The notes under the pieces are model-generated. The model was not told the DNA's origin. It made no database searches and saw only the letters and a list, made by a program, of their open reading frames with translations. From assembly GCA_028715175.1 (NCBI GenBank), contig JAQUSJ010000003.1, positions 1 through 54,971 on the forward strand: a DNA stretch of 54,971 nt. The letters run 5' to 3'. This stretch comes from Candidatus Daviesbacteria bacterium (lineage in GTDB: Bacteria; Patescibacteriota; Microgenomatia; Daviesbacterales; UBA10151). The first letter of the stretch is position 1. The number at the start of each line of letters is the position of its first letter. Positions 1 through 54,971 of the stretch are shown here, piece by piece. Made by a program: the position numbers and the translations under genes.

Positions 1-126
1 AGGAGATGCGGCATATTTAATGAAAAGTATAATCAGAAAAGATACCACCACTCCTTGCATTACCAGACCCCGCTAGCTTATATTAAAAGTTATCTTGAGA
101 AAGGAGGACAACCGTTCTCTATCTAG
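1..126 (+). CDS. 3' end of a DDE (rve/integrase-core) transposase gene; 5' part lies outside the window
   Basis: Frame 1 is open from base 1 and reads RRCGIFNEKYNQKRYHHSLHYQTPLAYIKSYLEKGGQPFSI, with stop TAG at 124-126. YNxxRxHxSLxxxTP is the usual C-terminal tail of IS3/IS481-type transposases. An identical inverted copy lies at 54857-54971. Confidence 0.6.
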   Translation, partial: RRCGIFNEKYNQKRYHHSLHYQTPLAYIKSYLEKGGQPFSI

Positions 127-165
127 GGTGCCAGTACAGATAATTTGACAAGTAGATCTTATTTA
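1..165 (+). mobile_element. Partial IS element end; inverted partner at about 54818-54971
   Basis: 12-127 is the exact reverse complement of 54856-54971 (116/116). Weaker similarity continues about 25-40 nt past the stop codon, including a shared TAATTTGACAA block at 141-151 and 54833-54843. Confidence 0.6.
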
Positions 166-174
166 TGCTATTCT
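145..174 (+). promoter_or_regulatory. Candidate sigma70-like promoter for the T-box/arg operon
   Basis: TTGACA at 145-150, an 18-nt spacer, then TATTCT at 169-174. This places a start near G181, where the T-box Stem I begins. The -35 hexamer lies in the block shared with the other IS copy. Confidence 0.3.
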
Positions 175-180
175 TTTACG

Positions 181-406
181 GCGTTGAAGAGGAAAAGTAA
201 GCAAGGTGACGTTTTATAGCAAGAAGGATAGCTGAAAGCCTTTAAATTTAATCTTGTCTGAAGAGAGCCTCCGAGCAAAGATCGAAGAAATCTGTCCAAC
301 AGAAAGTAGGTCTTCTTAATAAAGAGTATCTTATTAATTACTTAATAAGATAAATTAGGGTGGTACCACGGGTTAATCTCGTCCCTAGTACAAGGACGAG
401 TTTTTT
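181..406 (+). promoter_or_regulatory. T-box riboswitch leader, probable arginine (AGA) specifier, controlling the argG operon
   Basis: Stem I spans 181-277. It has K-turn halves GCGTTGA and CGAGCA, an AGTA element at 196-199, a distal loop AAGG-ATAGCTGAAAG-CCTT at 224-242, and a specifier loop GAAG-AGA-G at 260-267 directly 5' of helix CCTC (268-271), which pairs with GAGG (189-192). Stem III is TCTTATTA/TAATAAGA at 329-350. The conserved T-box sequence AAATTAGGGTGGTACCACGG is at 352-372, followed by the terminator at 378-406. Confidence 0.8.
378..406 (+). terminator. Intrinsic terminator of the T-box expression platform
   Basis: CTCGTCC (378-384) pairs with GGACGAG (394-400) around a 9-nt loop, followed by TTTTTT at 401-406. 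TAGGG of the T-box sequence can pair instead with CCCTA (383-387) to form an antiterminator. Confidence 0.75.
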
Positions 407-426
407 ATACAAAAACTCCAAAAAAA

Positions 427-1650
427 ATGGGAAATAAAGATAATCATGTGAATAAAGTAGTATTGGCCTTTTCAGGAGGTCTAGATACCTCATATTGTGC
501 TCTTTATCTAAAAGAGCAAGGTTATGATGTAGTGACTGTTACCGTTGATACGGGTGGTTTTAGCAAAGTAGAGATAGATAAAATTGCTGCACAATCTAAA
601 TTATTAGGTGCGAAAAACCACTACCTTATTAATGGTAAAAGTCAGCTCTATAATCAGTTTATTTCATATATCATCAAAGGGAATATCTTGCGGGGTGGAG
701 TTTATCCTCTTTGTGCCGGTACCGAGAGATTGGTTATTGTCCAGAAATTGGTTGAAACTGCCAAAAAAGTAGGAGCTGAATACATTGCTCATGGATCAAC
801 TGGTGCAGGTAACGATCAAATCCGGTTCGATGTTGCCTTGCAAGTTTTGGCGCCTGATTTAAAAATTCTTACCCCGGTTAGAGATTCAGGTATCAAGCGC
901 GAGGAAGAATTTGAATTACTGAAAAAATATCATTTACTAGGTTCCTTTACATCAAGTGCTTATTCAATCAATCAGAGTCTTTTGGGAGTTACTGTTAGCG
1001 GAGAGGAAACTAAAGGTTCTTGGGATACATTTCCTGAGGAAGTTATTTTTAGTGTTACTCCACTAAACAAAACACCTCAATCCCTGGTAGAATTTGTTCT
1101 ATCCTTCAAAAAAGGATTGCCTGTTGCCATAGATAATAAGAAAATGAGTGGTATTGTCATCATGGATTATCTTGGAAAGATCGGCAGCCAACATGGTATA
1201 GGTACAGGCATTCATTTAGGCAATACAATTCTTGGTATCAAGGGTAGAGTTGCTTTTGCAGCGCCTGCTGCGATTATTCTTATTAAAGCGCATAAAGAAT
1301 TGGAAAAGTTGGTACAGACAAAATGGCAATCATTTTGGAAAGAAACGCTAAGTGATTTTTACGGCAATTTATTACATGAGGCTCTTTATTTTGATCCAGT
1401 TATGCGCGATTTAGAAGCGATGATTGATAGCAGTCAGCAAAATGTGACAGGTGATGTTAAAGTTCAACTTTTTAAAGGCAATATTATTATAAATGGCTGT
1501 CAGAGTCCTTATTCCTTGATGGATCCTAAGATCGCTACTTATGGGGAGGAGAATATAATGTGGGACAGCCGGGATATTGCTGGGTTCTCAAAGATATACG
1601 CAATACCGGGTATGTTGGCGACTAATGTTAAAAGAAAGAAGAAAATATGA
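427..1650 (+). CDS. argG: Argininosuccinate synthase
   Basis: N-terminal VVLAFSGGLDTS is the PP-loop ATP pyrophosphatase motif. Also present are AHGSTGAGNDQIRF and a 407-aa length typical of ArgG. Confidence 0.9.
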   Translation: MGNKDNHVNKVVLAFSGGLDTSYCALYLKEQGYDVVTVTVDTGGFSKVEIDKIAAQSKLLGAKNHYLINGKSQLYNQFISYIIKGNILRGGVYPLCAGTERLVIVQKLVETAKKVGAEYIAHGSTGAGNDQIRFDVALQVLAPDLKILTPVRDSGIKREEEFELLKKYHLLGSFTSSAYSINQSLLGVTVSGEETKGSWDTFPEEVIFSVTPLNKTPQSLVEFVLSFKKGLPVAIDNKKMSGIVIMDYLGKIGSQHGIGTGIHLGNTILGIKGRVAFAAPAAIILIKAHKELEKLVQTKWQSFWKETLSDFYGNLLHEALYFDPVMRDLEAMIDSSQQNVTGDVKVQLFKGNIIINGCQSPYSLMDPKIATYGEENIMWDSRDIAGFSKIYAIPGMLATNVKRKKKI

Positions 1651-2684
1651 AGAAAATTAAATTAGATAAAATTCCGTCCATTTTTAAGAATGTTGATTTG
1701 TCAGACGAGGTCTGGATCGACAATCATGTTACTGCCGAAGAAGGAATGATGGTAGTAATTCAGGCAGAAGAAAATTCTGGTAAAAAAGACGTCATGGAGT
1801 TTGTTGGTGGACGTCTGGGTGTAACTCTAAAAGGTGATATTTTTGCCGGAGTATTAGGTTACAGAAAGGCACTAGTGGAATTTGCTGGAGTGGTTCCCGG
1901 GAAAATTAAAGTCGGGGATCAGTTATATCTGCTTTGCGAAAGTGGACTTATTGGGGATGTTTCTGGTGTTTATGAAGCTTGGGGTAAACCGATGAAAGTG
2001 AAGATATTGGGAGCGCTGGTGGATGAAAAAGGATGTTCAAAGACTCTCAAAAGCTATGTATTACCAAAAATCAAACCTATTCAAAAGAACATTCCGATGA
2101 TTTGTTTTGTGGCTACCAGAATGGATTCCGGGAAAACCACCATGGCTTGTAAGATAGCAAATTATTTCAAACAGCATGGTAAAAAGATCATAGCTATAAA
2201 GTCTACCGGAGTCAGTTATCTGCAGGATCCGTATAAGTTATTGGATAACGGAGTTGAGCAGGTTTTGGATTTTACGGACATGGGTTTACCTTCAACCTGT
2301 AACGGTAATGTAAAAGAGGTTCTTGAATCGACTGTTAACCTTATTAATCATGCTAAATCAGTGGATCCGGATTTAATCCTTATGGAATTCGGCGAAGGTA
2401 TTCTTGGAGAATATCATGTGCTTGATATACTAAAATACAAACCTATTAGAGATCAATTTTCATATGTGGTTTTGGCAGCTAATGATTTAACAGGCATATT
2501 GGGAGCTAAAGAAATACTCAAGAAAAAATGCAAACTGGAGATCGACATGGTGACCGGTCCGATTGCCAACAGTCATTTAGGTGTTCAGTTAATCGAGAAA
2601 TATTTCCAACTGGATGCAGAAAGTAACCAGCATGAAATTCACAAAACTATAGCTTCAATTAATAAAAAACTTTTCTCTGGATAA
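1647..2684 (+). CDS. Uncharacterised two-domain protein with a Walker-A-like motif (possibly DUF1611/DgcN-like), embedded in the arg operon
   Basis: The ATG overlaps the argG stop (ATGA at 1647-1650). Blocks seen are VATRMDSGKTT, then IKSTG, LDFTDMG and LMEFGEG. The protein is 345 aa. Family placement is from memory only. Confidence 0.45.
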   Translation: MKKIKLDKIPSIFKNVDLSDEVWIDNHVTAEEGMMVVIQAEENSGKKDVMEFVGGRLGVTLKGDIFAGVLGYRKALVEFAGVVPGKIKVGDQLYLLCESGLIGDVSGVYEAWGKPMKVKILGALVDEKGCSKTLKSYVLPKIKPIQKNIPMICFVATRMDSGKTTMACKIANYFKQHGKKIIAIKSTGVSYLQDPYKLLDNGVEQVLDFTDMGLPSTCNGNVKEVLESTVNLINHAKSVDPDLILMEFGEGILGEYHVLDILKYKPIRDQFSYVVLAANDLTGILGAKEILKKKCKLEIDMVTGPIANSHLGVQLIEKYFQLDAESNQHEIHKTIASINKKLFSG

Positions 2685-2690
2685 ACCTTC

Positions 2691-3734
2691 ATGAAACATT
2701 TTTTAACAACCTCAGATTTTGGACAGCAAGAATTGATGAATATGATAAAAACTGCTTTAGTGATGAAGAAATCAGGATGGAAAAAATCACTTCAAGACAG
2801 GATTCTCAGCATGTTTTTTTTCAATCCATCGTTGCGAACCAGATTGTCGTTTATTACCGCCATGGATAAGTTGGGTGGTCTGGCCGTGGATTTATCTTCT
2901 GGTAGTGGCGGTTTTCCGTTTGAATTTAAGGAGAATGCAGTCATGGATAAAAACACTATTGAACATGTTAAAGAAGCAGTGCCTGTGATATCGCGCATGA
3001 GTGATGCTATTGCTGTTAGAGCAAGCGAGCTAGTGACTGCTTCTTCAAAAAGCGTTAAAGTTCTTTCATGGGATGAGGTCAAGAAAGATACTACTATACA
3101 GAGTTTTGCCAAATACGCTACGGTGCCTGTTGTGAATATGGAATCAAATGTTTATCATCCCTGTCAAGGTTTAGGTGATGCCATGACTATTATGGAAAAG
3201 TTAGGTAACCCTAAAGGTAAAAAGTATGTTCTAACATGGGTTTATCATCCCAAGGCTCTACCAATGGCTACGGCGAATTCTCAGATTCTCTCTGCTTGTG
3301 ATTTGGGAATGCAAGTTACCATAACTTATCCTGAAGGATGGGATCTTGACGAGGATATTATCAATACAGCCAAAGCAAGAGCCAGACAAACCGGTGGGTC
3401 TTTAACGCTGGCTAACTCTCAGCAAGAAGCATTTCAGGATGCCCATATTGTATGCGCCAAAAGCTGGGGATCTATCAGGCACTATGGTGCTTGGTCTAAA
3501 GAAGATAAGATAAAGAAAGGATTAAAACACTGGATAGTTGACAAACAAAAAATGGATCTGACTGATAATGCCTATTTTATGCATTGTCTTCCTGTCAGGA
3601 GAAATGTTGAAGTGACGGATGAGATTTTAGACAGCTTATCTTCGATCGTGATTGATGAGGCAGAAAATAGAATGTGGATTCAAATGGCGATACTGGATTA
3701 TTTAATAGGTAAAAAGGATAAAAACCATGGATAA
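2691..3734 (+). CDS. argF': N-acyl-L-ornithine (acetyl/succinyl) carbamoyltransferase-like transcarbamylase
   Basis: FFNPSLRTR replaces the usual STRTR, alongside HPCQ and MHCLPVRRNVEVTD. The N-terminus KHFLTTSDF and C-terminus VIDEAENRMWIQ match the AOTCase/SOTCase subfamily rather than classical OTCase. Confidence 0.75.
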   Translation: MKHFLTTSDFGQQELMNMIKTALVMKKSGWKKSLQDRILSMFFFNPSLRTRLSFITAMDKLGGLAVDLSSGSGGFPFEFKENAVMDKNTIEHVKEAVPVISRMSDAIAVRASELVTASSKSVKVLSWDEVKKDTTIQSFAKYATVPVVNMESNVYHPCQGLGDAMTIMEKLGNPKGKKYVLTWVYHPKALPMATANSQILSACDLGMQVTITYPEGWDLDEDIINTAKARARQTGGSLTLANSQQEAFQDAHIVCAKSWGSIRHYGAWSKEDKIKKGLKHWIVDKQKMDLTDNAYFMHCLPVRRNVEVTDEILDSLSSIVIDEAENRMWIQMAILDYLIGKKDKNHG

Positions 3735-5211
3735 ACCTAAACTTGAAGCATCATCATTTATAGTTTCTGGAGAACAAATGGAATTAGATATAGAAATGGC
3801 GCCTTTTGATATTTGGGGGACAATAGTTCATGTGTTGATGCTTGTTAAGCAGGGAATTATTGATAAAGCTGGAGCTAAAGCTTGTCTTAAGGCTCTAATT
3901 GAGATAGATAAAGAGATGTGGAATGGTCAATTTGCTATTGATCCAAACAAAGGCGCCCAGTTAACCCTGGAAGCAAAACTAGTAGAGAAAGCAGGAGAAG
4001 CTGCCTACAGTATCCATACTGGCCGGAGCCGAAACGATCAGGTGATGGTAGTGGAGCTTTTGTATCTCAGGGAACAAATGCTTAAACTTTCCGAAAACGT
4101 AATTTCTCTCGTAGAATCTTTGCTTAAACTTGCAATTACCCATAAACAAACGGTTATGCCAGGGTACACTCATATGCAGCCAGGGAAAATTACAACAGTC
4201 GGACAGTGGGTAGCAGCATACCTTAATGGTTTCTTAAGGACATTGGATACGATTAAGTACTATCTTGATCTTTATGATATGAATCCTTTAGGAGCTTGTG
4301 AATCTTATGGTACATCTTGGCCGCTTGATCGGGAATTTACTGCCGAATACCTTGGTTTTGCCAAAGTATGGGAAATTCCACAGGACGCTATTTCTTCCCG
4401 AGGTTTTGCCCAACTTGGTTATTTAACTGCCATTTCGGAAATTTGCCTTGTAGCGAGTAAACTAAATGAAGATTTAATTTTATTCAGTACTTTTGAATAT
4501 GGAATGATTGAACTTGGAGATGAAGTATCTCAAAGGATGCATTCCATCACCGGCTCGTCCGTGATGGCACAGAAGAAAAACCCCGATGTTTTGGAAATTA
4601 TACGTTCAACCACTCCTCAGATAATTGGTTTTTGGTCGATTGTGGCCAACATTTTGTCATCTTTACCCATGGGTTATAACCGGGATAGCAGGGAGAGTAA
4701 AAAATTTATTCATCTGGGTTTAACTAAAACCATTTCTGTTGTAGGCTCTTTGCAAAAAGTAATCTCTACCCTAAAGGTTAACGAAAAAAGAATGCTAGAG
4801 TTGGCCACCTCAAATTATTCATTAACTACAGACTTGGCAGATTTTATATCTCAGAAGACCAAAATAGGATATAGACTTATTTATCAAATCATCGGTCAGC
4901 TAGTTGATGAGGCTATTAAGCAAGGCAACCCCTTAAGTCAAATTTCTGCTGCGGAGATTATACAAAAAGCAGCGGAGTTAAATTTAAAGATTAAAATTTC
5001 CGACGAAGAGATTACTAAGGCTGTGGATCCCAAGTTGGTAATTATTAAGAGGAAAAACGTGGGTGGAAGTAATTCAGTCACAATGGATAAGCTATTGGAT
5101 GATGCGAGCAAAAATATTAAAAAACAATTATCTTGGATTCAACAAAAACAAACTACAATCAAGGATGCTCGCCAGAAGACAGATAAATTAGTTAAAGAAA
5201 TGATTTCCTAA
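3727..5211 (+). CDS. argH: Argininosuccinate lyase
   Basis: Fumarate-lyase signature GSSVMAQKKNPDVLE, plus HTGRSRNDQ and GYTHMQPG. The start overlaps the argF' stop by 8 nt. Confidence 0.9.
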   Translation: MDKPKLEASSFIVSGEQMELDIEMAPFDIWGTIVHVLMLVKQGIIDKAGAKACLKALIEIDKEMWNGQFAIDPNKGAQLTLEAKLVEKAGEAAYSIHTGRSRNDQVMVVELLYLREQMLKLSENVISLVESLLKLAITHKQTVMPGYTHMQPGKITTVGQWVAAYLNGFLRTLDTIKYYLDLYDMNPLGACESYGTSWPLDREFTAEYLGFAKVWEIPQDAISSRGFAQLGYLTAISEICLVASKLNEDLILFSTFEYGMIELGDEVSQRMHSITGSSVMAQKKNPDVLEIIRSTTPQIIGFWSIVANILSSLPMGYNRDSRESKKFIHLGLTKTISVVGSLQKVISTLKVNEKRMLELATSNYSLTTDLADFISQKTKIGYRLIYQIIGQLVDEAIKQGNPLSQISAAEIIQKAAELNLKIKISDEEITKAVDPKLVIIKRKNVGGSNSVTMDKLLDDASKNIKKQLSWIQQKQTTIKDARQKTDKLVKEMIS

Positions 5212-6176
5212 TGGCATTGACTGGGCAATTTTGCCCCAAAATCCGGTCTGTCAAAAAAGCCTAGGGCTGCGACTGCCCCGATTAAACCCCGTTCTTCGCC
5301 AATTGGGTAAAGTGTTACCCTGGATTCTTTGCACACTCTTTTCAGCTTTTGAAGATCCTCAAACAAATGGAACTTTAGATCTGTACAAAAATCTATTAGA
5401 TTTTCTGGTAAAGAAAACCCGTCAAAAGTAGCCATCCCTGTTTGAGGACTGACAGTATATTTTTTTAATAGCTTAATAAACTCATCGATGATTTGTTTTT
5501 TCTGGATGTCTCGATCATAAATAAAGCTGATCAAAGTGCTTAGACAGTTTTTGGTCTTATGAGGATTGTTGGGAAAGAGCTGTATGTTATTATGAGTGGC
5601 ATAATAGACATTGAATTTTTTTCCTATGTCAATGGATATGTTATGAGCTAATGCATAAGTGGCACCTTCTGACTCGTTATCCGTATCATCCACCCCGATC
5701 AGCAAAAGTTTTTTAGCAGGCAGTACGATTCTTCCTATACCAAGCTTGTTACCTCCTCCTTCTTGGATAACCTGTACTTTTTCTACTCCTTCGGCTATAC
5801 CTCTGGAAAAGGAAGCGCTAACTCCGCCGCCACCGAAACCTGCAAAAGTGATAGCAACTTTGTCTTTTGTGACTAAACATTCTTCTATGCCGATAGGAGC
5901 AAAAGACGGAACTAAATTAAGTTTGGCTTTACCCTGATTGAGGATGTAAATAGTCATATTTCCTTCCCGGTAGCTTTTTTCGACAATTGAACTGGTTAAT
6001 GGAAAATGTAATGCCCGCCAGCCTTCAATAAAAAAGCCATTTCTGGGGCCATAATCTTCAATGTACATAACTCTCTTAGGAGTTGGGTCAACTACGGCCA
6101 AAATTTTATTGTAAGCCATGACCCATTTTCTGTTTTTCAATTTTGATTTAAGTTCTTGTGGGGTATATGTGGTCAT
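5208..6176 (-). CDS. Fusion protein: unknown Gly-rich N-domain plus a TiaS TCKD (DUF1743)-like C-domain
   Basis: IGVDDTDNESEGATYALA, LFPNNPHKTKNC and GEERGLIGAVAALG are colinear with remembered TiaS blocks GIDDTDSxxGMCTTYLA, NPxIPxKTRGNG and GRGLIGALAAVG. The start was chosen at the ATG at 6176-6174, 1 nt after the upstream stop. The tool ORF extends to 6236. Confidence 0.5.
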   Translation of the reverse strand: MTTYTPQELKSKLKNRKWVMAYNKILAVVDPTPKRVMYIEDYGPRNGFFIEGWRALHFPLTSSIVEKSYREGNMTIYILNQGKAKLNLVPSFAPIGIEECLVTKDKVAITFAGFGGGGVSASFSRGIAEGVEKVQVIQEGGGNKLGIGRIVLPAKKLLLIGVDDTDNESEGATYALAHNISIDIGKKFNVYYATHNNIQLFPNNPHKTKNCLSTLISFIYDRDIQKKQIIDEFIKLLKKYTVSPQTGMATFDGFSLPENLIDFCTDLKFHLFEDLQKLKRVCKESRVTLYPIGEERGLIGAVAALGFFDRPDFGAKLPSQCH

Positions 6177-6177
6177 A

Positions 6178-7149
6178 CTAATTGTGTTTGCCTGGGAAGA
6201 TTTCTGCCAAGAGACAACGGGCACTGCCTCCTCCAATTGTTTCTATGGTGGGAATATTGACAGGAACAATATCTCCATGATTCAACAGTTGTCTCTTTTG
6301 GTTCTCAGTAAAGGCGTCATAGGCTGTAGTGGACATTATGATTCTATTTCTTCCCAAAATAGACTGCATATCCAATACATTTCCGCAAAAAGAGTATAAT
6401 TGGTTTAAGGTAATTGGGATTATCTCCACCCCTAATGTTTCTAGTTCGCCCTGAACACTATGACGTTCTTGAGTATTCCTTATCGCGTCGAGACATACAA
6501 CGGAAAACTCCGCACCAATACTCATAACTACATTGGTGTGATAAATTGATTCTCCGCCTCTACCATATGCATGAAATTTGATTGGCCGATAGCCTGTTTT
6601 TGCACAAAAATCATCCAAAACTTGATAGGAAGTTCTGGCTGACTCATGGGCAAAGACTACTTTTCTTCTTCGATCGAATACCAAACTGCCGGTACCCTCA
6701 AGGAAGCGCCCGGACTGTTCATGATATGTTAAATCCAGTACATGAGATGAATCGGTTGCTATCCAGGGAACCAAACGTCTCACTTGGTCTAATTGTCTTT
6801 CCGCCCTTCTATTAAGAGCAAGCATAGGATATAAAATGACATCTATACCATCTAATTCGCTGTGAAAGGAAATCCAGTTATTGGGAAAGACTGCATCAGG
6901 AGTATTTACACCTGTTCTGCTGGGACACACGACTACTTTAATTCCATTTCCGCGCAATAAATCTACCACTGTGTTAAATTCTGTCATGGCTTTATGGCAA
7001 ATTTCTCCGGAATCTGGAGATAGCTTACTTTGGAAAGTATTAGTACTGGCTGTCTGGTCATTGAAACCAAAGCTATCAGGGCTAACCATTAAGACGATAT
7101 CTGTTAATTGAGTAGTTCTAGTCGATAAAGGCGTTTCTGATATAGCCAT
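6178..7149 (-). CDS. CtlX/amidinotransferase-like guanidino-group-modifying enzyme (citrulline/arginine hydrolase family)
   Basis: The C-terminal GGGSARCLLAEIF carries the catalytic Cys typical of the arginine deiminase/DDAH/amidinotransferase superfamily. HTNVVMSIG and the LMVSP N-terminus resemble the arginine-deiminase-related (CtlX) family. Confidence 0.65.
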   Translation of the reverse strand: MAISETPLSTRTTQLTDIVLMVSPDSFGFNDQTASTNTFQSKLSPDSGEICHKAMTEFNTVVDLLRGNGIKVVVCPSRTGVNTPDAVFPNNWISFHSELDGIDVILYPMLALNRRAERQLDQVRRLVPWIATDSSHVLDLTYHEQSGRFLEGTGSLVFDRRRKVVFAHESARTSYQVLDDFCAKTGYRPIKFHAYGRGGESIYHTNVVMSIGAEFSVVCLDAIRNTQERHSVQGELETLGVEIIPITLNQLYSFCGNVLDMQSILGRNRIIMSTTAYDAFTENQKRQLLNHGDIVPVNIPTIETIGGGSARCLLAEIFPGKHN

Positions 7150-7217
7150 ATTATTGAGCGTAAAGGATATTACATCCGAAGTTTGTGATTGTCAATGTTT
7201 CGAGCTGGTTTAAAGTT

Positions 7218-7724
7218 TTAAGAAGCTGGAGTAGGGTGAGTGGGGAAAGGATAAAATGGACGTGGCAAAATGGTGATCCTTATTCCTGTAGCAGGATCCA
7301 AATGATCAAAGGCTGCTCCAAAACCTATTACAGTTATGGATTTTAAGATGTCTGCGTGGAGAGGGTTATTACTGTCAGTCATAGATTTAACAGCTGCTAG
7401 GAGAGTAGATGGATTCCTGTCTATAATCCAATATGATCCTTCACCATTTTGCGCTCTGCGTGAACTGAGATTTTCTAGTATCTGTCTTGCTCTTTCTTCT
7501 GGTGAACTGCATAGAATGATAGGTAAAGAATCTGGTACTCCAGCTGCAGTTAATAATGCACGTGTTCTTTTCACCATCTCTGTATCTGGTAGATTTTGTT
7601 CGCGATTAGGATAGATCCCTCCGCATAAGGAGTTAGCTCTTTTGACAAAATCAGATATTTCCTTAGGTCTTATGTCTGTGATGTCACCAACAATGATCAC
7701 TCTTTCAGTTCCAATAGAGCTCAT
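7218..7724 (-). CDS. Hypothetical protein, no recognisable motif
   Basis: A 168-aa ORF on the same strand as its arginine-related neighbours. The coding call rests on length and context only. Confidence 0.4.
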   Translation of the reverse strand: MSSIGTERVIIVGDITDIRPKEISDFVKRANSLCGGIYPNREQNLPDTEMVKRTRALLTAAGVPDSLPIILCSSPEERARQILENLSSRRAQNGEGSYWIIDRNPSTLLAAVKSMTDSNNPLHADILKSITVIGFGAAFDHLDPATGIRITILPRPFYPFPTHPTPAS

Positions 7725-7780
7725 ATAGAAAAGACTTTATACAATATCTGATAGTTATTTTCAATACCCTGAAATATTTC

Positions 7781-8887
7781 TTAATCTTTAGCCCAGGCAA
7801 AGTAAACCTGTTCGAAAATACCTGATGCAGTGCTAATTTGTTTAATATCTGCTGATTCATCTGTTGTGTGAGCCTGAGAGGTTTCTCCTGGGCCAAAAAT
7901 CACCCCGTCAATGCCTAAATTTGTAAAAAACCCCAAATCATTGGAAGCATCATTTATTGCTATTTTTATTCCTGGGACTACACTTTGGAATACTTTGACA
8001 ATTTTTGAATCTGGGTTGGTGTAGCCGGCCGGACCTGGGGGATGAAGTAGCGATAATTTAATACCCCGCTTTTGTGCCAGCTGTTTGATTCTGTCAAAGG
8101 CCTTTTCATGGTAGCCGGGAATAGTGCGTAAGTCAAAAGTAGCCCGACAATAGCCGGCTGTTTTATTGGGAGAATCTGATTTAGCTTCAATTGAGGTTGA
8201 GGTAATAGCGGGAGGAACAAACTCAGAGTCTTTAAACTTTTTCTGCCAGCTCAAATTTTCTGTTTGCAAATCGTTTATAAAATTATTCATTTCGGCAATC
8301 GCATGAGACTTTATAGCTGAGGGTCTGGAGGAGTGAGTAGAAGTGCCTGTCTTTTCTGCTTTAATAAAAAAGTGTCCCCGGTGTCCATATTTGACAGTGT
8401 TAAGATCGGTTGGTTCTGCAAAAACAGCAGCCAGCTCACTGTATTGTTTGAGATAACCCTTTTTTTCAAACCACTCTGTAAATTGTTTTGTTCCTGCTCC
8501 GTCTGTTTCTTCTTTCACCACAAAGGTAAACCAAACATCTGTGGATAGTTGCTTTTTGATTAAGGATTTGGCAGTTTCCATCATGGCTAATACTCCACCT
8601 TTCGCATCAGAAGCACCTCTGCCAAAAATTCTGCCATTGACAATTTCACCTTCCCATGGATTGTGTTTCCATCTTATAATATCGCCTATATCCACAATAT
8701 CCACATGACTATTAAAAATAAATGCTCGTTTTTGATCTTCGCCATCCAGTTTGACTATTAAATTATCTCCTTGGAAAAAAGGTTTTATGCCAGCATCTTC
8801 AAGCTGAGTCTTAATATATTCTAAGATCAGCTTTTCTTTGCTTGAATATGATTGGAAATTTATTAATTTTCTTAAGCTATTTATCAT
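7781..8887 (-). CDS. M20 family deacylase (ArgE/DapE-like; candidate acyl-citrulline/acyl-ornithine deacylase)
   Basis: NSHVDIV, GRGASDAKGG and VVKEETDG are the M20 metal and catalytic motifs. The protein is 368 aa and starts 9 nt downstream of argS. Confidence 0.75.
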   Translation of the reverse strand: MINSLRKLINFQSYSSKEKLILEYIKTQLEDAGIKPFFQGDNLIVKLDGEDQKRAFIFNSHVDIVDIGDIIRWKHNPWEGEIVNGRIFGRGASDAKGGVLAMMETAKSLIKKQLSTDVWFTFVVKEETDGAGTKQFTEWFEKKGYLKQYSELAAVFAEPTDLNTVKYGHRGHFFIKAEKTGTSTHSSRPSAIKSHAIAEMNNFINDLQTENLSWQKKFKDSEFVPPAITSTSIEAKSDSPNKTAGYCRATFDLRTIPGYHEKAFDRIKQLAQKRGIKLSLLHPPGPAGYTNPDSKIVKVFQSVVPGIKIAINDASNDLGFFTNLGIDGVIFGPGETSQAHTTDESADIKQISTASGIFEQVYFAWAKD

Positions 8888-8896
8888 CTCTTTATT

Positions 8897-10783
8897 TTAC
8901 ATCCTTTCAGGCGCTTCAATGCAAAGCAAGTCTAGGCCGTTTTTCACAACTTGAGCTGAGGCTTGCGTCAAACGCAGAAGACTGTTCCTTCGTACTGAAT
9001 CCGGTTCATTAACGATACGTACTCTGTCGTACAAGGTAGTAAATAAATCAGCAGCACGGAAGATGTATTCTGCAAGTATATCAGGTCTGCTGGTTTGCGC
9101 GGCTCTAGTAATTGCTTCAGGGAATTTACTAAGATGTTTAATGAGGGCGTTTCCTGGCTGATTAGTCACTTCGATTGGTAAATCGTACCGTAATTCCATT
9201 TGTTCCTTCTGAGCTCGTTGCAGTAGGGCTCTCATTCTGGCATATGCATATTGGATATAAGGAGCGCTGCGTCCTGTGAAGGATAAAGCGCTGTCCCAGT
9301 CAAATTTAATCGATCTTTCTCTACCTTGTCCCAGATCAAAGAATACAACCGCCCCAACTCCTACTTGTCTGGCGATAGTTTCTTTTTCCTCTCTAGATAG
9401 ATCCCTGCTTAAATCATCAATTTTTTGTCTGGCTCTGTCAACAGCTTCAGTTAGCAAATCTTCTAAAAAAATCACTCTTCCGGCTCTGGTGGACATCTTT
9501 CCTTCTGGCAACCTGATCATGCCGAAATGAACATGTTCTGTTTGAGGACCTGTATTCCCCGTCATCATATCGAAAGTGGCAAAAATTTGTCGAAAATATC
9601 TTTGTTGATCTTCACCAACTACATAAATAATTCTGTGGGGATTAAACCAAGCGCAGCGCGCTACCAGTGTGGCTAAATCTCTGGTGGAGTATAAGCTTGT
9701 GCCGTCTGTTTTTTGAACTACTAATTTATCAAGGTTTTTCATAGATAAATCAACCACAATTGCGCCAGTTTCATCTATTGAGGCAATGTTTCTTTCTCTC
9801 ATATATTCTAAAACACGTGGAATCATAGGTATATAGAACGATTCTCCCAGCATATATTCATACCGGGATCCGAGTACATCATATACTCTTTGGAATTCAG
9901 CTAAGCTTTTTTGGGTAGCCCACTTTAAAAGTTCAATTGCTCTTTCGTCTCCAGATTCCAATCTTTGAAACCATCTTCTACCTTCTCGTTCCAAAGCTGT
10001 TTCCACATCCTCGTTTGCATCTAAACCCGATCTTTCTCGTTCGGCGATTTTTTCTTTCTCTACTTCCTCATGAATACGAACATAGAGTTTATATAGACCT
10101 TTGACCGGATCAGTGCCCTCACTTAATTCTTCATAATCATCTGCCCATAGTTCATGAGCTCTTGCCAACATACCGAATTGAGTTCCCCAATCGCCTAAAT
10201 GATTATCACGAATAACTTTATAACCGATGGCTCTGTTTATTCTGGCAAGCGATTCGCCGATTATCGTTGATCTTAAATGGCCGATACTCATGTATTTGGC
10301 TACGTTAGGGGATGAGCAGTCAATTACCACTGTTTCACCTTCTCCGATGTTTTGTTCACCATAGTGGTCTTGATATGTTTCGACTTCAGAGATGGCTTGA
10401 TTTCCGAATATATGCATATTAAGCAGGAAATTAAGATATCCTTTTTGGGCGATAGCTTCTTGAATAGTTGGCGGATTGGGATCTGAATTAAAACCCTCAG
10501 CCAACTCTTGAGCAATTTGCGCAGGACTTTTTCTTAATCTTCCTGCCATTTCATGACAAATTACGGTTAAATCAGCTGCTACATTAGGAGATGGTTCGGT
10601 TGCCCGCATGCCAGCCTCGGCCAAAACAGGATTAAGCCCGACAAGATGAGATATTAAATCTCTTTGTGTAGCAGTCCAAATATATTGGTTACTTCGAGGC
10701 ATATTTAAAAGATCCGGTTTAGTAATTGGGATATTACTCTCGGACAAAACAGGGACAGGAATACCTAAATATTGTTCGGTCAT
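8897..10783 (-). CDS. argS: Arginyl-tRNA synthetase
   Basis: The class I HIGH region reads SSPNVAKYMSIGHLRSTIIG, with an anticodon-binding C-terminus. The start was moved to the ATG at 10783-10781, which forms an ATGA overlap with the arcA stop. Confidence 0.9.
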   Translation of the reverse strand: MTEQYLGIPVPVLSESNIPITKPDLLNMPRSNQYIWTATQRDLISHLVGLNPVLAEAGMRATEPSPNVAADLTVICHEMAGRLRKSPAQIAQELAEGFNSDPNPPTIQEAIAQKGYLNFLLNMHIFGNQAISEVETYQDHYGEQNIGEGETVVIDCSSPNVAKYMSIGHLRSTIIGESLARINRAIGYKVIRDNHLGDWGTQFGMLARAHELWADDYEELSEGTDPVKGLYKLYVRIHEEVEKEKIAERERSGLDANEDVETALEREGRRWFQRLESGDERAIELLKWATQKSLAEFQRVYDVLGSRYEYMLGESFYIPMIPRVLEYMRERNIASIDETGAIVVDLSMKNLDKLVVQKTDGTSLYSTRDLATLVARCAWFNPHRIIYVVGEDQQRYFRQIFATFDMMTGNTGPQTEHVHFGMIRLPEGKMSTRAGRVIFLEDLLTEAVDRARQKIDDLSRDLSREEKETIARQVGVGAVVFFDLGQGRERSIKFDWDSALSFTGRSAPYIQYAYARMRALLQRAQKEQMELRYDLPIEVTNQPGNALIKHLSKFPEAITRAAQTSRPDILAEYIFRAADLFTTLYDRVRIVNEPDSVRRNSLLRLTQASAQVVKNGLDLLCIEAPERM

Positions 10784-12006
10784 ATGTTTGATCTTAAAAG
10801 CTGTCCGGTCATACAATGTGCGGCACCATAACCTTTGGTGCTCTCAAATAAATCGGTATGTACCACTTGTTTACCCAGCCCTCTCAGTTGATTATTTGTA
10901 TCAGTATTATAGCGTAGCGGCACAAATATGACACATCTCCCGCTGCTATCTTCTCCTTTGAGTAGAAAGTTACAGCCAAATCCTTTTTGTTCTTCTTGTG
11001 GAATAATCACGATATTATCTTCTGTTTGCTCCAGAAAGTCAATGAAGCTACCGAAACCATCATTTATAACTAAATTATCCCCAAAACTATTTAAGAATCT
11101 GATTCTTCTTCTTCGCGCTTCTTCTATACAAACAGCTATTTCTCTTTTGCCTACTGGATTTGAGAAAGTATCAAGATGCATGGAGTCTTGTTGTTCGCTA
11201 AAAGATCGGCCGAACGGATCTTCGTCTTCTACTACGGCGAATTTCAGACAGCATTGTTCCAGTTGTGGTTTGAGAGCCTGATATATTCCAACTGCTGCGC
11301 CTAATGTGGTACGTGTGCCTACACCGACAAACACAGTACCATTATGAATATAGGCGTCACCACCTTCAAAGGTTTCGCCAGAAGGGATGATAATTGTTGT
11401 GTGTGGTGCCAAATGTTGCTGGTAGACGAGTTCGTACAAATCAACTTCATGTCGTCTAATAGCCTTGGCCATTCGCGAAACTACCCTTGTGTCGCATAAG
11501 ACATTCATATGATCTCTGCCGTAGAGACTATTACCCAGAGGAAACTGTGGGTCAACGCTCAAAGTTTGATTTAAGTTCAAAGCTCCTTCCTCTCCATACC
11601 GAACAATGTCTTGTTCTACAAGCATTGTTATTAAATCAGCAGAATCTTCTACATGAATATCATATTGATTTTGAATAGCTTGAGCTCTACCAACCATCGC
11701 AGCGATTACTGCGTCTTTTCTTAATGGTCTTGGTTTTAAGGTTTCGGCCAAGAGATCCCTTACCATAAGAACTTTTACTCCGTGATCTTGTAAGATAGCA
11801 GCATAATTTATTCCTTCCTGTCTGGCAGTAATTACATCAAATGACTGATAAAATAGAGAGATTGCTTTAGGATAACACTGGGCTAAAACAGCCTCCGCGC
11901 CAATGGCTCCCCAAGTAGAGACAGCTCTCAAGGGTTCAGCTTCATCGAAAATACCTATTTGAATAGAATTTGGGGGCAGATCCGACTCAAGCGAATGAGC
12001 GATCAT
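10780..12006 (-). CDS. arcA: Arginine deiminase family protein
   Basis: 408 aa, with GGDAYIHNGTVFVGVGTRTT, HLDTF and C-terminal GAAHCMTGQLLR carrying the catalytic Cys. Confidence 0.7.
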   Translation of the reverse strand: MIAHSLESDLPPNSIQIGIFDEAEPLRAVSTWGAIGAEAVLAQCYPKAISLFYQSFDVITARQEGINYAAILQDHGVKVLMVRDLLAETLKPRPLRKDAVIAAMVGRAQAIQNQYDIHVEDSADLITMLVEQDIVRYGEEGALNLNQTLSVDPQFPLGNSLYGRDHMNVLCDTRVVSRMAKAIRRHEVDLYELVYQQHLAPHTTIIIPSGETFEGGDAYIHNGTVFVGVGTRTTLGAAVGIYQALKPQLEQCCLKFAVVEDEDPFGRSFSEQQDSMHLDTFSNPVGKREIAVCIEEARRRRIRFLNSFGDNLVINDGFGSFIDFLEQTEDNIVIIPQEEQKGFGCNFLLKGEDSSGRCVIFVPLRYNTDTNNQLRGLGKQVVHTDLFESTKGYGAAHCMTGQLLRSNI

Positions 12007-12106
12007 CTTTAAAAGAGTAGTTATACTAGATTTGGATAGGTGTTGTCAAACCAAGGTATATAAGATAAATATCCTGGATACGGAGTTTTATGGTAGACTA
12101 GAAAGC

Positions 12107-13147
12107 ATGAAGCGGATACTTACTGGAGATCGACCTACAGGTAGGTTACATTTAGGCCATTACGTTGGGTCACTCAAAAATAGGGTCAGGTTGCAAGATG
12201 AATATGAGTGTTTTTTCATCATTGCAGATTTGCATACCTTAACCACTAAACCAGAGAAAACAAAAGAGTTAAAGGACAATATTTATCAAATGGTGTTGGA
12301 TTATTTATCTATTGGCATTGATCCAAAAAAGTCTACTGTCTATATCCAATCCCAGATTCCGGAAGTTGCAGAACTGGCCCTAATTTTTGGAAATTTAACC
12401 ACAGTTCCAAGGCTTGAGCGCATGCCGACTTTAAAAGATGTAATGAGAGATGCAGATATACAAGTTCCTTCGTATGGACTCTTGGGTTATCCGGTTTTGC
12501 AGGCGGCAGATATTTTGATGGTTAAAGCTAATTTAGTGCCTGTGGGAAAAGATCAGGTATCTCATGTTGAAGTAACCAGAGAAGTGGCTAGGGATTTTAA
12601 TAGAATTTATCGGTCCACCTCCGAGGAGTCAAAGCCCACCTCGGAGGTGTCTAGTCAGGTTTTGCCAATTCCTGAGGTTTTGGTTGGGGAAATTCCCACT
12701 TTGCCCGGTACAGATGGAGCAGTAAAAATGAGTAAATCTGCAGGTAATGTGATTAATTTATCGGATTCTCCTGAAGAAGTAGAGAAAAAAGTCATGGGTA
12801 TGTATACAGATCCAACCAGGATTCATCCTACAGATCCAGGGCATGTGGAGGGTAATCCGGTATTTACATATTTGGATGCTTTTGGAGCTGATTCTGACAA
12901 ACAACAAATAACTAAGTACCAAGAACTATACAGACAAGGCCAGGTTGGGGATATTGAGGTAAAAAAGTATCTGGTTAAAGTTTTAAATAATTTCCTGGAT
13001 CCAATAAGAGAAAATCGAGCTCGATACGAGCGAGATCCTGAGCTTGTCGAACGGATCTTAAAAGAAGGTACTGCCAAAACCAGAACAGAAGCCCAAAAAA
13101 CCCTCCTTGAAGTCAAAGCTGCCATGAAGCTGGATTATTTTGTATAA
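12107..13147 (+). CDS. trpS: Tryptophanyl-tRNA synthetase
   Basis: GDRPTGRLHLGHYVG is the HIGH motif and KMSKS is present. The start was chosen at MKRILTG. It contains an in-frame hairpin insert at 12615-12649. Confidence 0.9.
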   Translation: MKRILTGDRPTGRLHLGHYVGSLKNRVRLQDEYECFFIIADLHTLTTKPEKTKELKDNIYQMVLDYLSIGIDPKKSTVYIQSQIPEVAELALIFGNLTTVPRLERMPTLKDVMRDADIQVPSYGLLGYPVLQAADILMVKANLVPVGKDQVSHVEVTREVARDFNRIYRSTSEESKPTSEVSSQVLPIPEVLVGEIPTLPGTDGAVKMSKSAGNVINLSDSPEEVEKKVMGMYTDPTRIHPTDPGHVEGNPVFTYLDAFGADSDKQQITKYQELYRQGQVGDIEVKKYLVKVLNNFLDPIRENRARYERDPELVERILKEGTAKTRTEAQKTLLEVKAAMKLDYFV

Positions 13148-13289
13148 AGCAGCTTGTCGCAGTACAAAAAATCACTCGCACGGTAGGGACTTGCTCGTTT
13201 GTGTTAGTTTTGTGTCGATCGGTTTCTGGTCCGAGATTTAGTTAGCACAAAACTAACAACATTTTTTGTTTACTTACGACTTCGCTGCC
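13148..13289 (+). repeat. Structured intergenic repeat, copy 1 (family also at 51431-51570 and 52163-52306)
   Basis: Shares the 5' block GTACAAAAAATCACTCGCAC...GCTCGTTTG and the 3' block CAACATTTTTTGTTTAC...ACTTCGC with the other copies. An internal perfect stem pairs 13201-13214 with 13246-13258. Confidence 0.7.
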
Positions 13290-13317
13290 TTTTAAGGTTT
13301 TATTGTGAAGCTGTTTG

Positions 13318-13326
13318 TGTTACAAT
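13318..13326 (+). promoter_or_regulatory. Candidate extended -10 promoter element for ftsH
   Basis: TGTTACAAT (TGn + TACAAT) lies 31 nt upstream of the ftsH ATG. No good -35 was found. Confidence 0.3.
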
Positions 13327-13356
13327 TTGCAACACTTGTAGCGAGCAAGTCGAACT

Positions 13357-15204
13357 ATGGCAAATGGCAAAAGAAGAATCAATTTGAACAAAAGAATATG
13401 GGCAATTATTAAAGGTTTAGTCATTTATATCCTAATTGCTTTAGCTGCTCTGATTTTCTTTTATCAAGTTTCCGGCGGACCCAAAACTGCTGACAGCAGT
13501 GAAGTGCCAATTTCTCAAATTATTTCTGATGTCAAAGATAATAAATTGACAAAAATCTCTGTGGAAGGGGATAAGGTAACAGCAGAAGTAAAAGATTCAG
13601 ACAAGAAGATTACCTCCCGCAAAGAAGCCGGGGAATCCATCTATAAAATTTTAGAGTCGAGTGGTGTTGATCCTAAAACCGTTACCATTGAAGTAAAAGA
13701 TTTGTCTATCCAGGAGGCTTGGATTGGGATTTTGTCGGCAGTGTTACCAATCCTGATATTGGTGGGTTTGATGTTTTTGCTTTTCAGAAACGCCAGAGAA
13801 GGAGCACAGGGTATTTTTTCTTTTGCTCAATCCAGGGCCAGGCTTTTCACCAAAGATCAGCCACAAATTAAGTTTTCAGATGTAGCCGGGGCAGAAGAAG
13901 CAAAACGCGAACTATCTGAAGTAGTGGAATTTTTAAAGACCCCGGGGAAGTTTAAAGCCTTAGGAGCAAGAATACCTAAAGGAGTATTAATGGTGGGTCC
14001 GGCCGGAACAGGTAAAACATTACTATCAAGGGCAGTGGCAGGGGAAGCCGGAGTGCCATTTTTCTCTATTGCAGGGTCAGAGTTTATGGAAATGTTAGTT
14101 GGAGTTGGTGCGGCCAGAGTCCGGGATATGTTTGCCCAGGCCAAAAAAGCCGCTCCGGCAATTATTTTTGTTGATGAAATTGAATCAATCGGCAGGCAGC
14201 GCGGTATGGGTTTTTCCGGCGGGCACGATGAAAGGGAGCAAACTTTAAACCAGATCTTGGTGGAGATGGACGGGTTTACCCCTAATGATCATGTGATAGT
14301 GTTGGCAGCTACAAACAGACCTGATCTTTTGGATGCAGCCTTAGTAAGGCCGGGCCGTTTCGACAGGCGGGTAGTTTTAAGCTTACCGGATTTGGCAGAA
14401 AGAAAAGCTATCATTGAACTTCATATGAAAGGTAAGCCTTTCACCAAAGATGTTTCAACAGAAAAATTAGCGAGAAGAACCGTGGGGTTTTCCGGGGCAG
14501 ATTTGGCTAACATGTTAAATGAGGCGGCAATTCTGGCAGCACGAGAGGGAAAAACTGCCATAGACAATAAAGATTTGGAAGAAGCTGCCACTAAGGAAAA
14601 ATTAGGGCCGCAGCGAAAAAGAATACAATCGGAACAAGACCGGAAACTGGCAGCCTATCATGAAGCAGGTCATGCCATTGTAGGGCATTTTTTAAAAAAC
14701 GTTGATCCGGTGCACCGTATTTCGATAGTTGCCAGAGGCATGTCCGGAGGACATACAATGTTTCCTCCAACAGAAGACCGTTCTAACGAGAGCAAATCCC
14801 GCCTTTTGGAACAAATTACCGCGGCCCTGGGAGGGCAAGCTGCAGAAGATTTGATTTTTAAGGATATTTCAACAGGCGCGGCATCGGATATTGAAATAGC
14901 CACTAACATTGCAAGATCAATGGTTACCCAATATGGCATGTCTTCTTTAGGGCCGATTAATGTAAACCCCAGGCCCATGTTTGGAATTTGGCGGGGGATG
15001 GAAGAGGGAGCAGATCTCTCCCCGAAACTTCATGATGCGGTGGATACGGAAACAAGGAAAATAATGGATCTTTGCTATAAAAATGCCCAGGATATTTTAA
15101 GAAATCATAAAATTAAATTGGATAAGGTAGCCAAAGAGCTTTTAGAAAAAGAAACCCTGGAATCTGAGGAATTTGAAAAAATTGTGGGGAAGAAGAAAAG
15201 TTGA
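13357..15204 (+). CDS. ftsH: ATP-dependent zinc metalloprotease FtsH
   Basis: An N-terminal TM pair, the AAA Walker A motif GPAGTGKT, the second region of homology, and the HEAGHA zinc motif. Confidence 0.95.
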
Positions 15205-15216
15205 TAAAATAAGATA

Positions 15217-15858
15217 GTGAGAATAATTACCGCTTGTTTTCTGCTTTTTACTTTTTACTTTTTACTTTTTACTCCGTCCTATGCCCAAGAGGATGATATA
15301 GGACAATCTCAAATTACTCCTGCCTCGCCCCTTTATTTCTTAAAATCAGTCCGTGAGATTCTGGAGTTAAAATTTGCAGGGACCACCCATGTAAGAGCTA
15401 TCCGTGAGTTTGAATTTGCAACAAGACGGATCAGGGAGGCCAAAGGATTGGTTAAAACCAGCCGCCAGGATTTGATTGAACCAACGCTATACCGGTATCT
15501 ATTCCATCTGGAGGAGTTTATCGGTATAGCCAACTTTAAAGATCCGGATTTTGCAAGTCAAGTCAGTAAAAATATAACCGGGCAGATGAATGTTTTGCAG
15601 GCAGTTTATAACCATGTCTCTGACAAAAGAGCATTGATGTCAATCAGAGCAACAATCAATAGTTTATCCAAATGGGACCTAAAGCTGATTGATAAGCTCG
15701 GCTTAGCAGAAAAACCGCTGCTTGCAGAGCAGATTGCAGTCTCCAGGCTGTCAGCATGTAATTTTTTAAGTCATGAAGCATCTTCTTCTGCTTTAAATGA
15801 GGTTGAAAGAGCTGTCTTTTCAGAAAGGACCAAACAATGTTTAACCCCAAAACTATAG
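15217..15858 (+). CDS. Secreted hypothetical protein (DUF5667-like)
   Basis: A signal peptide with FLLFTPSYAQ. PASPLYFLKSVRE resembles the DUF5667 N-terminal block common in CPR genomes. GTG start. Confidence 0.45.
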   Translation: MRIITACFLLFTFYFLLFTPSYAQEDDIGQSQITPASPLYFLKSVREILELKFAGTTHVRAIREFEFATRRIREAKGLVKTSRQDLIEPTLYRYLFHLEEFIGIANFKDPDFASQVSKNITGQMNVLQAVYNHVSDKRALMSIRATINSLSKWDLKLIDKLGLAEKPLLAEQIAVSRLSACNFLSHEASSSALNEVERAVFSERTKQCLTPKL

Positions 15859-15865
15859 CGGTAAA

Positions 15866-16576
15866 TCATTTGTCATAATGGCCAAATTTGTAATTGAAAA
15901 TATTATTTTTTATCTTTCCGATAAAAATTAGATGTAACTCTATGGCGATATATTTTAAAACTATCTTGAGTCTGCCATCTTTTGATAGTCTGCGGACAGA
16001 GACAGGTATTTTATAAGATTTTAGATAACCAAATCTGCCGATTCTTTTGGCGCGTTTGACATAATCATGATCTTCAGCGAGCATCAAAGATTCGTCAAAT
16101 CCTTTGATAGCTAAATGGAGATCTTTTTTTACAAAGATGCAAAATCCGGGTATGTGGGGATGGAATTTTTGTGTCAGCCGCATATATTGATTGGTAAATT
16201 TATGCAGGATGTGATCAATTCGAAGTGAGGATCTTGGTGTGATGAAACAAGAGGTAATATCAAGTTTCCTTCTTACCATTTCCGCAGTAGTTTCTTCCAG
16301 AAACGTGGGTGGTAAAACTACATCAGCATCTAAAAACAACAGCAGAGGTGCTGTGGCAACCATGGCGCCGCTATTTCTGGCTATTCCTGGTAAACCACCA
16401 TTAACAAGTTTACAGCCAAATTTTTGGGCGATTTTTCTTGTCGTATCAATAGAAAATGCATCAGCGATAATTATCTCTTCCGGTTGTCTGGTTTGATTTT
16501 CGATGGATTTTAAGAGTTTTGGCAGAAACTGCTTTTCATTAAAAGTGGGGATTATAATACTTAAAGGAAGAATCAT
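15866..16576 (-). CDS. Glycosyltransferase family 2
   Basis: LSIIIPTFNE and LDADVV form the GT-A fold with a DxD motif. Confidence 0.8.
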   Translation of the reverse strand: MILPLSIIIPTFNEKQFLPKLLKSIENQTRQPEEIIIADAFSIDTTRKIAQKFGCKLVNGGLPGIARNSGAMVATAPLLLFLDADVVLPPTFLEETTAEMVRRKLDITSCFITPRSSLRIDHILHKFTNQYMRLTQKFHPHIPGFCIFVKKDLHLAIKGFDESLMLAEDHDYVKRAKRIGRFGYLKSYKIPVSVRRLSKDGRLKIVLKYIAIELHLIFIGKIKNNIFNYKFGHYDK

Positions 16577-16632
16577 TGTTTAAATATAATCAACTTCCCT
16601 TTGGTTGTCAAAAGTCTGATAAAATTAGAAAT

Positions 16633-17079
16633 ATGCATAAAAAGATCCAAAACATACTCAAGATTTTTTTGGTTTTAGGAGCTATTTATCTTCTTGCTGA
16701 TGCTTTTATACATTTTTTTGATTTTAAATTAACTGATGTTAATAATGATTGGCCTATTTCAGCCTTGGTCTATGCTCAATTACTTGATAAAATTTCTGGG
16801 GCTTTTATGTTACTTATTGCTATCATTGTGTTTGTAATTCATAAAGATCTGGAAAAATACCGGCTAGTGGTGTACCTTTCGGCTGTCTGGACATTCTTTT
16901 TAGGGTTGACCTTCATTTATCTTAGTATGTCAACAGATTATTTACATATCTTTAACTTTTTGCCATCGCTTTCTTTTTGGCTGCCGTTTTATAGAGAATA
17001 TTTACTTTTAGAATCAGGGGCGCTCATTTTTTACAGTGCAATAGTTTATCTGTGGTTTAAGACTAGATCCCATGAATAA
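16633..17079 (+). CDS. Hypothetical integral membrane protein
   Basis: Four hydrophobic segments. The start was chosen at MHKKIQ. The end overlaps the next GT2 start. Confidence 0.45.
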   Translation: MHKKIQNILKIFLVLGAIYLLADAFIHFFDFKLTDVNNDWPISALVYAQLLDKISGAFMLLIAIIVFVIHKDLEKYRLVVYLSAVWTFFLGLTFIYLSMSTDYLHIFNFLPSLSFWLPFYREYLLLESGALIFYSAIVYLWFKTRSHE

Positions 17080-17803
17080 TTCTAACCCAAAAGTATCGAT
17101 TGTTATGCCTGCTTTTAATGAAGAAAAATATATAGAAAATTCTTTATTTTCTCTTTTAGAATCGGAGCAGAAAACAAAAATAAGTTATGAAGTAATCTTA
17201 GTTGACAATAATTCTTCTGATCAAACTGTTAAGTTGGCCCAAAAATTTGCCAAAGGGATGAACTTAAGGATTATTAGAGAAGACAGGCAAGGTAGAGGAG
17301 CTGCCAGAGCCAGAGGTTTTGATGAAGCTCGAGGGGAGATTATTTTATCTGCCGATGCAGATACTGTTTTTTATCGGGGTTGGATAGAGACTTTAGTTTT
17401 TGCGATCAAAGGTGAGGTGGTAGCAACTACTACTTCTTGCAAGATTACGGATTGTTCGCCTTTGGCTAATGCATTAATTAATTTTTCTCAGCCCAGAATA
17501 GCATCTTTTTACAGGTTATTCTCAGGCCATTACTGGTTGGCTGGATTCAGTTTTGGTATATTAAAAACCATCTATCAAAAAAGCGGTGGGTTCAATACCA
17601 GTCTGCAAGCACAAGAGGATATAGATTTAAGCTTTAGGGTTGCAAAATTGGGCAAAATAAAATTTATTAACAAACCTGTAATATTCTCCGGAAGAAGATT
17701 CAAAAAAGGACTTTGGATTGGATTTTATGAGTATATTCAAACATTTGTTGAAGCTTTTGTCTTTAGAAAAGAAAAAAATGTCTATCTTGATAATCCGAGA
17801 TAA
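17072..17803 (+). CDS. Glycosyltransferase family 2
   Basis: VSIVMPAFNEEKYI and SADADT (DxD). Confidence 0.8.
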   Translation: MNNSNPKVSIVMPAFNEEKYIENSLFSLLESEQKTKISYEVILVDNNSSDQTVKLAQKFAKGMNLRIIREDRQGRGAARARGFDEARGEIILSADADTVFYRGWIETLVFAIKGEVVATTTSCKITDCSPLANALINFSQPRIASFYRLFSGHYWLAGFSFGILKTIYQKSGGFNTSLQAQEDIDLSFRVAKLGKIKFINKPVIFSGRRFKKGLWIGFYEYIQTFVEAFVFRKEKNVYLDNPR

Positions 17804-17824
17804 TTAATTTGGTAAGATATAAGA

Positions 17825-18940
17825 ATGGAGAGAGCTGAAGGAACCCCATCCGCAGAAACTAGGTCCTCACTTGGCACTAAGGATGTATTTATTGGCTCGG
17901 ATATAGTTAGGGTTTCTTGGGTGGAATTTTCTCCTCCTTTAACAAAGCAAGAAAAAGAGCACTTCGACCCTACTCGAGCAGTAATACACTTACCTGGTTG
18001 GCCATGGAAAGTTGATCAATCGGTTATCTGGCCTTTGCCTGGAAGTCTTGCCGAACAGTCTAAAGTCAGAACTTTAAGTATTGATACCAGAACTAATAAG
18101 ATAGGACCAGATTCTTTACAAATAGAATCAGCTGGAATAGCTGCATTTCTAAAAGAACAAGGCGTTAGAGAAGTTACACTAGTCGGACACTCGGAAGGGG
18201 CGATAAGAGCTGGTGATTTGGCCGTTATACTTCAGGAGCAATACCCTGATATAAAAATTAATGGCGTAGTTTTAGCAAATCCTATGGGTATGAATAATAG
18301 AAGTCTAGCGGAGATGGCAAAAGGTTTTTTATTGGATGTATTTAAAATCAGTGGCCAGGAGCGTCGGAAAATGGGGGTAGATAAACCAAAAGGACTAGAG
18401 ATGCAATTTGCGCAGAGTCTTTTGAAAGACATTGCTTTTGCCGGGCCTAGATATCTGCATATGCTTAAAAATCAATTAAATAATTTAATAAATATTAACC
18501 CTTATCTTGAGAAGATTAAAGCTCCGGTGGTGGTAATGGCAACAGACAGGGATTTAGTTTCTGATTTAAGAAAATATCTTCCTCCATCTGAAATTGAAAA
18601 CAGACAGCCTCCTCCTCAGACAGAAGAAGAATTAATTGATGAGATAGGTAAAAAATGGGACGAGATGAGTGAGGAGCGAAAGACGGAGTATGAAGCTATA
18701 TATGGCAGCAGGGAAAATTATATTAATAGTTATCAGGATGCCTACAAAAGCAGAAAAGAGATGGCAAGTTTAACCAGAGTCAGGCAGCATCATCTAAAAG
18801 AAAAATTATTACCTGAGGCAGAAAATGTGGTATTTTTAGTTGGCACTAAACATGCGGATCATGGAGGCATTGTTGATTTTAGACCTGAAACTGCAGCACA
18901 CATAATTTCTAGAATTTTTGGCAGACTAAGAAGACAATAA
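17825..18940 (+). CDS. Alpha/beta hydrolase fold protein
   Basis: The nucleophile elbow is LVGHSEGA (GxSxG), followed by a long charged C-terminal extension. Confidence 0.55.
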   Translation: MERAEGTPSAETRSSLGTKDVFIGSDIVRVSWVEFSPPLTKQEKEHFDPTRAVIHLPGWPWKVDQSVIWPLPGSLAEQSKVRTLSIDTRTNKIGPDSLQIESAGIAAFLKEQGVREVTLVGHSEGAIRAGDLAVILQEQYPDIKINGVVLANPMGMNNRSLAEMAKGFLLDVFKISGQERRKMGVDKPKGLEMQFAQSLLKDIAFAGPRYLHMLKNQLNNLININPYLEKIKAPVVVMATDRDLVSDLRKYLPPSEIENRQPPPQTEEELIDEIGKKWDEMSEERKTEYEAIYGSRENYINSYQDAYKSRKEMASLTRVRQHHLKEKLLPEAENVVFLVGTKHADHGGIVDFRPETAAHIISRIFGRLRRQ

Positions 18941-18944
18941 TTAT

Positions 18945-19955
18945 ATGGTTAGAATTAGATCTTTTTTAAAGATTCTGGTTATAGTATTTTTCTTTTTAAT
19001 TCTCTTGATTTCTTTTGGAGAATTTATTTTTAATTCTGTTAATCAGAACCTTCAGAAAATTGAATATGGTGTAACATTTTCTCCAAGATATGCTGGTTAT
19101 TTGAATTTGGACTGGCAAAAAACCTATGCTGCTATGCTAGATGATCTTAAAGTTAAACATTTAAGAATCCCAAGTTACTGGAATATGCTGGAGCCAAACC
19201 CAGACCAATTTGATTTTTCAGTCACAGATTACATGTTAGATGAGGCAGCAAAAAGAGGAGTAAGGGTAATTTTAGTTTTAGGAATGAGACAGCCCCGCTG
19301 GCCGGAATGCCATATTCCTGAGTGGGCCAAAAGTTTAACGTTACAAGATAGACAGCAAAAGATTTTGGAATTTGTGCAAAAAACCGTCGAAAGATATAAG
19401 GATCATCCAGCGGTTTGGGCTTGGCAAATTGAGAATGAACCTCTTTTGCGAGGATTTGGAGAAAATTGCGGCATTCCGGATAAAATTTTCCTCAAAAAAG
19501 AAGCGATTCTTGTTAGAAGTCTTAGCGATAAAACAATTATTATGACAGATTCCGGAGAATTGGGTTTTTGGATTACCCCTGCAGAGTTTTCAGATGTGTT
19601 TGGGACAACTTTGTATAGAAAAGTGCATGATAGATTCTTTGGGTATATAATCTATCCTTTACCCCCGTATTTTTACAGCCTTAAATCAAGCTTAGTGAGA
19701 AATATTTTTGCCCGCAACAATCAAAAGACTATTATTGTGGAACTTCAGGCAGAACCTTGGTTAGCAAGTGGCAGTTTTATATCCCCAGAAGAGCAAGCTA
19801 GAATTTTTACGGTGGATGATTTTAAAAATTATGTAAATTTTGCTAAAAAAACCGGCTTTGATGAAACTTATCTTTGGGGAGTGGAATGGTGGTATTTTAT
19901 GGCTAGCCAAGGCCGTTCTGAGTATTTGGAATTTGCCCGAGCTCTTTTTAAATAA
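18945..19955 (+). CDS. Membrane-anchored TIM-barrel glycoside hydrolase (clan GH-A-like)
   Basis: An N-terminal TM segment. WAWQIENEP is an acid/base NEP motif, and VELQAEPW is a candidate nucleophile Glu. Confidence 0.45.
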   Translation: MVRIRSFLKILVIVFFFLILLISFGEFIFNSVNQNLQKIEYGVTFSPRYAGYLNLDWQKTYAAMLDDLKVKHLRIPSYWNMLEPNPDQFDFSVTDYMLDEAAKRGVRVILVLGMRQPRWPECHIPEWAKSLTLQDRQQKILEFVQKTVERYKDHPAVWAWQIENEPLLRGFGENCGIPDKIFLKKEAILVRSLSDKTIIMTDSGELGFWITPAEFSDVFGTTLYRKVHDRFFGYIIYPLPPYFYSLKSSLVRNIFARNNQKTIIVELQAEPWLASGSFISPEEQARIFTVDDFKNYVNFAKKTGFDETYLWGVEWWYFMASQGRSEYLEFARALFK

Positions 19956-20772
19956 AGTTAATTTTCTTAAGAAATGTTTCAATACTTTTTTCTAAATCAG
20001 CAGGATTGTTTATAACTATAATGTGATTTGCTCTTTCAATGAAATCCAGCTCAGATCCTTTAATCCTTTTGGCAAGATAACGGGCAATTTCCGGAGGGAA
20101 AATAATATCTTTTATACCTTCAATCACTAATGTAGGAACAGTGATTTTATCCAGCAGTTTTTTGGCATTTAGACCCACCAAATTTTCACTCATCAACAAA
20201 TAGCTTCTTAAAGAGGTGTGTAAAATATCAGAAGATAATCGTCTGATATCCAAATCGGTTGTGCCAATAAATTTCTCAAAGTGGGCATGCCCGGAAGTTT
20301 TTATATCAGGCACAAATTTTAAGATCAGATTAATAAGATGTTTAAAAAAAGTTTTTTCTACGGGATTGTAGCTAAAAAATGGCGGCTTGAAACTTGTATC
20401 TATCAGCACTAATCCCTTGGAAACTTTGGGAAATTGAGCCTGAAAATAAATAGCGACCATGCCTCCAAAACAATGGCCGATAACTACCGGATTCGCGAGT
20501 CCCTCTTTCTTTACTAAGCTGGCCACATCTTTTGAGAAATTTTCCAGTTTATAGAAATTTTCATTATTGCTACGCTCTGATAAACCATGGCCCCGCAGAT
20601 CCATGGCAATGGTGGAAATCCCGAGCCTAGTAAAATATGTTCTTTCCTTTTTCCAGGCAGTCAGATCACCTCCAAACCCATGAAGAAATACCAGCCACTT
20701 ATTTTTATCTCTGGTAGTTTTGTGGTAATAAATCTTGGCTCCATCAAAGCTGGTAAAATAACCTCCTGCCAT
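19948..20772 (-). CDS. Alpha/beta hydrolase with Cys in the nucleophile elbow
   Basis: HGFGGD oxyanion region, elbow VIGHCFGGMVA (GxCxG), and late IEGIKD and ANH residues. Confidence 0.65.
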   Translation of the reverse strand: MAGGYFTSFDGAKIYYHKTTRDKNKWLVFLHGFGGDLTAWKKERTYFTRLGISTIAMDLRGHGLSERSNNENFYKLENFSKDVASLVKKEGLANPVVIGHCFGGMVAIYFQAQFPKVSKGLVLIDTSFKPPFFSYNPVEKTFFKHLINLILKFVPDIKTSGHAHFEKFIGTTDLDIRRLSSDILHTSLRSYLLMSENLVGLNAKKLLDKITVPTLVIEGIKDIIFPPEIARYLAKRIKGSELDFIERANHIIVINNPADLEKSIETFLKKINFI

Positions 20773-21150
20773 AATGGAAATAGTTTAGCATATAATGCTA
20801 CAATCGGAGCATGAATCCTCCGGTAAAGTCTACACTGAGTGAGATCGAAGCGTTCAGAACAAGAAAACTGGTACTTATGGTAAAATACTGATACTTATGG
20901 AAAGAAGAGGAGGAATAGAATCGGGTTATCCGTCAGAACTCGATTCGAATGCAGATATAATAACACCGCCATCTTTCAGAGAGATGTTAAGACATCCAGG
21001 CAGTCTTCTATGGGCAGTTGGTCTGGTATGCTTGGTCAGATTGACTCTTTGGGCAGAAGGATGTCCAAAACCTCAAAAATCTCCAAAAAATACTTAATTC
21101 TGCTTGTTAGTCGCAATGACATGAAGGTTGGATAATGCTACAATCGGAGC

Positions 21151-23400
21151 ATGAAAAGATTAGTGCTTGTAGACGGTAATGCCCTGCTTCATCGGGCATA
21201 TCATGCCACTCCTCCTTTTACTACTTCCAAGGGAGAGTTAGTTAATGCTGTTTTTGGCTTTTCTTCCATGATTTTAAAGGTTATTTCTGAACTTCATCCT
21301 GAGTATTTGGCTGTGGCCTGGGATGAAAAAGGGCCAACTTTCAGGCACCAGGCTTATACCCAATATAAAGCCACCCGGGGGCCTGCGGATGAAGGTTTAT
21401 CCAACCAATACAAAAGGGTTCATGAAGTAGTCCGGGCTTTTAATATTCCGGAATTTAAAGTTTCCGGGTACGAAGCAGATGATTTGATTGGGACTTTAGC
21501 TTTGCAGGCACAAAAAGAGAAGGATTTAGAAATTGTCATTGTGACGGGGGATCGGGATATCATGCAGCTTATTGATAAAAAGATTAAAGTATTTATGCCC
21601 AAAAAGACTCTTTCTGATGTGGGGCTTTATGGGGTAGAGGAGTTTATGGTTAAATACGGGTTTTTTCCTAAACAACTTACGGATTATAAGGGTTTGGCAG
21701 GAGATGCATCAGATAATATTCCCGGAGTAGCAGGGATTGGGGATGTTACAGCCACTAAATTAATTCACCAATTTGGTTCTATTGAAGAAATTTACAACCC
21801 TAAAAATTTAAAAACTCTTCCGGAAAGAACGCAAACACTGCTATCAGAAGGTGCAGAATCTGCGGTGATGAGTAAAAAATTGGCTATGCTAGACACAAAA
21901 GCACCTATCAAATTAAATCTTAAAGCTTGTGTAATGCATGATTTTGATAAGGAAAAGGTGGTTAAACTGTTTGAGGAATTAGAGTTTAAAAGTTTGATTG
22001 CCAGGTTACCCGAAGACGCTCGGGGTCCTGTCAGCTCGATATCCCGCCGTGCATCCTCGCTGGACGCTGCGGCTACGCGTCGGGATGCCCTTCTCGCTGC
22101 CACCCCTCGCGTGGCTACTTCTGACTTCGCCATCTCTCTTGATAACTTTGTTGCACCTATATTAGAAAAAATGTCTAAAACAGGTGTTTTAATAGATTTG
22201 AAGTTTTTAAGTAAGTTTGGTAAGGAACTAAAAGCTAAATTAGCCAAACTCGAAAAAGATATTTACTCAAAAGTGGGACATCAGTGTAATCTGAACAGCC
22301 CGAAACAATTATCGCAAGTGCTTTTTGATGAACTAAAATTACCGGTGGTCAGGAAAACTAAAACCGGCCGCTCAACCGATGAAGAGACTTTGCAAGAGTT
22401 ATCTTCCGCCCATCCTGTTGTGCCGTTCCTCCTCCAATACAGGCAGCTGTTTAAGCTGGTTTCAACATATATTGATAGCCTGCCAAAATTTGTTGGGCCG
22501 GATGGCAGAATCCACTCTACTTTTAATGTAGAGGGAGCTGCTACCGGCAGACTATCTTCAAAAGATCCTAATTTGCAAAACATTCCGGTTAAAGGTTCGG
22601 CAGGGGGAGAAATAAGGAAAGCGTTCGTGGCGCCCAAAGGCAAGATTTTATTGGGAGCTGATTATTCACAAATTGAGCTTAGAATAATGGCGCATCTGGC
22701 AGATGACCCGGGGCTAAAGAAAGCTTTTGAGCAAAGTTTGGATATCCACGGCGCCACTGCCTCAAGAATTTTTGGAGTACCAGTGGATAAAGTTACCAGG
22801 CAGCAGAGAATGGTAGCTAAAACCATGAATTTTGCCACGCTTTACGGGCAAGGCCCCCATGCTCTTTCCCGCCAGTTGGGAGTGAAATATGAGGTGGCGC
22901 GTCAATATATTGAAGAATATTTTGAGCAGTTTCCCAAAGTCAGGGAGTGGATGCAAAAAACTTTGGCTTTTGGTTATGAAAATGGTTACATTGAAACTTT
23001 ATGGGGGAGGAAAAGATATATTCCGGAGCTGCGAGCCGAAAATAGAATGATTAAATCAGCAGGTGAGCGGGCTGCTGTTAATCATCCTGTTCAAGGAACT
23101 GCCGCAGACATGATTAAAAAGGCAATGGTGGAAATAGAGAAAGAGCTATCAGCTATCAGCTATCAGCTGTCAGAAAGTCTGAAAGCTGACAAGTCGCCAA
23201 AGGCGACTGATACTGAAAGCTGCCGACTTATTCTCCAGGTTCATGATGAGCTACTTTTTGAATGCAACCCCAAACGTGTTAATGAAGTAGCAAGAATGGT
23301 CAAGGAGAAAATGGAGAATGCCTTAAAACTTTCTGTGCCGGTTTTGGTTGATCTAAAAACAGGGAAGAACTGGGGAGAAATGAAGCCCCTTAGAATTTGA
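21151..23400 (+). CDS. polA: DNA polymerase I: 5'-nuclease plus polymerase domains, no 3'-5' exonuclease domain
   Basis: The N-terminus LVDGNALLHRAYHA and GDASDNIPGV mark the 5'-nuclease. RLSSKDPNLQNIP, ADYSQIELRI and LQVHDELLFE are polymerase motifs A to C. Two repeat-derived inserts are present. Confidence 0.9.
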   Translation: MKRLVLVDGNALLHRAYHATPPFTTSKGELVNAVFGFSSMILKVISELHPEYLAVAWDEKGPTFRHQAYTQYKATRGPADEGLSNQYKRVHEVVRAFNIPEFKVSGYEADDLIGTLALQAQKEKDLEIVIVTGDRDIMQLIDKKIKVFMPKKTLSDVGLYGVEEFMVKYGFFPKQLTDYKGLAGDASDNIPGVAGIGDVTATKLIHQFGSIEEIYNPKNLKTLPERTQTLLSEGAESAVMSKKLAMLDTKAPIKLNLKACVMHDFDKEKVVKLFEELEFKSLIARLPEDARGPVSSISRRASSLDAAATRRDALLAATPRVATSDFAISLDNFVAPILEKMSKTGVLIDLKFLSKFGKELKAKLAKLEKDIYSKVGHQCNLNSPKQLSQVLFDELKLPVVRKTKTGRSTDEETLQELSSAHPVVPFLLQYRQLFKLVSTYIDSLPKFVGPDGRIHSTFNVEGAATGRLSSKDPNLQNIPVKGSAGGEIRKAFVAPKGKILLGADYSQIELRIMAHLADDPGLKKAFEQSLDIHGATASRIFGVPVDKVTRQQRMVAKTMNFATLYGQGPHALSRQLGVKYEVARQYIEEYFEQFPKVREWMQKTLAFGYENGYIETLWGRKRYIPELRAENRMIKSAGERAAVNHPVQGTAADMIKKAMVEIEKELSAISYQLSESLKADKSPKATDTESCRLILQVHDELLFECNPKRVNEVARMVKEKMENALKLSVPVLVDLKTGKNWGEMKPLRI

Positions 23401-23473
23401 CGATAGATGGTAGAAAGTAGAAGATGGAACTTTGAAGATGGAGAATGGACGATAGAAAAGTTATGATAAATAC

Positions 23474-23836
23474 ATGATTCAGAGCTTCAAAGATTTAGAG
23501 GTTTATCAAGAAAGCTATGAATTAGCAATTACTGTAAATAAACTTTGTATAAAACTTCCGATTTATGAGAAAAATGATTTAGCTTCACAATTAAGGCGTG
23601 CCTCAAAATCTGCACCTGCCAATGTTGCCGAAGGTTGGGCGAAAAGAAGATTTGAAAAAGAATTCAAAAAGCATCTCGATTGCGCAATTGGATCAGCTAA
23701 TGAGATGGAGGTGCATTTAAATATGGCAAAAGATTTAGGTTATCTGAATCAGGTAATTTGTGATGAGCTTATTAGTAGATATATTGCTTTAGGCGGGAAA
23801 CTAACCAATCTTAGAAATAATTGGAAAACTTATTAG
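23474..23836 (+). CDS. Four-helix-bundle protein (23S rRNA intervening-sequence protein family)
   Basis: FKDLEVYQESYELA, LRRASKSAPANVAEG and GSANEMEVHL are characteristic of the IVS/four-helix-bundle family. The protein is 120 aa. Confidence 0.8.
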   Translation: MIQSFKDLEVYQESYELAITVNKLCIKLPIYEKNDLASQLRRASKSAPANVAEGWAKRRFEKEFKKHLDCAIGSANEMEVHLNMAKDLGYLNQVICDELISRYIALGGKLTNLRNNWKTY

Positions 23837-23899
23837 TCTATTTTCTACCTTCAATCTTCAAAAATTCTACCATCTATTTTCCATTATCTACTGTCTAGA

Positions 23900-24826
23900 T
23901 CACACCACCATTTTCTTAACAGTTCTTTGTTCTGTTTCAAATTTCACAAATCCAGTTTTTTCCAAAATTAGGAAAATCAGCCAAAGTAGAGGATAGATTA
24001 GAAGGTTGAGGATAGAAACTAGAAATTGGAAAGTCAGAAAAAGTAATATTGCCAGAACTGCTGGCACAAAGCCTAAATAAGGCTTGAGAAAATTTTGCAC
24101 TTGATCCTTGACAGTTTGTTTGATTAAATTATTACTCAATTCTTGCGGAGCTAGGCTAGTTTTAGAAGAATTAGCTAAGCTATCAAGGATTTTAGGGTCT
24201 AAGCCAGATTGTTTTATAAGATCAGGATTTTTCTTTAAAAGTTCTATCTGTTCACCGGTGATTTGCGGCAGGTTTGCTTGTTCAGTCTGGGTGCCGGTTG
24301 TAGGTAGCGGCGCCATTTTAATGGCAGTATCTATCAGAGAATCGGGAATTTGGAAGCCGTTTTGGGCAATAATTTTGCTGGTGGAGAAGAAATAAACAAT
24401 ACAAATTGTCAGTATTAAAAGCCCTGACAAATGCCGAGCAGGAGGGCCCAACAGGCTGGATGGTTGGAAATTTAAGTAGCTTTTTAGCGCGACATCAAGG
24501 CTTAAGTTTGACAGCAGGAAACTAATAAAAATTGCTACTGCAAAAATTACAGCAAAAACTGGGTCCATAAACACAAAAGCTATTGCAGACCCAATAATTG
24601 CAGTAGATAAGCTAATTCTCCAATCCTCTGCAATTGTGGCCAAAAGAATAAATAATAAGCTGGAGAAGGAAATCAAAACTGAAATATAAATTAAAGTAAT
24701 TAGAGTATTTAAAGAAAGCGAGAAAATGAAATCATAGGATCTGAAAAGAGGAGTAGTTAGATAAATTAAGGTTAGGAAAGATATTAAAAAAAGAGGAGCA
24801 AAGATGAGTTTTTTAAAGTTAATCAT
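23900..24826 (-). CDS. Hypothetical polytopic membrane protein
   Basis: Multiple hydrophobic helices at both ends with a polar central segment. No motif recognised. Confidence 0.45.
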   Translation of the reverse strand: MINFKKLIFAPLFLISFLTLIYLTTPLFRSYDFIFSLSLNTLITLIYISVLISFSSLLFILLATIAEDWRISLSTAIIGSAIAFVFMDPVFAVIFAVAIFISFLLSNLSLDVALKSYLNFQPSSLLGPPARHLSGLLILTICIVYFFSTSKIIAQNGFQIPDSLIDTAIKMAPLPTTGTQTEQANLPQITGEQIELLKKNPDLIKQSGLDPKILDSLANSSKTSLAPQELSNNLIKQTVKDQVQNFLKPYLGFVPAVLAILLFLTFQFLVSILNLLIYPLLWLIFLILEKTGFVKFETEQRTVKKMVV

Positions 24827-24847
24827 GGTATACTCTTAAATCATAAC

Positions 24848-25681
24848 ATGAAGACTCTGGTTACACATATCAACCCACACCTGGATGATATTGCCTCAAT
24901 TTGGCTTTTCAAAAAATTTCATCCCGAATTTAAAGATGCAAAAATAGAATTTATCTCCGCATCGCGCAACCAGGCAACTACAGAAGAGAGCGAGGATAAG
25001 GTATTTTTAGGTACAGGTGGAGGAAAGTTTGATGAACATAAAGAAGGTCTTAATACCTGTGCCGGTTCTTTGGTTTATGATTATTTAAGGCAAAAAGGAT
25101 ACATTCCTCAAGACGAAATCACCCAAAAAGCGCTGGAGGTTCTGGTTGAATGGAATCGGTTGATAGATACCGGAAAAGCTCCAAATTCTCAGTTTGATGA
25201 ATTCAGTGTGCAATCTTTTATCAGGTGTAAGGACGGCACGCCCCAAAATTCCAATAGATCAGTTGAGTTAGGTATAGAGATTTTAAACAGAATCCTGGTA
25301 GTCTTAAAAAGAAAACAGCAAAGTTTGAAAGATTGGGAAAAAAGAAAAGAGTTTGCTACCAAGTTTGGCAAGTCTTTTGCGGTAGTTTCAGAAACCGTGG
25401 ATCGTGAATTCTGCAGGGAACAGGGAGGCGATCTGTTTTTAATGTATCACCCAAAATATAAATCAGTTCAATTTTTTACTCCTTCTTTTGAGATTGATTT
25501 GGAGCCAATTTATACTAAGGTTAAAACTTTGGATCCAGAGGCTTCCTGGTTTTTGCATCAAAGCCATCACATGGTTATTTGCGGTTCATCTTCTGCGCCT
25601 GACAGCAAACTCACAAAATTAAGTTTTGAAGAACTCATAGAAGTTACCAAACTAGTAGACAAGCATTCTCACATCTCCTAA
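24848..25681 (+). CDS. Hypothetical protein, possibly a MYG1/UPF0160-like metal-dependent hydrolase
   Basis: THINPHLDDIAS and GTGGGKFDEH resemble the THxGxFHxDE and DVGGxxDxxxHH blocks of the family. The match is weak. Confidence 0.35.
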   Translation: MKTLVTHINPHLDDIASIWLFKKFHPEFKDAKIEFISASRNQATTEESEDKVFLGTGGGKFDEHKEGLNTCAGSLVYDYLRQKGYIPQDEITQKALEVLVEWNRLIDTGKAPNSQFDEFSVQSFIRCKDGTPQNSNRSVELGIEILNRILVVLKRKQQSLKDWEKRKEFATKFGKSFAVVSETVDREFCREQGGDLFLMYHPKYKSVQFFTPSFEIDLEPIYTKVKTLDPEASWFLHQSHHMVICGSSSAPDSKLTKLSFEELIEVTKLVDKHSHIS

Positions 25682-25769
25682 TCCATCAAGCCCTTTTGCT
25701 TATTTTATAGGTAATTTTGTGATTCATATTACTGCAGCTAGAAAATTTTTATGGTAAAAAAGGATTCTT

Positions 25770-25955
25770 ATGTCCAGTAATATGCTTACCAACGGATTTT
25801 TAAAAGAAATTCAATCTTCCCTAGAGGATTTAGGAGGATGGGGTAGTGTAGAAATTTTTGTTCAAGACGGTAAAGTAACTCAAATTACCAGCCGGTCAAT
25901 CAGAAAAACCCAACATGAAATAGCTCAATTAATACCTGAAATTTTAACAGTTTAA
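25770..25955 (+). CDS. YezD/DUF2292-like small protein
   Basis: 61 aa. GSVEIFVQDGKVTQITSRSIRK matches the remembered DUF2292 core. Confidence 0.55.
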   Translation: MSSNMLTNGFLKEIQSSLEDLGGWGSVEIFVQDGKVTQITSRSIRKTQHEIAQLIPEILTV

Positions 25956-25997
25956 ATTTTGAAAGAAAATTAAATAAAGATTGCTGAGCGCGAACGC

Positions 25998-26028
25998 AGG
26001 CGACCCTATTTGGGTCGCCTTTTATTTT
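25998..26028 (+). terminator. Intrinsic terminator
   Basis: AGGCGACCC and GGGTCGCCT form a 9-bp stem with loop TATTT, followed by TTTATTTT. Confidence 0.8.
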
Positions 26029-26137
26029 GAAAATATGATTTCACTATTTTATTTGCCAATTTTAAGACCAGCTATAAAACAGGTTAAATCGCCTTAAGCT
26101 AGTTGGTTTTCGAATTGAAGGAAGGAGGTGAGAAAGA

Positions 26138-26683
26138 ATGATTAATAAATTAGCAGCAGGAGCAATTGGCGTGGCACTGCTTTTAAGTTCAGCAATTCCA
26201 ACTTTTGCCAGCGGTTTTGATAATTTGACGTTGGTAAAAAATAAGGCATGGCTTAAAAACATTGTCGTTACCAAAGCAAATGTCGGGGAGAACTCGATTA
26301 TGGCTAACGAGGATGTCGAGGGTGGGAGTATTTTAACCGGAGCGGCATCTGCAGCAGCTTTAGTAGACAACATGCTTAACACAAACGAGCTTAGTTGTGG
26401 CTGTCCAACTGAGGATAACAATGAGTGTTGTCCGGATGAGTGTGGTTGTGAGGATGAATGCGGTTGCCAGGACGAGAACAATAATGGTTCAGGTCTGATA
26501 ATCAAGAATCTGGCCGAAGTCAAAAACATTATCATTGCCAAAGCAAACACCGGAGATAACTTGATTTGGGCTGAAGACGAGGTAGGAGGGGGTAGTATTA
26601 ACACTGGAGCAGCGGATGCTGCTGCAGTAATAACCAATGTGGTTAATACCAACATGATTGGTGTTGGTACCACAAGTCCGTAA
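26138..26683 (+). CDS. Secreted protein: two copies of an N/TG-rich repeat flanking a Cys/acidic cluster
   Basis: A strong SD (GGAAGGAGGTGA) lies upstream. There is a signal peptide ending TFASG. The repeats end ILTGAASAAALVDNMLNTN and INTGAADAAAVITNVVNTN. The central segment is CGCPTEDNNECCPDECGCEDECGCQDEN. Confidence 0.7.
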   Translation: MINKLAAGAIGVALLLSSAIPTFASGFDNLTLVKNKAWLKNIVVTKANVGENSIMANEDVEGGSILTGAASAAALVDNMLNTNELSCGCPTEDNNECCPDECGCEDECGCQDENNNGSGLIIKNLAEVKNIIIAKANTGDNLIWAEDEVGGGSINTGAADAAAVITNVVNTNMIGVGTTSP

Positions 26684-26764
26684 ACTTTTGTCTTCAAGAG
26701 AGGGGTTTTAAAACCCCTCTCTTGGGACAGAGAATGCAGAGATTTAGTTAGTGAGGTAGTCAAG

Positions 26765-28969
26765 ATGAATAAAAAAAATTTAATTATTATTTTAAGAAAA
26801 AGTTTAATCTTTACGCTGTTATTGTTTCTTTGTTTTAGTAACTTTTATCAACAAGTCTATGCAGAGGATTTTTCTAATTCCACTAATTCTGCAGAATTAG
26901 CAGTAGAACCAGCGGTCACTGCGACTGACCAGGGATCTTCTGAGACCAGTGTTGATAATAATACTACTTTAGAAAATAGCATTGATCAGACAGCAGATAC
27001 AGGTAATAATACGATAAATCCCACTCCTGAGCCTACTCTTGAGCCTACTCCTCAGGCTGCTGAGTTAGCCGGTTCAACCCCGGAGCCAAGTTCTTCCTCC
27101 GAGCCTTTGGATTCTACTGAAACCGAACCGCCAGCCGATGTAACAAACAGCGCAGAAGTAGAAAATAATGTTTCAACTTCTGCTGAAACAGGCCAAAATA
27201 GTATTCTGGCTTCAGAAGACTCGCAAGCTCCAGAAGAAGCCACTCATGCTGCGCAAATCAATACCGGAGATGCTATTTCCGTAGTGGAGGCGGAAAATAA
27301 TGTCAATTCAACCGAGGTAAACTCTACTGCCATAAACCAAACCTTAAATATCTTTGTATCGGAAGATGTAAATTTGGCAGTTTTACCGTATATAATCGCC
27401 GAAGCAGTCTTTGCCCAAAATACTCAACATGATCAAGTGATTAATGTGGGCGTATTTAATGGCAACAATTATGCCTATTTATCCAATGATATTGTTTCAC
27501 TGGCTAGTAGCGGAGCAAATTCAGTTTCTGGCACAGAACAGGCCACCATTAAAACCGGTGATGCTTACTCTGTGGTGTCACTGGTTAATAAAGTCAATAC
27601 CACCTTTGTGGATTCGGTCATTCATATTGTGACCATTAATATTTTTGGCACTGTTAATGGCAATATAATTCTGCCGGAGTTTACTTTAGAGAAAGGGAAA
27701 GATGGTCAAATTAGTTACGTCGAAAATGTGGCTTTAGTAGAAAATAATGTTTCCTCAGAGGCAACCAGCGGCCAGAATCAGATTATCTCAGCAGAAGGAG
27801 GCACCATCACCACCGGTGATAGCCAAAGTGTGGTTAATGTAGTAAATTTTGTCAATGCCAATATTATTGGCGCGCTCTTTCACTATCTTTTTATAAACAA
27901 CTTCGGCCTTTGGAATGGTGATTTCCTGGGTTGGGATGGAATTGCGCAGTCAGAAGGAGGTGGTAATTTCCAATTGAGTTCGGTACAGGTGGGGCAGGAT
28001 TGCCAAACTACTTGTTATAGTGATATTAATTTATCAAACCAAGCTTACGTTATGAATAATATTTTCTCTACTGCCAACAGCGGAGGAAATTATATTGGAG
28101 GGGAGTGGGGCTCTATTACCACCGGTAACTCTTATAGCGCTATTTCTCTTTTGAATTTTATTAACACCAATATTATCCGTTCCATCGGCTTTTTCGGATT
28201 TATCAATATTTTTGGAATCTGGAATGGAGATATTGGCGGGAGCAGCGAATTTGCCGACAATCAGGAAACTTCTCTACCAGATCAAATCAGCGCTCAAGAG
28301 GGTAATAGCTCAGATGAAAATAAAGATAGCAGCGAACAAATCCAGCAATCAGGTGGTTTACTCGAGGTTGAGGCCAAAAATGATGCCGGAACATATTATC
28401 CAGGAGACACAATTACTTTCTTTGTTAAAGTCCAAAATCCTGGGACAGGAAAAGTTTACAACACCAAGACCCAAATTATGCTGATAAAAGACGGAGTTGA
28501 GATGGGAGGAGCTCTTTTTGAGATGGGAGATATTGAGGCAGGCAGAGGCATAATGCTAACAACCGGACTGGTGTTATCCAGTAATGCTCCGGCAGGAGTA
28601 TATACTGCCAGAGTAATGGTCTTAGGCTATGTTGGCCCGGATAACAAACAAATTTCCAATTATAAAGATCTTACTTTTGTAATAGCTCAACCAGTTATTT
28701 TATCTCAGTTTTCCACAGATGTGATGGGATTTGTACAACAGGTAAATGGGGCAGAAGATTTAGCCGGGCCAGCAGCTCAGGCAGGAGGAGGTATACAGGA
28801 TATGATGAAATTACTTTTATTTGCTTCTCTTCTATCCTATGCTTCGATTAGAAGTGTTAGAGAAAGAAAAAAACTGACTTTAGCTTTTTCCCAGAGTAAA
28901 ACATTTCTAGCTAAAAAGTCAGCGGCGCTTGGGTCATTTTTCTTCAGTCATTTCCCGCCTTTCTTTTAG
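26765..28969 (+). CDS. Large secreted/anchored repeat protein of the same repeat family, with a C-terminal TM anchor
   Basis: Signal peptide. Four modules of the type I(N/K/T)TGD(A/S)xSVVxxxNxVN...INxFGxWNGD. A PT-rich linker. An Ig-like segment GDTITFFVKVQNPGTG...AGVYTARV. A C-terminal hydrophobic segment. Confidence 0.7.
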   Translation: MNKKNLIIILRKSLIFTLLLFLCFSNFYQQVYAEDFSNSTNSAELAVEPAVTATDQGSSETSVDNNTTLENSIDQTADTGNNTINPTPEPTLEPTPQAAELAGSTPEPSSSSEPLDSTETEPPADVTNSAEVENNVSTSAETGQNSILASEDSQAPEEATHAAQINTGDAISVVEAENNVNSTEVNSTAINQTLNIFVSEDVNLAVLPYIIAEAVFAQNTQHDQVINVGVFNGNNYAYLSNDIVSLASSGANSVSGTEQATIKTGDAYSVVSLVNKVNTTFVDSVIHIVTINIFGTVNGNIILPEFTLEKGKDGQISYVENVALVENNVSSEATSGQNQIISAEGGTITTGDSQSVVNVVNFVNANIIGALFHYLFINNFGLWNGDFLGWDGIAQSEGGGNFQLSSVQVGQDCQTTCYSDINLSNQAYVMNNIFSTANSGGNYIGGEWGSITTGNSYSAISLLNFINTNIIRSIGFFGFINIFGIWNGDIGGSSEFADNQETSLPDQISAQEGNSSDENKDSSEQIQQSGGLLEVEAKNDAGTYYPGDTITFFVKVQNPGTGKVYNTKTQIMLIKDGVEMGGALFEMGDIEAGRGIMLTTGLVLSSNAPAGVYTARVMVLGYVGPDNKQISNYKDLTFVIAQPVILSQFSTDVMGFVQQVNGAEDLAGPAAQAGGGIQDMMKLLLFASLLSYASIRSVRERKKLTLAFSQSKTFLAKKSAALGSFFFSHFPPFF

Positions 28970-28988
28970 AAATGTTAGAATAAGGTGA

Positions 28989-30224
28989 ATGAAAGCGGCC
29001 CTTGTTCATGATTATTTAAAAGAATATGGCGGGGCAGAAAGAGTCCTGGAGGTTTTACATGAGATTTTCCCGGATGCTCCTGTTTATACTGCCTATTACA
29101 ATCCTGAAAGCCTGGGAGAAAACGGTAAAAGATTTAATCCGCCAGCTGGCGGATGGGATATCAGGACTTCCTGGTTTCAAAAATTCCCTTTTGCCAACCG
29201 GTTACTTTCCCCATTCCGCATATTTGGGCCAATGATGTTTGAAAGTTTTGATCTTTCAGAATATGATTTGGTGATTTCTTCCTCATCAGCTACTCATTTG
29301 GCCAAAGCAGTGATTACCAAACCGGAGACTTTGCATATAAGTTACATTCACACACCACCCAGGTTTTTATATGGTTATGTCACCTCTTTTAACTACAAAA
29401 AACACTGGTGGACCAGAATTGGGGGAGAAATAATAAATCACTTTATGAGGATCTATGATTTTGAAGTTTCCCAGAGGCCGGATATTTTGGTAGCTAATTC
29501 CAGGAATGTCCAGGCCAGAATAAAGAAATTTTATCGCAGAGACAGTGTGGTTATTTACCCGCCGGTAGATGTAGCAGCGATCAGTCGTCAGTCGTCAGTC
29601 GTCAGACAATCTGAAAGCAGAAAGCTGAAGGCTGATAGCTATTATCTCGTTTTAAGTAGATTAGTAAGAGGAAAGGGAGTGGAGGTAGTGGTAGAGGCTT
29701 GTGGCAAATTAGGATTACCGCTAAAGGTAGCTGGTACAGGCCCTGAATTGAATAATCTTAAAGATCTTGCTACCAACTACCCGCTTCGCAGTGAGGCGAG
29801 CCAGCTACCAGCTACCAATTTTCTAGGTTGGGTGACAGATGAAGAAAGGGTGAAGCTATTATCAAATGCCAAAGCTTTGATTGTGGCATCAGAAGATGAG
29901 GATTTTGGTATTACTTCAATTGAGGCTCAAGCTGTAGGGACTCCGGTGATCGCTCCTGCCTCCGGAGGTTTCTTGGAAACAGTAATTGATGGCCCGCCTA
30001 CGCATAAAACTTCGGCAGGGCAAGGTAAAACCGGTATTTTGTATGGCGGAGCGGGAATGGTCAATGTTGAGAATTTAGTCGGGGCATTGCAAAAATTTGA
30101 TGCTTCTAAATTTGATCCAGAGGACTGTCGCATGAATGCTGAAAGATTCTCTAAAGAAAGATTTAAAAAAGAAATTTTGGAATTGGTAGAAAAGAATTTG
30201 ACAATAGCGGGTAGTATAGGATAG
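28989..30224 (+). CDS. Glycosyltransferase family 4 (GT-B)
   Basis: EDEDFGITSIEAQAVGTPVIA is the E-x7-E motif. It contains three repeat-derived inserts. Confidence 0.8.
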   Translation: MKAALVHDYLKEYGGAERVLEVLHEIFPDAPVYTAYYNPESLGENGKRFNPPAGGWDIRTSWFQKFPFANRLLSPFRIFGPMMFESFDLSEYDLVISSSSATHLAKAVITKPETLHISYIHTPPRFLYGYVTSFNYKKHWWTRIGGEIINHFMRIYDFEVSQRPDILVANSRNVQARIKKFYRRDSVVIYPPVDVAAISRQSSVVRQSESRKLKADSYYLVLSRLVRGKGVEVVVEACGKLGLPLKVAGTGPELNNLKDLATNYPLRSEASQLPATNFLGWVTDEERVKLLSNAKALIVASEDEDFGITSIEAQAVGTPVIAPASGGFLETVIDGPPTHKTSAGQGKTGILYGGAGMVNVENLVGALQKFDASKFDPEDCRMNAERFSKERFKKEILELVEKNLTIAGSIG

Positions 30225-30241
30225 TTTTAGATATACTCTTT

Positions 30242-31255
30242 ATGGTCAAGGTTAGAGATCATATTACCCGCGCCACGGAACTGACTGCACTTTCTGTTTG
30301 GAGATTGATACAGGAAAAAGGCTTTACTCCCCAAGATATTTTGGATGAAGAAGAAAATATAAAAAGAGAAAAACTGATTGATCAAACAGGAGCAGATGCC
30401 ATGTCTGCTTCTTTAACAGATATACCCTTTATTTTGGAGGTAGTGGGGTCTGAAGGCAGGAAACATGTTCACCAATACGGAGAAGCTCTGGCAGCTTTGG
30501 AGGGAACTTTTGGTTCGCCATCTAGCGAATTAAAGCTAGACATGGTTAATGATGTGGTAGAAGGAAGTAAAGCTGCCAAGCTAAATTCTCCTGGTGCGGT
30601 TTCTGTGATAGCAGTTTCCTCTCACAAGGGTTTAATGCCAACTCCTTCAGATATTGATTATATGGATAAATTGTTTGGTCCGCCACAGCTTCTTGGCAAA
30701 ATCTCAATTGACAGACCAATAGAGGAAAATCTGGCAGAGGTGGTAGATGTGTTTAAAGTGGAGCCCCATGAGATTAATGTGGTGGTAATGGACCGTGACA
30801 GAAATGCCCATTTAATCAATGCTTGCCAAAAATTTGGAGTGAATTTAATTCTGATTAAAGCAGGAGATTTTTTGCCTTCTATTTTATCCTGCATGAATCC
30901 CAAAAAAGATTCCGGACAAGCCAGAACGACCAAGGGGATACATTTAGTTATGGGTATTGGCGGGTTTGAGGAGGGGGTTTTGGCAGCTGTGGCTGCCAAA
31001 GCTTTAGGTGCGGTAGGAGAAGGTAGGGGTTGGTCCGGCGACAGCCGGATTGCCAGAAAATACCAACAAGTCTGGACCACGGATGAGTTGGTGGCTGGTA
31101 AAAAGGAAGACTGTCTGGTATCAGTTTCTTTTATCACCGGAGATAACAAATGGTTTAATCTGCCTGGGGTGGTAGAAAAAGATGGAGGACACCAAGTCAC
31201 CACCTTGACAGTTGATAAAAGTGGTGTGAATATAAATACTAAAATTCACCACTGA
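30242..31255 (+). CDS. glpX: Fructose-1,6-bisphosphatase class II (GlpX-like)
   Basis: TRATELTALSVWR, NDVVEGS (equivalent to DPxDGT), YMDKL and GIGGFEEGVLAAVAAKALG. Divergent from the canonical family. Confidence 0.65.
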   Translation: MVKVRDHITRATELTALSVWRLIQEKGFTPQDILDEEENIKREKLIDQTGADAMSASLTDIPFILEVVGSEGRKHVHQYGEALAALEGTFGSPSSELKLDMVNDVVEGSKAAKLNSPGAVSVIAVSSHKGLMPTPSDIDYMDKLFGPPQLLGKISIDRPIEENLAEVVDVFKVEPHEINVVVMDRDRNAHLINACQKFGVNLILIKAGDFLPSILSCMNPKKDSGQARTTKGIHLVMGIGGFEEGVLAAVAAKALGAVGEGRGWSGDSRIARKYQQVWTTDELVAGKKEDCLVSVSFITGDNKWFNLPGVVEKDGGHQVTTLTVDKSGVNINTKIHH

Positions 31256-31263
31256 GAAAAAAA

Positions 31264-32265
31264 ATGGATATCAATACACTAAAACAAACAGCTTCTGCTA
31301 TGGTTGCCCCGGGAAAGGGGATACTGGCAGCTGATGAATCAAGCAAAACTATCCAAAAAAGGTTTGATAAAATCGGCGTTTCTTCAAATCCGGAAACCAA
31401 TCTATCTTACAGACAGATGCTTTTTACCACTCCCGGGATAGAGGAGTGTATCTCAGGGGTGATTTTATATGATGAAACAATCAGGCAATCAATTGATGGT
31501 GTGAGTGTTCCAAAATATCTGGAAAGCAAAGGAATTATTCCGGGGATAAAAGTGGATAAGGGAGTAAAAGAGATCCCTAATTTTCCTGGAGAAAAAATGA
31601 CTGAAGGGTTGGACGGTTTAAGAGAGCGGTTAACAGAATATAAAAACTTAGGTGCAAGATTTGCCAAATGGAGAGTAGTTTATACAATAGGTAACGGGAT
31701 GCCCTCAGAGGCTTGTATTTTGGCAAATGCCCACTCCTTGGCTTTATATGCCGGCCTTTGCCAGGAGGCTGATTTGGTGCCAATTGTAGAGCCGGAAGTT
31801 TTAATGGATGGGGGGCATGATTTAAAAAGATGCCAAGAAGTGACTGTACAAGTATTAAAAATTGTTTACGAGCAGTTGAAACTTTACAAAGTAGAACTTT
31901 CCGGGACTCTTTTAAAGCCCAATATGGTGATTTCCGGAAAAGAAAGCCCGACTCAGGCAAGTGCAAATGAGATTGCCAAGGTTACCATTGACACATTCAA
32001 AGAAGTGGTACCAAAAGAGGTGCCGGGGATTGTCTTTTTGTCCGGAGGTCAAACACCGGATCAGGCTACAGAAAATTTGGCTGCCATAAATAGAATTGGT
32101 CCGGCATCTGCCGGATGGCAGCTGTCTTTTTCATACGGTAGAGCCTTGCAGGAAGAAGCACTCAAAACTTGGGCAGGAAAATCGGAAAATATAGCAGCTG
32201 CCCAGCAGGTATTCCTGGAAAGAGCTAAAAAGGTCTCCGCAGCCCGTTCAGTAAAACCGACTTAA
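31264..32265 (+). CDS. fba: Fructose-bisphosphate aldolase, class I
   Basis: GKGILAADES, LLKPNMV (Schiff-base Lys region), and LSGGQ. Confidence 0.9.
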   Translation: MDINTLKQTASAMVAPGKGILAADESSKTIQKRFDKIGVSSNPETNLSYRQMLFTTPGIEECISGVILYDETIRQSIDGVSVPKYLESKGIIPGIKVDKGVKEIPNFPGEKMTEGLDGLRERLTEYKNLGARFAKWRVVYTIGNGMPSEACILANAHSLALYAGLCQEADLVPIVEPEVLMDGGHDLKRCQEVTVQVLKIVYEQLKLYKVELSGTLLKPNMVISGKESPTQASANEIAKVTIDTFKEVVPKEVPGIVFLSGGQTPDQATENLAAINRIGPASAGWQLSFSYGRALQEEALKTWAGKSENIAAAQQVFLERAKKVSAARSVKPT

Positions 32266-32421
32266 TCTCTGGTATTTAGCCTCAATTTAATCTACAATAA
32301 TATTTATCATTCTGATCCGGCTTTGCCGGAGAAGAATCTCTTAACTTGTTTAAGGTTCCTTGCATTCGCGTAAGAGGTCCTTCGGTCGTTTCACCCCCTC
32401 AGGACGACAGAAAGAAAAGTT

Positions 32422-33165
32422 ATGGCTAAAAAAGTGTTGGAAGTAAAAAATCTGGTTAAAAGTTTTAATGGCTTTGTGGCCATTGATGATATTTCTTTTT
32501 CTTTGGAAGAAGGGGAGATTCTAGGATTTTTAGGGCCAAACGGTGCTGGAAAATCTACTACTATTTATTGTATTTTGGGTTTGATTGAACCGGATGAAGG
32601 TGAAATCCATATTTTTGGCAAGGATTTTAAGAATCATCGAAGCGAAATTATGACTCAGGTAAATTATGCATCAGCTGAGTTTCATCTGCCTTGGAATTTA
32701 AACTTATGGGAAAATTTGTATGTGTATGCCAACCTTTATGAGGTTCCTGATGCCAAAAAAAGAATCACAGAACTTTTGCAGATTTTTGAGATGACCAACT
32801 GGCGCAATGTTGCTATCCGCGACCTTTCCACAGGGATTAGAGCCAGAGCCAGTCTTTGTAAGGCATTACTGAATAAACCCAAACTTTTGCTTTTGGATGA
32901 ACCAATGGCTTCCATGGATCCTGATGTGGTGGATAAGGGGATAAATTTATTAAAACAAATTCAAAAAGAAGAGAATATTACTATTCTTTATACCTCACAC
33001 AATATGTGGGAGATAGAAGAAATTGCCAACAATGTGATTTTCATAAATCACGGGAAAATTATGGCTCGAGGTACACCCTTGGAACTTACTCAAAACGTGT
33101 TAGATGTAGAAGCAGGGGAGGCTAATTTACGGGATGTATTTATCCATCTATCAAGGACCAAATGA
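32422..33165 (+). CDS. ABC transporter ATP-binding protein
   Basis: Walker A GPNGAGKST, signature-like LSTGIRAR, and Walker B LLLLDEP. Confidence 0.9.
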   Translation: MAKKVLEVKNLVKSFNGFVAIDDISFSLEEGEILGFLGPNGAGKSTTIYCILGLIEPDEGEIHIFGKDFKNHRSEIMTQVNYASAEFHLPWNLNLWENLYVYANLYEVPDAKKRITELLQIFEMTNWRNVAIRDLSTGIRARASLCKALLNKPKLLLLDEPMASMDPDVVDKGINLLKQIQKEENITILYTSHNMWEIEEIANNVIFINHGKIMARGTPLELTQNVLDVEAGEANLRDVFIHLSRTK

Positions 33166-33183
33166 ACTTTAAGAGGGTTAAAG

Positions 33184-33966
33184 ATGAACTTTAATAGAGT
33201 TTTTGCAATAGTTTTAAGGCATATTTTTACCACCATGCATCAACTGGAGAGGTTTTTTGATGTGATTATTTCCCCTGTTTTGGTTTTAATCCTGTGGGGG
33301 TTTTTATCAAAGTATGTGCAAAATATCCAGTCACAACAGTTGGCAGCATTTTTATTGGGAGGAATGATACTTTGGGTTGTTTTTGAAAAAGTCAGTACAG
33401 ATATCGGGGTAAATTTTATGTTTGAAATCTGGGATCGTAATATCATCAACCTTTTGGCCTCGCCAATTACATTTTGGGAATTTTTAACCGGGCTTTTAAC
33501 AATTAGTTTTATTAAAATAATTATTGCTTTAATTTCAATGTGGCTGATGGCGGGAATTTTTTATAACTTCCAAATTACTTCTTTGGGTTTTGGTCTGGCT
33601 TTGCTTTGGATCAATTTATTTATCTTTGCCGTCAGTTTTGGTATTTTTAATGTATCCCTGGTTTTAAGGTACGGCCATTCAATCGGGCCGCTGACTTGGA
33701 TTTTGCCGTTTTTTGTCCAGCCTTTTGCGGCGGTTTTTTATCCTGTTAATATCCTGCCACCCTTCTTTCAAAAAATTGCCTGGGTGATACCTATATCTCA
33801 TGTATTTGAGGGGATGAGGTATACTCTAAAATTTGGCCAGTTTGATTTTAATTCATTTTGGCTGGCAACATTGCTGAATATGGCTTATATGGCTGGCTCA
33901 GTTGCCTTTTTTACTTTTATATTTAAAAAAGTCCTAAAAAGCGGAAGGCTGGTTAAACTGATTTAA
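33184..33966 (+). CDS. ABC-2 type transporter permease
   Basis: Six hydrophobic segments, immediately downstream of the ATPase gene. Confidence 0.7.
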   Translation: MNFNRVFAIVLRHIFTTMHQLERFFDVIISPVLVLILWGFLSKYVQNIQSQQLAAFLLGGMILWVVFEKVSTDIGVNFMFEIWDRNIINLLASPITFWEFLTGLLTISFIKIIIALISMWLMAGIFYNFQITSLGFGLALLWINLFIFAVSFGIFNVSLVLRYGHSIGPLTWILPFFVQPFAAVFYPVNILPPFFQKIAWVIPISHVFEGMRYTLKFGQFDFNSFWLATLLNMAYMAGSVAFFTFIFKKVLKSGRLVKLI

Positions 33967-34546
33967 TAGATACTCTTTTGCCGATTTTGAATTGAGCAAG
34001 TAAGAAAATAATCAAATCAACAATCAGGATATAAAGAGGAAAGCCATAATAGGCAAAAACCCAAGTTTTTATAGTCAATAAGGTCAATAGTGCATAAATA
34101 ACGCCTGTTAAGTATAGCCAGCCATTTTCAGTCTCCGGGTAGTGATAAGTTTTTACAATTGTGGGAAGAGCTGCCAGTCCATCTGCCAAGATAGCAAACA
34201 TGATAGCGATATTTCCTACCTGCGTTATGTACCAGAGCAAAAGACCCACCAGAGAAAGCCCTCCGCATATAAAATCAAAAGGTCGCAGTTTCCACTCTGC
34301 TTTTTTATTTAAAAAAGATGCAAAAAAGATCAGTAAAGGAAAAAATCCTACACTAAAAGTTAGTAGAGACTGAATACCTACCCCTTGTTTTATTTCAGCA
34401 GCAAATGCGATCATTGGTGCCAGAGCCCATAAGAAGAAGGAGACTTTATTTGGTTTGATTCGTCCCTGAATAGTTTCGATCAGATACTTCAAGCTGCCTA
34501 GTGCCTGCAGTACAAACCCCAAAATGACAAAATTTTCATTGATCAT
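33953..34546 (-). CDS. Hypothetical integral membrane protein
   Basis: 197 aa with about six hydrophobic helices. No motif recognised. Confidence 0.45.
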   Translation of the reverse strand: MINENFVILGFVLQALGSLKYLIETIQGRIKPNKVSFFLWALAPMIAFAAEIKQGVGIQSLLTFSVGFFPLLIFFASFLNKKAEWKLRPFDFICGGLSLVGLLLWYITQVGNIAIMFAILADGLAALPTIVKTYHYPETENGWLYLTGVIYALLTLLTIKTWVFAYYGFPLYILIVDLIIFLLAQFKIGKRVSIKSV

Positions 34547-34630
34547 CCTTATTGATCATCCTTTGAGTGTATCAAATAACTGTTGACAAAGAAATCCAAT
34601 TTTCCTTATTCTTAAATTAAGAGAGAAAAG

Positions 34631-34876
34631 ATGGCTTCATTATCAGTAGAAGGCTTATCTGGCGTAGTTGGTAGAGTAGTGGGAACCATGGGTAGTGGTC
34701 TCAATGGAATGTTCCCCGATAAGGAGAGGGATGATTACAATAGAATGATATTCGATGGTAGTGATGATGAGGATGTAGAGAGGTTCCTTAGACGAGTAGC
34801 ACCACCTCCTCTTATAAGTGTTTTAGCTATTCCCTGCCAAAGACTTGTTAGTCGGCTTAGAAGGCATTTTGAATAA
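34631..34876 (+). CDS. Hypothetical small acidic protein (uncertain gene)
   Basis: An 81-aa ORF preceded by TTGACA (34595-34600), a TATTCT-like -10 and a purine-rich stretch. No homology recognised. Confidence 0.3.
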   Translation: MASLSVEGLSGVVGRVVGTMGSGLNGMFPDKERDDYNRMIFDGSDDEDVERFLRRVAPPPLISVLAIPCQRLVSRLRRHFE

Positions 34877-34956
34877 ATAATCTGTGATAAAATTACTCCA
34901 TGCCGGAGCTTCCTGAAGTAGTCCTTCGGCTACGCTCAGGATTATAAAGATATACT

Positions 34957-35901
34957 ATGCCAGAGTTACCAGAAGTGGAAACTATAAAGTTAGGGTTAGA
35001 GAAGAGAATTATTGGGTTAAAAATCCAAAAAATCCAGATTTTATCCCCAAAATCTTTTATTGGAAATCCTAATTTAGCCCAGGGTCAAATTGTACTCAAA
35101 ATCTGGAGAAAAGGTAAGATATTAGGAGTGGATCTGAGTAGCTGTCAGTCTTCAGCTATCAGCTATCAGACTAAAAGCAAAAAAAGTCTGACGACTGACG
35201 ACCGACAGCTGACGACTATTCTATTTCATCTAAAAATGACAGGTCAATTAATATATGAAGACGGCAAGAGAATGATAGGTGGTCATCCGACAGAGGATAT
35301 GTTAGGCAAGATGCCAAATCCACATACCAGGGTAATTTTTTCTTTTTCCGATGGGTCGCATTTGTATTTTAATGACCAGAGGAAGTTTGGTTGGGTAAGA
35401 GTTAGTGATAAGCAAAGCTTGCGATCTGTCGATCTTAGGGGAAAAGTGACAAGTGACAAGTTATTTAAAAATTTAGGGCCGGAGCCACTGGAGAAAGAAT
35501 TTACGTGGCAAGCACTAAAACAGAACCTTTTAAAACACCGTCGTATGCCTGTGAAAGTGGCGATTATGGATCAATCTGTGCTTTCCGGCGTGGGCAATAT
35601 CTATTCTAATGAGGCCTGTTTCAATGCTAAAATTGATCCGCGCAAAAAAGTGGGAGATATGAAAGATAGGGAATTTAAGGCACTACACGATGGGATAATT
35701 AAAGCACTCAAGGATGGGATAGCGCACGGAGGTTCAACCAGAGCACATTTTGTGGATCCTGAAGGGCATAAGGGTTATTTTTTGGATTATGCCAAGGTTT
35801 ATGGTAAAGGAGGTTATCTTTGCCAAGGCTGCAAAGGTAAAGTCAAAAAAATTACTCTGGGAGGCCGCGGCACATATTTTTGCCCCAAATGCCAAAAATG
35901 A
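34957..35901 (+). CDS. mutM: Formamidopyrimidine-DNA glycosylase
   Basis: N-terminal MPELPEVE, an H2TH region, and a C-terminal zinc finger CQGCKGKVKKITLGGRGTYFCPKCQ. A repeat insert lies at 35137-35218. Confidence 0.9.
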   Translation: MPELPEVETIKLGLEKRIIGLKIQKIQILSPKSFIGNPNLAQGQIVLKIWRKGKILGVDLSSCQSSAISYQTKSKKSLTTDDRQLTTILFHLKMTGQLIYEDGKRMIGGHPTEDMLGKMPNPHTRVIFSFSDGSHLYFNDQRKFGWVRVSDKQSLRSVDLRGKVTSDKLFKNLGPEPLEKEFTWQALKQNLLKHRRMPVKVAIMDQSVLSGVGNIYSNEACFNAKIDPRKKVGDMKDREFKALHDGIIKALKDGIAHGGSTRAHFVDPEGHKGYFLDYAKVYGKGGYLCQGCKGKVKKITLGGRGTYFCPKCQK

Positions 35902-35944
35902 GTGTAGTATAATGGACTTTGGCCCGCCAAAGGCGGGCAGATTT

Positions 35945-37315
35945 ATGAGTGAAAAACCAACATTTGCCTCGGTAATTGCAAACCGGGGGTTTTTAAATCT
36001 TTGGATTAATCAAATTTTAGTTCAACTGTCTTTTAATTCCCTAAATTTTGCCCTGATCCTTTGGGTTTTTAAGTTAACAGATTCTAACACTGCTGTATCT
36101 GCTTTGCTTTTTTCAATTTACCTGCCGGCAGTAATTTTGGGTTTATTTGCAGGTGTTTTGGTAGATATTATTGACCGGCGTAAAATTATCATGGTGATTA
36201 ATTTTTTCTTGGGCTTATCTTTTTTTAGTCTGATTTTTTTAAAAACTTCTCTGCCGGCCATTTTGGTAATTACTTTTTTTGTTAATGCCTTAGGCCAATT
36301 TTATGCTTTGGCCGAAGCCTCAGCTATTCCACTTGTAGTTTTGAAAAATCAACTAATTACCGCCAACTCCATTTTTTCCGTCACCCTTTATTCCGCATTC
36401 CTGGTGGGGTTTGGTCTGTCAGGGCCACTTCTTAATCATTTAGGCATCAACTGGGTATTCGGATTGGAAGGAGCGGCTTTAGCTGTGGCCTTTTTATTAT
36501 CTTTGAAATTTCCTTCTATTAAGTCTTTGCCTGATATACAAGGACAAAGGCTGATTCGTGCCCTTTCGGAAAAGAAATATGGCAGAATTTGGGAGATTGG
36601 ACTAATTGAGATTTTGGATACTATTCGCCTCATTAGAGGGAAACTTCCAGTTTTAACATCAATAATAATTTTGGCAGGAGTACAAATGGGGATCGGGATT
36701 GTGGCAGTTTTAGTCCCGGGCTTTTTGGAAAAATCCCTTCATATTAAAGCTACTGATGCCACATATGTTTTGGTTATTCCTTTAGGGGTGGGGATTGTGA
36801 TTGGCGGGCTGATTTTAGGTAGATTTGGCAATAGACTGATGAAAAGAAAATTAGTGGGATGGTCAATTTTGTTTGCCGGGCTATTGTCTTTTATTGTAGG
36901 TATTGCCCCAATCATTTCACCTGCCATTCGCTATCTGGGTTATCCCAGACCACAGCCATTTTTCTACCAACCATCTTTAAGCCAAGTGTTGATGGTAGGA
37001 TCATTTTTGCTGGGCATTGCTGTAATTTCAATTTTAGTCCCATCGCAGACAGTTTTACAGCAAAACACTTCTGAAAAAGATCGGGCTAAGGTATTTTCAG
37101 TATTGGGTGTGGCTATGTACGGGCTATCACTGCTTCCGATTTTACTCTCCGGAGTTTTGGCAGATGTTTTTGGGACCGGGCCGATTTTTATCGGACTTGG
37201 TGTAATAATCATATTGATGGGACTGTTTGGGTTAAAGCCCTCTCTCTTTTTCAGAAAGAGAGAGTTGTCTTATCGGGTCAGAGAATTTTTAGGGTTAGGA
37301 CATTGGGAGAATTAG
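35945..37315 (+). CDS. MFS transporter
   Basis: About 12 hydrophobic helices. The loop 2-3 motif is VDIIDRRKIIM. The start was chosen at MSEKPTF, because the tool ORF start at 35750 lies inside mutM. Confidence 0.75.
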   Translation: MSEKPTFASVIANRGFLNLWINQILVQLSFNSLNFALILWVFKLTDSNTAVSALLFSIYLPAVILGLFAGVLVDIIDRRKIIMVINFFLGLSFFSLIFLKTSLPAILVITFFVNALGQFYALAEASAIPLVVLKNQLITANSIFSVTLYSAFLVGFGLSGPLLNHLGINWVFGLEGAALAVAFLLSLKFPSIKSLPDIQGQRLIRALSEKKYGRIWEIGLIEILDTIRLIRGKLPVLTSIIILAGVQMGIGIVAVLVPGFLEKSLHIKATDATYVLVIPLGVGIVIGGLILGRFGNRLMKRKLVGWSILFAGLLSFIVGIAPIISPAIRYLGYPRPQPFFYQPSLSQVLMVGSFLLGIAVISILVPSQTVLQQNTSEKDRAKVFSVLGVAMYGLSLLPILLSGVLADVFGTGPIFIGLGVIIILMGLFGLKPSLFFRKRELSYRVREFLGLGHWEN

Positions 37316-37440
37316 ATGATAGAAGATAGAATGTAGAAGGTAGAATTTTGATAATAGAATATGGAAGATAGATTATTTCTGTCCATCTTCTATTTTCCAT
37401 CCTCAAATATCCATCATCCATTTTCTACAATCTATCGTCG
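37315..37440. repeat. Empty hairpin of the GATAGAAG/ATGGAAG palindromic family, related to the arms flanking the four-helix-bundle gene
   Basis: The left arm 37315-37372 and right arm 37382-37440 are inverted. The reverse complement of the right arm is about 80% identical by eye to 23399-23460. Confidence 0.7.
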
Positions 37441-37449
37441 AAATAAACT

Positions 37450-38586
37450 ATGTTTTTAAAAAGATTAAATTTAACTAATTTTAGAAATTATTCAACGCTC
37501 GAGGTAAACTTTGACCAAAGACCGACCATTTTGCTTGGTAACAACGCTGTCGGGAAATCCAATCTTTTGGAGGCAATTTATCTTCTTTCCACTGCTAAGT
37601 CGCTGCGCGTGGAAACAGAAGATGAATTGATAAAAAAAGAGGAGGAATTTACCAAGATCGAGGGGTTTTTGGTGGATAGTCCGTCAGCCCATTCGGGTCT
37701 GAGCCCCTCAGGGTTGAAGACTGGCGGAGATATTGAACTTTTGGTGATTATCAACAAACCCACTAGGGACGTGCTTTTTAGAAAGAAAGTTTTGGTTAAT
37801 GGGATCGGGAGGAGAATTGTGGATTTTATTGGAAATCTTCCGGCAGTTATTTTTTATCCAGCTGATATCAATTTGGTAACCGGCCCTCCCAGTCTTAGGA
37901 GATGGCATCTGGATTTGGCGCTGGCCCAAATTGACCCGGAATATGAGCACAGCTCTAACCTCGCTTCGCTCAGTTATAAAAAAGCTTTAACTTTGTACGA
38001 ACAATTCCTGACTGCTAGGAATAGAGTATTAAAGCGTATTAGAGAAGGGTTCGGAAAGCCAAACGAATTAGATTACTGGACAGAAGAGTTGGTAAAACTG
38101 GCCAAAGTAATAAGTGACAAGAGAAAAGTTTTTTTTGAGTTTATAAATGCTTTGGAAAGACCATTAGGAGAATTTATGTTTGAATACAAGCCAAGCGAGA
38201 TGAGTGTTGACAGATTACTTGAGACAAACGGTAGGGAGGTAGCTGCAGCTGCAACATTAATTGGTCCGCACAGGGATGATTTTGATATTGTCACATCAGG
38301 TAGAAACCTTCGCCGTTTTGGCTCCCGGGGCGAACAAAGAATAGCCACTTTGGCTTTTAAACTTTTACAACTGGAATATATGGCCTTTAGTTTAGGCAAA
38401 AGACCAATACTGCTTTTGGATGATGTTTTTTCCGAACTAGATGCTCCTCACAGGGCTCATGTGGTGGGGGTAGTCAGTAAACAGCAAACAATTATTGCTA
38501 CAGTGGACCTGGAAAACATCCCAAAAGATTTTTTAGATTCTGCCAGGATTTTGAGAGTAGAGGATGGCCACGTTCATGTAAACTGA
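37450..38586 (+). CDS. recF: DNA replication and repair protein RecF
   Basis: LNLTNFRNY and Walker A GNNAVGKSNLLEA, the SMC-like signature GSRGEQR, and Walker B LLLDDVFSELD. Confidence 0.9.
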   Translation: MFLKRLNLTNFRNYSTLEVNFDQRPTILLGNNAVGKSNLLEAIYLLSTAKSLRVETEDELIKKEEEFTKIEGFLVDSPSAHSGLSPSGLKTGGDIELLVIINKPTRDVLFRKKVLVNGIGRRIVDFIGNLPAVIFYPADINLVTGPPSLRRWHLDLALAQIDPEYEHSSNLASLSYKKALTLYEQFLTARNRVLKRIREGFGKPNELDYWTEELVKLAKVISDKRKVFFEFINALERPLGEFMFEYKPSEMSVDRLLETNGREVAAAATLIGPHRDDFDIVTSGRNLRRFGSRGEQRIATLAFKLLQLEYMAFSLGKRPILLLDDVFSELDAPHRAHVVGVVSKQQTIIATVDLENIPKDFLDSARILRVEDGHVHVN

Positions 38587-38592
38587 ACGTGG

Positions 38593-38859
38593 TTATTTTT
38601 TAAGTCCCCACCTTTGGGCTAAGCGGGTCAGTTCAAAGGTGATAATAATACCCAAAATTGTCACCAAAAGAGCATAAATGAACCTAGATAAGATTCCCAA
38701 ACCAGGCAATCTTGGTTCAATAAACTCTTTGACTGTTTGCTGAATGGTTTCATTCCAGGCCAGCGCTGCTGCCAAACCAAAAGCAGAGGTTGATAAAGTG
38801 ATAAGTTGTCTTACCAACTCTTTATGAAAGATAAACTGCCTATTATTTTTTTTGGCCAT
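38593..38859 (-). CDS. Small membrane protein (DUF5654-like)
   Basis: 88 aa with two TM segments. AFGLAAALAWNETIQ resembles the DUF5654 core. Confidence 0.45.
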   Translation of the reverse strand: MAKKNNRQFIFHKELVRQLITLSTSAFGLAAALAWNETIQQTVKEFIEPRLPGLGILSRFIYALLVTILGIIITFELTRLAQRWGLKK

Positions 38860-38924
38860 ACAGTATCATTATAACTTATACTGTAAGTTACAAGAAGTAA
38901 GATGTAATCTTACGATTATAACAA

Positions 38925-39989
38925 ATGGCAAACATTAAACTTCCAGGGTTAATTGATCCTCATGTACACCTTCGTGAGCCTGGTGCTATCCAAAAAGAAG
39001 ATTTCCAGACAGGCACCAAGGCAGCCATTGCCGGTGGTTTTACCATGATATTAGATATGCCGAATAATCCGATTGCCACCATATCCCCTCAAGCTTTACA
39101 GGAAAAAATCAAGCTGGCAAAAGACAGAATCTTTTGCGACGTTGGATTTCATTTTGGAGCGAGCAAAGAAAGTATTCAATATTTTCCAAAGATAAAAAAT
39201 AAAGTTTGGGGCTTGAAAGTTTATATGAATCTGACCACCGGAGATTTACTGATGGAAGACGATAAGATCTTAGAAAGTGTTTTTTCCTCCTGGCCAAAAA
39301 ATCCGCCAGCTGGTGGACCAATCATAGTTCATGCAGAAGGGGATACTCTTGGGAAAGCTATTGCTTTGGCGAAAAAATTTGGAAATCAGTTACATGTTGC
39401 TCATGTATCGCTGAAGCGTGAAATAGAACAAATCAAAGTTGTCAAGAGAGAAGGCATGAATATTACCTGTGAAGTTACACCTCACCATTTGTTTTTATCA
39501 GAAGAAGATTTGGGGAGGTTAGGGCCATATGGGATGATGAAACCTCCTTTGGAAAGCAAAGATAATCAAGCAGCCCTTTGGCAAGCACTAATTGATGGTA
39601 CCATTGATATGATCGGTTCTGACCATGCACCACACACCAAAGAAGAAAAACAAGGTGAAAAACCTGTGTATGGTGTGCCAGGACTGGAAACCACTCTGCC
39701 TTTACTTCTGACTGCAGTAAACGATGGTCGGCTCACCATAGAAAGAATGATAGAGCTGACTTATACTAATCCCAGAAAAGTTTTTGACTTACCGGAGCAA
39801 AAAGACACTTTCGTGGAGGTAGATTTAGGAGAAAGTTATGTCATTGAGGAGAATAACTTGCAAACAAAATGCGGCTGGAGTCCATTTACAGGAATGAAAG
39901 TTAAAGGAAAAGTTAAAAAAGTAGTTTTAAGAGGACAACTGATTTTTGATGGCCAAAATATCTTTGGCCCGTATGGTCAAATCTTGTAG
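38925..39989 (+). CDS. pyrC: Dihydroorotase (short form)
   Basis: PGLIDPHVHLREPG, HVAHVS and GSDHAPH are the metal ligands. Confidence 0.8.
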   Translation: MANIKLPGLIDPHVHLREPGAIQKEDFQTGTKAAIAGGFTMILDMPNNPIATISPQALQEKIKLAKDRIFCDVGFHFGASKESIQYFPKIKNKVWGLKVYMNLTTGDLLMEDDKILESVFSSWPKNPPAGGPIIVHAEGDTLGKAIALAKKFGNQLHVAHVSLKREIEQIKVVKREGMNITCEVTPHHLFLSEEDLGRLGPYGMMKPPLESKDNQAALWQALIDGTIDMIGSDHAPHTKEEKQGEKPVYGVPGLETTLPLLLTAVNDGRLTIERMIELTYTNPRKVFDLPEQKDTFVEVDLGESYVIEENNLQTKCGWSPFTGMKVKGKVKKVVLRGQLIFDGQNIFGPYGQIL

Positions 39990-40076
39990 TATTGACAGGA
40001 GGTAATTTTGTAGTTAAACTAGCAAAAGATTCGTATGATTAGGAAATATTTTTTAATTAGTTTAATGATTTAATGC

Positions 40077-40100
40077 ATCCGCCAGAGGGCGGATTTTTTT
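40077..40100 (+). terminator. Intrinsic terminator
   Basis: ATCCGCC and GGCGGAT form the stem with loop AGAG, followed by a T7 run. Confidence 0.8.
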
Positions 40101-40165
40101 AAAAAAGATTCTGGACAAGTCCTTCGATCCCGAGGTACTCAGGACCGAGGGGCCAGAATGACATT

Positions 40166-41089
40166 ATGAAATTTAAAGGCAGGGATATTATAGATATAAA
40201 CGATTTTTCCAGAGAAGAGTTGTTATATATTTTAAAAATTGCCAAAAAGTTCGATCCCAGCTTTGTTAAAAGCGATAGGTCCAACTACACTATTGCCCAA
40301 GGCAAAATCGCTGCGCTGCTTTTTTTTGAACCCTCCACCAGAACTCAACAATCTTTCTCCTCAGCAGCCCAAAAAATAGGTATGGGTCTGATTGGTTTTA
40401 ATGACCCAGAGTTAACCTCTATTCATAAAGGTGAATCTTTTGCAGACACAATCAGAGTCATGATGGCTTATGCAGATGTGATGATTATCAGACACCCGGA
40501 GCCTGGATCTGCCAGAAAAGCTGCCGATGTAGCTGATATTCCGGTGATTAATGCCGGAGACGGTCCCAATAGCCACCCCACTCAAACAATATTGGATTTG
40601 TACACTATTTCAAAAGTTTTTAATCGTTTAGATAATCTCAAAATAGCTTTTGTAGGTGATCCACTACATTATCGAACCTTTCATGGGCAGTTTTCAGCTT
40701 TGGCAAAATTTTCCGGTAATAAATTTTATGGTGTTTCACCAAAAGGTTTGGAGATGCCCAAAGAGTTTAGAAATAAGGACTATCAGGATGTGGTGATTGA
40801 TATGAAAAATCTGGATAAAACGCTAGCTGAACTTAAACCAGATATTGTTTCTGCTGGTAGGATTCCCAAAGAATATATTAAAGGTGATGCTAAAAAATAT
40901 ACTTACAGTATTAATAAAGACACGCTGGCAGCTTTACCCAAGCATTGCGTTATTATGCATCCGCTGCCTAGAGTAGATGAAATTGATCCAGAGATAGATT
41001 CCAGTCCGCAAGCAATCTACTTTGCTCAAGCACGGAATGGTTTATATGTTAGAGAAGGATTACTAACATTAGTTCTGGGAAGATTATAA
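40166..41089 (+). CDS. pyrB: Aspartate carbamoyltransferase catalytic subunit
   Basis: FFEPSTRTQQSF, HPTQ and HPLPR. Confidence 0.9.
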   Translation: MKFKGRDIIDINDFSREELLYILKIAKKFDPSFVKSDRSNYTIAQGKIAALLFFEPSTRTQQSFSSAAQKIGMGLIGFNDPELTSIHKGESFADTIRVMMAYADVMIIRHPEPGSARKAADVADIPVINAGDGPNSHPTQTILDLYTISKVFNRLDNLKIAFVGDPLHYRTFHGQFSALAKFSGNKFYGVSPKGLEMPKEFRNKDYQDVVIDMKNLDKTLAELKPDIVSAGRIPKEYIKGDAKKYTYSINKDTLAALPKHCVIMHPLPRVDEIDPEIDSSPQAIYFAQARNGLYVREGLLTLVLGRL

Positions 41090-41111
41090 AAATATAAAAA
41101 GGTTTTAAATT

Positions 41112-42218
41112 ATGATGGGGAGACTGGTTCTGTCCGATGGGACAGTTTTTTTAGGGGAAAGTTTCGGGAAAGAGGATACCACCTCAGGGGAGGTGGTTTT
41201 TAATACCGGAATGGCAGGCTACCCCGAATCTCTGACAGACCCATCTTATTTCGGGCAAATTCTGGTTTTAACCTACCCCTTGCAAGGCAATTATGGGGTT
41301 CCGGAGAGTAAGTTTTGGGAATCAGGGAAAATTCAGGTTAAGGGACTAATTGTCCAAAATTATATTGATCACCCATCACATTTTGAAAGCCGGAAAACTT
41401 TGGGAGATTGGCTTAAGGAACAAGGAATACCTGCTATACAAGGAATTGATACCAGAGAGCTGACCAGGAAGTTAAGGGAACATGGAGTGATGTTGGGGAA
41501 GATAGTCGTCAGCTATCAGCCATCAGTCGTCAGAGAAGACATAATTGGGATTTATGATCCTAACAAAGAAAATATTTTGCCTTATGTAAGTACTAAGAAA
41601 GTTGAAGTCTATGGTGAAGGCAGAAAAAATATAGTTCTAATTGATTGTGGAGCAAAGGAAAATATTATCAGGAGTTTAGTAAAGAGAGGCGTAAGAGTGA
41701 CAAGAGTGCCTTGGGACTTTAATCCGCTGACATCAAAAATAGATTCTTCGCTAGTCGCTCAGAATGACAGGGGGGGTGGGCTGGATTTTGACGGAGTGCT
41801 GGTTTCAAATGGGCCGGGTGATCCGAAACAGGCAAAGGATACTATAAAAATTGTCAAACAGCTTCTAGAAGCAAATATTCCGACATTTGGTATTTGTTTA
41901 GGCAGCCAGATTTTAGCGTTAGCTGCAGGCGGAGAAACCTACAAATTAAAATTTGGCCACAGAGGTCAAAATCAGCCAGTCATGGACCAATTTAATAAAA
42001 AGGCTGTGATAACCAGTCAGAATCACGGATTTGCAGTTGATATGAAATCAATGGATAAAGATTGGAAGGAATGGTTTGTTAACTTAAACGACGGGACAAA
42101 TGAAGGAATCAGGCATAAAAGTAAACCGTTTTTGGCAGTGCAGTTTCACCCGGAGGCAAACCCGGGTCCGATTGAGGGAGGATATTTGTTTGATGAGTTT
42201 CTAAAATATGTCAAATAA
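41112..42218 (+). CDS. carA: Carbamoyl-phosphate synthase small (glutaminase) subunit
   Basis: The N-terminus LSDGTVFLGESFG, the GATase triad region FGICLGSQ, and QFHPE. Confidence 0.9.
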   Translation: MMGRLVLSDGTVFLGESFGKEDTTSGEVVFNTGMAGYPESLTDPSYFGQILVLTYPLQGNYGVPESKFWESGKIQVKGLIVQNYIDHPSHFESRKTLGDWLKEQGIPAIQGIDTRELTRKLREHGVMLGKIVVSYQPSVVREDIIGIYDPNKENILPYVSTKKVEVYGEGRKNIVLIDCGAKENIIRSLVKRGVRVTRVPWDFNPLTSKIDSSLVAQNDRGGGLDFDGVLVSNGPGDPKQAKDTIKIVKQLLEANIPTFGICLGSQILALAAGGETYKLKFGHRGQNQPVMDQFNKKAVITSQNHGFAVDMKSMDKDWKEWFVNLNDGTNEGIRHKSKPFLAVQFHPEANPGPIEGGYLFDEFLKYVK

Positions 42219-45200
42219 GTTAAGAAAGGTTTTAGTTTTGGGTTCAGGGGCGCTAAAAATAGGCGAGGCAGGAGAATTTGATTACTCCGGTTCACAAGCC
42301 TTAAAAGCTTTAAAAGAAGAAGGAGTGGAGGCTATTTTAATCAATCCCAACATTGCCACAATTCAAACTTCGAAAAGTTTGGCAAAAAAGATTTATTTTT
42401 TGCCTGTAACAGCGTATTTTGTCCAAAAAGTGATTGAAAAAGAAGCTCCTGACGGAATTTTTTTGAGCTTTGGAGGGCAAACTGCCCTAAATTGCGGTCT
42501 GGCGCTGGAGCGAAGAGGGCTATTTAAGAAATTACATTTACAAGTTTTAGGCTCTTCAGTACGAAGCATCCAAGTTACCGAAGACAGGGAATTATTTGCC
42601 AGGGAACTTTCCAAAATTGCTGTCAAAGCGCCGAAAGGAGGTTTTGCAAAAACCCTTGATGAGGCGCTAAAAATTGGCCAGAAATTAGGTTACCCCCTGC
42701 TAATCAGATCGGGATTTTCACTAGGAGGATTGGGTTCCGGGGTGGTTAACAACAAGGAGGAATTTATTAAAACGGTCTCTATTGCTTTGAAACAAGCTCC
42801 ACAAATTGCGATTGAGGAATACTTAAAACACTGGAAAGAGATTGAATATGAGGTAGTGCGGGATAAAGATGGCAATAAAATCACTGTTTGTAATATGGAA
42901 AATATGGATCCTTTGGGAATTCATACCGGTGAAAGTATTGTGGTAGCTCCTTCCCAAACCCTCAATAATTATCAGTATCACTTCCTCCGCAAGTTATCTT
43001 TGCAGGTAATTGAACATTTGGGGATTGTGGGTGAGTGCAATATCCAGTTTGCCTTAAATCCTAAAAATAATGATTACAGAGTTATTGAAGTTAACGCCAG
43101 GCTGTCACGATCTTCAGCTCTGGCTTCAAAAGCAACCGGATACCCGCTGGCTTATATCGCAGCCAAGCTGGCTTTGGGTTACAGTTTGCCTGAGATAAAA
43201 AATAACGTGACTCTCTCAACCAGCGCATTTTTTGAACCTAGCTTAGATTATATTGTAGTCAAGATTCCCAGATGGGATTTACAAAAATTTGTGGGGGCGA
43301 AAGAGATAATCGGTTCTGAAATGAAAAGCGTGGGAGAGGTTATGGCAATCGGGCGAAGCTTTCCAGAAGTTTTACAAAAAGCCATCAGAATGCTGGAAAC
43401 AGGTCAGGATGGTTTATTGGGAAACGATATAGATGATACCAAGCTTTTGCCTACAACAGAGCGGCTTTTTGTTGTGGCCCAAAGATTTGCCAGGGGGGAG
43501 CAGATAGAAGATATTTATAAGGCAACAGGCATTGATCCCTGGTTTCTTTATCAAATACGGGAAATGGTAACCTTTGAGAAGAAACTATTAAATTGTCATT
43601 CTGAGGCGAAGCCGAAGAATATATCTACGGAATTATATCCTTCGCTAACGCTCAGGATGACAAAGAAGGTGATGAGTGAAGCCAAGAAGTTGGGTTTCTC
43701 GGATAAATTATTAGCTAAAGCATTTGGAATCTCTGAGGGTGGAATAAGAAGGTTTAGGAAAAAACACGGTATAGTGCCGAGAGTAAAGCACATAGATACT
43801 TTGGCTGCCGAATATCCGGCCAAGACGAATTATCTTTATTTGACTTATCATGGAAATGAAACAGAGGATAATAAGATAAGAGTAACTAGTGATGAGTCTA
43901 AAATACAAAAGACTCTTCACTCTTATCCTAGTTCCTCTTATCCTAAAAAGGCTATTGTTTTAGGATCAGGTCCTTACAGAATTGGTTCATCTGTTGAATT
44001 TGATTGGTGCTCTGTTACGGCTGCGGAAACTTTGCGATCAAAGGGACTTCAAACGATTATTATCAATTGCAACCCGGAGACCGTTTCAACTGACTACGAT
44101 TGTGCAGACAAATTATATTTTGAGGAGTTAACCTTTGAGCGGGTCAGTGATATTTATGAAATCGAACAATCTGCAAGTTTGGTTTTGGGTTTTGGCGGCC
44201 AGGTGCCTAATAATCTGGCAATGAATTGTTTCCGGGCAGATTACAAAATCCTGGGGACTTCACCTGAAAATATAGACAGGGCAGAAGACAGAAACAAATT
44301 TTCCAAACTTTTGGATAAATTAAACATCGAACAAGCGTCGTGGCAGAGCTTGAAACGTTTAGATGATGCTTTAAAGTTTGCCAGAAAAATCGGTTATCCG
44401 GTTTTAATAAGACCTTCGTATGTTTTATCAGGATCAGCGATGAATGTTGCATATTCCAGCACTGATCTTAAAAAATATCTTAAGAGCGCTTCAGATGTGT
44501 CTTCGGAGCATCCGGTAGTAATTTCCAAATTTGTAGAAGGAGCAAAGGAGATTGAGATTGATGGTGTCGGACAAAACGGAAAACTTTTAATTTATGCCAT
44601 ATCTGAGCATGTAGAGAATGCAGGAGTGCATTCAGGCGACGCTACGATCGTACTTCCTCCCCAAAAACTATACCTGAAAACTGTCAGAATGGTAAAAAAT
44701 GCCACCAAAAAGATTGTTGAAACATTAAGCATTAATGGTCCGTTTAATATCCAATTTTTAGCAAAAGCAAATAAAATTATGGTGATCGAGCTAAACCTTA
44801 GAGCCTCGCGCTCTTTCCCGTTTGTCTCAAAAGTGACCGGGTTTAATTTTGTAGAAATGGCAACTAAAGTGATGCTTGGAGAAGTTCTTTCCGGCGATTT
44901 TAATACCATTGATTTGGACTATGTTGGGGTGAAAGCACCCCAATTTTCTTTTAGCCGGATTAAGGGTGCTGACCCCAGGTTGCGGGTAGAGATGTCCTCA
45001 ACAGGGGAAGTGGCTTGTTTCGGAGACGATCTGGAAGAAGCCTATCTTAAAGCAATCCTGGCAACAGGATTTAAGATGCCGGAGAGGAGTGTTTTCCTGA
45101 CCATTGGCGGAGAAAAAAACAAGCTTGATTTGCTGGTATCTGCTAAGGAACTTTTCCATTTGGGTTTTAAAATCTATGCCACGGAACATACCTCTGAATT

Positions 45201-45489
45201 TTTAAGCAAGCATGCTATTAAAAATATCCGGGTCTATAAAATTTCGGAAAGAAAAACGCCTTCTGTTTTAGACCTTCTTAAAGACGGTAAGATCGATCTG
45301 GTGATAAATATATCTGAATCAAGATCAAACCAGGGCGAAACTGCAGGATATCTTATCAGAAGAAACTGTGTGGATTTGGGGATTCCCTTGATAACCAATG
45401 TGCAGGCAGCAGAACTCTTGGTTTCTGCTCTTTCTTCTAAAAAAATGGAAGATTTGGAAATTAAAAGTTGGGATGAATATGTTGGGTAA
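42208..45489 (+). CDS. carB: Carbamoyl-phosphate synthase large subunit
   Basis: 1093 aa with duplicated ATP-grasp halves, an N-terminus [24 protein letters not shown], and an MGS-like C-terminus. Confidence 0.95.
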   Translation: [1093 protein letters not shown]

Positions 45490-45523
45490 TTAGATTTTTT
45501 GCGGGAAAAATGCGATAATCAAA

Positions 45524-45609
45524 ATAGCTATCAGTCATCAGTCATCAGTCTTCAGCTATCAGACTTAAAATTAAAGTCTGACGACTGAAAGCTGACAGCT
45601 GATAGCTAT
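45524..45609. repeat. Prototype heptamer-palindrome element (intergenic copy)
   Basis: ATAGCTATCAGTCATCAGTCATCAGTCTTCAGCTATCAGACT, then loop TAAAATTAA, then AGTCTGACGACTGAAAGCTGACAGCTGATAGCTAT. The arms are built from CAGCTAT/CAGTCRT 7-mers. Confidence 0.85.
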
Positions 45610-45613
45610 AATC

Positions 45614-46702
45614 ATGTTTATCCCTAAGTATACAATTACAAATAAAATACTGAAGGATATCGGCGTAGTTGAGGCCAGCCGTGAGATTATAATGAATGCC
45701 CCTTTAGTTCCGGCCTGGGAGGCAAAGTTTAGAAAAGAGGCGGTGGAAAGGACAATTCATCATGGCACTCATTTGGAAGGAAATCAGTTATCCCCGGAGG
45801 AAGTTAGAGATGTTCTTGAAGGAGAAGAGGTTGTAGCAAGAGATAGAGATGTACAGGAGGTTATTAATTACAGAAATGTCTTAAAATTTATTGACGGAAT
45901 TTATATCCAGATTGGTCCGCCAGCTGGTGGGTTAGGCAGCTACAATTTCACTATTGAAACAATACTGGAAATGCATAAACTTACCACCGAGAAAATTTTA
46001 CCTCCAGAAACTTCGGGGCAATTTAGAATCAGGCAGGTGATTGTTAAAAATACCAAAACAGGGCAAATTTCCTATACTCCGCCTCCGGCTCCCGAAGTAC
46101 CATATCTGGTGGAAGATTTAGTTAACTGGATCAATTCGGACGAGGGGAAGGCAATTCATCCGATTATCAAAGCCGGAATCATCCATTATGAGCTGGCCAG
46201 GATTCACCCGTTTGTAGACGGGAATGGCAGGGTAGCCAGAGCTGTTGCCACCCTCATTTTATTTTTAGATGGTTATGATATCAGGAAGTTCTTCTCTTTT
46301 GAAGAATATTTTGATGAGAGCCCAATGCAGTACTACTTAACGCTGCAAGCTGTATCAAACCAGCTCGTACTAGATACTCATGAGCGGGATTTGACTCCAT
46401 GGCTGGAGTATTTTACCGAAGGAGTAGCGATAGAACTCAATCAGGTTAAAGAAAAAGTACAACGGATTTCCGTGGATGCCAGGATTAAGGATAAACTGGG
46501 GGAGCAGTTGATGTTAAATGAGCGGCAAATGATGATTATGGAGTATATTCACCGGCATAAGGGTTTGTCCAATAAAGATTTTAGAAAAATTTTTCCGGAC
46601 TTTTCAGATGATACGGTCTTGCGGGAACTTAAATTCCTGCGGCAAAAGGGTTTGGTTAAAAAATCTGGCGGTACCAAAAAAGCTATGTATGTTTTAAAGT
46701 AA
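45614..46702 (+). CDS. Fic family protein with a C-terminal winged-helix domain
   Basis: The Fic motif is HPFVDGNGRVARA. There is a C-terminal HTH-like segment. Confidence 0.85.
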   Translation: MFIPKYTITNKILKDIGVVEASREIIMNAPLVPAWEAKFRKEAVERTIHHGTHLEGNQLSPEEVRDVLEGEEVVARDRDVQEVINYRNVLKFIDGIYIQIGPPAGGLGSYNFTIETILEMHKLTTEKILPPETSGQFRIRQVIVKNTKTGQISYTPPPAPEVPYLVEDLVNWINSDEGKAIHPIIKAGIIHYELARIHPFVDGNGRVARAVATLILFLDGYDIRKFFSFEEYFDESPMQYYLTLQAVSNQLVLDTHERDLTPWLEYFTEGVAIELNQVKEKVQRISVDARIKDKLGEQLMLNERQMMIMEYIHRHKGLSNKDFRKIFPDFSDDTVLRELKFLRQKGLVKKSGGTKKAMYVLK

Positions 46703-47452
46703 AGTAATCCTTCCTTGGATTTCTTTCGAAAGATCATCAACTGGTATACCTAGGCCAATTCCGACTATTTGGTCCTTACCAAACTCCTTAGCTGCCTTTT
46801 GACCCTTATCTGCTCTTTCAAATAAAGATTGAGCATTATCACCTTCCATAAACCTAGTCACACCTATTGAAGCTGTTAGAGTTGCAAAGTCTGGTGCTGC
46901 GGAGGGGATTATGTTTAAGACTCTGAAAGCAACTGCAAGAGCTTCTTCGCTAGTAGTATCCGGTAAGACAATGCCGAATTCATCTCCTCCCCAATGAGCT
47001 CCAATATCATTCATTCTGATACTTTCCTTAATTCTTCTGCCCATTACTGCTATAGTTCTATCTCCTTCTAAATGACCGCATGTATCATTAATCAGTTTAA
47101 ACCCGTCTGCATCTAATACGATGAGAGACAAAGGAGCGTTGTTTCTCCTAGCTCTCTCGATCTCGCGTCCTAGCTGGTCATCAAATCCTCTCTTGTTATA
47201 TAATCCCTCAATAAGAGGATCTAAGCCCATAGCCTCTATAATTTGTAGAGCAGATCTATACTTGGCTTCGTCAAGCTTTCTTGGGTCCACCTGAGGACGG
47301 AATTGTTCAAAAAGCTGTCCATTCGCTGTAATGATTCTTGCAACAACAGAATTTTCTTTTAGAAGTTCTTGTATCTCAGGATTACTTAAATCTAGTCCTT
47401 CATTATTTTGATCATCGATTCTATTGCCATCTTCTGTTTGAGATTCTGTCAT
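46694..47452 (-). CDS. Diguanylate cyclase (GGDEF domain) with a short unknown N-terminus
   Basis: The active site reads HWGGDEFGIVL. An RMND (RxxD I-site) lies 5 residues upstream, and DADGFKLIND is present. Confidence 0.85.
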   Translation of the reverse strand: MTESQTEDGNRIDDQNNEGLDLSNPEIQELLKENSVVARIITANGQLFEQFRPQVDPRKLDEAKYRSALQIIEAMGLDPLIEGLYNKRGFDDQLGREIERARRNNAPLSLIVLDADGFKLINDTCGHLEGDRTIAVMGRRIKESIRMNDIGAHWGGDEFGIVLPDTTSEEALAVAFRVLNIIPSAAPDFATLTASIGVTRFMEGDNAQSLFERADKGQKAAKEFGKDQIVGIGLGIPVDDLSKEIQGRITLL

Positions 47453-47595
47453 ATCTTCTTTAGAATAACTTAAGGAGAGTGTATTTTACAATATCTCCCC
47501 AATCTATTACAATCTTGAGGAGTAACTAGTACAGTAAATGTAACAAGGCAAAAGAATTAAAATAGCTTGTTACTTGTCACCAGTTACTTGTTACT

Positions 47596-49365
47596 ATGCT
47601 ATTTTCTAAATTAGCGGAATACTTTGAAAAATTGGAACAAACTTCTTCCAGACTTACTTTAATTGATATTCTCTGTGATTTATTTAAAGAAGTAAAAGCA
47701 GAGGAGGTTAGTAAAGTTTGCTATTTAATCCAGGGTCGAGTGGCTCCTTTTTATGAACCGATAGAGATCGGCATGGCAGAGCGTACAGTTGCTGCCAGCA
47801 TAGCCCGGGCATATGGAGTGAAGCGGGAAGACGTTCTTGAGGAATATGGTAAGGTTGGTGATTTAGGGTTGGTGGCAGAGCAGATGACCATTTGTCATTC
47901 TGGTAAGCGAAGCGCATCCATAATCGATTCTGGACAAGCCAGAATGACAGTTGCAGAGGTTTTTAAGACATTAAAAGAAATTGCTCAAATTTCAGGGGTT
48001 GGGACTGTGGAGAAAAAACAAGGTCTGTTGGTAGGTCTTTTGCAAAAAGTAGATTCTGTTTCAGCTAAACATCTGGTCAGAATTCCCCTCGGGGTATCAA
48101 GACTCGGGATTGGGGACCCGACAATTTTGGATGCTTTTGCCAAATTAAAATTGGGGGATAGATCCAAACGTAAACTTTTGGAAGGGGCATATAACCGGGT
48201 TTCTGATTTAGGTTTGATTGGGGAAACTTTATGGAAAGGTGGACTTGTCGCGGTTGAAAAACTGCAAGTCCGGGTGGGAAGACCAATACGGTCCCAGCTT
48301 GCAGAAAGGTTGCCAAACCCGGAAAAAGTCATAGAAAAAATGGGCGAGGTGAATGTACAAAGAAAGCTGGACGGATTCCGTGTTCAAATCCACAAAGATG
48401 GAGAAGCAGTCAGGCTTTTTTCGCGGAATTTGGAGGAAACAACAGCAATGTTTCCGGAGATTGTAGAAGGGACTACGGTGCAGATTAAAGCCAAAACTGC
48501 AATCTTAGACTGTGAGGCAATTGGTTTTAACCCTTTGTCTGATGAATTTTTGCCTTTTCAGGAAACTACCCAAAGACGTAGAAAATACGGCATTTCTGAA
48601 ATGGCAAAAAAGATCCCCCTGAAAGCTTTTTGTTTTGATATTTTGTATAAAAATAACAAATCTCTGATTAATTTACCTCTTCACGAAAGACTAAAAGAGC
48701 TGGAAAGTATTGCCAAACAGGACGACACGATTATTATTGAAAAGGGCGAAACTGTAAAAGACGGAAAAAAACTGCAAATACTTTTGGATGATGCTATTTC
48801 CAAAGGTTTGGAAGGGGTTGTTTGCAAAAGACTGGATTCAAAATATGAGGCAGGGGCCAGAAATTTTAACTGGGTTAAACTGAAGAGACATTCTGCAGGG
48901 GAGCTAGAGGATACCATTGACTGCGTGATTTTAGGTTACATTTTTGGCAAGGGAAAAAGATCCGGGTTCGGGGCCGGGTCTTTGCTTGTGGGTGTTTACG
49001 ATGAGTCGCAAGATGAATTTGTGACAGTTTCCAAAATTGGCACCGGTTTAACAGATGAGGAATGGAGAGAAATACACAAAAGAGCGGATAAAATTAAGGT
49101 TTTGCACAAACCTGCCAGGGTGAATTCTCTTTTGACCCCCAGTGTTTGGATTGAACCCTCGATTGTGATTGAAGTTTTGGCAGATGAGATTACCCGTTCT
49201 CCTGTACATACTGCCGGAAAAAAGGGTCCGCCAGCTGGCGGAGAACCTGGCTATGCCCTAAGATTTCCCCGGCTGGTGAAATTCCGCGAAGCTGACAAAA
49301 AAGCAGAGGATGCCACAACAGTGAAAGAGTTGATTGAGATGTATAAACAGCAGTTTAAAAAGTAA
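47596..49365 (+). CDS. lig: ATP-dependent DNA ligase (three-domain, archaeal/eukaryotic Lig1-like)
   Basis: Motif I is KLDGFRVQIH, with the adenylated Lys. Also present are EGVVCK, NWVKLK, and an OB domain with LRFPRLVKFR. Confidence 0.9.
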   Translation: MLFSKLAEYFEKLEQTSSRLTLIDILCDLFKEVKAEEVSKVCYLIQGRVAPFYEPIEIGMAERTVAASIARAYGVKREDVLEEYGKVGDLGLVAEQMTICHSGKRSASIIDSGQARMTVAEVFKTLKEIAQISGVGTVEKKQGLLVGLLQKVDSVSAKHLVRIPLGVSRLGIGDPTILDAFAKLKLGDRSKRKLLEGAYNRVSDLGLIGETLWKGGLVAVEKLQVRVGRPIRSQLAERLPNPEKVIEKMGEVNVQRKLDGFRVQIHKDGEAVRLFSRNLEETTAMFPEIVEGTTVQIKAKTAILDCEAIGFNPLSDEFLPFQETTQRRRKYGISEMAKKIPLKAFCFDILYKNNKSLINLPLHERLKELESIAKQDDTIIIEKGETVKDGKKLQILLDDAISKGLEGVVCKRLDSKYEAGARNFNWVKLKRHSAGELEDTIDCVILGYIFGKGKRSGFGAGSLLVGVYDESQDEFVTVSKIGTGLTDEEWREIHKRADKIKVLHKPARVNSLLTPSVWIEPSIVIEVLADEITRSPVHTAGKKGPPAGGEPGYALRFPRLVKFREADKKAEDATTVKELIEMYKQQFKK

Positions 49366-49382
49366 TGTGGTAAAATCCCACT

Positions 49383-50672
49383 ATGGCTTATGTAGCTGAT
49401 TTGCATCTTCACTCCAGATTCTCAAGGGCTTGCTCCCAGAAGTTAAATATACCTACTTTGTCTGCATGGGGGAAGACAAAAGGTATTAATGTTTTAGGTA
49501 CTTCTGATTTTTTGCATCCTGTCTGGTTTATCGAACTTAAAAACCAACTTAAAGAAGACGGTTCAGGTTTTTTAATTCATGACGGTTCGGAAACAAAATT
49601 TGTTTTATCTGTTGAGGTGGCCTCAATTTATTCTCATAAAGGTAAAGGTAGGAGAATACATAATGTTATTTTGTTGCCTGATTTTGCATCCGCAGAGAGA
49701 TTTCAAAAAGAGCTGCTATCACGCCATGCAAATTTGGGTTCTGATGGCAGGCCGATTGTGGGGATTTCCTCAAAAGATCTTTTAAGTATAGTTTTACAGA
49801 TTTCCGAAAAAGCCATTTTTATCCCGGCCCATGCCTGGACGCCCTGGTTTGGGATTTTTGGTTCAGAGTCTGGTTATGACTCTTTGGAAGAATGCTTTGA
49901 GGATTTAACAGAGTATATTTATGGAATAGAAACAGGGCTATCTTCTGATCCGGCCATGAACTGGCGGATAAAAGAACTTGATAACCGGTCAATAATTTCC
50001 TGTTCCGATGCCCACTCACTGCCTAATTTAGGCAGGGAAGCAACGGTATTTGATGAAAGATTGGAACAGGGATATCAAGGGTTATTTGAGGCTATAAAAA
50101 ATCAGAAAATTGCCGGTACTATTGAATTTCATCCGGAAGAGGGGAAGTATCATTACACGGGGCATCGCAATTGTAATATAAAATATTCACCCGAAGAAAC
50201 AAAGGTAAAAGGCGCAATTTGTCCAAAGTGCGGTCGGGGATTAACTGTCGGAGTAATGGAGAGGGTGGAGAAGTTAGCTTTGCGATCGAATGAAGAATTG
50301 AGAATTGATAATGTAAAAGGAATAATAAAAAGCAAAGCGTTTCCGGAAAAAGCAGGATATAGGATGCTGGTGCCTCTTTTACAAATAATTGCAGAAAGTT
50401 TTAATACTGCTCCAACAACCCAAAAGGTCTTAAACGAGTATGAAAAGTTAACAGATTTATTGGGAGGAGAGATTAAGATTTTGACTAAAGTTGACACAGG
50501 GGAAATTGCCAAAGTGTCCGGTTCGAAAATTGCAGAAGGGGTGGATAAAGTAAGGCGCGGGGATTTGGTAATTGATCCTGGGTATGATGGGGTGTATGGG
50601 GTGGTGAAGATTTGGGGTAGTGAAGCTGGACCGAAAGAGGAAGAGACTCCGCAGTTGGAGTTGTTTGATTAA
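49383..50672 (+). CDS. Endonuclease Q-like PHP-domain nuclease (TIGR00375 family)
   Basis: ADLHLHSRFSRA, GTSDFLHPVW, GRP, PAHAWTPW, GLSSD, SCSDAHSLPNLGRE, GKYHYTGH, the zinc ribbon CPKCGRGLTVGVMERV, and C-terminal PGYDGVYG. These are colinear with the remembered Pyrococcus EndoQ sequence. Confidence 0.75.
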   Translation: MAYVADLHLHSRFSRACSQKLNIPTLSAWGKTKGINVLGTSDFLHPVWFIELKNQLKEDGSGFLIHDGSETKFVLSVEVASIYSHKGKGRRIHNVILLPDFASAERFQKELLSRHANLGSDGRPIVGISSKDLLSIVLQISEKAIFIPAHAWTPWFGIFGSESGYDSLEECFEDLTEYIYGIETGLSSDPAMNWRIKELDNRSIISCSDAHSLPNLGREATVFDERLEQGYQGLFEAIKNQKIAGTIEFHPEEGKYHYTGHRNCNIKYSPEETKVKGAICPKCGRGLTVGVMERVEKLALRSNEELRIDNVKGIIKSKAFPEKAGYRMLVPLLQIIAESFNTAPTTQKVLNEYEKLTDLLGGEIKILTKVDTGEIAKVSGSKIAEGVDKVRRGDLVIDPGYDGVYGVVKIWGSEAGPKEEETPQLELFD

Positions 50673-50682
50673 AGAGTTGGTT

Positions 50683-50783
50683 CGCTCGGGGTCCTGCCGG
50701 CTCGATATCCCGCCGTGCATCCTCGCTCGACTATGCTCGCTGCGGCTACGCGTCGGGATGCCCTTCTCGCCGTCACCCCTCGC
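50683..50783. repeat. GC-rich hairpin element, intergenic copy (coding copy in polA at 22017-22110)
   Basis: About 90% identical to 22017-22110, with one 7-nt indel. Internal pairings include ATCCCG/CGGGAT and GCATCC/GGATGC. Confidence 0.8.
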
Positions 50784-50806
50784 TTATTTTGTTCGTTTTA
50801 ATTGAA

Positions 50807-51430
50807 ATGAAGATTTTTAAAGATAGACAATCTGCTGGAAAATTATTGACTGAGAGGCTAAAAAACATCAAGGCTGATCTGGTTTTAGGTATCCCGAGAG
50901 GCGGGGTGGTAGTGGCGGCAGAAGTGGCCAGACAATTAAATCTGCCATTGGATATCATAGTTACCAGGAAAATTGGCGCTCCAAACCAGGAAGAATTGGC
51001 TCTGGGGGCTGTGGATCCGGACGGAGAAGTAGTATGGGATCAGGAACTTTTGGATGAACTTAAAATAAAACCTGAAGATTTAAAACAAAAGATTGGTACA
51101 GAGATAAAAGAATTAAAAAGAAGGGAAAAACTATATAGACAAGGCAGATCGTCTCTTGATATCTCCGGGAAAACAGTCATTTTAACAGATGATGGCATGG
51201 CTACCGGCTCCACTACTCTTGCTGCTGTTAAATACCTAAAAAGGCATGAGGTAAAGGTAATATTGGCTGTGCCAGTGGCAAGCCAGGAGGCTTTGGATAA
51301 AGTGGAAAATGAGGTTGGAAAGCTGGTAGTATTGGAGATTCCTGAATATTTCCAGGCCGTAGGCCAATTTTACCAGCAGTTCCTACCTGTTTCAGATGAA
51401 GAAGTGATACAATTAATGCTTAGAAGTTAG
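50807..51430 (+). CDS. Phosphoribosyltransferase family protein
   Basis: The PRPP-binding loop is VILTDDGMATGST. The start was chosen at MKIFKDR. Confidence 0.8.
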   Translation: MKIFKDRQSAGKLLTERLKNIKADLVLGIPRGGVVVAAEVARQLNLPLDIIVTRKIGAPNQEELALGAVDPDGEVVWDQELLDELKIKPEDLKQKIGTEIKELKRREKLYRQGRSSLDISGKTVILTDDGMATGSTTLAAVKYLKRHEVKVILAVPVASQEALDKVENEVGKLVVLEIPEYFQAVGQFYQQFLPVSDEEVIQLMLRS

Positions 51431-51570
51431 CTCGTCAGCGCGCAAAAAATCGCTCGCACGCTAGTATCGTTGCTCGCTTGTGAGGATTTTGTGGTAGCCA
51501 GATTCAATATCATTTGGTTCTATCTGCACAAAATCCTCAACATTTTTTGACTGCTGCTGACTTCGCTATC
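51431..51570 (+). repeat. Structured intergenic repeat, copy 2
   Basis: Has the same terminal blocks as 13148-13289. The stem pairs 51480-51493 with 51527-51539 and carries compensatory changes. Confidence 0.7.
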
Positions 51571-51577
51571 TTTACCG

Positions 51578-52159
51578 ATGAAACTTATTGTGGGTTTAGG
51601 AAATCCGGAAAGTAGATATGCGGGAACCAGGCATAATTTGGGGTTTGCCGTGGTCGATGAGTTCGCACGGAAATGTATAATTGATAATGTACAATTTACA
51701 ATTGATCAGAAATTTAAATCAGAAATTATTAAACTTCAGGAGTTAATTTTAGTTAAACCTCAGACCTACGTGAACAATTCAGGTATGGCTGTCAAACTCC
51801 TAACTACATACTACAAACTACCAACTACCAGTTTGATTGTGATTCATGACGAGTTGGATCTGCCTTTGGGAAAGATTAAAGTAAGAATGGGTGGAGCAGC
51901 AGCAGGCCATCATGGGGTGGAGTCAGTGATCAAAGCTTTAGGAACAGATCAGTTTATCCGGGTGAGATTAGGGATTGGGAATTTAAGAACTCAAAGCGGG
52001 GAGCATAAAGGTCAAAGCTTGTCTGCCGAAAAATTTGTCCTGGAGCCATTTATGCCTAAAGAAAAAACTTTAGTTAAACATATGATCAGGCAGGCCATAA
52101 AAGCTTTGGATTTGCTTTTGGAAAAAGGTCTGGAATCAGCCCAGAATCAGTTTAATTAA
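51578..52159 (+). CDS. pth: Peptidyl-tRNA hydrolase
   Basis: LIVGLGNPESRYAGTRHNLGF and VIHDELDLPLG. Confidence 0.95.
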   Translation: MKLIVGLGNPESRYAGTRHNLGFAVVDEFARKCIIDNVQFTIDQKFKSEIIKLQELILVKPQTYVNNSGMAVKLLTTYYKLPTTSLIVIHDELDLPLGKIKVRMGGAAAGHHGVESVIKALGTDQFIRVRLGIGNLRTQSGEHKGQSLSAEKFVLEPFMPKEKTLVKHMIRQAIKALDLLLEKGLESAQNQFN

Positions 52160-52162
52160 TAA

Positions 52163-52306
52163 GCGGCTCGTTCGTGTACAAAAAACCGCTCGCGCAACCA
52201 AATCGCTCGCTTGATGTTTGTTTCGCGCCATGCAAACATCTGAATCATGAAGTAGGTAAATGTGCTCAACTACACAACATTTTTTGTTTACACTGAACTT
52301 CGCCGC
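52163..52306 (+). repeat. Structured intergenic repeat, copy 3
   Basis: GTACAAAAAACCGCTCGCGC...CGCTCGCTTG at the 5' end and CAACATTTTTTGTTTACACTGAACTTCGCCGC at the 3' end. The internal hairpin differs: 52213-52220 pairs with 52233-52240. Confidence 0.65.
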
Positions 52307-52353
52307 TTTTTGTTCTTGACAGAAAGTAGGTTTCTCTTTAGACTAAGGTATTC

Positions 52354-53163
52354 ATGGATAGCAAGAACACTTTTTTAACAACCCCGAAGGCAGTAATTAT
52401 TGGCTCTATTGTAATCTCTGTTGCCATTCTTATAGCAGGAGGCATTATAAAAATAGGTCCAAAAAATGCTGGGACTGCCGCAAATACCCCTGTTCCTACT
52501 GCTTCACCTGCTGCCAGACCCCAACAACCCACAGTTACCTTGGATGCTGTTAAAAAAGCCTTTTCTGAAAGCCAGATCAAATTTGGTGATACCAACAAAA
52601 AACTTATTATACTGGAAATTTCCGATCCTTCTTGCCCTTATTGTTCAATTGCTACCGGTAAAAATCCGGAGCTTAATAAAGAAGCCGGTTCCCGCTTTAC
52701 TTTGGTGGCAGACGGGGGAACATATGTTGCACCTGTTTCGGAAATAGAAAAACTGGTCAAAAATGGTTCTGCTTCTTTTGCCTGGATTTATACTCCAGGT
52801 CATGGCAACGGGGAAATGGGTACTAAAGCATTGTACTGTGCATTCGAACAAGGTAAATTCTGGGAAGCCCATGATTTACTCATGAGTTCAAAAGGATATG
52901 ATTTGCTGAATAACACAGTCAAGAATGATAAAAGCAAATCCGCAGATGTGGCAAATCTTTTATCATCTGCTGTCAATTCTGCCACTTTAAAATCCTGTTT
53001 GGATTCAGGTAAATATGATGGTAGATTACAAACTGATGTAGGGCTTGCACAAGGATTGGGAATAACCGGGACTCCGGCATTTTTCCTCAATGCCACCCCG
53101 TTTACCGGCGCTTATTCTTATAAAGATATGGAATCTGCAGTTAAAACCGCACTGGGTCAGTAA
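52354..53163 (+). CDS. Membrane-anchored thioredoxin-fold thiol:disulfide oxidoreductase (DsbA-like)
   Basis: An N-terminal TM segment, the CxxC motif SDPSCPYCS, and GITGTPAFF (cis-Pro loop). Confidence 0.75.
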   Translation: MDSKNTFLTTPKAVIIGSIVISVAILIAGGIIKIGPKNAGTAANTPVPTASPAARPQQPTVTLDAVKKAFSESQIKFGDTNKKLIILEISDPSCPYCSIATGKNPELNKEAGSRFTLVADGGTYVAPVSEIEKLVKNGSASFAWIYTPGHGNGEMGTKALYCAFEQGKFWEAHDLLMSSKGYDLLNNTVKNDKSKSADVANLLSSAVNSATLKSCLDSGKYDGRLQTDVGLAQGLGITGTPAFFLNATPFTGAYSYKDMESAVKTALGQ

Positions 53164-53915
53164 TGGATATCTTAGCCTATATATTGGTCTTCAGTTTTAT
53201 TGGAAGTGTAGTCTCCTTAATAGGTGGTGTATTGCTTCTGATTAAAGAAAAATTTGCCATTAAAATCTCCCATTTTTTAGCTTCGTTTGCTGCCGGAACT
53301 TTACTTGGAACAGCTTTTTTTGATCTTTTACCGGAAGCTCAGGAACTTGGGCAAGATAAAGTAGATGTTTTTCTTTGGACTTTGGTGGGAATTTTAGTAT
53401 TTTTTCTGCTGGAACGATTTATCCATCATCATGGTCACGGCAAGAATCATGAAGATACAAGGTCGATTGTGCCGCTTATTATAGTTGGGGACAGTTTGCA
53501 TAATTTCATTGATGGTATAGCCACTGCTGCAACTTTTTTAATCAGTATTCCCTTGGGTATAGTAACAGCTATAGCTGTAGCTGCGCATGAAATACCGCAA
53601 GAAATAGGGGATTTTGGTTTGATGCTTAATAAGGGGATTCCAAGAAAAAAAGTGCTTATGATAAATTTCTATAGTGCCTTGGCAGCTTTAGCGGGCGCAA
53701 TTTTGACTTACCTGGCAAAAGATTCAATACAAGGATTACTGCCGGTAATTTTAGCCTTAACCTCGGGCTTTTTTATTTATATTGCGGCAGCAAACTTAAT
53801 CCCCGAGATTCACTTACACGAGAATCAAAAAATAGCTTTTTGGGAAACAGTCATGTTGCTTTCAGGTGTTTTAGTAGTATATCTGGTTGTATTTCTGCTG
53901 GAAGGCCATGTATAA
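53163..53915 (+). CDS. ZIP family metal transporter (ZupT-like)
   Basis: HEIPQEIGDFG, a His-rich loop HHHGHGKNHED, and about 8 TM segments. Confidence 0.85.
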   Translation: MDILAYILVFSFIGSVVSLIGGVLLLIKEKFAIKISHFLASFAAGTLLGTAFFDLLPEAQELGQDKVDVFLWTLVGILVFFLLERFIHHHGHGKNHEDTRSIVPLIIVGDSLHNFIDGIATAATFLISIPLGIVTAIAVAAHEIPQEIGDFGLMLNKGIPRKKVLMINFYSALAALAGAILTYLAKDSIQGLLPVILALTSGFFIYIAAANLIPEIHLHENQKIAFWETVMLLSGVLVVYLVVFLLEGHV

Positions 53916-53924
53916 TCGTTCTTT

Positions 53925-54485
53925 ATGGATGATCAGGTTATTTTAGCAGTAGACGATAACGGTAAATTTTTGGAGTATATTCCCAAAGAAGAGGGTCATA
54001 AAGGATCAGGCAGAAGGCATTTGGCAATTGCTGTGCTTTTGCAAAATTCCCAAGGAGAAGTGTTACTCCAAAAAAGAAAACATAAAATTTTTGATAATAT
54101 CTGGGATATGACAGGTGCCACCCACCCTTTACATAAACAGGATGGATCTGATGAGGCTTTAGAAGAAGCAACATGGAGATGTTTGGAAGAAGAGTTCGGC
54201 ATCAAAGATAAAATCCCACTTAAAAATTTGGGATTTTTTAATTATTTTGCTCCGTACCATACAATACAGGGTAATTTTTGTGAGAATGAGGCGGAGCCTC
54301 TTTTCTGCGAAAATGAACATTGCGCGATGATAGTGGGGGAATACGATGGAGTGGTTAAGATGAATCCTGATATGGGTTATGAATGCAAATGGATGGATAA
54401 AGAAGAGTTTTTAAAAGATGTTGAGAAAAACCCCCAAAATTATACCCCCTGGGCAATTAAGAGTTCAGAGTTACTTAAACGTTGA
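53925..54485 (+). CDS. idi: Isopentenyl-diphosphate delta-isomerase type 1-like Nudix protein
   Basis: HLAIAVLLQN..LLQKR, WDMTGATHP, EEATWRCLEEEFGI and CENEHCAMIV (ENE catalytic block). The FCENE block is duplicated. Confidence 0.6.
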   Translation: MDDQVILAVDDNGKFLEYIPKEEGHKGSGRRHLAIAVLLQNSQGEVLLQKRKHKIFDNIWDMTGATHPLHKQDGSDEALEEATWRCLEEEFGIKDKIPLKNLGFFNYFAPYHTIQGNFCENEAEPLFCENEHCAMIVGEYDGVVKMNPDMGYECKWMDKEEFLKDVEKNPQNYTPWAIKSSELLKR

Positions 54486-54797
54486 AATATCTGGTAATCT
54501 AGATGCGTGGTTTAAGTCATCTAATAAAGCTTGGCGTTGTTTCTCGTTATTCTCCATCATCTCGGCGCGTAGTCCTCTCTTGGTTGCATTCAGATGACCC
54601 GTAAGATCACCTGACCAGCGAAACTCGCTTCCTCTTCTTGCTATTTTGGAATGAGGTGTACGACATCTTCCTTGAAGTATTGAAAATATGCTTATTTGAG
54701 TTGAGCGGAAGCTTTTTTCAGTGTCTGTAGTTAGAGGTAAGTTACCCCCCCTATCTGGGTATGGACTAGATATAGGTTCAAAGTCAGGTTTAGACAT
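54471..54797 (-). CDS. Hypothetical protein adjacent to the IS end (uncertain gene)
   Basis: A 108-aa ORF with no recognisable motif. It starts about 35 nt inside the outward-facing TTGACA of the right IS copy. Confidence 0.3.
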   Translation of the reverse strand: MSKPDFEPISSPYPDRGGNLPLTTDTEKSFRSTQISIFSILQGRCRTPHSKIARRGSEFRWSGDLTGHLNATKRGLRAEMMENNEKQRQALLDDLNHASRLPDISTFK

Positions 54798-54856
54798 ATT
54801 AATGCCTTATAGGTTAACAAATAATAATTTTATTGTCAAATTAGTGTCTTGGCCAC

Positions 54857-54971
54857 CTAGATAGAGAACGGTTGTCCTCCTTTCTCAAGATAACTTTTAA
54901 TATAAGCTAGCGGGGTCTGGTAATGCAAGGAGTGGTGGTATCTTTTCTGATTATACTTTTCATTAAATATG
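54857..54971 (-). CDS. 3' end of a second, inverted copy of the same transposase gene (5' part outside the window)
   Basis: The reverse complement is identical to 12-126, with stop codon CTA at 54857-54859 on the plus strand. Confidence 0.6.
   Translation of the reverse strand, partial: IFNEKYNQKRYHHSLHYQTPLAYIKSYLEKGGQPFSI

Follow-up and report, generated by a model that had tools for sequence, protein, structure and literature searches.

Many genomes with a succinyl-type transcarbamylase encode no recognisable enzyme for the first step of arginine synthesis. Which protein supplies the N-acyl group there? The question is raised by an argG-X-argF'-argH operon in a Candidatus Daviesbacteria contig, where X is a P-loop protein without a name. 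An earlier note on this DNA, made from the letters alone, had proposed that this protein carries out the missing N-acylating step. The linkage of its homologues to arginine genes, 51 full clusters, a fusion to ArgB and a preprint prediction, all described below, support this proposal, and X quite probably performs the N-succinylation step of arginine synthesis. The features of the window (the whole analysed stretch of 54,971 nucleotides) that bear on this question are as follows.

175..389, forward strand: T-box leader upstream of the operon (Rfam RF00230, 104.3 bits against a gathering score of 93)
378..406, forward strand: T-box terminator hairpin, CTCGTCC...GGACGAG followed by TTTTTT, read by eye; the Rfam match reaches into it at its 3' end
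427..1650, forward strand: argG, argininosuccinate synthase (TIGR00032, 320 bits; NF001770, 337 bits; PF00764 and PF20979)
1647..2684, forward strand: X, unnamed 345-aa P-loop protein, candidate N-succinylating enzyme of the S/K subfamily (ORF, homologues, synteny)
2691..3734, forward strand: argF', knotted acyl-ornithine transcarbamylase (NF003384, 398 bits against a cutoff of 288)
3727..5211, forward strand: argH, argininosuccinate lyase, overlapping the end of argF' (TIGR00838, 332 bits)
7781..8887, reverse strand: M20 ArgE/DapE-family deacylase, candidate N-succinylcitrulline desuccinylase (TIGR01910, 183 bits, under the 217.6-bit cutoff; PF01546; synteny)
41112..45489, forward strand: carA and carB, carbamoyl-phosphate synthase, which makes the co-substrate of ArgF' (Pfam CPSase_sm_chain, GATase and CPSase_L_D2)

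The start codon of X (ATG, 1647-1649) overlaps the argG stop codon (TGA, 1648-1650) as ATGA, and 6 nt (2685-2690) separate the X stop from the argF' ATG at 2691, so that the coordinates confirm both the overlap and the spacer described in the earlier note. The arginine T-box in front of the operon was likewise borne out, by the RF00230 match and by an AGA (Arg) specifier codon at 264-266. This codon lies in a specifier loop reading GAA-G-AGA-G-CC, and the orthologous leader of locus L005 reads GAA-A-AGA-G-CC, AGA and the pattern GAA-N-AGA-G-CC being common to both. MFE folding of T-box stem I alone was uninformative (z = +1.6). As had been claimed, argA, argJ, argB, argC and argD were not found in the 55-kb window by tblastn and by Pfam and NCBIfam scans of every ORF with 120 aa or more, and the Pfam and NCBIfam scans found no canonical OTC in the window. 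CtlX and an ADI-family protein, which would yield ornithine, are encoded nearby in the window. The M20 gene lies directly 3' of argH in most other CPR loci.

The earlier note had read the neighbouring transcarbamylase as an acyl-ornithine type that takes either N-acetyl- or N-succinyl-ornithine. The NF003384 match upholds the acyl-ornithine type, but the acetyl option does not stand. In the knotted AOTCase/SOTCase family, SOTCases follow the rule of a residue other than Glu at 92, Pro at 185 and V/I/E at 302 (PMC4581275). At the positions of Xanthomonas E92, N185 and K302, the window ArgF' has I90, P191 and E307, and it thus carries the SOTCase signature as I/P/E; Ile at 92 is outside the published list of A/S/P/V/Q (PMC4581275) and is treated as equivalent in the GapMind 2026 preprint. 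The best PDB match of the window ArgF' is the E92V mutant 3l06, and among its PDB matches eight AOTCase entries outrank the B. fragilis SOTCase. In the latter, the succinyl group is anchored by H176, R178 and R278. Glu92 occurred in none of the 73 partner ArgF' proteins, and 71 of the 73 had Pro at 185. Since no partner carries Glu92, the published rule (PMC4581275) points to a pathway of the succinyl type, and the acyl group should, on these residues, be succinyl rather than acetyl.

The X family and its S/K subfamily

Judged from sequence, X is a real gene. Its close homologues number 159, down to E=1e-80, with approximately 1,055 clusters at 50% identity, and the family holds at least 7,292 clusters at 90% identity, all annotated only as 'hypothetical protein' and covered by no Pfam or NCBIfam model. 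Relatives were found in 197 species genomes, nearly all inside arginine clusters. The survey of homologue neighbourhoods that the earlier note had set as a test gave near-universal linkage to arg genes across more than 10 phyla, and about 75 of 80 species genomes had their X-family gene within an arginine cluster. The hosts include Acidobacteriota, Gemmatimonadota, Planctomycetota, Armatimonadota, Myxococcota, Gammaproteobacteria, Chloroflexota and CPR, as well as one MAG labelled Methanoregulaceae archaeon.

In 51 loci, here termed F type, the cluster reads argR-argG-X-argC-(argD)-argF'-argB-(M20)-argH; NCBIfam confirmed argR, argC, argD and argB in L043, L052 and L054. X is the sole gene without an assignment in these full clusters, and the sole step that they do not encode is the glutamate acylation of ArgA or ArgJ. 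Furthermore, an F-type X domain is naturally fused to an amino-acid-kinase (ArgB-type) domain in P0296. The Gottesmanbacteria locus L002/L003 has argG and X separated by a small ORF. A LysW-type carrier-protein route, suggested by this ORF, was set aside for the window, where argG and X overlap and no such ORF occurs.

By its residues, the window X belongs to a separate subfamily (S/K) of Microgenomates-type CPR and Ktedonobacteria, the S (CPR) and K (Ktedonobacteria) groups forming one clade that is about 31% identical to F-type members. Invariant in this clade are E78, C97, E98, S99, Q193, C218 and N308, whereas the F type has at these positions G, N, a hydrophobic residue, G, R, a variable residue and D. 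Compared over the full clusters, the invariants G78, N97, G99, R/K193, T307, D308, N326 and A327 correspond to E78, C97, S99, Q193, A307, N308, S326 and N327 in the window, and altogether approximately 10 positions invariant in the 51 F-type sequences hold different invariant residues in the S/K clade. As a marker, position 193 is imperfect: the X of L050 has Gln and that of L074 Ala, and both lie in full clusters. From F type to S/K, the protein gains E78 and E98 and loses R193, but E119 is replaced by Lys and D308 by Asn, so that no clear acidic shift results. C97 and C218 were rejected as family-wide catalytic cysteines, given Asn97 and a variable 218 in the F type.

The subfamily also differs in its gene content. 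Both argB and argC were absent in all 14 non-redundant S-type CPR loci, in 11 of 12 Ktedonobacteria-type loci and in the window, an absence that applies to 10 kb on either side of the loci and to 55 kb for the window and not to whole genomes. In the loci without argB and argC, and in the window, X abuts argF'. No confident argD was found in the S/K loci; the sole argD-like gene near a CPR cluster, in L001, was rejected as a generic class-III aminotransferase (214 bits against the ArgD cutoff of 372). One S/K-clade member, in L026, adjoins argB, and it has Arg at position 193. The Saccharibacteria locus L060, a CPR locus with an F-type X, has argC, argD and argB in its cluster.

Domains and fold of X

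The AlphaFold2 model of X (pLDDT 94.4) consists of a beta-rich N-domain followed by an alpha/beta P-loop domain. DSSP analysis agreed with the beta-rich N-domain of about 150 aa that had been read from the letters. The parts of X are listed below.

1647..2090, forward strand: N-terminal all-beta domain, aa 1-148, with residues 1 to about 130 beta-rich in the model (DSSP of AlphaFold2 models)
2091..2681, forward strand: C-terminal SIMIBI/BioD-like P-loop domain, aa 149-345 (Foldseek; sub-threshold CbiA, MobB and DUF1611_C matches)
2109..2141, forward strand: Walker A/P-loop VATRMDSGKTT, aa 155-165; T157, M159, G162, K163 and T164 conserved family-wide
2199..2210, forward strand: K185-S-T-G188; K185 invariant and aligned with the second catalytic lysine of BioD, 'K37' in the literature
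2223..2228, forward strand: Q193-D194; D194 invariant, 193 Gln in the S/K subfamily and Arg/Lys in 49 of 51 full-cluster members
2277..2300, forward strand: D211-M-G-L-P-S-T-C218; D211, G213 and T217 family-wide, C218 in S/K only
2385..2393, forward strand: E247-F-G249, family-invariant, with a Walker-B-like acidic residue ending a beta strand (243-251 in the model)

All four motifs picked out by the earlier note, the Walker-A-like VATRMDSGKTT, IKSTG (184-188), LDFTDMG (207-213) and LMEFGEG (244-250), do occur in X, with core residues that do not vary among 37 homologues. The stretch T157-R-M-D-S-G-K163-T164 together with the invariant K185 reproduces the BioD-type T-x-x-x-x-G-K-[TS] plus a later lysine. 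Comparison of A1 with E. coli BioD by hhalign placed the P-loop and K185 in register, in a weak alignment of 47 columns (E=0.0049, probability 7%). Foldseek matched X to the BioD structures 3of5, 3mle and 2qmo (TM 0.53-0.60 normalised to target, E=1e-6 to 1e-5), and SRP GTPases and ATPase-type HypB scored much like BioD, the best 50 matches of these three kinds spanning E=1.2e-6 to 3.2e-5. In the model, the fold of X is assignable to the SIMIBI class, not to BioD specifically. At the sequence level, a PDB search with X and the family profile returned nothing beyond weak P-loop matches to SRP/FtsY, MobB and BioD, Pfam CbiA scored 23.8 bits (under the 25.4 cutoff), AAA_26 was matched weakly by only 2 of 37 members, and Pfam and NCBIfam gave no GNAT or ArgJ domain. 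The N-domain, which carries the subfamily-specific invariants E78, C97, E98 and S99, is as modelled a novel all-beta domain: searched alone against the PDB with Foldseek, it gave nothing at E<0.001 (best E 0.35) and no DUF1611/DgcN chain.

The earlier note had likened X to DUF1611, the family of DgcN, but X is not a member. In the Pfam check, the window X gave no match to DUF1611_C (PF07755) at E<1. Weak matches occurred in 17 of 37 CPR X members (best E=0.0011), and among eight distant X members the best score was 21.5 bits, below the gathering score of 25 bits and restricted to about positions 9-55 of the 201 of the profile. These sub-threshold matches cover only some 40 P-loop residues, and no Pfam model, DUF1611_N (PF17396) included, matched residues 1-150. 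DUF1611_N is described by Pfam as Rossmann-like. Membership was therefore rejected on both counts, the weak matches confined to the P-loop and an all-beta N-domain that is not DUF1611_N. Structure prediction and Foldseek, which the earlier note had also proposed, revealed a P-loop domain like those of BioD, SRP GTPases and HypB; 7XRJ (DgcN) was absent from the best 50 matches. For an F-type member of the family, a match to DgcN at E=1.4e-7 with an rmsd of 5.6 A is reported (GapMind 2026 preprint).

Predicted reaction and competing explanations

X would add the N-alpha-succinyl protecting group to an arginine precursor and so let a succinyl-type ArgF' act, and its family would replace ArgA/ArgJ in most phyla. 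For the window lineage, the acceptor that we favour, tentatively, is ornithine. Uncharged tRNA-Arg would switch the operon on through the T-box; X would convert ornithine to N-succinyl-ornithine, ArgF' would join this with carbamoyl phosphate from CarAB to give N-succinyl-citrulline, the M20 enzyme would release citrulline and succinate, and ArgG and ArgH would then convert citrulline to argininosuccinate and argininosuccinate to arginine. The BioD-like P-loop domain may hold the acyl donor by its nucleotide part, and the novel beta domain, in which most of the subfamily-specific residues lie, may bind the amino acid. The donor could be succinyl-CoA, with X as an acyltransferase, or ATP and free succinate by way of succinyl phosphate; the BioD fold, the aligned P-loop and K185 and the invariant D194, D211 and E247 argue for nucleotide-dependent chemistry.

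Ornithine is favoured because the operon encodes a contiguous block of the pathway only if X acts on L-ornithine. The S/K loci and the window lack argB and argC and any confident argD while X abuts argF', and a CPR locus whose X is of the F type (L060) does have argC, argD and argB. The S/K clade has invariant residues of its own, and its one argB-adjoining member has Arg193. CtlX and ADI-family genes as an ornithine source, in a window without canonical OTC, point the same way.

The chief competitor, a credible but somewhat weaker candidate, is that X is an N-succinyl-L-glutamate synthase replacing ArgA, that argB, argC and argD of CPR and Ktedonobacteria lie elsewhere, and that the subfamily residues reflect divergence of lineages rather than a new substrate. 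The Ktedonobacteria, free-living and with large genomes, have to build the ornithine skeleton de novo. The S-type signature is found in them too, and an ArgA-like role with argB, argC and argD elsewhere would be the simplest reading for them. Glutamate is moreover the family default from the 51 full clusters, the X-ArgB fusion and the GapMind 2026 preprint, and the X of L026, although of the S/K clade, adjoins argB. Two F-type members in full clusters (L050 and L074) do without a basic residue at 193, and this, like the indistinct charge shift between the subfamilies, speaks against an ornithine acceptor. So does the energy cost of succinylating and desuccinylating ornithine, which an ordinary OTC avoids. 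However, argB and argC are missing from all 25 other non-redundant S/K loci and from the window, though the other arg genes are tightly clustered; the approximately 10 swapped invariant positions exceed the neutral drift expected at functionally fixed sites; and the one argD-like gene in the vicinity of a CPR cluster falls far under the ArgD cutoff.

A more specific form of the ornithine reading, which we regard as unlikely, is that the S/K-type X is an ATP-dependent succinate:L-ornithine ligase using BioD-like acyl-phosphate chemistry and not a succinyl-CoA transferase. With SOTCase-type ArgF' and M20 it would form a self-contained 'succinyl-ornithine shunt' in which succinate is recycled catalytically. 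If true, the shunt would enable reduced CPR bacteria, perhaps without a TCA cycle and hence without succinyl-CoA, to make arginine from salvaged ornithine with no ordinary OTC, and the ligase would be a new enzyme fold for amino-acid N-acylation.

It is distinctly less probable that X performs no acylation and is an accessory SIMIBI NTPase, either a metallochaperone or assembly factor for M20 or ArgF' or a nucleotide-dependent regulator of the pathway. Foldseek matched HypB and SRP GTPases no worse than BioD, C97 and C218 are invariant in the S/K subfamily, and a distant relative, P0360, is fused to a response-regulator receiver domain. Nevertheless, such a role would leave the full clusters without a first-step enzyme, in genomes reported to have no ArgA homologue (GapMind 2026 preprint). 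Nor would it explain the ArgB fusion; the two cysteines are missing from the F type, and X is kept in gammaproteobacterial clusters without an M20 gene. BioD, the top structural match of X, phosphorylates a carbamate, and X adjoins argF' in S/K clusters, with carAB directly downstream of X-argF' in Ktedonobacteria; still, it is very improbable that X carries out another BioD-type ATP-dependent reaction, for example one in which it would phosphorylate a carboxylate or a carbamate so that ArgF' is supplied with carbamoyl phosphate or receives it by channelling, or would attach the precursor to a different carrier, as carbamoyl phosphate is already supplied by carA and carB in the window and in Ktedonobacteria operons (for which X was set aside as its maker), F-type X adjoins argG and argC and not argF', and the one missing step would be left unfilled.

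N-succinylation by X is thus the reading that we retain, and a very large unnamed family with a fold unrelated to GNAT or ArgJ appears to fill the first-step gap. If the activity is confirmed, pathway predictions, false arginine auxotrophies among them, would be corrected for thousands of genomes. The window subfamily may show how symbiotic, genome-reduced CPR bacteria keep a short T-box-regulated route from ornithine to arginine, and whether an ArgA-type enzyme was retargeted from glutamate to ornithine.

Relation to known systems

The place in the pathway proposed for X is held elsewhere by ArgA/NAGS, a GNAT enzyme often fused to an amino-acid-kinase domain, by ArgJ and, as a candidate GNAT-type N-succinylglutamate synthase of Bacteroidetes, by BT3761 (PMC7311316); the P0296 fusion mirrors that of NAGS and kinase. 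The Bacteroides pathway resembles the window route in its succinylated intermediates, SOTCase-type ArgF' and M20-type desuccinylase. The fold of ArgA, ArgJ and BT3761 is however unrelated to X, which has no GNAT or ArgJ domain and would be a non-homologous replacement.

Structurally, the C-domain is matched best by BioD, the dethiobiotin synthetase, a SIMIBI-class enzyme that activates carbamates or carboxylates with ATP (3of5, TM 0.60 normalised to target, E=1.2e-6), and its P-loop T-x-x-x-x-G-K-T and second lysine are in register with T157...K163-T164 and K185 of X. It differs in its identity of about 13-18%, a weak profile match, the lack of an N-terminal beta domain and an unrelated substrate. 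The D-glutamate N-acetyltransferase DgcN (EC 2.3.1.312; PF07755 and PF17396; PDB 7XRJ) shares with X a length of about 340 aa and a C-terminal P-loop domain, and it N-acylates the alpha-amino group of a glutamate, an activity kindred to that predicted for X. It departs from the predicted role in substrate stereochemistry, acyl group and pathway, and its N-domain is Rossmann-like (DUF1611_N) whereas that of X is all-beta; the analogy is at best a remote lead.

Closest to X is the family of ACG33_RS14135 (A0A127FCT3, Steroidobacter), predicted without an assay as an alternative N-succinylglutamate synthase that never co-occurs with ArgA homologues (GapMind 2026 preprint). ACG33_RS14135 is a hypothetical protein almost confined to clusters of argB, argC, argD, argF', argE, argG, argH and argR, a context identical to that of F-type X. 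It likewise has a neighbouring ArgF' without Glu92 and only remote P-loop similarity to DgcN, and the F-type relatives of X match the preprint context down to the gammaproteobacterial clusters without argE. From this identical cluster context the two families appear to be the same; Steroidobacter was not among the best 120 matches of a homology search seeded with a gammaproteobacterial X member. Unlike the preprint type, the window X belongs to a separate clade with different invariants, in a cluster without argB and argC and with no confident argD, and this truncated cluster form of CPR and Ktedonobacteria goes beyond the preprint, which does not discuss it.

Operon of X and the surrounding arginine genes

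X, the 345-aa P-loop protein of the window, is encoded between argG and argF′ in an operon preceded by a T-box leader. The features referred to here are as follows.

Features of the window
1-126, plus strand: 3′ portion of a gene that ends in ...FNEKYNQKRYHHSLHYQTPLAYIKSYLEKGGQPFSI*, immediately 5′ of the T-box; the window starts inside the gene
175-389: T-box leader (RF00230, 104 bits vs 93)
378-406: terminator hairpin with a T-run, after the T-box, read in the sequence
427-1650: argininosuccinate synthase (argG), flanking X; Pfam/NCBIfam scan
1647-2684, plus strand: X, ORF of 345 aa
2691-3734: knotted acyl-ornithine carbamoyltransferase (argF′; NF003384, 398 bits vs cutoff 288)
3727-5211: argininosuccinate lyase (argH); Pfam/NCBIfam scan
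5208-6236, minus strand: bacterial homologue of 'methanogenesis marker protein 11' (TIGR03280, 278.5 bits vs 255.8)
6178-7149, minus strand: CtlX citrulline hydrolase (340 bits vs cutoff 334)
7218-7724, minus strand: 168-aa protein between CtlX and the M20 (ArgE/DapE-family) deacylase
8897-10816, minus strand: arginyl-tRNA synthetase (ArgS), beside the operon
10780-12006, minus strand: ADI-family protein, beside the operon
23474-23836: 23S-rRNA-intervening-sequence protein gene, ahead of the next four ORFs
23900-28969: run of four ORFs (308, 277, 233 and 734 aa)
38925-45489: pyrimidine and carbamoyl-phosphate block (amidohydrolase/pyrC-like, pyrB, carA, carB)
45614-49365: Fic-domain protein, GGDEF diguanylate cyclase (minus strand) and ATP-dependent DNA ligase, after the car block

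The earlier note, made from the sequence alone, had placed X under an Arg T-box among arginine genes, and everything it described is present in the sequence. The ATG of X overlaps the argG TGA (ATGA), and its stop lies 6 nt ahead of the argF′ ATG. The Pfam/NCBIfam scans bore out argG, argF′ and argH as neighbors, while no argA, argJ, argB, argC or argD domain was detected in the 55-kb window, as the note had stated. The motifs read in X were all found, with core residues invariant in 37 homologues. The T-box matched RF00230 and carries an AGA (Arg) specifier: the specifier loop reads GAA-G-AGA-G-CC in the window and GAA-A-AGA-G-CC in the orthologous leader of locus L005, and AGA, with the customary purine after it, is the sole codon that the two share.

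Genes for the route from arginine via citrulline to ornithine lie on the opposite strand to the T-box operon and face those leading from ornithine or citrulline to arginine; the CtlX and ADI-family enzymes would produce ornithine from arginine and citrulline. The marker protein 11 homologue, which has a TiaS TCKD-like domain, lies in this arginine island beside CtlX and is kept at 74-76% identity in the Daviesbacteria loci L004 and L006. Its listed start, a TTG, produces a 59-nt overlap with CtlX, and the family match covers nothing before residue 42, so translation probably starts at a later codon. The 168-aa protein, which had no Pfam or NCBIfam match, also recurs in this island in L004 and L006 (41-43% identity). 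No Pfam match at E≤1e-4 was obtained for the four consecutive ORFs. The ending FNEKYNQKRYHHSLHYQTPLAYIKSYLEKGGQPFSI resembles what we take to be the C terminus of DDE/rve-type transposases.

Predicted fold of X

Against Pfam/NCBIfam, X gave only P-loop matches below threshold, to CbiA (23.8 bits vs 25.4) and MobB. In its AlphaFold2 model (pLDDT 94.4, pTM 0.92), the N-domain, up to about residue 130, is all-beta, and an alpha/beta P-loop domain follows. Foldseek against the PDB assigned the C-domain to the SIMIBI class, with dethiobiotin synthetase BioD as the best match (3of5; target-normalized TM 0.60, E=1.2e-6) and SRP GTPases and ATPase-type HypB next, whereas the N-domain modeled alone (pLDDT 83.5) had no significant PDB match (best E=0.35). 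A weak profile match to Escherichia coli BioD (E about 0.005) was in register, pairing the two P-loops and placing the invariant K185 of X opposite the second catalytic lysine of BioD. As modeled, X is a new beta domain joined to a BioD-like nucleotide-binding domain.

The earlier note had likened X to DUF1611, a membership that these searches ruled out. Among 37 CPR and 8 distant members, the best DUF1611_C score was 21.5 bits (cutoff 25), in a match confined to a P-loop segment of ~40 residues and ranked below CbiA and MobB, and the N-domain had no significant PDB match. Neither DUF1611 nor DgcN structures occurred among the 50 best Foldseek PDB matches of X.

Gene neighborhoods of the X family

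Close homologues of X comprised 159 proteins, all 'hypothetical', from Patescibacteria (Daviesbacteria, Gottesmanbacteria and Roizmanbacteria). When each GTDB species was represented by one genome, relatives turned up in 197 species; among them are cultured Ktedonobacteria, Acidobacteriota, Gemmatimonadota, Planctomycetota, Armatimonadota, Myxococcota and Gammaproteobacteria, as well as one MAG labeled Methanoregulaceae archaeon. Clustering at 90% identity divides the family into at least 7,292 clusters, and at 50% identity into ~1,055, and no member carries a name or Pfam domain.

Synteny analysis by tblastn over 83 loci, with NCBIfam confirmation in three, revealed three arg-cluster arrangements, upholding the linkage of homologues to arginine genes that the earlier note's reading called for. 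The F type (51 loci) reads argR-argG-X-argC-(argD)-argF′-argB-(M20)-argH; the S type (the window and L001-L015, Microgenomates-type CPR) reads argG-X-argF′-argH-M20, with no argB, no argC and no confident argD by tblastn; and the K type (Ktedonobacteria) reads X-argF′-carA-carB. F-type clusters encode each step from N-acyl-glutamate to arginine, with X as the sole unassigned gene and glutamate N-acylation as the sole step without an assigned gene.

S-type and K-type sequences group in a single clade, in which S members average 44% identity with K members, against 31% with F members. At positions that are constant in all 51 F-type sequences, the S/K clade has invariant residues of its own: G78 to E, N97 to C, hydrophobic 98 to E, G99 to S, R193 to Q, T307 to A or V, D308 to N and N326-A327 to S-N; C218 is fixed in the S/K clade, and its ArgF′ partners form their own I/P/E class. 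The only S/K-clade X beside argB, that of a Chloroflexia MAG (L026), has Arg at position 193, and a Saccharibacteria locus (L060) holds an F-type X in CPR, with argC, argD and argB within the cluster. In CPR and Ktedonobacteria, this divergent subfamily with a shortened gene cluster represents a new variant, the substrate of which deserves attention.

Some loci call for separate mention. The Methanoregulaceae-labeled MAG (L054) carries a complete, bacterial-style argR-argG-X-argC-argF′-argB-M20-argH on a 321-kb contig, and its ArgR is bacterial, reflecting either lateral transfer or a binning or labeling error. Two Peribacteria loci (L045 and L061) are exceptions to the arg linkage, their F-type X (K193) having no arginine gene within 10 kb and NrnA, leucyl aminopeptidase and an aminoacetone-oxidase-family flavoprotein as neighbors. 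In Gottesmanbacteria-type CPR, a YgeW-type knotted carbamoyltransferase (585 bits vs cutoff 453) lies directly 3′ of M20 in the X cluster (L002, 12661-13833; L012, L013 and L015); as YgeW is not known to have an established substrate, its position here may be telling. Outside arginine contexts there is a third X-like subfamily, further diverged (P0337, 939 aa; P0339; P0376), with the signature S78/C97/H98/G99/R193, one member of which is a fusion with methyltransferase and TauD-family dioxygenase, and a separate X-like protein with a different signature, P0360, is placed after a response-regulator receiver domain. These divergent proteins and their fusions suggest that the X fold serves other acylation or ligation reactions too.

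Predicted reaction and comparison with known systems

In the PDB, the window ArgF′ best matched Xanthomonas N-acetylornithine transcarbamylase carrying the E92V substitution. Acetyl-type transcarbamylases have Glu92, Asn185 and Lys302, and succinyl-type enzymes have A/S/P/V/Q at 92, P at 185 and V/I/E at 302 (PMC4581275). The window ArgF′ has Ile, Pro and Glu, Ile being absent from that list for 92, and Glu92 occurs in none of 73 ArgF′ proteins encoded beside an X-family gene, Pro185 in 71 of them. By these residues, the pathway with X is, as predicted from sequence, succinyl-type like that of Bacteroides (PMC7311316). Of the two ArgF′ substrates offered by the earlier note, N-succinyl-ornithine is thus the expected one, and not N-acetyl-ornithine. 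In such a pathway, the M20 gene would encode an N-succinylcitrulline desuccinylase.

The N-acylating role that the earlier note had predicted for X is supported by the F-type clusters lacking only that step, by P0296, in which an F-type X domain is naturally fused to an amino-acid-kinase (ArgB-type) domain, and by an independent preprint prediction. X is likely to be the N-succinylating enzyme of the arginine pathway. For the acceptor in the window's lineage, we tentatively propose ornithine. If X succinylates ornithine, the S-type and K-type clusters would be unbroken runs of consecutive reactions, whereas succinylation of glutamate would leave three steps missing from 25 of the 26 non-redundant S/K loci. 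However, Ktedonobacteria are free-living and in need of a de novo route, the absence of argB, argC and argD covers 10 kb on either side rather than the whole genome, two F-type members have no basic residue at position 193, and charge changes between the subfamilies are mixed; glutamate as the acceptor, with argB, argC and argD elsewhere in the genome, is only slightly less probable.

By analogy, the precedent of DgcN (EC 2.3.1.312) for an acyl-CoA donor suggests succinyl-CoA as the donor of X; ATP-dependent activation of free succinate, which the M20 step would regenerate, would be equally compatible with the BioD-like P-loop, the second lysine and the invariant D194, D211 and E247. That X is an accessory NTPase is improbable, and another BioD-type chemistry is very improbable.

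The family-level idea of X as the N-succinylating enzyme has already been published as a prediction (GapMind 2026). That preprint describes a protein 'virtually always' within arginine operons and never together with ArgA homologues, beside ArgF′ proteins without Glu92 and with a weak Foldseek likeness to the D-glutamate acetyltransferase DgcN (PDB 7XRJ), and explicitly gives the role assignment as a prediction. F-type loci agree with this description in all respects, including gammaproteobacterial clusters without argE, which the preprint's Steroidobacter cluster likewise lacks (GapMind 2026). Compared by description and cluster context, the X family is very probably the preprint's family, and since F-type loci fit its description, the idea of the earlier note coincides with an independent published prediction. 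The X-kinase fusion of P0296, in turn, shares its logic with the classical bifunctional N-acetylglutamate synthase/kinase.

Follow-up and report, generated by a model that had tools for sequence, protein, structure and literature searches.

An accessory gene island for possible arginine salvage behind an arginine T-box leader in a Candidatus Daviesbacteria genome

The stretch of DNA analysed here (the window, 54,971 nucleotides of contig JAQUSJ010000003.1 from a Candidatus Daviesbacteria bacterium) carries two convergent gene units that we read, with somewhat more confidence than doubt, as an accessory island that interconverts ornithine, citrulline and arginine and serves salvage from scavenged precursors; entry of ornithine through N-acyl intermediates is our best reading of its plus-strand genes. 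A very small genome that is unable to make ornithine from glutamate would in this case carry a movable arginine island, and the island uses a little-known enzyme family, represented by the P-loop protein encoded between argG and argF' (P-loop X).

All ten open reading frames and the T-box leader of the initial annotation were recovered at their coordinates from the ORF list and by Rfam (Table 1), as was the stop-to-stop meeting of the two units at 5208-5211, where the argH stop (5209-5211) overlaps that of the last minus-strand gene (5208-5210). The genome comprises 963,401 bp in three contigs (completeness estimated at 100%, contamination at 0.26%). The contig end lies directly upstream of the island and is the start of the window.

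Table 1. Features of the island and the pyrB-carA-carB genes in the window.
Feature	Position	Strand	Assignment or source
Promoter-like site	145..174	+	consensus scan
T-box leader	175..389	+	Rfam
ORF	427-1650	+	argG
ORF	1647-2684	+	P-loop X
ORF	2691-3734	+	argF'
ORF	3727-5211	+	argH
ORF	5208-6236 (likely gene 5208..6176)	-	methanogenesis-marker-11 family; last gene of minus unit
ORF	6178-7149	-	CtlX-family hydrolase
ORF	7218-7724	-	orphan, 168 aa
ORF	7781-8887	-	M20, ArgE/DapE-type
ORF	8897-10816 (likely gene 8897..10783)	-	ArgS2
ORF	10780-12006	-	ADI-family hydrolase, 408 aa; first gene of minus unit
Promoter-like site	12013..12049	-	read off sequence
pyrB-carA-carB	40166..45489	+	

The initial annotation proposed salvage rather than de novo synthesis, and this proposal came through the genome-wide search intact, as canonical argB, argC, argD, argJ, ordinary ornithine carbamoyltransferase (OTC) and arcC genes were not found in any of the contigs; its statement that the window lacks the glutamate-to-ornithine genes and carbamate kinase extends to the whole genome. 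For argB and arcC (carbamate kinase) no match exceeded the cut-off, and the sole AA_kinase protein of the genome is aspartate kinase. ArgJ and Aminotran_3 (argD) gave zero matches genome-wide, the sole semialdehyde dehydrogenase gives 36 bits as argC, and the only other carbamoyltransferase in the genome is pyrB. The family models used for these absences match in 10-14 of 14 control genomes, and tblastn of the genome with the ArgB, ArgC, ArgD and ornithine cyclodeaminase (OCD) proteins of a congener (G015) returned nothing. Judged from sequence, the cluster is not an ordinary split pathway. No ornithine sink beyond re-synthesis was found in the genome either (no OCD, no arginase-family protein), and the single decarboxylase is a neighbour of lysC and asd.

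At the family level, ArgG passes the argininosuccinate synthase models TIGR00032 (319.9 bits, cut-off 268.2) and NF001770 (337.2, cut-off 334), and ArgH the argininosuccinate lyase model TIGR00838 (331.9, cut-off 279.5). ArgF' scores 397.8 with the N-acetylornithine carbamoyltransferase model NF003384 (cut-off 288) and 283 bits against X. campestris AOTCase chains. Its Ile90 aligns with the Xanthomonas Glu92 position (Ile opposite E/V92), and in 43 related ArgF' proteins this acetyl/succinyl switch residue is I, A, S, Q, T, V, K or M, without a single Glu (0/43), which suggests that ArgF' may use succinyl-type substrates. A CoA-ligase domain of the succinyl-CoA synthetase type was not found in the genome, which counts against a reading that needs a succinyl donor. 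The carAB genes are present where the initial annotation had placed them (41-45 kb): carA (41112-42218) is 80% and pyrB (40166-41089) 85% identical to proteins of G012 that are themselves recognised by their NCBIfam models, and carB (42208-45489, 1093 aa) is assigned from size and position only.

P-loop X reaches the threshold of no Pfam or NCBIfam family (best CbiA, 23.8, below 25.4). Its N-domain is all-beta and its C-domain is a SIMIBI-class P-loop domain carrying the Walker A motif TRMDSGKTT, and the nearest folds of its AF2 model (pLDDT 93.9) are CTP synthase (Z 16.6) and dethiobiotin synthetases (Z 16.1-16.5), followed by DUF1611 (Z 14.9-15.7) and the DgcN acetyltransferase 7xrj (Z 14.2). 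The modelled fold is one that falls among ATP-dependent amidoligases and DUF1611/DgcN acetyltransferases, and we propose P-loop X as the candidate for the N-acyl(succinyl)transferase or ligase step. Among 80 metagenome loci holding P-loop relatives, 49 have the short operon argG-Ploop-argF'-argH of the window (38-75% identity) and none of these 49 contains argB or argC; where the window-like loci leave room, argG lies directly upstream of the P-loop gene in 24 of 32 and argF' directly downstream in 29 of 35. A distinct P-loop subfamily, like the G015 paralog, sits within full argC/D/B operons in 31 of the 80 loci, with argC directly downstream in 16 of the 19 G015-like loci with room. A quick maximum-likelihood tree parts the two groups by a branch with SH-aLRT 100: on one side (39 rows) argF' comes next in 30 and argC in none, and on the other (31 rows) argC comes next in 15 and argF' in one.

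A T-box upstream of argG was claimed in the initial annotation, and it proved to be an arginine T-box, with 104.3 bits in Rfam (gathering score 93) and the specifier AGA (Arg), whose register was taken from the Rfam alignment and 14 aligned leaders. An Arg codon stands at the specifier in 13 of these 14 leaders (AGA in five, CGA in six, CGC in two; one is unclear), and we count the use of three different Arg codons at one position as support for an Arg-reading T-box. For pairing with the tRNA end the leader has UGGU, and the discriminator base is G73 in all five tRNA-Arg genes, compatible with either U or C (UGGY). Folding predicts a terminator hairpin at 378-400 followed by U6 (-10.1 kcal/mol, z -3.55). 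A TG-extended promoter-like site, TTGACA-18-TATTCT, ends one base before the T-box; it comes from a consensus scan whose site count is not above the shuffled expectation. A T-box also lies upstream of argG in G015 (96 bits) and G017 (81 bits); among the metagenome loci scanned, five of seven have one at E<=0.01 and none of 11 at the Rfam gathering score. The region of a housekeeping argS (L006) holds no T-box reaching that score.

The minus unit has a promoter-like site, read by eye, of TTGACA-18-TATAAC about 13 nt upstream of ATG 12006, too close for a leader RNA; our consensus scan demanded T as the last -10 base and thus did not list it. Its first gene had been labelled arcA, and this label has to be given up: the protein scores 88.1 with Pfam ADI (cut-off 22.8) but only 72-76 with arcA equivalogs (cut-offs 414-489; arcA itself 72.7 vs. 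489.1). Its best PDB sequence matches are arginine deiminases (E about 1e-5), the motifs YGRD, EGGD, GTRT, HLD and HCMT are invariant among three orthologues, and the protein retains both the guanidino motifs with Asp and the cysteine of the C-terminal HC(M)T, so we regard it as a distant ADI-family guanidino-group hydrolase. The ArgS assignment held as to family (TIGR00456, 444.6 vs. 261.65), but the gene is an extra, accessory paralog, as the housekeeping copy (392.6 bits) lies on contig 2. The most likely start of this ArgS2 is ATG 10783, in an ATGA shared with the stop codon of the upstream ADI-like gene, and among 40 relatives ArgS2 has orthologues only in G012 (65%), G015 (51%) and G017 (a fragment).

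The M20 protein passes Pfam M20 (94.2 vs. 24.6) and stays below the cut-off of the ArgE/DapE subfamily TIGR01910 (183 vs. 217.6); in the PDB, the sequences closest to it are those of succinyl-DAP desuccinylase, at 75 bits, and of acetylornithine deacetylase, at 72 bits. We presume that it is an N-acylcitrulline deacylase. The congener G015 has two M20 paralogs, and the orthologue of ours (63% identical) is not the one after argB (38%), which means that the window M20 may not be an acyl-citrulline deacylase. The orphan is a small Rossmann-like alpha/beta protein (AF2 pLDDT 79.4, best fold match Z 7.6) with no family in Pfam or NCBIfam; a search of 1.84 billion proteins gave 61 representatives related to it at E<=1e-3, and orthologues lie in the G017, G012, L021 and L022 islands.

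The CtlX protein scores 339.8 with NF046062 (cut-off 334), and its translation contains the FPNN and HTN motifs, a hallmark of the CtlX family (Price et al. 2022, PMC9007349); according to the same authors, the citrullinase role of CtlX rests on genetics only. It is a putative hydrolase of citrulline to ornithine and carbamate. The gene that follows, most likely from ATG 6176 one base after the CtlX stop, had been called TiaS-like, which does not fit a TiaS score of 26.5 against 600; it belongs instead to the methanogenesis marker 11 family (TIGR03280, 278.5 vs. 255.8) with a TiaS-TCKD-like domain (Pfam TiaS_TCKD, 30.7), and it matches PDB 3u02 at E 3.6e-4. This family occurs in 2 of 401 genomes of the phylum, the other copy lying among glycolysis genes, and the gene seems only loosely tied to the island. 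A 77-residue fragment of it is present in L024.

As to conservation of synteny, which the initial annotation named as a check, the architecture recurs but is patchy: the island is present in 3 of 40 relatives' genomes (4 of 41 overall), and at least five metagenome loci hold both units. Close relatives of ArgF' and P-loop X were found in two, and of CtlX in four, of the 40 relatives. In G017 the island has the same gene order, with the orphan 42% and the other proteins 65-78% identical. In G012 (completeness estimate 100%), GME-ArgS2-orphan-CtlX is convergent with argH-argG and an ordinary OTC is present; this genome gave no argB, argC or ArgJ match, and M20 and P-loop X are absent from the fetched island region. 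Since M20 is found in islands with argF' and not in that of G012, M20 and P-loop X go with the acyl-type ArgF', and G012 encodes the same ornithine/citrulline/arginine loop without the acyl steps. The island of G015 contains Ploop-argC-argD-argB-M20b, so that the window has a de novo cluster in reduced form; in G015 and L021 a SAM methyltransferase and a YbaK-like deacylase are inserted between ArgS2 and M20. L022 and L024 still pair the ADI-like protein with ArgS, with proteins that share only 34-42% identity with the one in the window. In relatives, the island is inserted between pyrC and pyrB, and this site is empty in the window genome; the island is movable and occupies a different site here. 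In G003, CtlX is all that is left of the island, next to an IS481 transposase.

On the salvage reading, a T-box that attenuates transcription would gate the plus operon in response to uncharged tRNA-Arg. P-loop X would N-acylate ornithine, probably by succinylation, ArgF' would carbamoylate the acyl-ornithine with carbamoyl phosphate from carAB, M20 would deacylate the product to citrulline, and ArgG with ArgH would convert citrulline to arginine; external citrulline could enter directly at ArgG. The minus operon would run from a strong leaderless promoter, with the ADI-like hydrolase, translationally coupled to ArgS2, turning arginine into citrulline and CtlX turning citrulline into ornithine. 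When arginine is scarce, charging of tRNA-Arg would be restored, and when it is plentiful, ammonia could be drawn from it, with no gain of ATP; the direction of flux, like the acyl group and its donor, is one we infer. The opposite regulation of the anabolic and catabolic units suggested in the initial annotation does not suit this arrangement, as the presumed deacylase M20 is in the minus unit, the promoter of that unit is near-consensus and the genome search gave no ArgR domain; with no leader room either, no regulator of the minus unit was found. Both branches running together would be an ATP-wasting cycle, which counts against our preferred reading, as do the missing ornithine sink, the rarity of the island among relatives and the lack of T-boxes at the gathering score in the 11 metagenome loci.

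That the island is a decaying remnant of a full G015-like cluster, in which argC, argD and argB are lost, only ArgG and ArgH matter and P-loop X, ArgF' and M20 are leftovers with no substrate, seems unlikely to us. The G015 gene content, the reduction to CtlX in G003, the marker-11 fragment in L024 and the move away from the pyrC/pyrB site would agree with it, but every ORF is intact, and the recurrence of the short operon in the metagenome loci (49/80, argB/argC 0/49), with P-loop proteins forming one side of a fully supported branch, points to long-term retention under selection and not to recent decay. A still less probable reading is ordinary de novo synthesis with very divergent enzymes or genes lost in assembly gaps, which we consider highly improbable: although the genome is in three contigs with an end directly upstream of the island, and P-loop relatives elsewhere have been proposed as ArgA (10.1101/2024.10.14.618325, Appendix 2), the completeness and contamination estimates, the silent family models and the negative tblastn with the congener's ArgB, ArgC and ArgD argue against it.

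Co-expression of both units could instead drive a complete cycle from ornithine through citrulline and arginine back to ornithine that passes the nitrogen of aspartate and carbamoyl phosphate on to ammonia, or else buffers pH, with no salvage involved; such a closed loop would resemble the cyanobacterial ornithine-ammonia cycle. All its steps are encoded, G012 has the loop even with an ordinary OTC, the position of M20 requires both units to be expressed together and an ornithine sink was not found in the genome. The cycle would, however, spend ATP at CarAB and ArgG and regain none, since carbamate kinase is not present, and gating of the plus unit by tRNA-Arg charging is supply logic rather than nitrogen handling; we rate this cycle as unlikely. 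Equally unlikely is that the minus unit does not act on free arginine, the ADI-like protein and CtlX using N-acylated or other guanidino and ureido compounds, or that it is centred on tRNA-Arg, with ArgS2 (and, in fuller islands, the YbaK-like deacylase and the methyltransferase) serving quality control or tRNA-dependent chemistry. The distance of the ADI-like protein from characterised ADIs (72.7 bits vs. 489), the overlap of its stop with the ArgS2 start, the persistence of this pairing at low identity and the two genes inserted in G015 and L021 would suit such a role; on the other side, the protein retains the ADI motifs for the alpha-carboxylate and the guanidino group, CtlX scores above its equivalog cut-off and has the published motifs, and the methyltransferase and YbaK-like genes are absent from the window.

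Compared with known systems, the salvage reading shares with the ADI (arcABC) pathway the first step, by an ADI-family enzyme with conserved catalytic motifs; however, this enzyme fails the arcA cut-offs, citrulline hydrolysis would fall to CtlX, and the genome has neither a catabolic OTC nor carbamate kinase, so there would be no ATP yield. With the N-acylornithine route of Xanthomonas and Bacteroidetes (AOTCase/SOTCase and acyl-citrulline deacylase), the island has in common ArgF', with a non-Glu switch residue as in succinyl-type enzymes, an ArgE/DapE-type M20, ArgG and ArgH. In contrast to that route, argB, argC, argD and a known argA or argJ are missing from the whole genome, entry would have to be ornithine, acyl-ornithine or citrulline, and M20 lies in the opposite, convergent operon. 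The CtlX protein resembles that of Price et al. (PMC9007349) in model score and motifs, and the gene in G015, next to an ornithine cyclodeaminase gene, fits the published neighbours (ocd or ornithine succinyltransferase; PMC9007349), whereas in the window genome, which is a CPR genome, no ocd was found and ctlX is convergent with an arginine-synthesis operon and followed by the marker-11 gene.

A GapMind preprint of 2026 (10.1101/2024.10.14.618325) proposes in its Appendix 2 the hypothetical protein ACG33_RS14135 as an alternative N-succinylglutamate synthase, i.e., for glutamate succinylation and not ornithine acylation; in the appendix, every occurrence of the family is in an arg operon whose ArgF' lacks Glu92, and the Foldseek match to 7XRJ is weak. 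By these descriptors only, P-loop X appears to match this family, and both it and the G015 paralog fit in arg operon, ArgF' neighbour and weak 7XRJ likeness; ACG33_RS14135 itself is not among the 120 matches listed of 2072. The subfamily of the window, however, occurs in short operons lacking argB, argC and argD and shares only about 31% identity with that of the full operons, and its acceptor is likely a different one, namely ornithine. Finally, the leader is like the T-box riboswitches of other amino-acid supply genes in its full Rfam architecture, specifier codon, UGGN motif and terminator/antiterminator, but it is specific for arginine, belongs to Patescibacteria and would gate a salvage operon rather than an ArgRS gene.

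All ten open reading frames listed in the initial annotation were found again at the same positions, as were the T-box and the stop-to-stop meeting of the plus-strand unit (T-box, argG, P-loop X, argF', argH) with the minus-strand unit (ADI-like gene, argS2, M20 gene, orphan, CtlX, marker-11 gene). The window is the entire contig C1 of a genome of 963,401 bp in three contigs (G000), with a completeness estimate of 100% and a contamination of 0.26%. The names given to close homologues of its proteins indicate Candidatus Daviesbacteria (Patescibacteria). In family scans, curated cut-offs were passed by ArgG, ArgF' (N-acylornithine carbamoyltransferase), ArgH, the second arginyl-tRNA synthetase ArgS2 (TIGR00456, 444.6 bits) and CtlX, and no family was matched by P-loop X or by the 168-aa orphan. 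The starts of argS2 and of the marker-11 gene were moved, and the coordinates of all features are collected in the table.

Features of the island, its surroundings and related loci, with coordinates (G numbers, genomes; C numbers, contigs; L numbers, fetched loci)
Sequence	Position	Feature	Remark
Window	1-126	Stretch resembling the 3' end of a gene	Truncated at the contig edge; island promoter 145 bp from contig start
Window	175-389	T-box (RF00230)	Full-length Rfam match (model 1-219 fully covered); 104.3 bits, gathering score 93
Window	378-400	Terminator hairpin	7 bp, -10.1 kcal/mol, z -3.55, then U6
Window	1647-2684 (+)	P-loop X
Window	2691-3734 (+)	argF'
Window	5208-5211	Overlapping stop codons of the two units	4-nt overlap
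Window	6176	Revised ATG start, marker-11 gene	1 base past the CtlX stop
Window	10783	Revised ATG start, argS2	Overlaps the stop codon of the ADI-like gene as ATGA
Window	12032	TTG start of trpS as listed	25 bp from the divergent gene
Window	12108	Likelier ATG start of trpS (MKRILTGDRPTG...)	About 100 bp left for two divergent promoters
Window	39990-40165	CCGCC-N4-GGCGG hairpin	G+C-rich, then a T-run
L015	6398-6609	CCGCC-N4-GGCGG hairpin	G+C-rich, then a T-run
L015	14804-14972	CCGCC-N4-GGCGG hairpin	G+C-rich, then a T-run
L016 (G001:C67)	2040-5927	LysX-argC-argB-argD-type cluster
L018 (G028:C23)		LysX-argC-argB-argD-type cluster
L017 (G003:C33)	5463-7560	Lone CtlX at the pyrC site, then IS481-family transposase	Looks like an island remnant
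L022	1-453	16S rRNA gene	Arginine island directly beside it
L024	1-3492	23S and 5S rRNA genes	Arginine island directly beside them
L063	270-8398	P-loop X homologue and 470-aa M20 peptidase as a pair	Neighbours: IS110 transposase and a 1084-aa protein with a Tc-toxin TcA C-terminal domain
L102 (G051:C32)	8697-9653	Only other marker-11 gene among 401 phylum genomes	Alone on its strand; neighbours pgk, tpi, fba, gap and Nuo51-like genes

It had been proposed that the island interconverts ornithine, citrulline and arginine and does not serve de novo synthesis, as the genes from glutamate to ornithine and carbamate kinase are missing from the window. This absence extends to the whole genome, where canonical argBCDJ and arcBC genes were not found. 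The AA_kinase family is represented in G000 by one gene, an aspartate kinase, so that there is neither ArgB nor carbamate kinase, and the arcC model, ArgJ and class-III aminotransferases gave no match. The sole semialdehyde dehydrogenase reaches 36 bits for argC, and the sole second carbamoyltransferase is pyrB, adjoining carA. The family models used for these genes match in 10-14 of 14 control genomes. A tblastn search of G000 with the ArgB, ArgC, ArgD and ornithine cyclodeaminase of a congener returned nothing, and neither arginase-family proteins nor an ornithine sink were found in this genome. The set of argA or argJ with argB, argC and argD, by which de novo arginine synthesis would be recognised, was thus not found, and since the canonical genes do not lie elsewhere in the genome, the island cannot belong to an ordinary de novo pathway whose genes are split over several loci. 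The pyrH (bacterial UMP kinase) model likewise found only a weak match, to the aspartate kinase, despite the presence of pyrB, pyrC and carAB.

The loop from ornithine through citrulline to arginine and back, in the absence of glutamate-to-ornithine genes, is found in at least two complete genomes, as G012 (completeness estimate 100%) also has no argB, argC or ArgJ. For G000 and G012 the data support interconversion or salvage; corrections were needed to the regulatory scheme and to a number of the gene names. Matches to argC and argB in the relatives G001 and G028 were considered as arginine synthesis and rejected, because they belong to clusters of the LysX type, that of G028 also holding a homologue of homocitrate synthase. 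These clusters suggest that some relatives make lysine by a LysW-type aminoadipate route.

Of the 40 relatives searched, 18 share the genus of the window. ArgF' has close homologues in G015 (81%) and G017 (77%) alone, and P-loop X in G017 (75%) alone, G015 having a paralog of 31% identity; CtlX was found in G003, G012, G015 and G017. Conservation of the cluster, the lack of which would have counted against the initial proposal, is partial: G017 has the arrangement of the window, but G015 has a fuller version, G012 one with an ordinary ornithine carbamoyltransferase (OTC), and G003 CtlX only. The order in G015 is ADI-like, ArgS2, SAM methyltransferase, YbaK-like deacylase, M20, P-loop paralog, argC, argD, argB and a second M20, followed by an ornithine cyclodeaminase on the opposite strand and then CtlX, convergent with T-box-argG-argF'-argH. 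In G012 the ADI-like gene, ArgS2, the orphan and CtlX converge with argH-argG and the ordinary OTC, and M20, P-loop X and marker-11 were not found in the fetched region. M20 and P-loop X therefore go with the acyl-type ArgF' and are missing where the ordinary OTC is used. The island stands between pyrC and pyrB in G012, G015, G003 and the metagenome locus L021; in G000, pyrC and pyrB are direct neighbours with 177 bp between them, and the island is 28 kb off, at the contig start. The differing versions and the shifted site indicate an accessory, rearranging cassette. The CCGCC-N4-GGCGG hairpins flank the pyrC-pyrB junction and both island edges in G012, and may be terminators. Two of the loci, L019 and L020 (G012:C4 and G015:C6), bear record titles of an uncultured Gammaproteobacteria bacterium; their genes are 64-85% identical to the window backbone and the close homologues of the proteins carry the names Daviesbacteria or Patescibacteria, so that the titles look mislabelled.

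Among the hydrolases, the gene that had been named arcA matches the Pfam ADI family (88.1) and keeps the conserved motifs, but the name itself does not hold, as the ArcA equivalogs TIGR01078 and NF002381 fall far below their cut-offs (72.7 against 489.1 and 76.3 against 414). The motifs YGRD, HLD, EGGD and C-terminal HCMT are invariant in three orthologues. The available text of PMC9007349 (Price et al. 2022) names FTRD and HLD motifs and distinguishes the families by these ADI-type Asp motifs as opposed to FPNN and HTN in CtlX. As the Asp motifs, EGGD and HCMT are kept, the ADI-like protein likely hydrolyses a guanidino group, arginine being the simplest candidate substrate. The motifs other than FTRD and HLD we take to be guanidino-binding or to hold the catalytic Cys and His. 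As a single query this protein found no match in the genome contigs, and a three-sequence alignment found only two loci, in G012 and G015. The CtlX-like assignment was confirmed by NF046062 (339.8 against 334) and by the FPNN and HTN substitutions, and the putative enzyme would take citrulline to ornithine; according to the available text of PMC9007349, citrulline hydrolysis by CtlX rests on genetics alone, with biochemical proof lacking.

The M20 protein passes Pfam and falls below the ArgE/DapE subfamily cut-off (183 against 217.6); it is encoded by the only M20 gene of the genome. By score, both ArgS2 and the ArgRS of contig 2 (392.6 bits) are bona fide ArgRS; the contig-2 type is common in the genus and ArgS2 was found only with the island. 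L022 and L024 keep the pairing of an ADI-like gene with ArgS, and their ADI-like proteins share 34-42% identity with that of the window. The gene described as TiaS-like proved to be something else, because the TiaS equivalog scores 26.5 against 600 and the methanogenesis-marker-11 family TIGR03280 scores 278.5 against 255.8, a family that among the control genomes matches two methanogens only. Nor does the genome offer a tRNA-Ile(CAU) for TiaS to modify: ARAGORN predicts 45 tRNA genes, including tRNA-Ile(UAU) and only two tRNA-CAU, and presumably neither lysidine nor agmatidine is needed for the AUA codon. A fixed partnership of marker-11 with CtlX was rejected as a rule, since 2 of the 401 phylum genomes have the family and in G051 its gene is surrounded by glycolysis genes. 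A literature search for "methanogenesis marker protein 11" by name found no paper. The orphan is a member of a small unannotated family: a word-based search gave 2 proteins and a full HMMER search 61 representatives, none of 16 that were scanned reached the cut-off of any Pfam family, and the fold gave generic Rossmann-like matches only (Foldseek TM at most 0.49, VIA Z at most 7.6).

The plus unit is headed by a T-box whose specifier loop reads GAA-G-AGA-G in the Rfam register, with the codon AGA standing before a purine. Fourteen leaders located upstream of argG were aligned; at the specifier position 5 have AGA, 6 CGA and 2 CGC, and 1 is unclear. Such synonymous codons are strong evidence for an arginine specifier. 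A tRNA-Arg(UCU) gene is present, AGA makes up 93 of the 172 arginine codons in the island genes, the motif that pairs with the tRNA end is UGGU in the window and UGGC in relatives, and the discriminator is G73 in all five tRNA-Arg genes of the genome. The terminator hairpin shares its 5' arm with the antiterminator, so that the two are mutually exclusive. Among the relatives, the Rfam score for a T-box is 96 bits in G015, 81 bits in G017 and a weak 33 bits in G012. Of the metagenome loci, 5 of 7 have one at E<=0.01; at the gathering score none of 11 scanned had one.

An opposite regulation of the two units, which had been suggested as the way to avoid a futile cycle, is contradicted in its simple form by the placement of the M20 gene: as the only such gene of the genome lies in the minus unit, the synthetic route needs this unit to be expressed. 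The minus unit has a TTGACA-18-TATAAC promoter about 13 nt upstream of its start, which leaves no space for a leader, and ArgR was not found in the genome. Convergent ends abut in every version of the island, with the 4-nt overlap also in G015, L021 and L022 and gaps of 4 nt in L034, 5 nt in G017 and 22 nt in G012, and for this reason transcription of either unit may run on into its partner. A site scan for terminators at the junction was no richer than shuffles.

Concerning the acyl group, ArgF' scores 397.8 bits with NF003384 (against 288) and 283 bits against the X. campestris AOTCase chains, and its Ile90 aligns opposite Xanthomonas Glu92, the top PDB match being a chain with Val at this place. 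Position 92 acts as a switch for the acyl group (Shi et al. 2007, cited from the available text of 10.1101/2024.10.14.618325), and the Glu of the acetyl type is absent from ArgF' of the window and from all 43 related ArgF' proteins. The switch residue is Ile in 28, Ala in 3, Lys in 1 and Met in 1 of 33 window-like loci, Gln in 3, Ala in 3, Thr in 1 and Val in 1 of 8 full-operon loci, Ser in G015 and Ile in G017. Because of the missing Glu, a succinyl-type or other non-acetyl acyl substrate is likely.

P-loop X has 159 homologues in Daviesbacteria, Gottesmanbacteria and other Patescibacteria, every one unnamed or "hypothetical". Its AlphaFold model is confident (pLDDT 93.9) and was built on 29 sequences; it combines an all-beta N-domain with a P-loop domain of the SIMIBI class. 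Among solved structures the closest folds are the CTP synthase ligase domain (Z 16.6), dethiobiotin synthetases (Z 16.1-16.5), DUF1611 proteins (Z 14.9-15.7) and the D-glutamate N-acetyltransferase DgcN (7xrj, Z 14.2), which are tied within about 2.4 Z, and Foldseek gives the same class. Searches of the PDB by sequence or profile gave FtsY/SRP54 only, as P-loop-level matches. A predicted fold of this kind may be compatible with an ATP-dependent ligase acting on the free acid; a CoA-ligase domain was not found in the genome.

A scan of metagenome contigs gave 80 loci with P-loop relatives, sorted into two sets by tblastn against the island proteins. In the window-like set (n=49), argG lies directly upstream in 24 of the 32 loci with room for it and argF' directly downstream in 29 of 35; a second M20 type follows in 17 and ArgS in 11, and tblastn found argB or argC in none of the 49. 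The set resembling the G015 paralog (n=31) has argC directly downstream in 16 of 19 loci with room, in operons of the order argG-Ploop-argC-argD-argF'-argB-M20-argH on contigs of up to 73% G+C. In a maximum-likelihood tree of 70 P-loop proteins, a quick search with long branches flagged, the two sets are split by a branch with SH-aLRT 100, L089 being the sole exception. One window-like subclade lies outside arg operons and is nevertheless also paired with an M20 gene. The P-loop subfamily kept in the short argG-Ploop-argF'-argH operons suggests that the pathway is entered at ornithine by way of acylated intermediates.

Patescibacteria presumably obtain their amino acids from hosts, and little is known of how they manage individual ones. 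To hypothesize, the window-type P-loop protein could N-alpha-acylate ornithine, probably with a succinyl group and either as a transferase or as an ATP-dependent ligase, and so open an undescribed route from ornithine, with tRNA-Arg wiring on both sides, a joint reading that we offer tentatively and consider rather doubtful as a whole. Ornithine would be converted to acyl-ornithine, acyl-citrulline, citrulline and finally arginine. In the islands of Daviesbacteria the T-box would gate synthesis and the hydrolytic branch would travel with its own ArgRS, joined in fuller versions by the YbaK-like deacylase, and the marker-11 enzyme might activate the ureido carbonyl with ATP. If true, an ornithine-entry route would be common in Patescibacteria that have no argB, argC and argD. 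The island itself offers a concrete, testable model of salvage gated by tRNA charging, from ornithine or citrulline to arginine, with a hydrolytic return that yields no ATP, and the congeners with a full, an ordinary-OTC or a remnant version, as well as the second ArgRS, are natural experiments.

The island differs from the ADI pathway arcA-arcB-arcC, since its genome has ArgF' and pyrB as sole carbamoyltransferases, with no catabolic OTC, and carbamate kinase is absent. The P-loop family itself has so far been the subject of a comparative-genomics proposal only, as an alternative ArgA. According to the available text of 10.1101/2024.10.14.618325 (GapMind 2026), the Steroidobacter hypothetical protein ACG33_RS14135 (A0A127FCT3) is a proposed alternative N-succinylglutamate synthase, on the grounds that it is virtually always in arg operons and never together with ArgA, that it has a weak Foldseek match to 7XRJ, and that the adjoining ArgF' is without Glu92. 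P-loop X is similar in that it stands in arginine operons beside a non-Glu92 ArgF' and resembles 7XRJ, a structural likeness also given for ACG33_RS14135; neither this protein nor any labelled Steroidobacter was among the 120 matches listed of 2072 for a full-operon-type homologue as the query, all of those listed being unnamed or "hypothetical". Unlike the proposal, in which the partners ArgB, ArgC and ArgD act on N-acylglutamate, G000 and the window-like loci have the P-loop gene without these partners (argB, argC and argD in the former, argB or argC in the latter), and a subfamily kept in operons and genomes of this kind, where it may have another acceptor or role, is outside the coverage of the available text of 10.1101/2024.10.14.618325. 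The G015 paralog does precede argC-argD-argB.

Follow-up and report, generated by a model that had tools for sequence, protein, structure and literature searches.

TiaS, the tRNA(Ile2) 2-agmatinylcytidine synthetase, activates the C2 carbonyl carbon of cytidine, which is flanked by two nitrogens. It also has protein-kinase (autophosphorylation) activity, the modified residue being Thr18. Methanogens contain another conserved protein, "methanogenesis marker protein 11" (Mmp11, TIGR03280), and a literature search on the family name, the accession and the Pfam/domain names found no paper on its function. To our knowledge, the late steps of coenzyme B biosynthesis likewise still lack assigned genes. 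Two systems of arginine and citrulline metabolism are also pertinent to the locus described here. The arginine synthetase ArcE belongs to the P-loop NTPases and is a relative of cyclic 2,3-diphosphoglycerate synthetase (PMC11032458). The putative citrullinase CtlX is recognised by a ureido-binding signature, and in other bacteria its gene adjoins those of ornithine consumers, including ornithine N-succinyltransferase (PMC9007349).

Results

A bacterial member of the Mmp11 family

The window, i.e. the whole stretch of DNA that was analysed (54,971 nt), carries FtsH, and the nearest homologues are named as phyla of the candidate phyla radiation (CPR), which indicates a bacterial host; this host is a CPR bacterium of the Microgenomates type. 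No tRNA genes were found within the 54,971-nt window. Judged by eye only, some N-terminal sequences in the window look like PolA, RecF, Pth1 and CarAB. The gene under study and its parts are as follows.

5208..6176, minus strand: Mmp11-family gene, 322 aa, start at the ATG at 6176
5721..6176, minus strand: N-domain, alpha/beta and family-specific, roughly residues 1-152
5799..5840, minus strand: Gly-rich loop GFGGGGVSASFSRG, residues 113-126
5211..5720, minus strand: TiaS-like kinase domain (TCKD) into which a ferredoxin-like domain (FLD) is inserted, roughly residues 153-322 (PF22641 and PF08489, Foldseek, PDB profile search)
5679..5690, minus strand: DDTD, the metal/ATP motif of TiaS, D163-D166, aligned to D8-D9-T10-D11 of Archaeoglobus fulgidus TiaS
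5658..5660, minus strand: T173, aligned with TiaS Thr18
5544..5558, minus strand: K207-T208-K-N210-C211 motif, the counterpart of KTRGN in TiaS

The NCBIfam profile TIGR03280 matched the protein with 278.8 bits against a cutoff of 255.8 (E=4.4e-83), from residue 22 to residue 316 of 322, which corresponds to profile positions 2-291 of 292. The two-domain layout of the family (about 300-330 aa, with the family-specific N-domain followed by TCKD/FLD) was found, colinear with the archaeal members. All family-invariant residues were present (E40, W53, G113/116/118, R125, G141-142, DDTD, GAT, T208, N210, G297 and G300), invariance having been computed over 106 homologues, 73 from CPR and 33 from archaea. 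The product of 5208-6176 is a genuine bacterial member of the uncharacterised Mmp11 family. The family is not restricted to methanogens, as the window is bacterial and 73 sequences of the CPR clade could be aligned, and JGI calls it an "imperfect marker". In the annotations of NCBI and JGI, CPR homologues already bear the name "methanogenesis (imperfect) marker protein 11"; the gene family itself is therefore already described. The ATG at 6176 was favoured over the 303-aa gene call of the source (P0001) because the first 19 residues are conserved in the alignment of CPR homologues.

A preliminary description, made from the DNA alone, had presented the protein as a stand-alone TCKD fused to a domain that could not be placed. 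The five peptides that it quoted (LLIGVDDTDNESEGATYALAHNI, LFPNNPHKTKNC, GEERGLIGAVAALGFF, FAGFGGGGVSASFSRG and QEGGGNKLGIGR) were all found in the translation, and the TiaS-like half was correctly recognised. The idea of a fusion did not hold, since the TIGR03280 match at residues 22-316 includes the Gly-rich N-domain.

The N-domain packs against the TiaS-like core and has several invariant or near-invariant residues (E40, W53, H57, G113, G116, G118, R125, G141 and G142). Within its Gly-rich loop, G113, G116, G118 and R125 were invariant among the 106 sequences, and G115, V119 and A121 were at least 90% conserved. Modelled alone, the domain reached a pLDDT of 93.6, and a Foldseek search of the PDB found no solved relative (best match E=0.32, probability 0.15). 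A phmmer search against 1.84 billion representatives gave 48 matches, of which 47 were of Mmp11 size (about 290-355 aa) or shorter; the remaining one was weak and covered 30 residues inside a 935-aa protein. As far as these searches of sequences go, the N-domain is an integral part of the Mmp11 family and occurs only there.

The C-terminal half resembles TiaS

The C-terminal half resembles TiaS far more closely than chance would allow. Pfam TiaS_TCKD (PF22641) matched with E=4e-7 (30.6 bits against a gathering cutoff of 27). The match to TiaS_FLD (PF08489) was borderline (E=1.6e-4, 22.2 bits against 21); the FLD also lies within the structural alignment to 3amt/3amu. When the Mmp11 family profile was run against the PDB, the TiaS chains 3u02, 3amt, 3au7 and 4rvz were matched at E=3e-9 to 8e-6. 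The AlphaFold model of the protein (pLDDT 95.4) was matched by Foldseek to TiaS (3u02, 3amt, 3amu, 5xob and 4rvz) with E~1e-7 and a probability of 1.00, over 150-170 columns and with an rmsd of 2.5-3.9 A. The similarity to TiaS that the preliminary description had proposed was thus borne out by both profiles and predicted fold.

The TiaS blocks cited in the preliminary description were present in the A. fulgidus sequence, where DDTD and Thr18 could be aligned. The DDTD motif was invariant in the 106 sequences, and so was T173, which pairs with Thr18 in an ungapped HMMER alignment to 3amt/3au7; the claim that the autophosphorylated Thr is kept therefore stood, and neither element was lost in orthologues. 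In the following motif T208 and N210 were invariant in the 106 sequences, and conservation was at least 90% at K207 and C211, the N-C pair after KT being specific to the Mmp11 family. The NCBIfam equivalog model for TiaS (NF040849) gave 26.7 bits, its cutoff being 600. As had been stated, the tRNA-binding OB-fold and zinc ribbon of TiaS are absent, because this model was matched only at positions 3-152 of 422 and the protein ends at residue 322.

Gene neighbourhood in the window

The preliminary description had placed the gene at the end of a six-gene unit on the minus strand, and this was confirmed. Its other members are listed here, together with a convergent operon.

10780..12006, minus strand: divergent arginine-deiminase-family enzyme (ADI-like; Pfam ADI 88 bits, full length)
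8897..10816, minus strand: arginyl-tRNA synthetase, ArgS (Pfam tRNA-synt_1d and DALR_1)
7781..8887, minus strand: M20 deacylase of the ArgE/DapE family (Pfam Peptidase_M20 and M20_dimer)
7218..7724, minus strand: 168-aa ORF, conserved in the closest (Daviesbacteria) loci only, with 43% identity in L001 and L089
6178..7149, minus strand: CtlX-type hydrolase, a putative citrullinase with the guanidino-modifying-enzyme fold (NF046062 and Pfam DDAH_eukar)
175..5211, plus strand: convergent arginine-biosynthesis operon (Pfam, NCBIfam, Rfam)
175-389, plus strand: T-box leader (Rfam T-box, 104.3 bits)
427-1650, plus strand: argG (Pfam/NCBIfam)
1647-2684, plus strand: CPR-specific P-loop protein
2691-3734, plus strand: N-acetylornithine carbamoyltransferase, AOTC (NCBIfam, 397.8 bits against 288)
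3727-5211, plus strand: argH, whose stop overlaps the Mmp11 stop

The ATG of Mmp11 sits 1 nt past the stop of the upstream ORF (TAGtATG; aatTAGtATGacc), again as had been noted. The product of this ORF scored 339.8 bits with NF046062 (CtlX; cutoff 334) and E=1e-89 with DDAH_eukar. The CtlX signature (FPNN, HTN and a C-terminal Cys) was found in it and in all seven other CPR neighbour entries checked, which represent five distinct loci. It had been called a CtlX-like guanidino hydrolase; it is indeed CtlX-like, but the FPNN/HTN ureido signature makes it of the citrulline type rather than the guanidino type. The ADI-like protein scored just 73-76 bits with the NCBIfam arcA models (cutoffs 414-489) and retains the guanidino-binding Asp residues ([FY]xRD, HLD) and the Cys of HC[MS]T. 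The motifs of the two hydrolases fit a conversion of arginine to citrulline by the ADI-like enzyme (Asp kept) and of citrulline to ornithine by the CtlX-type enzyme (Asn-Asn). The M20 protein matched TIGR01910 (ArgE/DapE) with 183 bits, under the cutoff of that model, and the 168-aa ORF had no family match in Pfam or NCBIfam. The synteny of the arginine-biosynthesis operon recurs in L001/L089 and L084.

Homologous loci in CPR bacteria and archaea

The linkage to ctlX, arginine deiminase and argS that had been suggested is conserved in related bacteria: in 9 of the 16 distinct CPR loci, and in five gene orders, Mmp11 adjoins a CtlX-type gene and has an ADI-like gene in its vicinity. ArgS and an M20 deacylase often occur in the same loci, the M20 gene being in or near five of the nine linked ones, as well as in the short contig L086. 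No arginine genes were nearby in the other 7 of the 16 loci; in three of these (and in the short contig L088) the arrangement was GatB-x-Mmp11 with convergent MiaA and MiaB. The CPR sequences form one clade, diverse and apart from the archaeal members.

Between the two sets (73 CPR and 33 archaeal sequences), 42 positions were at least 90% conserved in both, and one position only was conserved differently, Y174 of the CPR proteins being W in archaea. The archaeal genes have homocitrate-synthase/homoaconitase-type genes, TPP enzymes and radical-SAM (rSAM) genes as neighbours. Outside Methanobacteriales, a TPP-enzyme-like or rSAM gene was immediately beside Mmp11 in 50 of 91 loci, and 20 of the 91 had, within 6 kb, either an AksA-like gene or a HacB whose loop reads YLRT/S. 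The order in locus L166 was rSAM-Mmp11-rSAM-DUF7714-AksA-like-HacA-HacB-AksF2-TPP enzyme. By gene order, the archaeal clusters look like coenzyme B clusters. In Methanobacteriales the isomerase small subunit beside Mmp11 has a LeuD-type loop (YLVL/YLIY), and the synteny there may therefore reflect leucine genes.

Discussion

The best reading of these data is that Mmp11 would be a ligase or kinase that phosphorylates a carbonyl oxygen with ATP. Its substrate would be some small molecule from the Arg→Cit→Orn branch rather than tRNA. We consider it rather probable that the protein belongs to this general class. By analogy with TiaS, the oxygen of a carbonyl or carboxyl group would be phosphorylated from ATP, and a C-N bond would form when an amine displaces the phosphate. 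A small-molecule substrate is favoured because the archaeal relatives, with 42 positions in common, are found in small-molecule clusters of the coenzyme B type. The absence of the OB-fold and zinc ribbon, and an N-domain with no solved relative, nucleic-acid-binding or otherwise, also favour a small molecule over tRNA.

Mmp11 would act together with its neighbours. The ADI-like enzyme would convert arginine to citrulline, and the CtlX-type enzyme citrulline to ornithine and carbamate. Mmp11 would take the ornithine so made and ligate a carboxylic acid to it, giving an N-acyl-ornithine, the kind of substrate handled by the adjacent N-acetylornithine carbamoyltransferase and M20 deacylase. The presence of AOTC and of the ArgE-like M20 enzyme in the same supercluster counts for this idea. 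In the archaeal orthologues the parallel reaction might be the amide ligation of 7-mercaptoheptanoate with threonine, or a phosphorylation. Several points count against this scheme. Ornithine acylation, carbamoylation and then deacylation alongside CtlX would be a futile cycle, and the M20 enzyme would reverse the proposed product. A ligase forming N-acetylornithine at the expense of ATP would be unusual, acetyl-CoA being the normal donor. Furthermore, nearly half of the CPR loci (7/16) lack nearby arginine genes, and the coenzyme B label of the archaeal clusters comes from gene order. Taken as a whole, the scheme of class, neighbouring hydrolases and ornithine ligation is a tentative one, and an ornithine ligase in the specific sense is possible but doubtful. 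The general idea of the preliminary description, an ATP-dependent step on an arginine- or citrulline-like substrate, is plausible and unproven.

A different use of the same chemistry, which we regard as unlikely, would be the phosphorylation by Mmp11 of the ureido oxygen of citrulline (or of carbamate), much as an arginine synthetase works. Together with its CtlX-type and ADI-like partners, it could then drive normally irreversible hydrolyses towards citrulline or arginine at the expense of ATP, or yield ATP in arginine breakdown. Mmp11 would in that case be analogous, but not homologous, to ArcE or ArgG. The ureido carbon is of the same type as the TiaS target, cytidine C2 between two nitrogens, and the invariably adjacent partner is of a ureido-binding type (FPNN/HTN or FINN). 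ArgS comes directly after the ADI-like gene in five loci (the window, L084, L082, L171 and L172), which suits arginine production better than destruction, and argG/argH were not within 6-10 kb in most linked loci. ArcE shows that citrulline and arginine can be interconverted in an ATP-coupled reaction, near equilibrium (PMC11032458). On the other side, archaeal orthologues with the same 42 conserved positions are in clusters without ureido chemistry, canonical argG and argH genes preceded by a T-box are present in the window itself, and in TiaS the amine attacks in the same active site, which makes a second enzyme unnecessary. Moreover, proteobacterial CtlX functions without Mmp11, and argGH are still required there for the use of citrulline (PMC9007349).

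That Mmp11 is a TiaS-like base modifier of tRNA (e.g. tRNA-Arg or tRNA-Ile2) or rRNA, with an arginine-derived amine from the neighbouring enzymes as donor and the N-domain in place of the OB-fold and zinc ribbon, seems to us improbable. TiaS, the sole characterised relative, does act on tRNA, and translation genes recur near Mmp11 in unrelated lineages: ArgS in the Microgenomates type, GatB/MiaA/MiaB in another group of CPR loci, and, in loci of the Methanomicrobia type, TruD/Pth2. The CPR members are also basic (median pI 9.2), but this may simply follow the overall composition of CPR proteomes, and the median pI of the archaeal proteins is close to neutral (6.6). The domains with which TiaS holds tRNA are missing, the N-domain was unlike any known RNA-binding fold in the Foldseek search of the PDB, methanogens already possess a full TiaS, and the strongest archaeal operons are of a cofactor type rather than a translation type.

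Even less probable is a regulatory protein kinase or switch, in which autophosphorylated Thr173 would control the adjacent hydrolases or ArgRS and no product would be made. The invariance of T173, the autophosphorylation of TiaS itself and the tight coupling of the gene to CtlX would agree with this. However, an elaborate invariant N-domain with Gly-rich loops and 42 positions kept in both bacteria and archaea have the look of a catalytic pocket, in archaea the gene is found in biosynthetic operons, and target or receiver domains are absent. We give hardly any credence to the view that the CPR protein makes a coenzyme-B-like acyl-threonine(-phosphate), perhaps in connection with life beside methanogens, and that the arginine linkage is incidental: the score is above the TIGR03280 cutoff and the conserved positions are nearly identical between the clades, but Aks-type, TPP-enzyme or rSAM partners were seen in none of the CPR loci examined, the CPR clade is monophyletic, diverse and apart from the archaeal one, and a CtlX/ADI linkage recurring in five gene orders is not incidental.

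Returning to the small-molecule ligase or kinase, a conserved "methanogenesis marker" to which the literature searched assigns no function can now be given a predicted ATP-dependent catalytic core of the TiaS type. In archaea Mmp11 is inside operons of the coenzyme B type, and its CPR sister clade appears rewired into an arginine-citrulline-ornithine module. The TiaS kinase fold would then not be confined to tRNA modification. CPR bacteria, with their tiny genomes, live on scavenged metabolites, and Mmp11 points to an unrecognised ATP-dependent step of the arginine family beside the putative citrullinase CtlX. The widest version of this proposal, to which we assign a rather low probability, is that the family is an unrecognised class of small-molecule ATP-dependent carbonyl-O kinases/ligases built on the TiaS core. 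Its archaeal branch would provide a missing late step of coenzyme B synthesis (the 7-mercaptoheptanoate-threonine amide bond and/or its phosphorylation). Its CPR branch, with the CtlX-type partner, would carry out a new reaction, coupled to ATP, on citrulline or ornithine, at the ureido or amino group. If so, the CPR branch might represent another arginine/citrulline synthetase, not homologous to the first, or a form of arginine breakdown that conserves energy. Both branches are thereby open to concrete and cheap biochemical tests.

Comparison with known systems

The closest described system is archaeal Mmp11 (TIGR03280), to which the protein is colinear over its full length, with the same two-domain architecture and length and 35-41% identity; the 42 common positions include DDTD, GAT and KTxNC, as well as those of the GGGGV..R loop and, towards the C-terminus, the G..G motif (G297/G300). 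It differs in that the present host is a CPR bacterium and not a methanogen, that the bacterial sequences form a clade of their own, and that Trp replaces Y174 in archaea. The neighbours also differ: AksA/Hac/AksF-type, TPP-enzyme, radical-SAM or YcaO/TfuA genes in archaea, and CtlX-type, ADI-like, ArgS and M20 genes in CPR.

With TiaS (PDB 3AMT/3AMU/5XOB and the P. furiosus fragment 3U02) the protein shares the TCKD+FLD fold, DDTD, the equivalent of Thr18, KT and the C-terminal GxGLIGA motif. ATP-dependent phosphorylation of a carbonyl oxygen followed by attack of an amine is probably common to both. In contrast, identity is just 18-22%, the OB-fold and zinc ribbon are lacking in Mmp11, its 150-residue N-domain is absent from TiaS, the N-C pair after KT is its own, and its substrate is probably not tRNA.

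The resemblance to ArcE (T. kodakarensis TK2200; PMC11032458) is a possible functional analogy only, through ATP-coupled chemistry at the ureido/guanidino carbon of citrulline/arginine and a gene near arginine-catabolic genes; the fold of Mmp11 is TiaS-like, with no P-loop and no homology to ArcE. Finally, AruFG (ornithine/arginine N-succinyltransferase) and ornithine cyclodeaminase occupy the same place beside ctlX and take citrulline-derived ornithine (PMC9007349). Their folds are unrelated, and succinyl-CoA serves AruFG as the donor where Mmp11 would rely on ATP and a free acid; the analogy comes from gene order only.

The gene at 5208-6176 encodes a member of the Mmp11 family

The protein encoded at 5208-6176 on the minus strand (322 aa) matched the TIGR03280 profile of methanogenesis marker protein 11 (Mmp11) from end to end (residues 22-316 against profile positions 2-291 of 292), with E=4.4e-83 and 278.8 bits for a curated cutoff of 255.8. 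All the peptides quoted in the preliminary description were found in its translation. The resemblance of the C-terminal half to TiaS, the archaeal tRNA(Ile2) agmatidine synthetase, claimed in that description, proved to be real. The Pfam model of the TiaS kinase domain (TiaS_TCKD) was matched with E=4e-7, above its gathering score, and that of the ferredoxin-like domain (TiaS_FLD) with E=1.6e-4; a 106-member family profile matched the TiaS chains of the PDB with E=3e-9 to 8e-6; and Foldseek aligned an AlphaFold model of the full protein (mean pLDDT 95.4) with 3U02, 3AMT, 3AMU, 5XOB, and 4RVZ over 150-170 columns with a probability of 1.00. In an ungapped HMMER alignment with Archaeoglobus fulgidus TiaS, D163-D166 of the window protein corresponded to D8-D9-T10-D11, T173 to Thr18, and KTKNC to KTRGN. 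The OB-fold and zinc ribbon were indeed absent, the TiaS equivalog model being covered at positions 3-152 of 422 alone. The lack of these tRNA-binding domains and the low equivalog score (26.7 bits for a cutoff of 600) rule out a TiaS orthologue.

The idea that a TiaS domain had been fused to an unknown domain did not hold, as the Gly-rich N-terminal domain lies inside the TIGR03280 match and is conserved in archaeal members too. In this domain, E40, W53, G113, G116, G118, R125, G141, and G142 are invariant and H57 is conserved at 90% or more. A model of the N-domain by itself (pLDDT 93.6) found nothing significant in the PDB with Foldseek (best E=0.32), and phmmer against 1.84 billion representative proteins gave 48 matches, 47 of which were Mmp11-sized proteins or fragments, the other being a weak 30-residue match in a 935-aa protein. 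The N-domain thus appears to be specific to Mmp11 and to belong to a fold class without a relative in the PDB. No further Pfam family was found in the window protein at E values up to 10. Fusions that might hint at a function were found neither among the 120 homologues listed (all 260-350 aa; 37 more unlisted) nor among the N-domain matches, and a literature search on Mmp11, TIGR03280, and DUF1743/TCKD/PF08489/PF22641 yielded nothing relevant to the function of the family.

Three starts compete for this gene: the ATG at 6176, a TTG that initiates a 342-aa ORF, and the start of the collection's own gene call (P0001, 303 aa), which to judge by its length appears to lie at Met20 (region 6118-6176, minus strand). 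The last two are less likely, because the closest homologues conserve residues 4-19 and AlphaFold models this segment with high confidence. P0001 looks truncated by 19 N-terminal residues.

Distribution of Mmp11

About 83 of the 120 homologues listed from a 5.8-billion-protein collection shared 43-77% identity with the window protein, and the named ones among them were from CPR bacteria (candidate phyla radiation, Patescibacteria), i.e. Daviesbacteria, Levyibacteriota, Roizmanbacteria, and Portnoybacteria. Amesbacteria and Absconditabacterales were also represented among the genome loci with Mmp11. Archaeal homologues came next (35-41% identity), their hosts including Methanobacteriales, Methanococci, Methanocella, Methanofastidiosa, Archaeoglobales MAGs, Methanodesulfokora, and a MAG labelled Hydrothermarchaeota. 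In a distance tree, 73 CPR-type sequences were monophyletic and separate from 33 archaeal ones, sequences with at least 42% identity being taken as bacterial and gene context confirming this for about 20 loci. As many as 42 positions were conserved at 90% or more in both clades and a single one differed between the clades in its conserved residue (Tyr174 in CPR, Trp in archaea). This comparison of sequences speaks for a shared chemistry and for related classes of substrate in the two clades.

Gene neighbourhood in the window

The six-gene minus-strand unit of the preliminary description was borne out.

Features of the window around Mmp11
10780-12006, minus strand: arginine deiminase (ADI)-like gene, first in the unit
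8897-10816, minus strand: ArgS, TTG-initiated ORF, second
7781-8887, minus strand: M20 deacylase of the ArgE/DapE type, third
7218-7724, minus strand: 168-aa orphan ORF without family match, between the M20 and CtlX genes
6178-7149, minus strand: CtlX-type hydrolase, fifth, directly before Mmp11
5208-6176, minus strand: Mmp11, 322 aa, start ATG at 6176
175-389, plus strand: T-box leader (Rfam RF00230, 104.3 bits), directly upstream of argG
1647-2684, plus strand: P-loop protein of 345 aa (Walker A ATRMDSGKTT), between argG and AOTC

As had been noted, the ATG of Mmp11 is one base past the TAG that ends the preceding ORF (6178-7149). The ADI-like and ArgS ORFs share 37 nt as listed (10780-10816), and the 168-aa ORF is conserved (43% identity) in the closest Daviesbacteria loci only. 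The CtlX-type protein scored above the CtlX equivalog cutoff (339.8 for 334) and bears the FPNN and HTN substitutions, which mark a ureido (citrulline) rather than a guanidino substrate according to Price et al. (PMC9007349), who present CtlX as a putative citrullinase only. In the ADI-like protein, the Asp residues that bind the guanidino group and the catalytic Cys are retained, and the score is far under the arcA equivalog cutoffs.

Facing this unit is a convergent, T-box-led operon with the order argG, CPR-specific P-loop protein, N-acetylornithine carbamoyltransferase (AOTC; 397.8 bits for a cutoff of 288), and argH. Depending on the register, the specifier region of the T-box, UGAAGAGAGCCUC, could present the codon AGA (Arg, which suits the operon) or GAG (Glu). 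The argH stop codon (TAA, 5209-5211) and the Mmp11 stop codon (TAG, complement of 5208-5210) have two bases in common, which leaves no room for terminators between the genes. A promoter and terminator scan of 5000-12300 gave counts no higher than in shuffled sequence, and no tRNA gene was found within the window.

The P-loop ORF retains its position in L001/L089 and L084, the loci that share the gene order of the window. Among 120 of its 159 homologues, those with a name were all 'hypothetical proteins' of CPR/Patescibacteria, most being without a name. With no Pfam match above the gathering cutoff, no NCBIfam match, and no PDB relative, it gave no informative match to show a likeness to ArcE; possibly it is an enzyme of the arginine pathway that has gone unrecognised. 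Elsewhere in the window, dihydroorotase-like, aspartate carbamoyltransferase-like, carA-like, and 1093-aa carB-like ORFs were recognised by eye at 38925-45489 (plus strand). This looks like a pyrimidine/carbamoyl-phosphate cluster, in which case the organism would be able to make carbamoyl phosphate de novo.

Gene neighbourhood across CPR bacteria

The flanks were usable in 16 distinct CPR loci, nine of which had a CtlX-type gene adjoining Mmp11 and an ADI-like gene one or two genes off, in five different arrangements. Conservation of the linkage to arginine genes, made a touchstone in the preliminary description, therefore held for much of the CPR clade though not for all of it, the seven other loci having no arginine genes nearby.

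Arrangements in the linked CPR loci
ADI-ArgS-M20-(x)-CtlX-Mmp11: window with L001/L089, and L084
CtlX-Mmp11-ADI(-ArgS): L003, L171, L175
Mmp11-CtlX-ADI: L004, L174
ADI-ArgS-GME376-Mmp11: L082
Divergent, with ArgS, ADI, and CtlX on one strand and Mmp11 on the other: L172

In one of the nine, the CtlX-type gene encodes a relative 376 aa long that carries FINN and a C-terminal Cys-Cys. ArgS directly follows the ADI-like gene in five loci, and at least five CPR lineages have the two side by side in the same direction, a recurrent pairing that would be odd for a purely catabolic deiminase. An M20 gene is in or near five of the nine linked loci, and also in the short contig L086. Three of the seven unlinked loci, as well as the short contig L088, show the order GatB-small ORF-Mmp11 with convergent MiaA and MiaB; this subgroup with translation or tRNA-modification genes (L081, L091, L092, L088) shares 43-47% identity.

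A gene of the metallo-beta-lactamase fold lies directly upstream of Mmp11 in L006 (123-992; Absconditabacterales) and L086 (200-1165); in L171 (4938-5861) it is found one position further up, ahead of the CtlX-Mmp11 pair; a fragment of such a gene is near ArgS in L004. In L082, the genes after Mmp11 (8994-12925) encode an AlaDh_PNT_N protein, which may be of the N5-(carboxyethyl)ornithine synthase type, together with a methyltransferase, a racemase for Asp/Glu, and an aminotransferase of class III; this too points to ornithine-centred metabolism.

Archaeal Mmp11 and a proposed role in coenzyme B biosynthesis

The archaeal Mmp11 nearest to the CPR clade was that of L166, the MAG labelled Hydrothermarchaeota, which is also the clearest of the archaeal contexts; there it belongs to a run of nine co-directional genes (7170-16186, plus strand), mostly overlapping or a few bases apart.

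Genes of the L166 run (7170-16186, plus strand), in order
1: radical SAM protein
2: Mmp11 (367 bits)
3: radical SAM protein (LipS2 / MSMEG_0568-like)
4: DUF7714 (XcbA family)
5: homocitrate/isopropylmalate synthase (AksA-like) without regulatory domain
6: HacA-type large subunit
7: HacB-type small subunit
8: AksF2-type dehydrogenase
9: acetolactate-synthase-like TPP enzyme

This looks like a complete candidate operon for coenzyme B biosynthesis, including candidates for the late steps. To our knowledge, the genes for these steps (thiol formation, ATP-dependent threonine ligation, and phosphorylation) are unassigned, and we found no assignment for them in the literature on coenzyme B biosynthesis. 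A truncated IorA-like TPP protein is encoded after Mmp11 in Methanocella and in many contigs of the Methanomicrobia type; in another archaeal group, an acetolactate-synthase-like TPP enzyme with HacA and HacB precedes it; in Methanofastidiosa an AksA-like gene comes after it; and in MAGs of Archaeoglobales and Methanodesulfokora it is followed by the radical SAM gene of L166, with YcaO and TfuA nearby. A TPP-enzyme-like or radical SAM gene adjoined Mmp11 in 50 of 91 archaeal loci (Methanobacteriales-type synteny left out), and 20 of these 91 had, within 6 kb, a HacB whose loop reads YLRT or YLRS, or else an AksA-like gene. We take the YLRT loop to mark the methanogen homoaconitase of the 2-oxosuberate pathway of coenzyme B, as opposed to isopropylmalate isomerase. 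The Methanobacteriales order (HacA-like-HacB-like-IPMDH-NifS-like-RibH-Mmp11, the NifS-like label being a reading of the sequence) was discounted as coenzyme B genes and not counted, because its small subunit bears a LeuD-type YLVL/YLIY loop.

With gene order as the sole basis, we infer a role of archaeal Mmp11 in the biosynthesis of coenzyme B. The enzyme would phosphorylate a carboxyl oxygen, with subsequent attack by the threonine amine, and/or phosphorylate the threonine hydroxyl, as the most natural role for a TiaS core.

Proposed function of the window protein

Assignment to Mmp11 is not new: the family is known, and several CPR members are already named 'methanogenesis (imperfect) marker protein 11' by NCBI and JGI. 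As far as our searches show, the new points are the setting of the CPR clade within a conserved CtlX/ADI/ArgS module, the confinement of the N-domain to this family and its lack of a solved structural relative, and the location of the archaeal clade in coenzyme-B-type operons. Together they make the function of this long-unassigned 'marker' directly testable.

Beyond its fold, motifs, family membership, and conserved neighbourhood, all of which are observed, the window protein is probably an enzyme that would phosphorylate a carbonyl or carboxyl oxygen with ATP, an amine then displacing the phosphate, and that would act on a small molecule of the arginine-citrulline-ornithine branch. If the motifs of its neighbours are taken at face value, the ADI-like enzyme would convert arginine to citrulline and CtlX would convert citrulline to ornithine and carbamate, the ArgE-like deacylase being a possible further source of ornithine or citrulline. 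The gene order of the window matches this pathway order, Mmp11 coming at the end and being coupled to CtlX. In proteobacteria, ctlX adjoins genes for ornithine-consuming enzymes, including an N-succinyltransferase (PMC9007349). Based on these two points and on the N-acyl-ornithine carbamoyltransferase of the window, our leading specific proposal, a tentative one drawn by analogy, is that Mmp11 could be an ornithine-consuming amide ligase forming N-acyl-ornithine. It is weakened by the futile cycle that might arise with CtlX, AOTC, and M20, and by the need for ATP where acyl-CoA would be usual.

Activation by Mmp11 of the ureido oxygen of citrulline (or of carbamate) is rather unlikely. It would allow arginine or citrulline to be formed at the expense of ATP, or energy to be conserved as in ArcE (PMC11032458). 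Chemically, the ureido group comes closest to the cytidine C2 of the TiaS reaction, the neighbouring partner is ureido-binding, and the ADI-ArgS pairing fits also, but the archaeal contexts and the canonical argG and argH of the window do not. Mmp11 is not itself the arginine synthetase ArcE, which is a P-loop enzyme. We consider a tRNA or rRNA target improbable: translation genes recur near Mmp11 in three lineages, but an RNA-binding module is not evident. As to charge, the median isoelectric point was 9.2 in CPR members and 6.6 in archaeal ones. A regulatory autophosphorylating switch is very improbable, and the formation of a coenzyme-B-like product in CPR bacteria seems the most unlikely of all.

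The proposed ligation to N-acyl-ornithine is modelled on the ligation of an acyl group to threonine in archaea, itself a predicted reaction. As to TiaS, it has an OB-fold and a zinc ribbon, whereas the Mmp11 of the window has neither.

Follow-up and report, generated by a model that had tools for sequence, protein, structure and literature searches.

Three intergenic sequences in the genome of a Candidatus Daviesbacteria bacterium share conserved blocks and fold into long hairpins, which raises the question of what kind of element they represent: a non-coding RNA or a structured MITE, as a preliminary description of the locus had proposed. We analysed the whole 54,971-nt stretch of DNA in which they lie, referred to here as the window, and found three full copies of the element, at 13147-13296 (copy 1), 51425-51577 (copy 2) and 52161-52314 (copy 3), all on the + strand. 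The two sequence blocks described as common to them each occur exactly three times in the 55 kb, at these sites only, bearing out three intergenic copies in the same orientation; the consensus written for the blocks is recovered in all three copies but fails at two points in copy 2, which reads GCGC where GYAC was given and GACTGC where GNNNAC was given. With a covariance model of the element, copies 1, 2 and 3 score 152.8, 145.0 and 127.7 bits, respectively. The best further independent site in the window reaches 18.5 bits, and we therefore count three copies and no fourth; two matches of 21 bits are opposite-strand readings of the P4 palindromes of copies 1 and 2. A GC-rich repeat at 50683-50783 was considered as a fourth member and rejected, as its sequence differs and its fold is not significant. 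Compared with dinucleotide shuffles, the predicted folds of copy 1 (-42.9 kcal/mol, z = -3.1) and copy 2 (-50.4 kcal/mol, z = -5.2) are more stable than expected, and the fold stability of copy 3 lies 2.3 standard deviations above the shuffles.

Assignment of the neighbouring genes by Pfam places copy 1 between trpS and ftsH, copy 2 between a phosphoribosyltransferase gene (PRT) and pth, and copy 3 between pth and a dsbA-like gene. Copy 1 follows the trpS stop codon (TAA, 13145-13147), with the ftsH ATG at 13357, and an orthologous element lies behind trpS in L008; a promoter-like TGTTACAAT can be read at 13319-13327, after the element. In copy 2 the PRT stop codon (TAG, 51428-51430) is located inside the 5' strand of P1, and the pth ATG at 51578 abuts the end of the element. 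Copy 3 is preceded by the pth stop codon (TAA, 52157-52159) and followed by a promoter-like site of the dsbA-like gene (TTGACA-17-TAGACT, 52316-52344). The original placement of the copies upstream of ftsH, pth and dsbA thus names the right neighbours, but the elements are better anchored at the stops of trpS, the PRT gene and pth; since what stays constant is their link to the stop codon upstream, framing them as 5' UTRs or as sequences upstream of a gene is misleading.

All copies adopt one long hairpin consisting of P1-P2, a small P3 and P4. The element is about 150 bp long in total and spans 142-147 bp when measured between the outer ends of P1. In copy 1, mapped by alignment columns on the + strand, P1 pairs 13147-13153 (AAGCAGC) with 13284-13290 (GCTGCCT) and is followed by an internal loop in which TT at 13154-13155 (TC in most copies) faces TTC at 13281-13283. 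P2, which contains the A6/T6 helix, pairs 13156-13172 (GTCGCAGTAC followed by AAAAAAT) with 13261-13280 (ATTTTTT followed by GTTTACTTACGAC). A one-sided block at 13173-13200 comes next, featuring two CTCGC boxes that flank the 3-bp P3 and have no counterpart on the 3' arm. P4, formed by 13202-13214 and 13246-13258, is the 13-bp stem that had already been recognised, and both the coordinates and the letters reported for it are correct in copy 1 (GTGTTAGTTTTGTG at 13201-13214 pairing with CACAAAACTAACA at 13246-13258) as well as in copy 2 (GTGAGGATTTTGTG at 51480-51493 pairing with CACAAAATCCTCA at 51527-51539). The apical region (13215-13245) is variable and carries a loose TCATTRAG motif; an additional structured apical loop (P5) was rejected, its mean z being close to 0. 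The 3' end of copy 1 (13284-13296, GCTGCCTTTTAAG) comprises the P1 3' strand, a short T-run and TAA. A short T-run with TA(A/G) after P1 (13291-13296 in copy 1) takes the form YTTTTA(A/G) in most copies and is generic, not copy-specific. The same column mapping gives P1 at 51425-51431/51565-51571, P2 at 51434-51450/51542-51561 and P4 at 51481-51493/51527-51539 for copy 2, and P1 at 52161-52167/52302-52308, P2 at 52170-52186/52279-52298 and P4 at 52215-52227/52263-52276 for copy 3, again on the + strand.

In every copy the terminal sequences are GCNGC-TCGTC ... GAC-TTCGC-GCNGC, and P1 and P2 together constitute imperfect terminal inverted repeats of about 25-30 nt that are 87-95% paired. The columns of the CTCGC block on the 5' arm are invariant or nearly so in the alignments, leaving some 30 unpaired bases on one arm strongly conserved. 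Three subfamilies coexist within genomes: type A, which includes copy 1 (P4 type TGTTAG/CTAACA) and copy 2; type B, to which copy 3 belongs and in which P3 and P4 are GC-rich; and type C, with CAAAGCA/TGCTTTG in place of A6/T6. Two further pairings that had been pointed out are present in the DNA and yet do not describe the family. The hairpin GATGTTTG/CAAACATC of copy 3 is specific to that copy, the homologous P4 pairing of its subfamily being a different one. Likewise, the complementarity of GACTTGCTCG (13188-13197) to CGAGCAAGTC (13342-13351, just before the ftsH ATG) is confined to copy 1; among the other 35 copies, a 10-nt complement in the flank was found in L019 only, directed against another part of the element. 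The CGAGCAAGTC segment probably either derives from part of an inverted copy or matches by chance.

The proposal that these sequences form a family is confirmed. Scanning public genomes and metagenomes for exact patterns, in combination with an nhmmer profile and the covariance model, we gathered 51 distinct copies, the wider collection that had been called for, and all of them derive from MAGs and metagenomes of Candidatus Daviesbacteria/Microgenomates (CPR). Copy numbers are low, with at least six on a 770-kb contig and at least five on a 1.02-Mb contig, and one copy (L086) is truncated. The window is part of a Daviesbacteria chromosome as well, L038 being syntenic with it at 86-93% nucleotide identity. 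Some copy-bearing records are titled 'uncultured Gammaproteobacteria' and are nevertheless collinear with Daviesbacteria loci (e.g., L009 matches L003). The element found no match in phage, plasmid and viral collections. A covariance-model search against Rfam, suggested along with the original proposal, gave no match at the gathering score and none that is credible at E ≤ 10, where the matches (CRISPR-DR24, snoR143, mir-19 and Phe_leader, all at 20 bits or less) represent noise. A literature search also returned no description of such an element. The family is new; its kind, the bacterial palindromic interspersed repeats, is known.

Compensatory stem changes, originally noted from copies 1 and 2, turned out to be considerably stronger across the family. 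In a MAFFT alignment of 36 copies, which is not fitted to the structure, 92.7% of cells are paired and two-sided changes occur in 23 of the 39 pairs. These changes amount to 127 cells as compared to 37.5 ± 5.4 in shuffles; none of 500 shuffles reaches any of the five measures used, and sliding the partner by 1-3 columns leaves only 5-10 two-sided pairs. In the alignment of 51 copies, which is fitted to the model and leans towards the structure, about 92% of cells are paired and 31 of the 39 pairs show two-sided changes, against 7-13 in the slid control and with 0 of 500 shuffles reaching the observed values. The preliminary description had named a larger alignment lacking supported covariation as the result that would count against it, and in both alignments the two-sided changes lie far above the shuffled and slid controls. 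Many distinct paired haplotypes contribute (28 in outer P2, 20 in P1 and 13 in P4), so the covariation reflects more than a few inherited events. Examples include the P1 covariants GCAGC/GCTGC, GCGGC/GCCGC, GTGGC/GCCAC, TAGC/GCTA and GAGAC/GTCTC, and the P3 pair 41-54, which changes from A-U to G-C between subfamilies. These data strongly confirm that complementarity is preserved while the sequence changes. A caveat that applies to every RNA reading of the element is that templated correction at the DNA level may likewise generate multi-base 'compensatory' patches in quasi-palindromes. Some indication of the folding strand comes from the wobbles: counting each haplotype once, 33 G-U pairs (sense strand) were seen vs 20 A-C pairs (G-U on the other strand; p ~ 0.05), and in outer P2 the numbers are 21 and 7. 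The excess is suggestive of a sense strand that folds, and fits RNA and single-stranded sense DNA alike.

We turned to the genomic surroundings of the copies for further information. The flanking genes are unrelated (trpS, ftsH, pth, ftsZ, efp, atp genes, gatA/B, purB/E, thyA and a ligase gene, among others), and the number of distinct contexts on the upstream side is at least 25, which rules out a riboswitch or leader specific to one gene. As to orientation, 48 of the 49 copies that can be assessed are co-directional with the upstream or host gene, L089 being the single antisense copy; given at least 25 independent sites, such a 48:1 ratio is far from chance. The upstream stop codon is found 0-5 nt before P1 or within P1, the next start is usually 6-17 nt past the element, and for over half of the copies a distance of 17 nt or less separates the element from the co-directional ORF that comes next. 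Many orthologous sites are conserved across species. Coupling of the element to the reading frame of the upstream stop was rejected, as all three phases occur, and so was targeting of stop codons by the 5' end of the element, because the antisense L089 occupies the same kind of slot, abutting a stop codon and lying 13 nt from the next start. We consequently infer that the adjacency to stops reflects the only slot tolerated in the very short spacers of these genomes, between the stop codon and the ribosome-binding region, and not targeting by the element.

Near-uniform orientation speaks for a dedicated cis-acting RNA motif, in which a protein or nuclease of Daviesbacteria would recognise the CTCGC-box hairpin within the mRNA. 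Such a motif would function in mRNA processing or stability, or in translational coupling from stop to start, and its spread to many genes would be secondary. The 48 sense copies, the excess of G-U over A-C on the sense strand, the conserved asymmetric unpaired block on one arm, the position of the stop at the foot of P1 with the next start 6-17 nt past P1 in most copies, and the many orthologous sites shared across species are all in line with this idea. Set against it are the unrelated neighbour genes, the one antisense copy in the same type of slot, the absence of a relative in Rfam and the fact that the compensatory patches could be the product of templated correction of DNA. Weighing these points together with those from empty sites and in-frame copies described below, we consider a dedicated RNA motif possible but doubtful.

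The position directly behind stop codons, together with the T-runs behind P4 and P1, also brings to mind mobile intrinsic terminators such as the SPRITE of pneumococcus or the TRIT of mycobacteria, which likewise are repeated hairpins behind genes with a T-run on their 3' side. In that case, transcripts of the upstream gene would end at P4 and UUUUUU or at the whole hairpin and YUUUUA. Promoter-like sites behind copies 1 and 3 are compatible with termination at the element, as are the copies that precede convergent genes, and an exclusively sense orientation fits a direction-dependent terminator. However, a consensus scan called no intrinsic terminator, and no canonical promoter was called inside the element. 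The canonical terminator geometry of SPRITE and TRIT is missed in that the P4 loop spans 31-37 nt and is unstructured as a rule, a 3-nt spacer precedes U6 and only 3-5 U follow P1. Furthermore, unlike SPRITE and TRIT, most copies are located in tightly spaced operons, and there is no room for a promoter where the next gene is at most 17 nt away, as for the essential pth behind copy 2. Including the copy in PolA discussed below, these findings make a mobile terminator improbable.

Comparison of orthologous loci revealed that the element comes and goes. Between pth and dsbA, the window and L038 carry the element, whereas L037, L039 and L040 have an empty site in which the same promoter-like TTGACA comes 5-12 nt behind the stop codon. 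The site between the PRT gene and pth is filled by copy 2 in the window and empty in L038, in which the two genes are 5 nt apart and the flanks are 86-93% identical to the window. Orthologous positions can also carry different subfamilies, as seen at the PRT site (type A in window copy 2, type B in L015) and at the efp site (type A in L034, type B in L014). The order of the PHP, PRT, IMPase and pth genes varies among genomes exactly where elements lie. Together with the truncated copy L086, these observations indicate turnover. For a dedicated RNA motif, it is unfavourable that the empty sites of close relatives contain no visible substitute.

No target-site duplication was detected: the longest direct repeat shared by the two flanks averages 3.33 nt within copies vs 3.45 nt between copies, and the within-copy value is equalled or exceeded in 1678 of 2000 permutations. 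Duplication of the TA of the stop codon in the manner of IS630 or Correia elements was rejected on the same grounds, within-copy flank repeats being no better than between-copy ones, and the idea fails because many of the upstream stops are TGA. Similarly, a copy-specific extension of P1 into the flanks was rejected as not significant (1.46 with the own flank and 1.30 with those of other copies, 340 of 2000 permutations), the A-rich and T-rich flanks of the element being generic. A scan for the commonest 20-nt variant of the left end, covering one genome for each of 185,579 species, retrieved 150-nt copies and a single truncated one only. Among the proteins of the 55-kb window, Pfam identified no transposase, integrase or reverse transcriptase and no RAYT/Y1 transposase. 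In the filled and empty pairs, the junctions are too diverged to fix the insertion ends. With no duplication, longer element or window transposase found, it is presence and absence that carry the case for mobility, and recombination or deletion could also give rise to the pattern of filled and empty sites.

Inside ORFs, we found two independent in-frame insertions, one in the linker of PolA (L016) and one in a 320-aa hypothetical protein, and in proteins the element thus occupies tolerant loops. The PolA linker is hypervariable in Daviesbacteria and holds other repeat-derived peptides as well. In the 320-aa protein the element is inserted in frame after FLPNW[VI]G in four species (L019, L082, L083 and L084), and P0122, judged by its peptide, also carries an insertion there; homologues feature at this spot either nothing or the peptides of other palindromic repeats. 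Both ORF sites use a common orientation and frame and encode the peptide AARHSTKNRSHGRDLLACE...AQNPQHFL..CDFAA. Of 36 copies, 16 have no stop in this frame, as opposed to 0-4 copies for the other five frames, and apart from it, an open frame lacking start and stop signals, the element contains no conserved ORF. A word-based census of the peptide yielded three short spurious ORFs and is uninformative, since it missed the known in-ORF copies. At the DNA level, L019 and L082-L084 keep the full hairpin, the protein being only 64-72% identical between the species, and the stem variants that arose in P1 and P2 are complementary (GTC/GAC to GCC/GGC or GTT/AAC). Retention of the pairing in these orthologous in-ORF copies agrees with a dedicated RNA motif, but translation of copies in frame within two proteins does not, and a mobile terminator in PolA would truncate its mRNA.

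The orientation matching that of the gene, the location behind the stop codon and a structure conserved above sequence at the hairpin foot are shared with the attC sites of integrons, e.g., the Vibrio cholerae repeats, which are imperfect palindromes of 60-140 bp located right after stop codons. Single genes occur between two copies in three cases, namely pth in the window, PHP in L012 and a dcd-like gene in L006. It is therefore conceivable that the element is a recombination site of folded single-stranded DNA, akin to attC or REP-RAYT, with single genes acting as shufflable cassettes; such bracketed genes, and the varying order of PHP, PRT, IMPase and pth beside elements, would fit this view. 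In contrast to attC, the core sites R'' (RYYYAAC) and R' (GTTRRRY) are absent from the ends, there is no AAC/GTT at the hairpin foot, and neither an integrase nor a Y1 transposase is encoded in the window. Genes bracketed by copies (pth, trpS, ftsH and similar) belong to the essential housekeeping set, repeat-mediated deletion accounts for the altered gene order, and in-frame copies in ORFs clash with the logic of a cassette, so that we deem this scenario highly improbable.

A broader variant of these ideas starts from traits that set the element apart from ordinary MITEs: 48 of 49 copies in sense, the hairpin kept in an ORF across species, the conserved asymmetric CTCGC block and genes bracketed by two copies. 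The element might be a structured module of the sense strand that is recognised in its folded state, as RNA or as non-template DNA, by a Daviesbacteria factor that places or uses it at stops. It could possibly serve as an intercistronic processing or translational-coupling signal, or possibly direct a hairpin-guided mobility, attC- or REP-like or via an RNA intermediate, that reshuffles single housekeeping genes. We regard a module of this type as unlikely.

Among the known repeat families, the closest functional analogue is the Rickettsia palindromic element (RPE), whose hallmark is the presence of palindromic repeats in frame within ORFs (PMC10969869). Both are lineage-restricted palindromes of about 150 bp that are found intergenically and in frame inside unrelated housekeeping ORFs, in which one open frame is always used and a conserved peptide is added (PMC10969869); a partner transposase is known for neither. 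The two differ in that there are two in-ORF sites here, whereas nearly half of the R. conorii RPEs reside in ORFs, and in that the present intergenic copies are almost strictly in sense and abut a stop codon. A relationship in sequence to RPEs is not to be expected. As the host is moreover a CPR bacterium, we describe the element as working like an RPE and not as a member of that family. It resembles prokaryotic MITEs in being small, in lacking a transposase gene of its own, and in having terminal inverted repeats and dispersed copies of variable presence and absence; the target-site duplication that also defines prokaryotic MITEs is not seen in its copies.

Other intergenic repeats of comparable architecture match less well. 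Correia elements of Neisseria and ERIC sequences of enterobacteria are, like the element, located between genes, measure 100-170 bp and contain long inverted repeats. Their insertions duplicate a TA target, either orientation is used and copies are numerous, as opposed to the missing duplication, 48:1 orientation and 5-10 copies per genome of the element. Both are co-transcribed hairpins that alter mRNA processing, Correia through RNase III and ERIC, at gene 3' ends, through RNase E (PMC10969869). REP/BIME sequences share with the element a palindromic build, an extragenic location between cistrons or at the ends of genes, and a structure conserved through compensatory change, and they act as 3' stem-loops of mRNAs; REPs measure 20-40 nt and are mobilised by RAYT, whereas the element has 150 nt, four helices and no RAYT in the window.

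Taken together, the element is probably a lineage-specific, non-autonomous palindromic repeat of a selfish, MITE- or RPE-like nature that is carried in host mRNAs. On the original alternative between non-coding RNA and structured MITE, the family itself stands, and we lean towards a structured MITE-like repeat of the RPE type because of the in-frame copies in ORFs, the filled and empty sites in close relatives and the unrelated neighbour genes; a role at the RNA level is kept open on account of the near-absolute sense orientation and the excess of G-U over A-C. The low copy number and an orientation bias that is atypical for ordinary MITEs speak against a purely selfish repeat, and the hairpin kept in orthologous in-ORF copies and the conserved unpaired arm would speak for a host function. 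For a selfish repeat carried in host mRNAs, we envisage that spread and exchange would take place at the DNA level, either by a trans-acting function or by recombination or conversion between copies. The element would then be transcribed in sense within host mRNAs, where it may survive because folding back restores the proximity of the stop codon to the start that follows, and the orientation bias could arise from selection on the transcribed strand. It would act at most as an intercistronic or 3'-end stem-loop, i.e., as a partial attenuator, an exonuclease barrier or an RNase target, and not as a gene-specific regulator.

CPR bacteria have tiny, streamlined genomes and lack cultured genetic systems, and to our knowledge hardly anything has been described of their repeats and non-coding RNA. 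In this context the element provides an annotation marker for Daviesbacteria that prevents mis-called ORFs and explains odd insertions, such as those in PolA and other proteins, and it offers an example beyond Rickettsia of palindromic repeats incorporated into essential proteins. With its 31 covarying pairs, near-absolute sense orientation and pairs of filled and empty sites, it also constitutes a test case for whether covariation in repeats reflects RNA function or correction of palindromes at the DNA level. Should the orientation rule prove to stem from a role of the RNA, the element would represent a new mRNA signal in a major uncultured lineage.

Gene order was compared between window 49383-53163 and the corresponding loci from public Daviesbacteria genomes and metagenomes (L010, L012, L015 and L037-L042). 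The PHP-domain gene, the phosphoribosyltransferase gene (PRT), the inositol monophosphatase gene and pth vary in order with the species, and this order breaks where the hairpin elements, palindromic repeats of ~150 bp, are located, a pattern consistent with repeat-mediated deletion or rearrangement. The dsbA-like gene is preceded by a promoter-like site, TTGACA-17-TAGACT (window 52316-52344), which is kept in the relatives L037, L039 and L040 (at about 3075-3115) regardless of the presence or absence of the element. Insertion of the element took place downstream of the pth stop codon and ahead of this TTGACA-17-TAGACT box.

The window also contains a second, GC-rich repeat that is unrelated to the hairpin element. 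Its two copies (22017-22110 and 50683-50783) are 88% identical to each other; one is situated in frame within the linker of PolA and the other within the spacer between the PHP-domain gene and PRT, a spacer that features the hairpin element instead in L012 and L038. Folding was not significant for either copy (z = 0.15 and -1.0). After the GC-rich repeat in PolA comes GGCTACTTCTGACTTCGCC, which looks like the remnant 3' end of a hairpin element. Immediately 5' of the DNA ligase gene is a short hairpin (window 47554-47619) with element-like ends (AAAATAGCTTGTTAC...TGTTACTATGCTATTTT) and a score of 18.5 bits against the covariance model of the element family; it may be an element remnant from which the interior was deleted, or may have arisen by chance. 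Decay or rearrangement of element copies is suggested by a truncated copy comprising only the first ~47 nt (L086 409-455) and by an 11-nt inverted element fragment, AATCGCTCGCA, ~100 nt upstream of the L013 copy. The sole antisense copy found (L089 4135-4303) is flanked by two genes on the opposite strand, abutting a stop codon with the next start 13 nt away, and its outermost helix, P1, is degenerate.

Elsewhere in the window, a T-box leader (175-389; Rfam RF00230, 104 bits) is positioned immediately 5' of the argininosuccinate synthase gene (427-1650), the first of an arginine-metabolism cluster. A '23S rRNA intervening sequence protein' gene (23474-23836; PF05635) stands alone adjoining polA; rRNA is absent from the window.

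Across Daviesbacteria, the PolA linker loops (alignment A4, columns 340-400 and 745-800) and the loop of the 320-aa hypothetical protein family (alignment A5, columns 229-285) contain peptides from several distinct palindromic repeat families, with types including IPAFAGMT, LPRSLRSLAMT and SLARQRKRP. Because several repeat families are represented there, we regard these protein loops as either hot spots of repeat insertion or safe havens for repeats.
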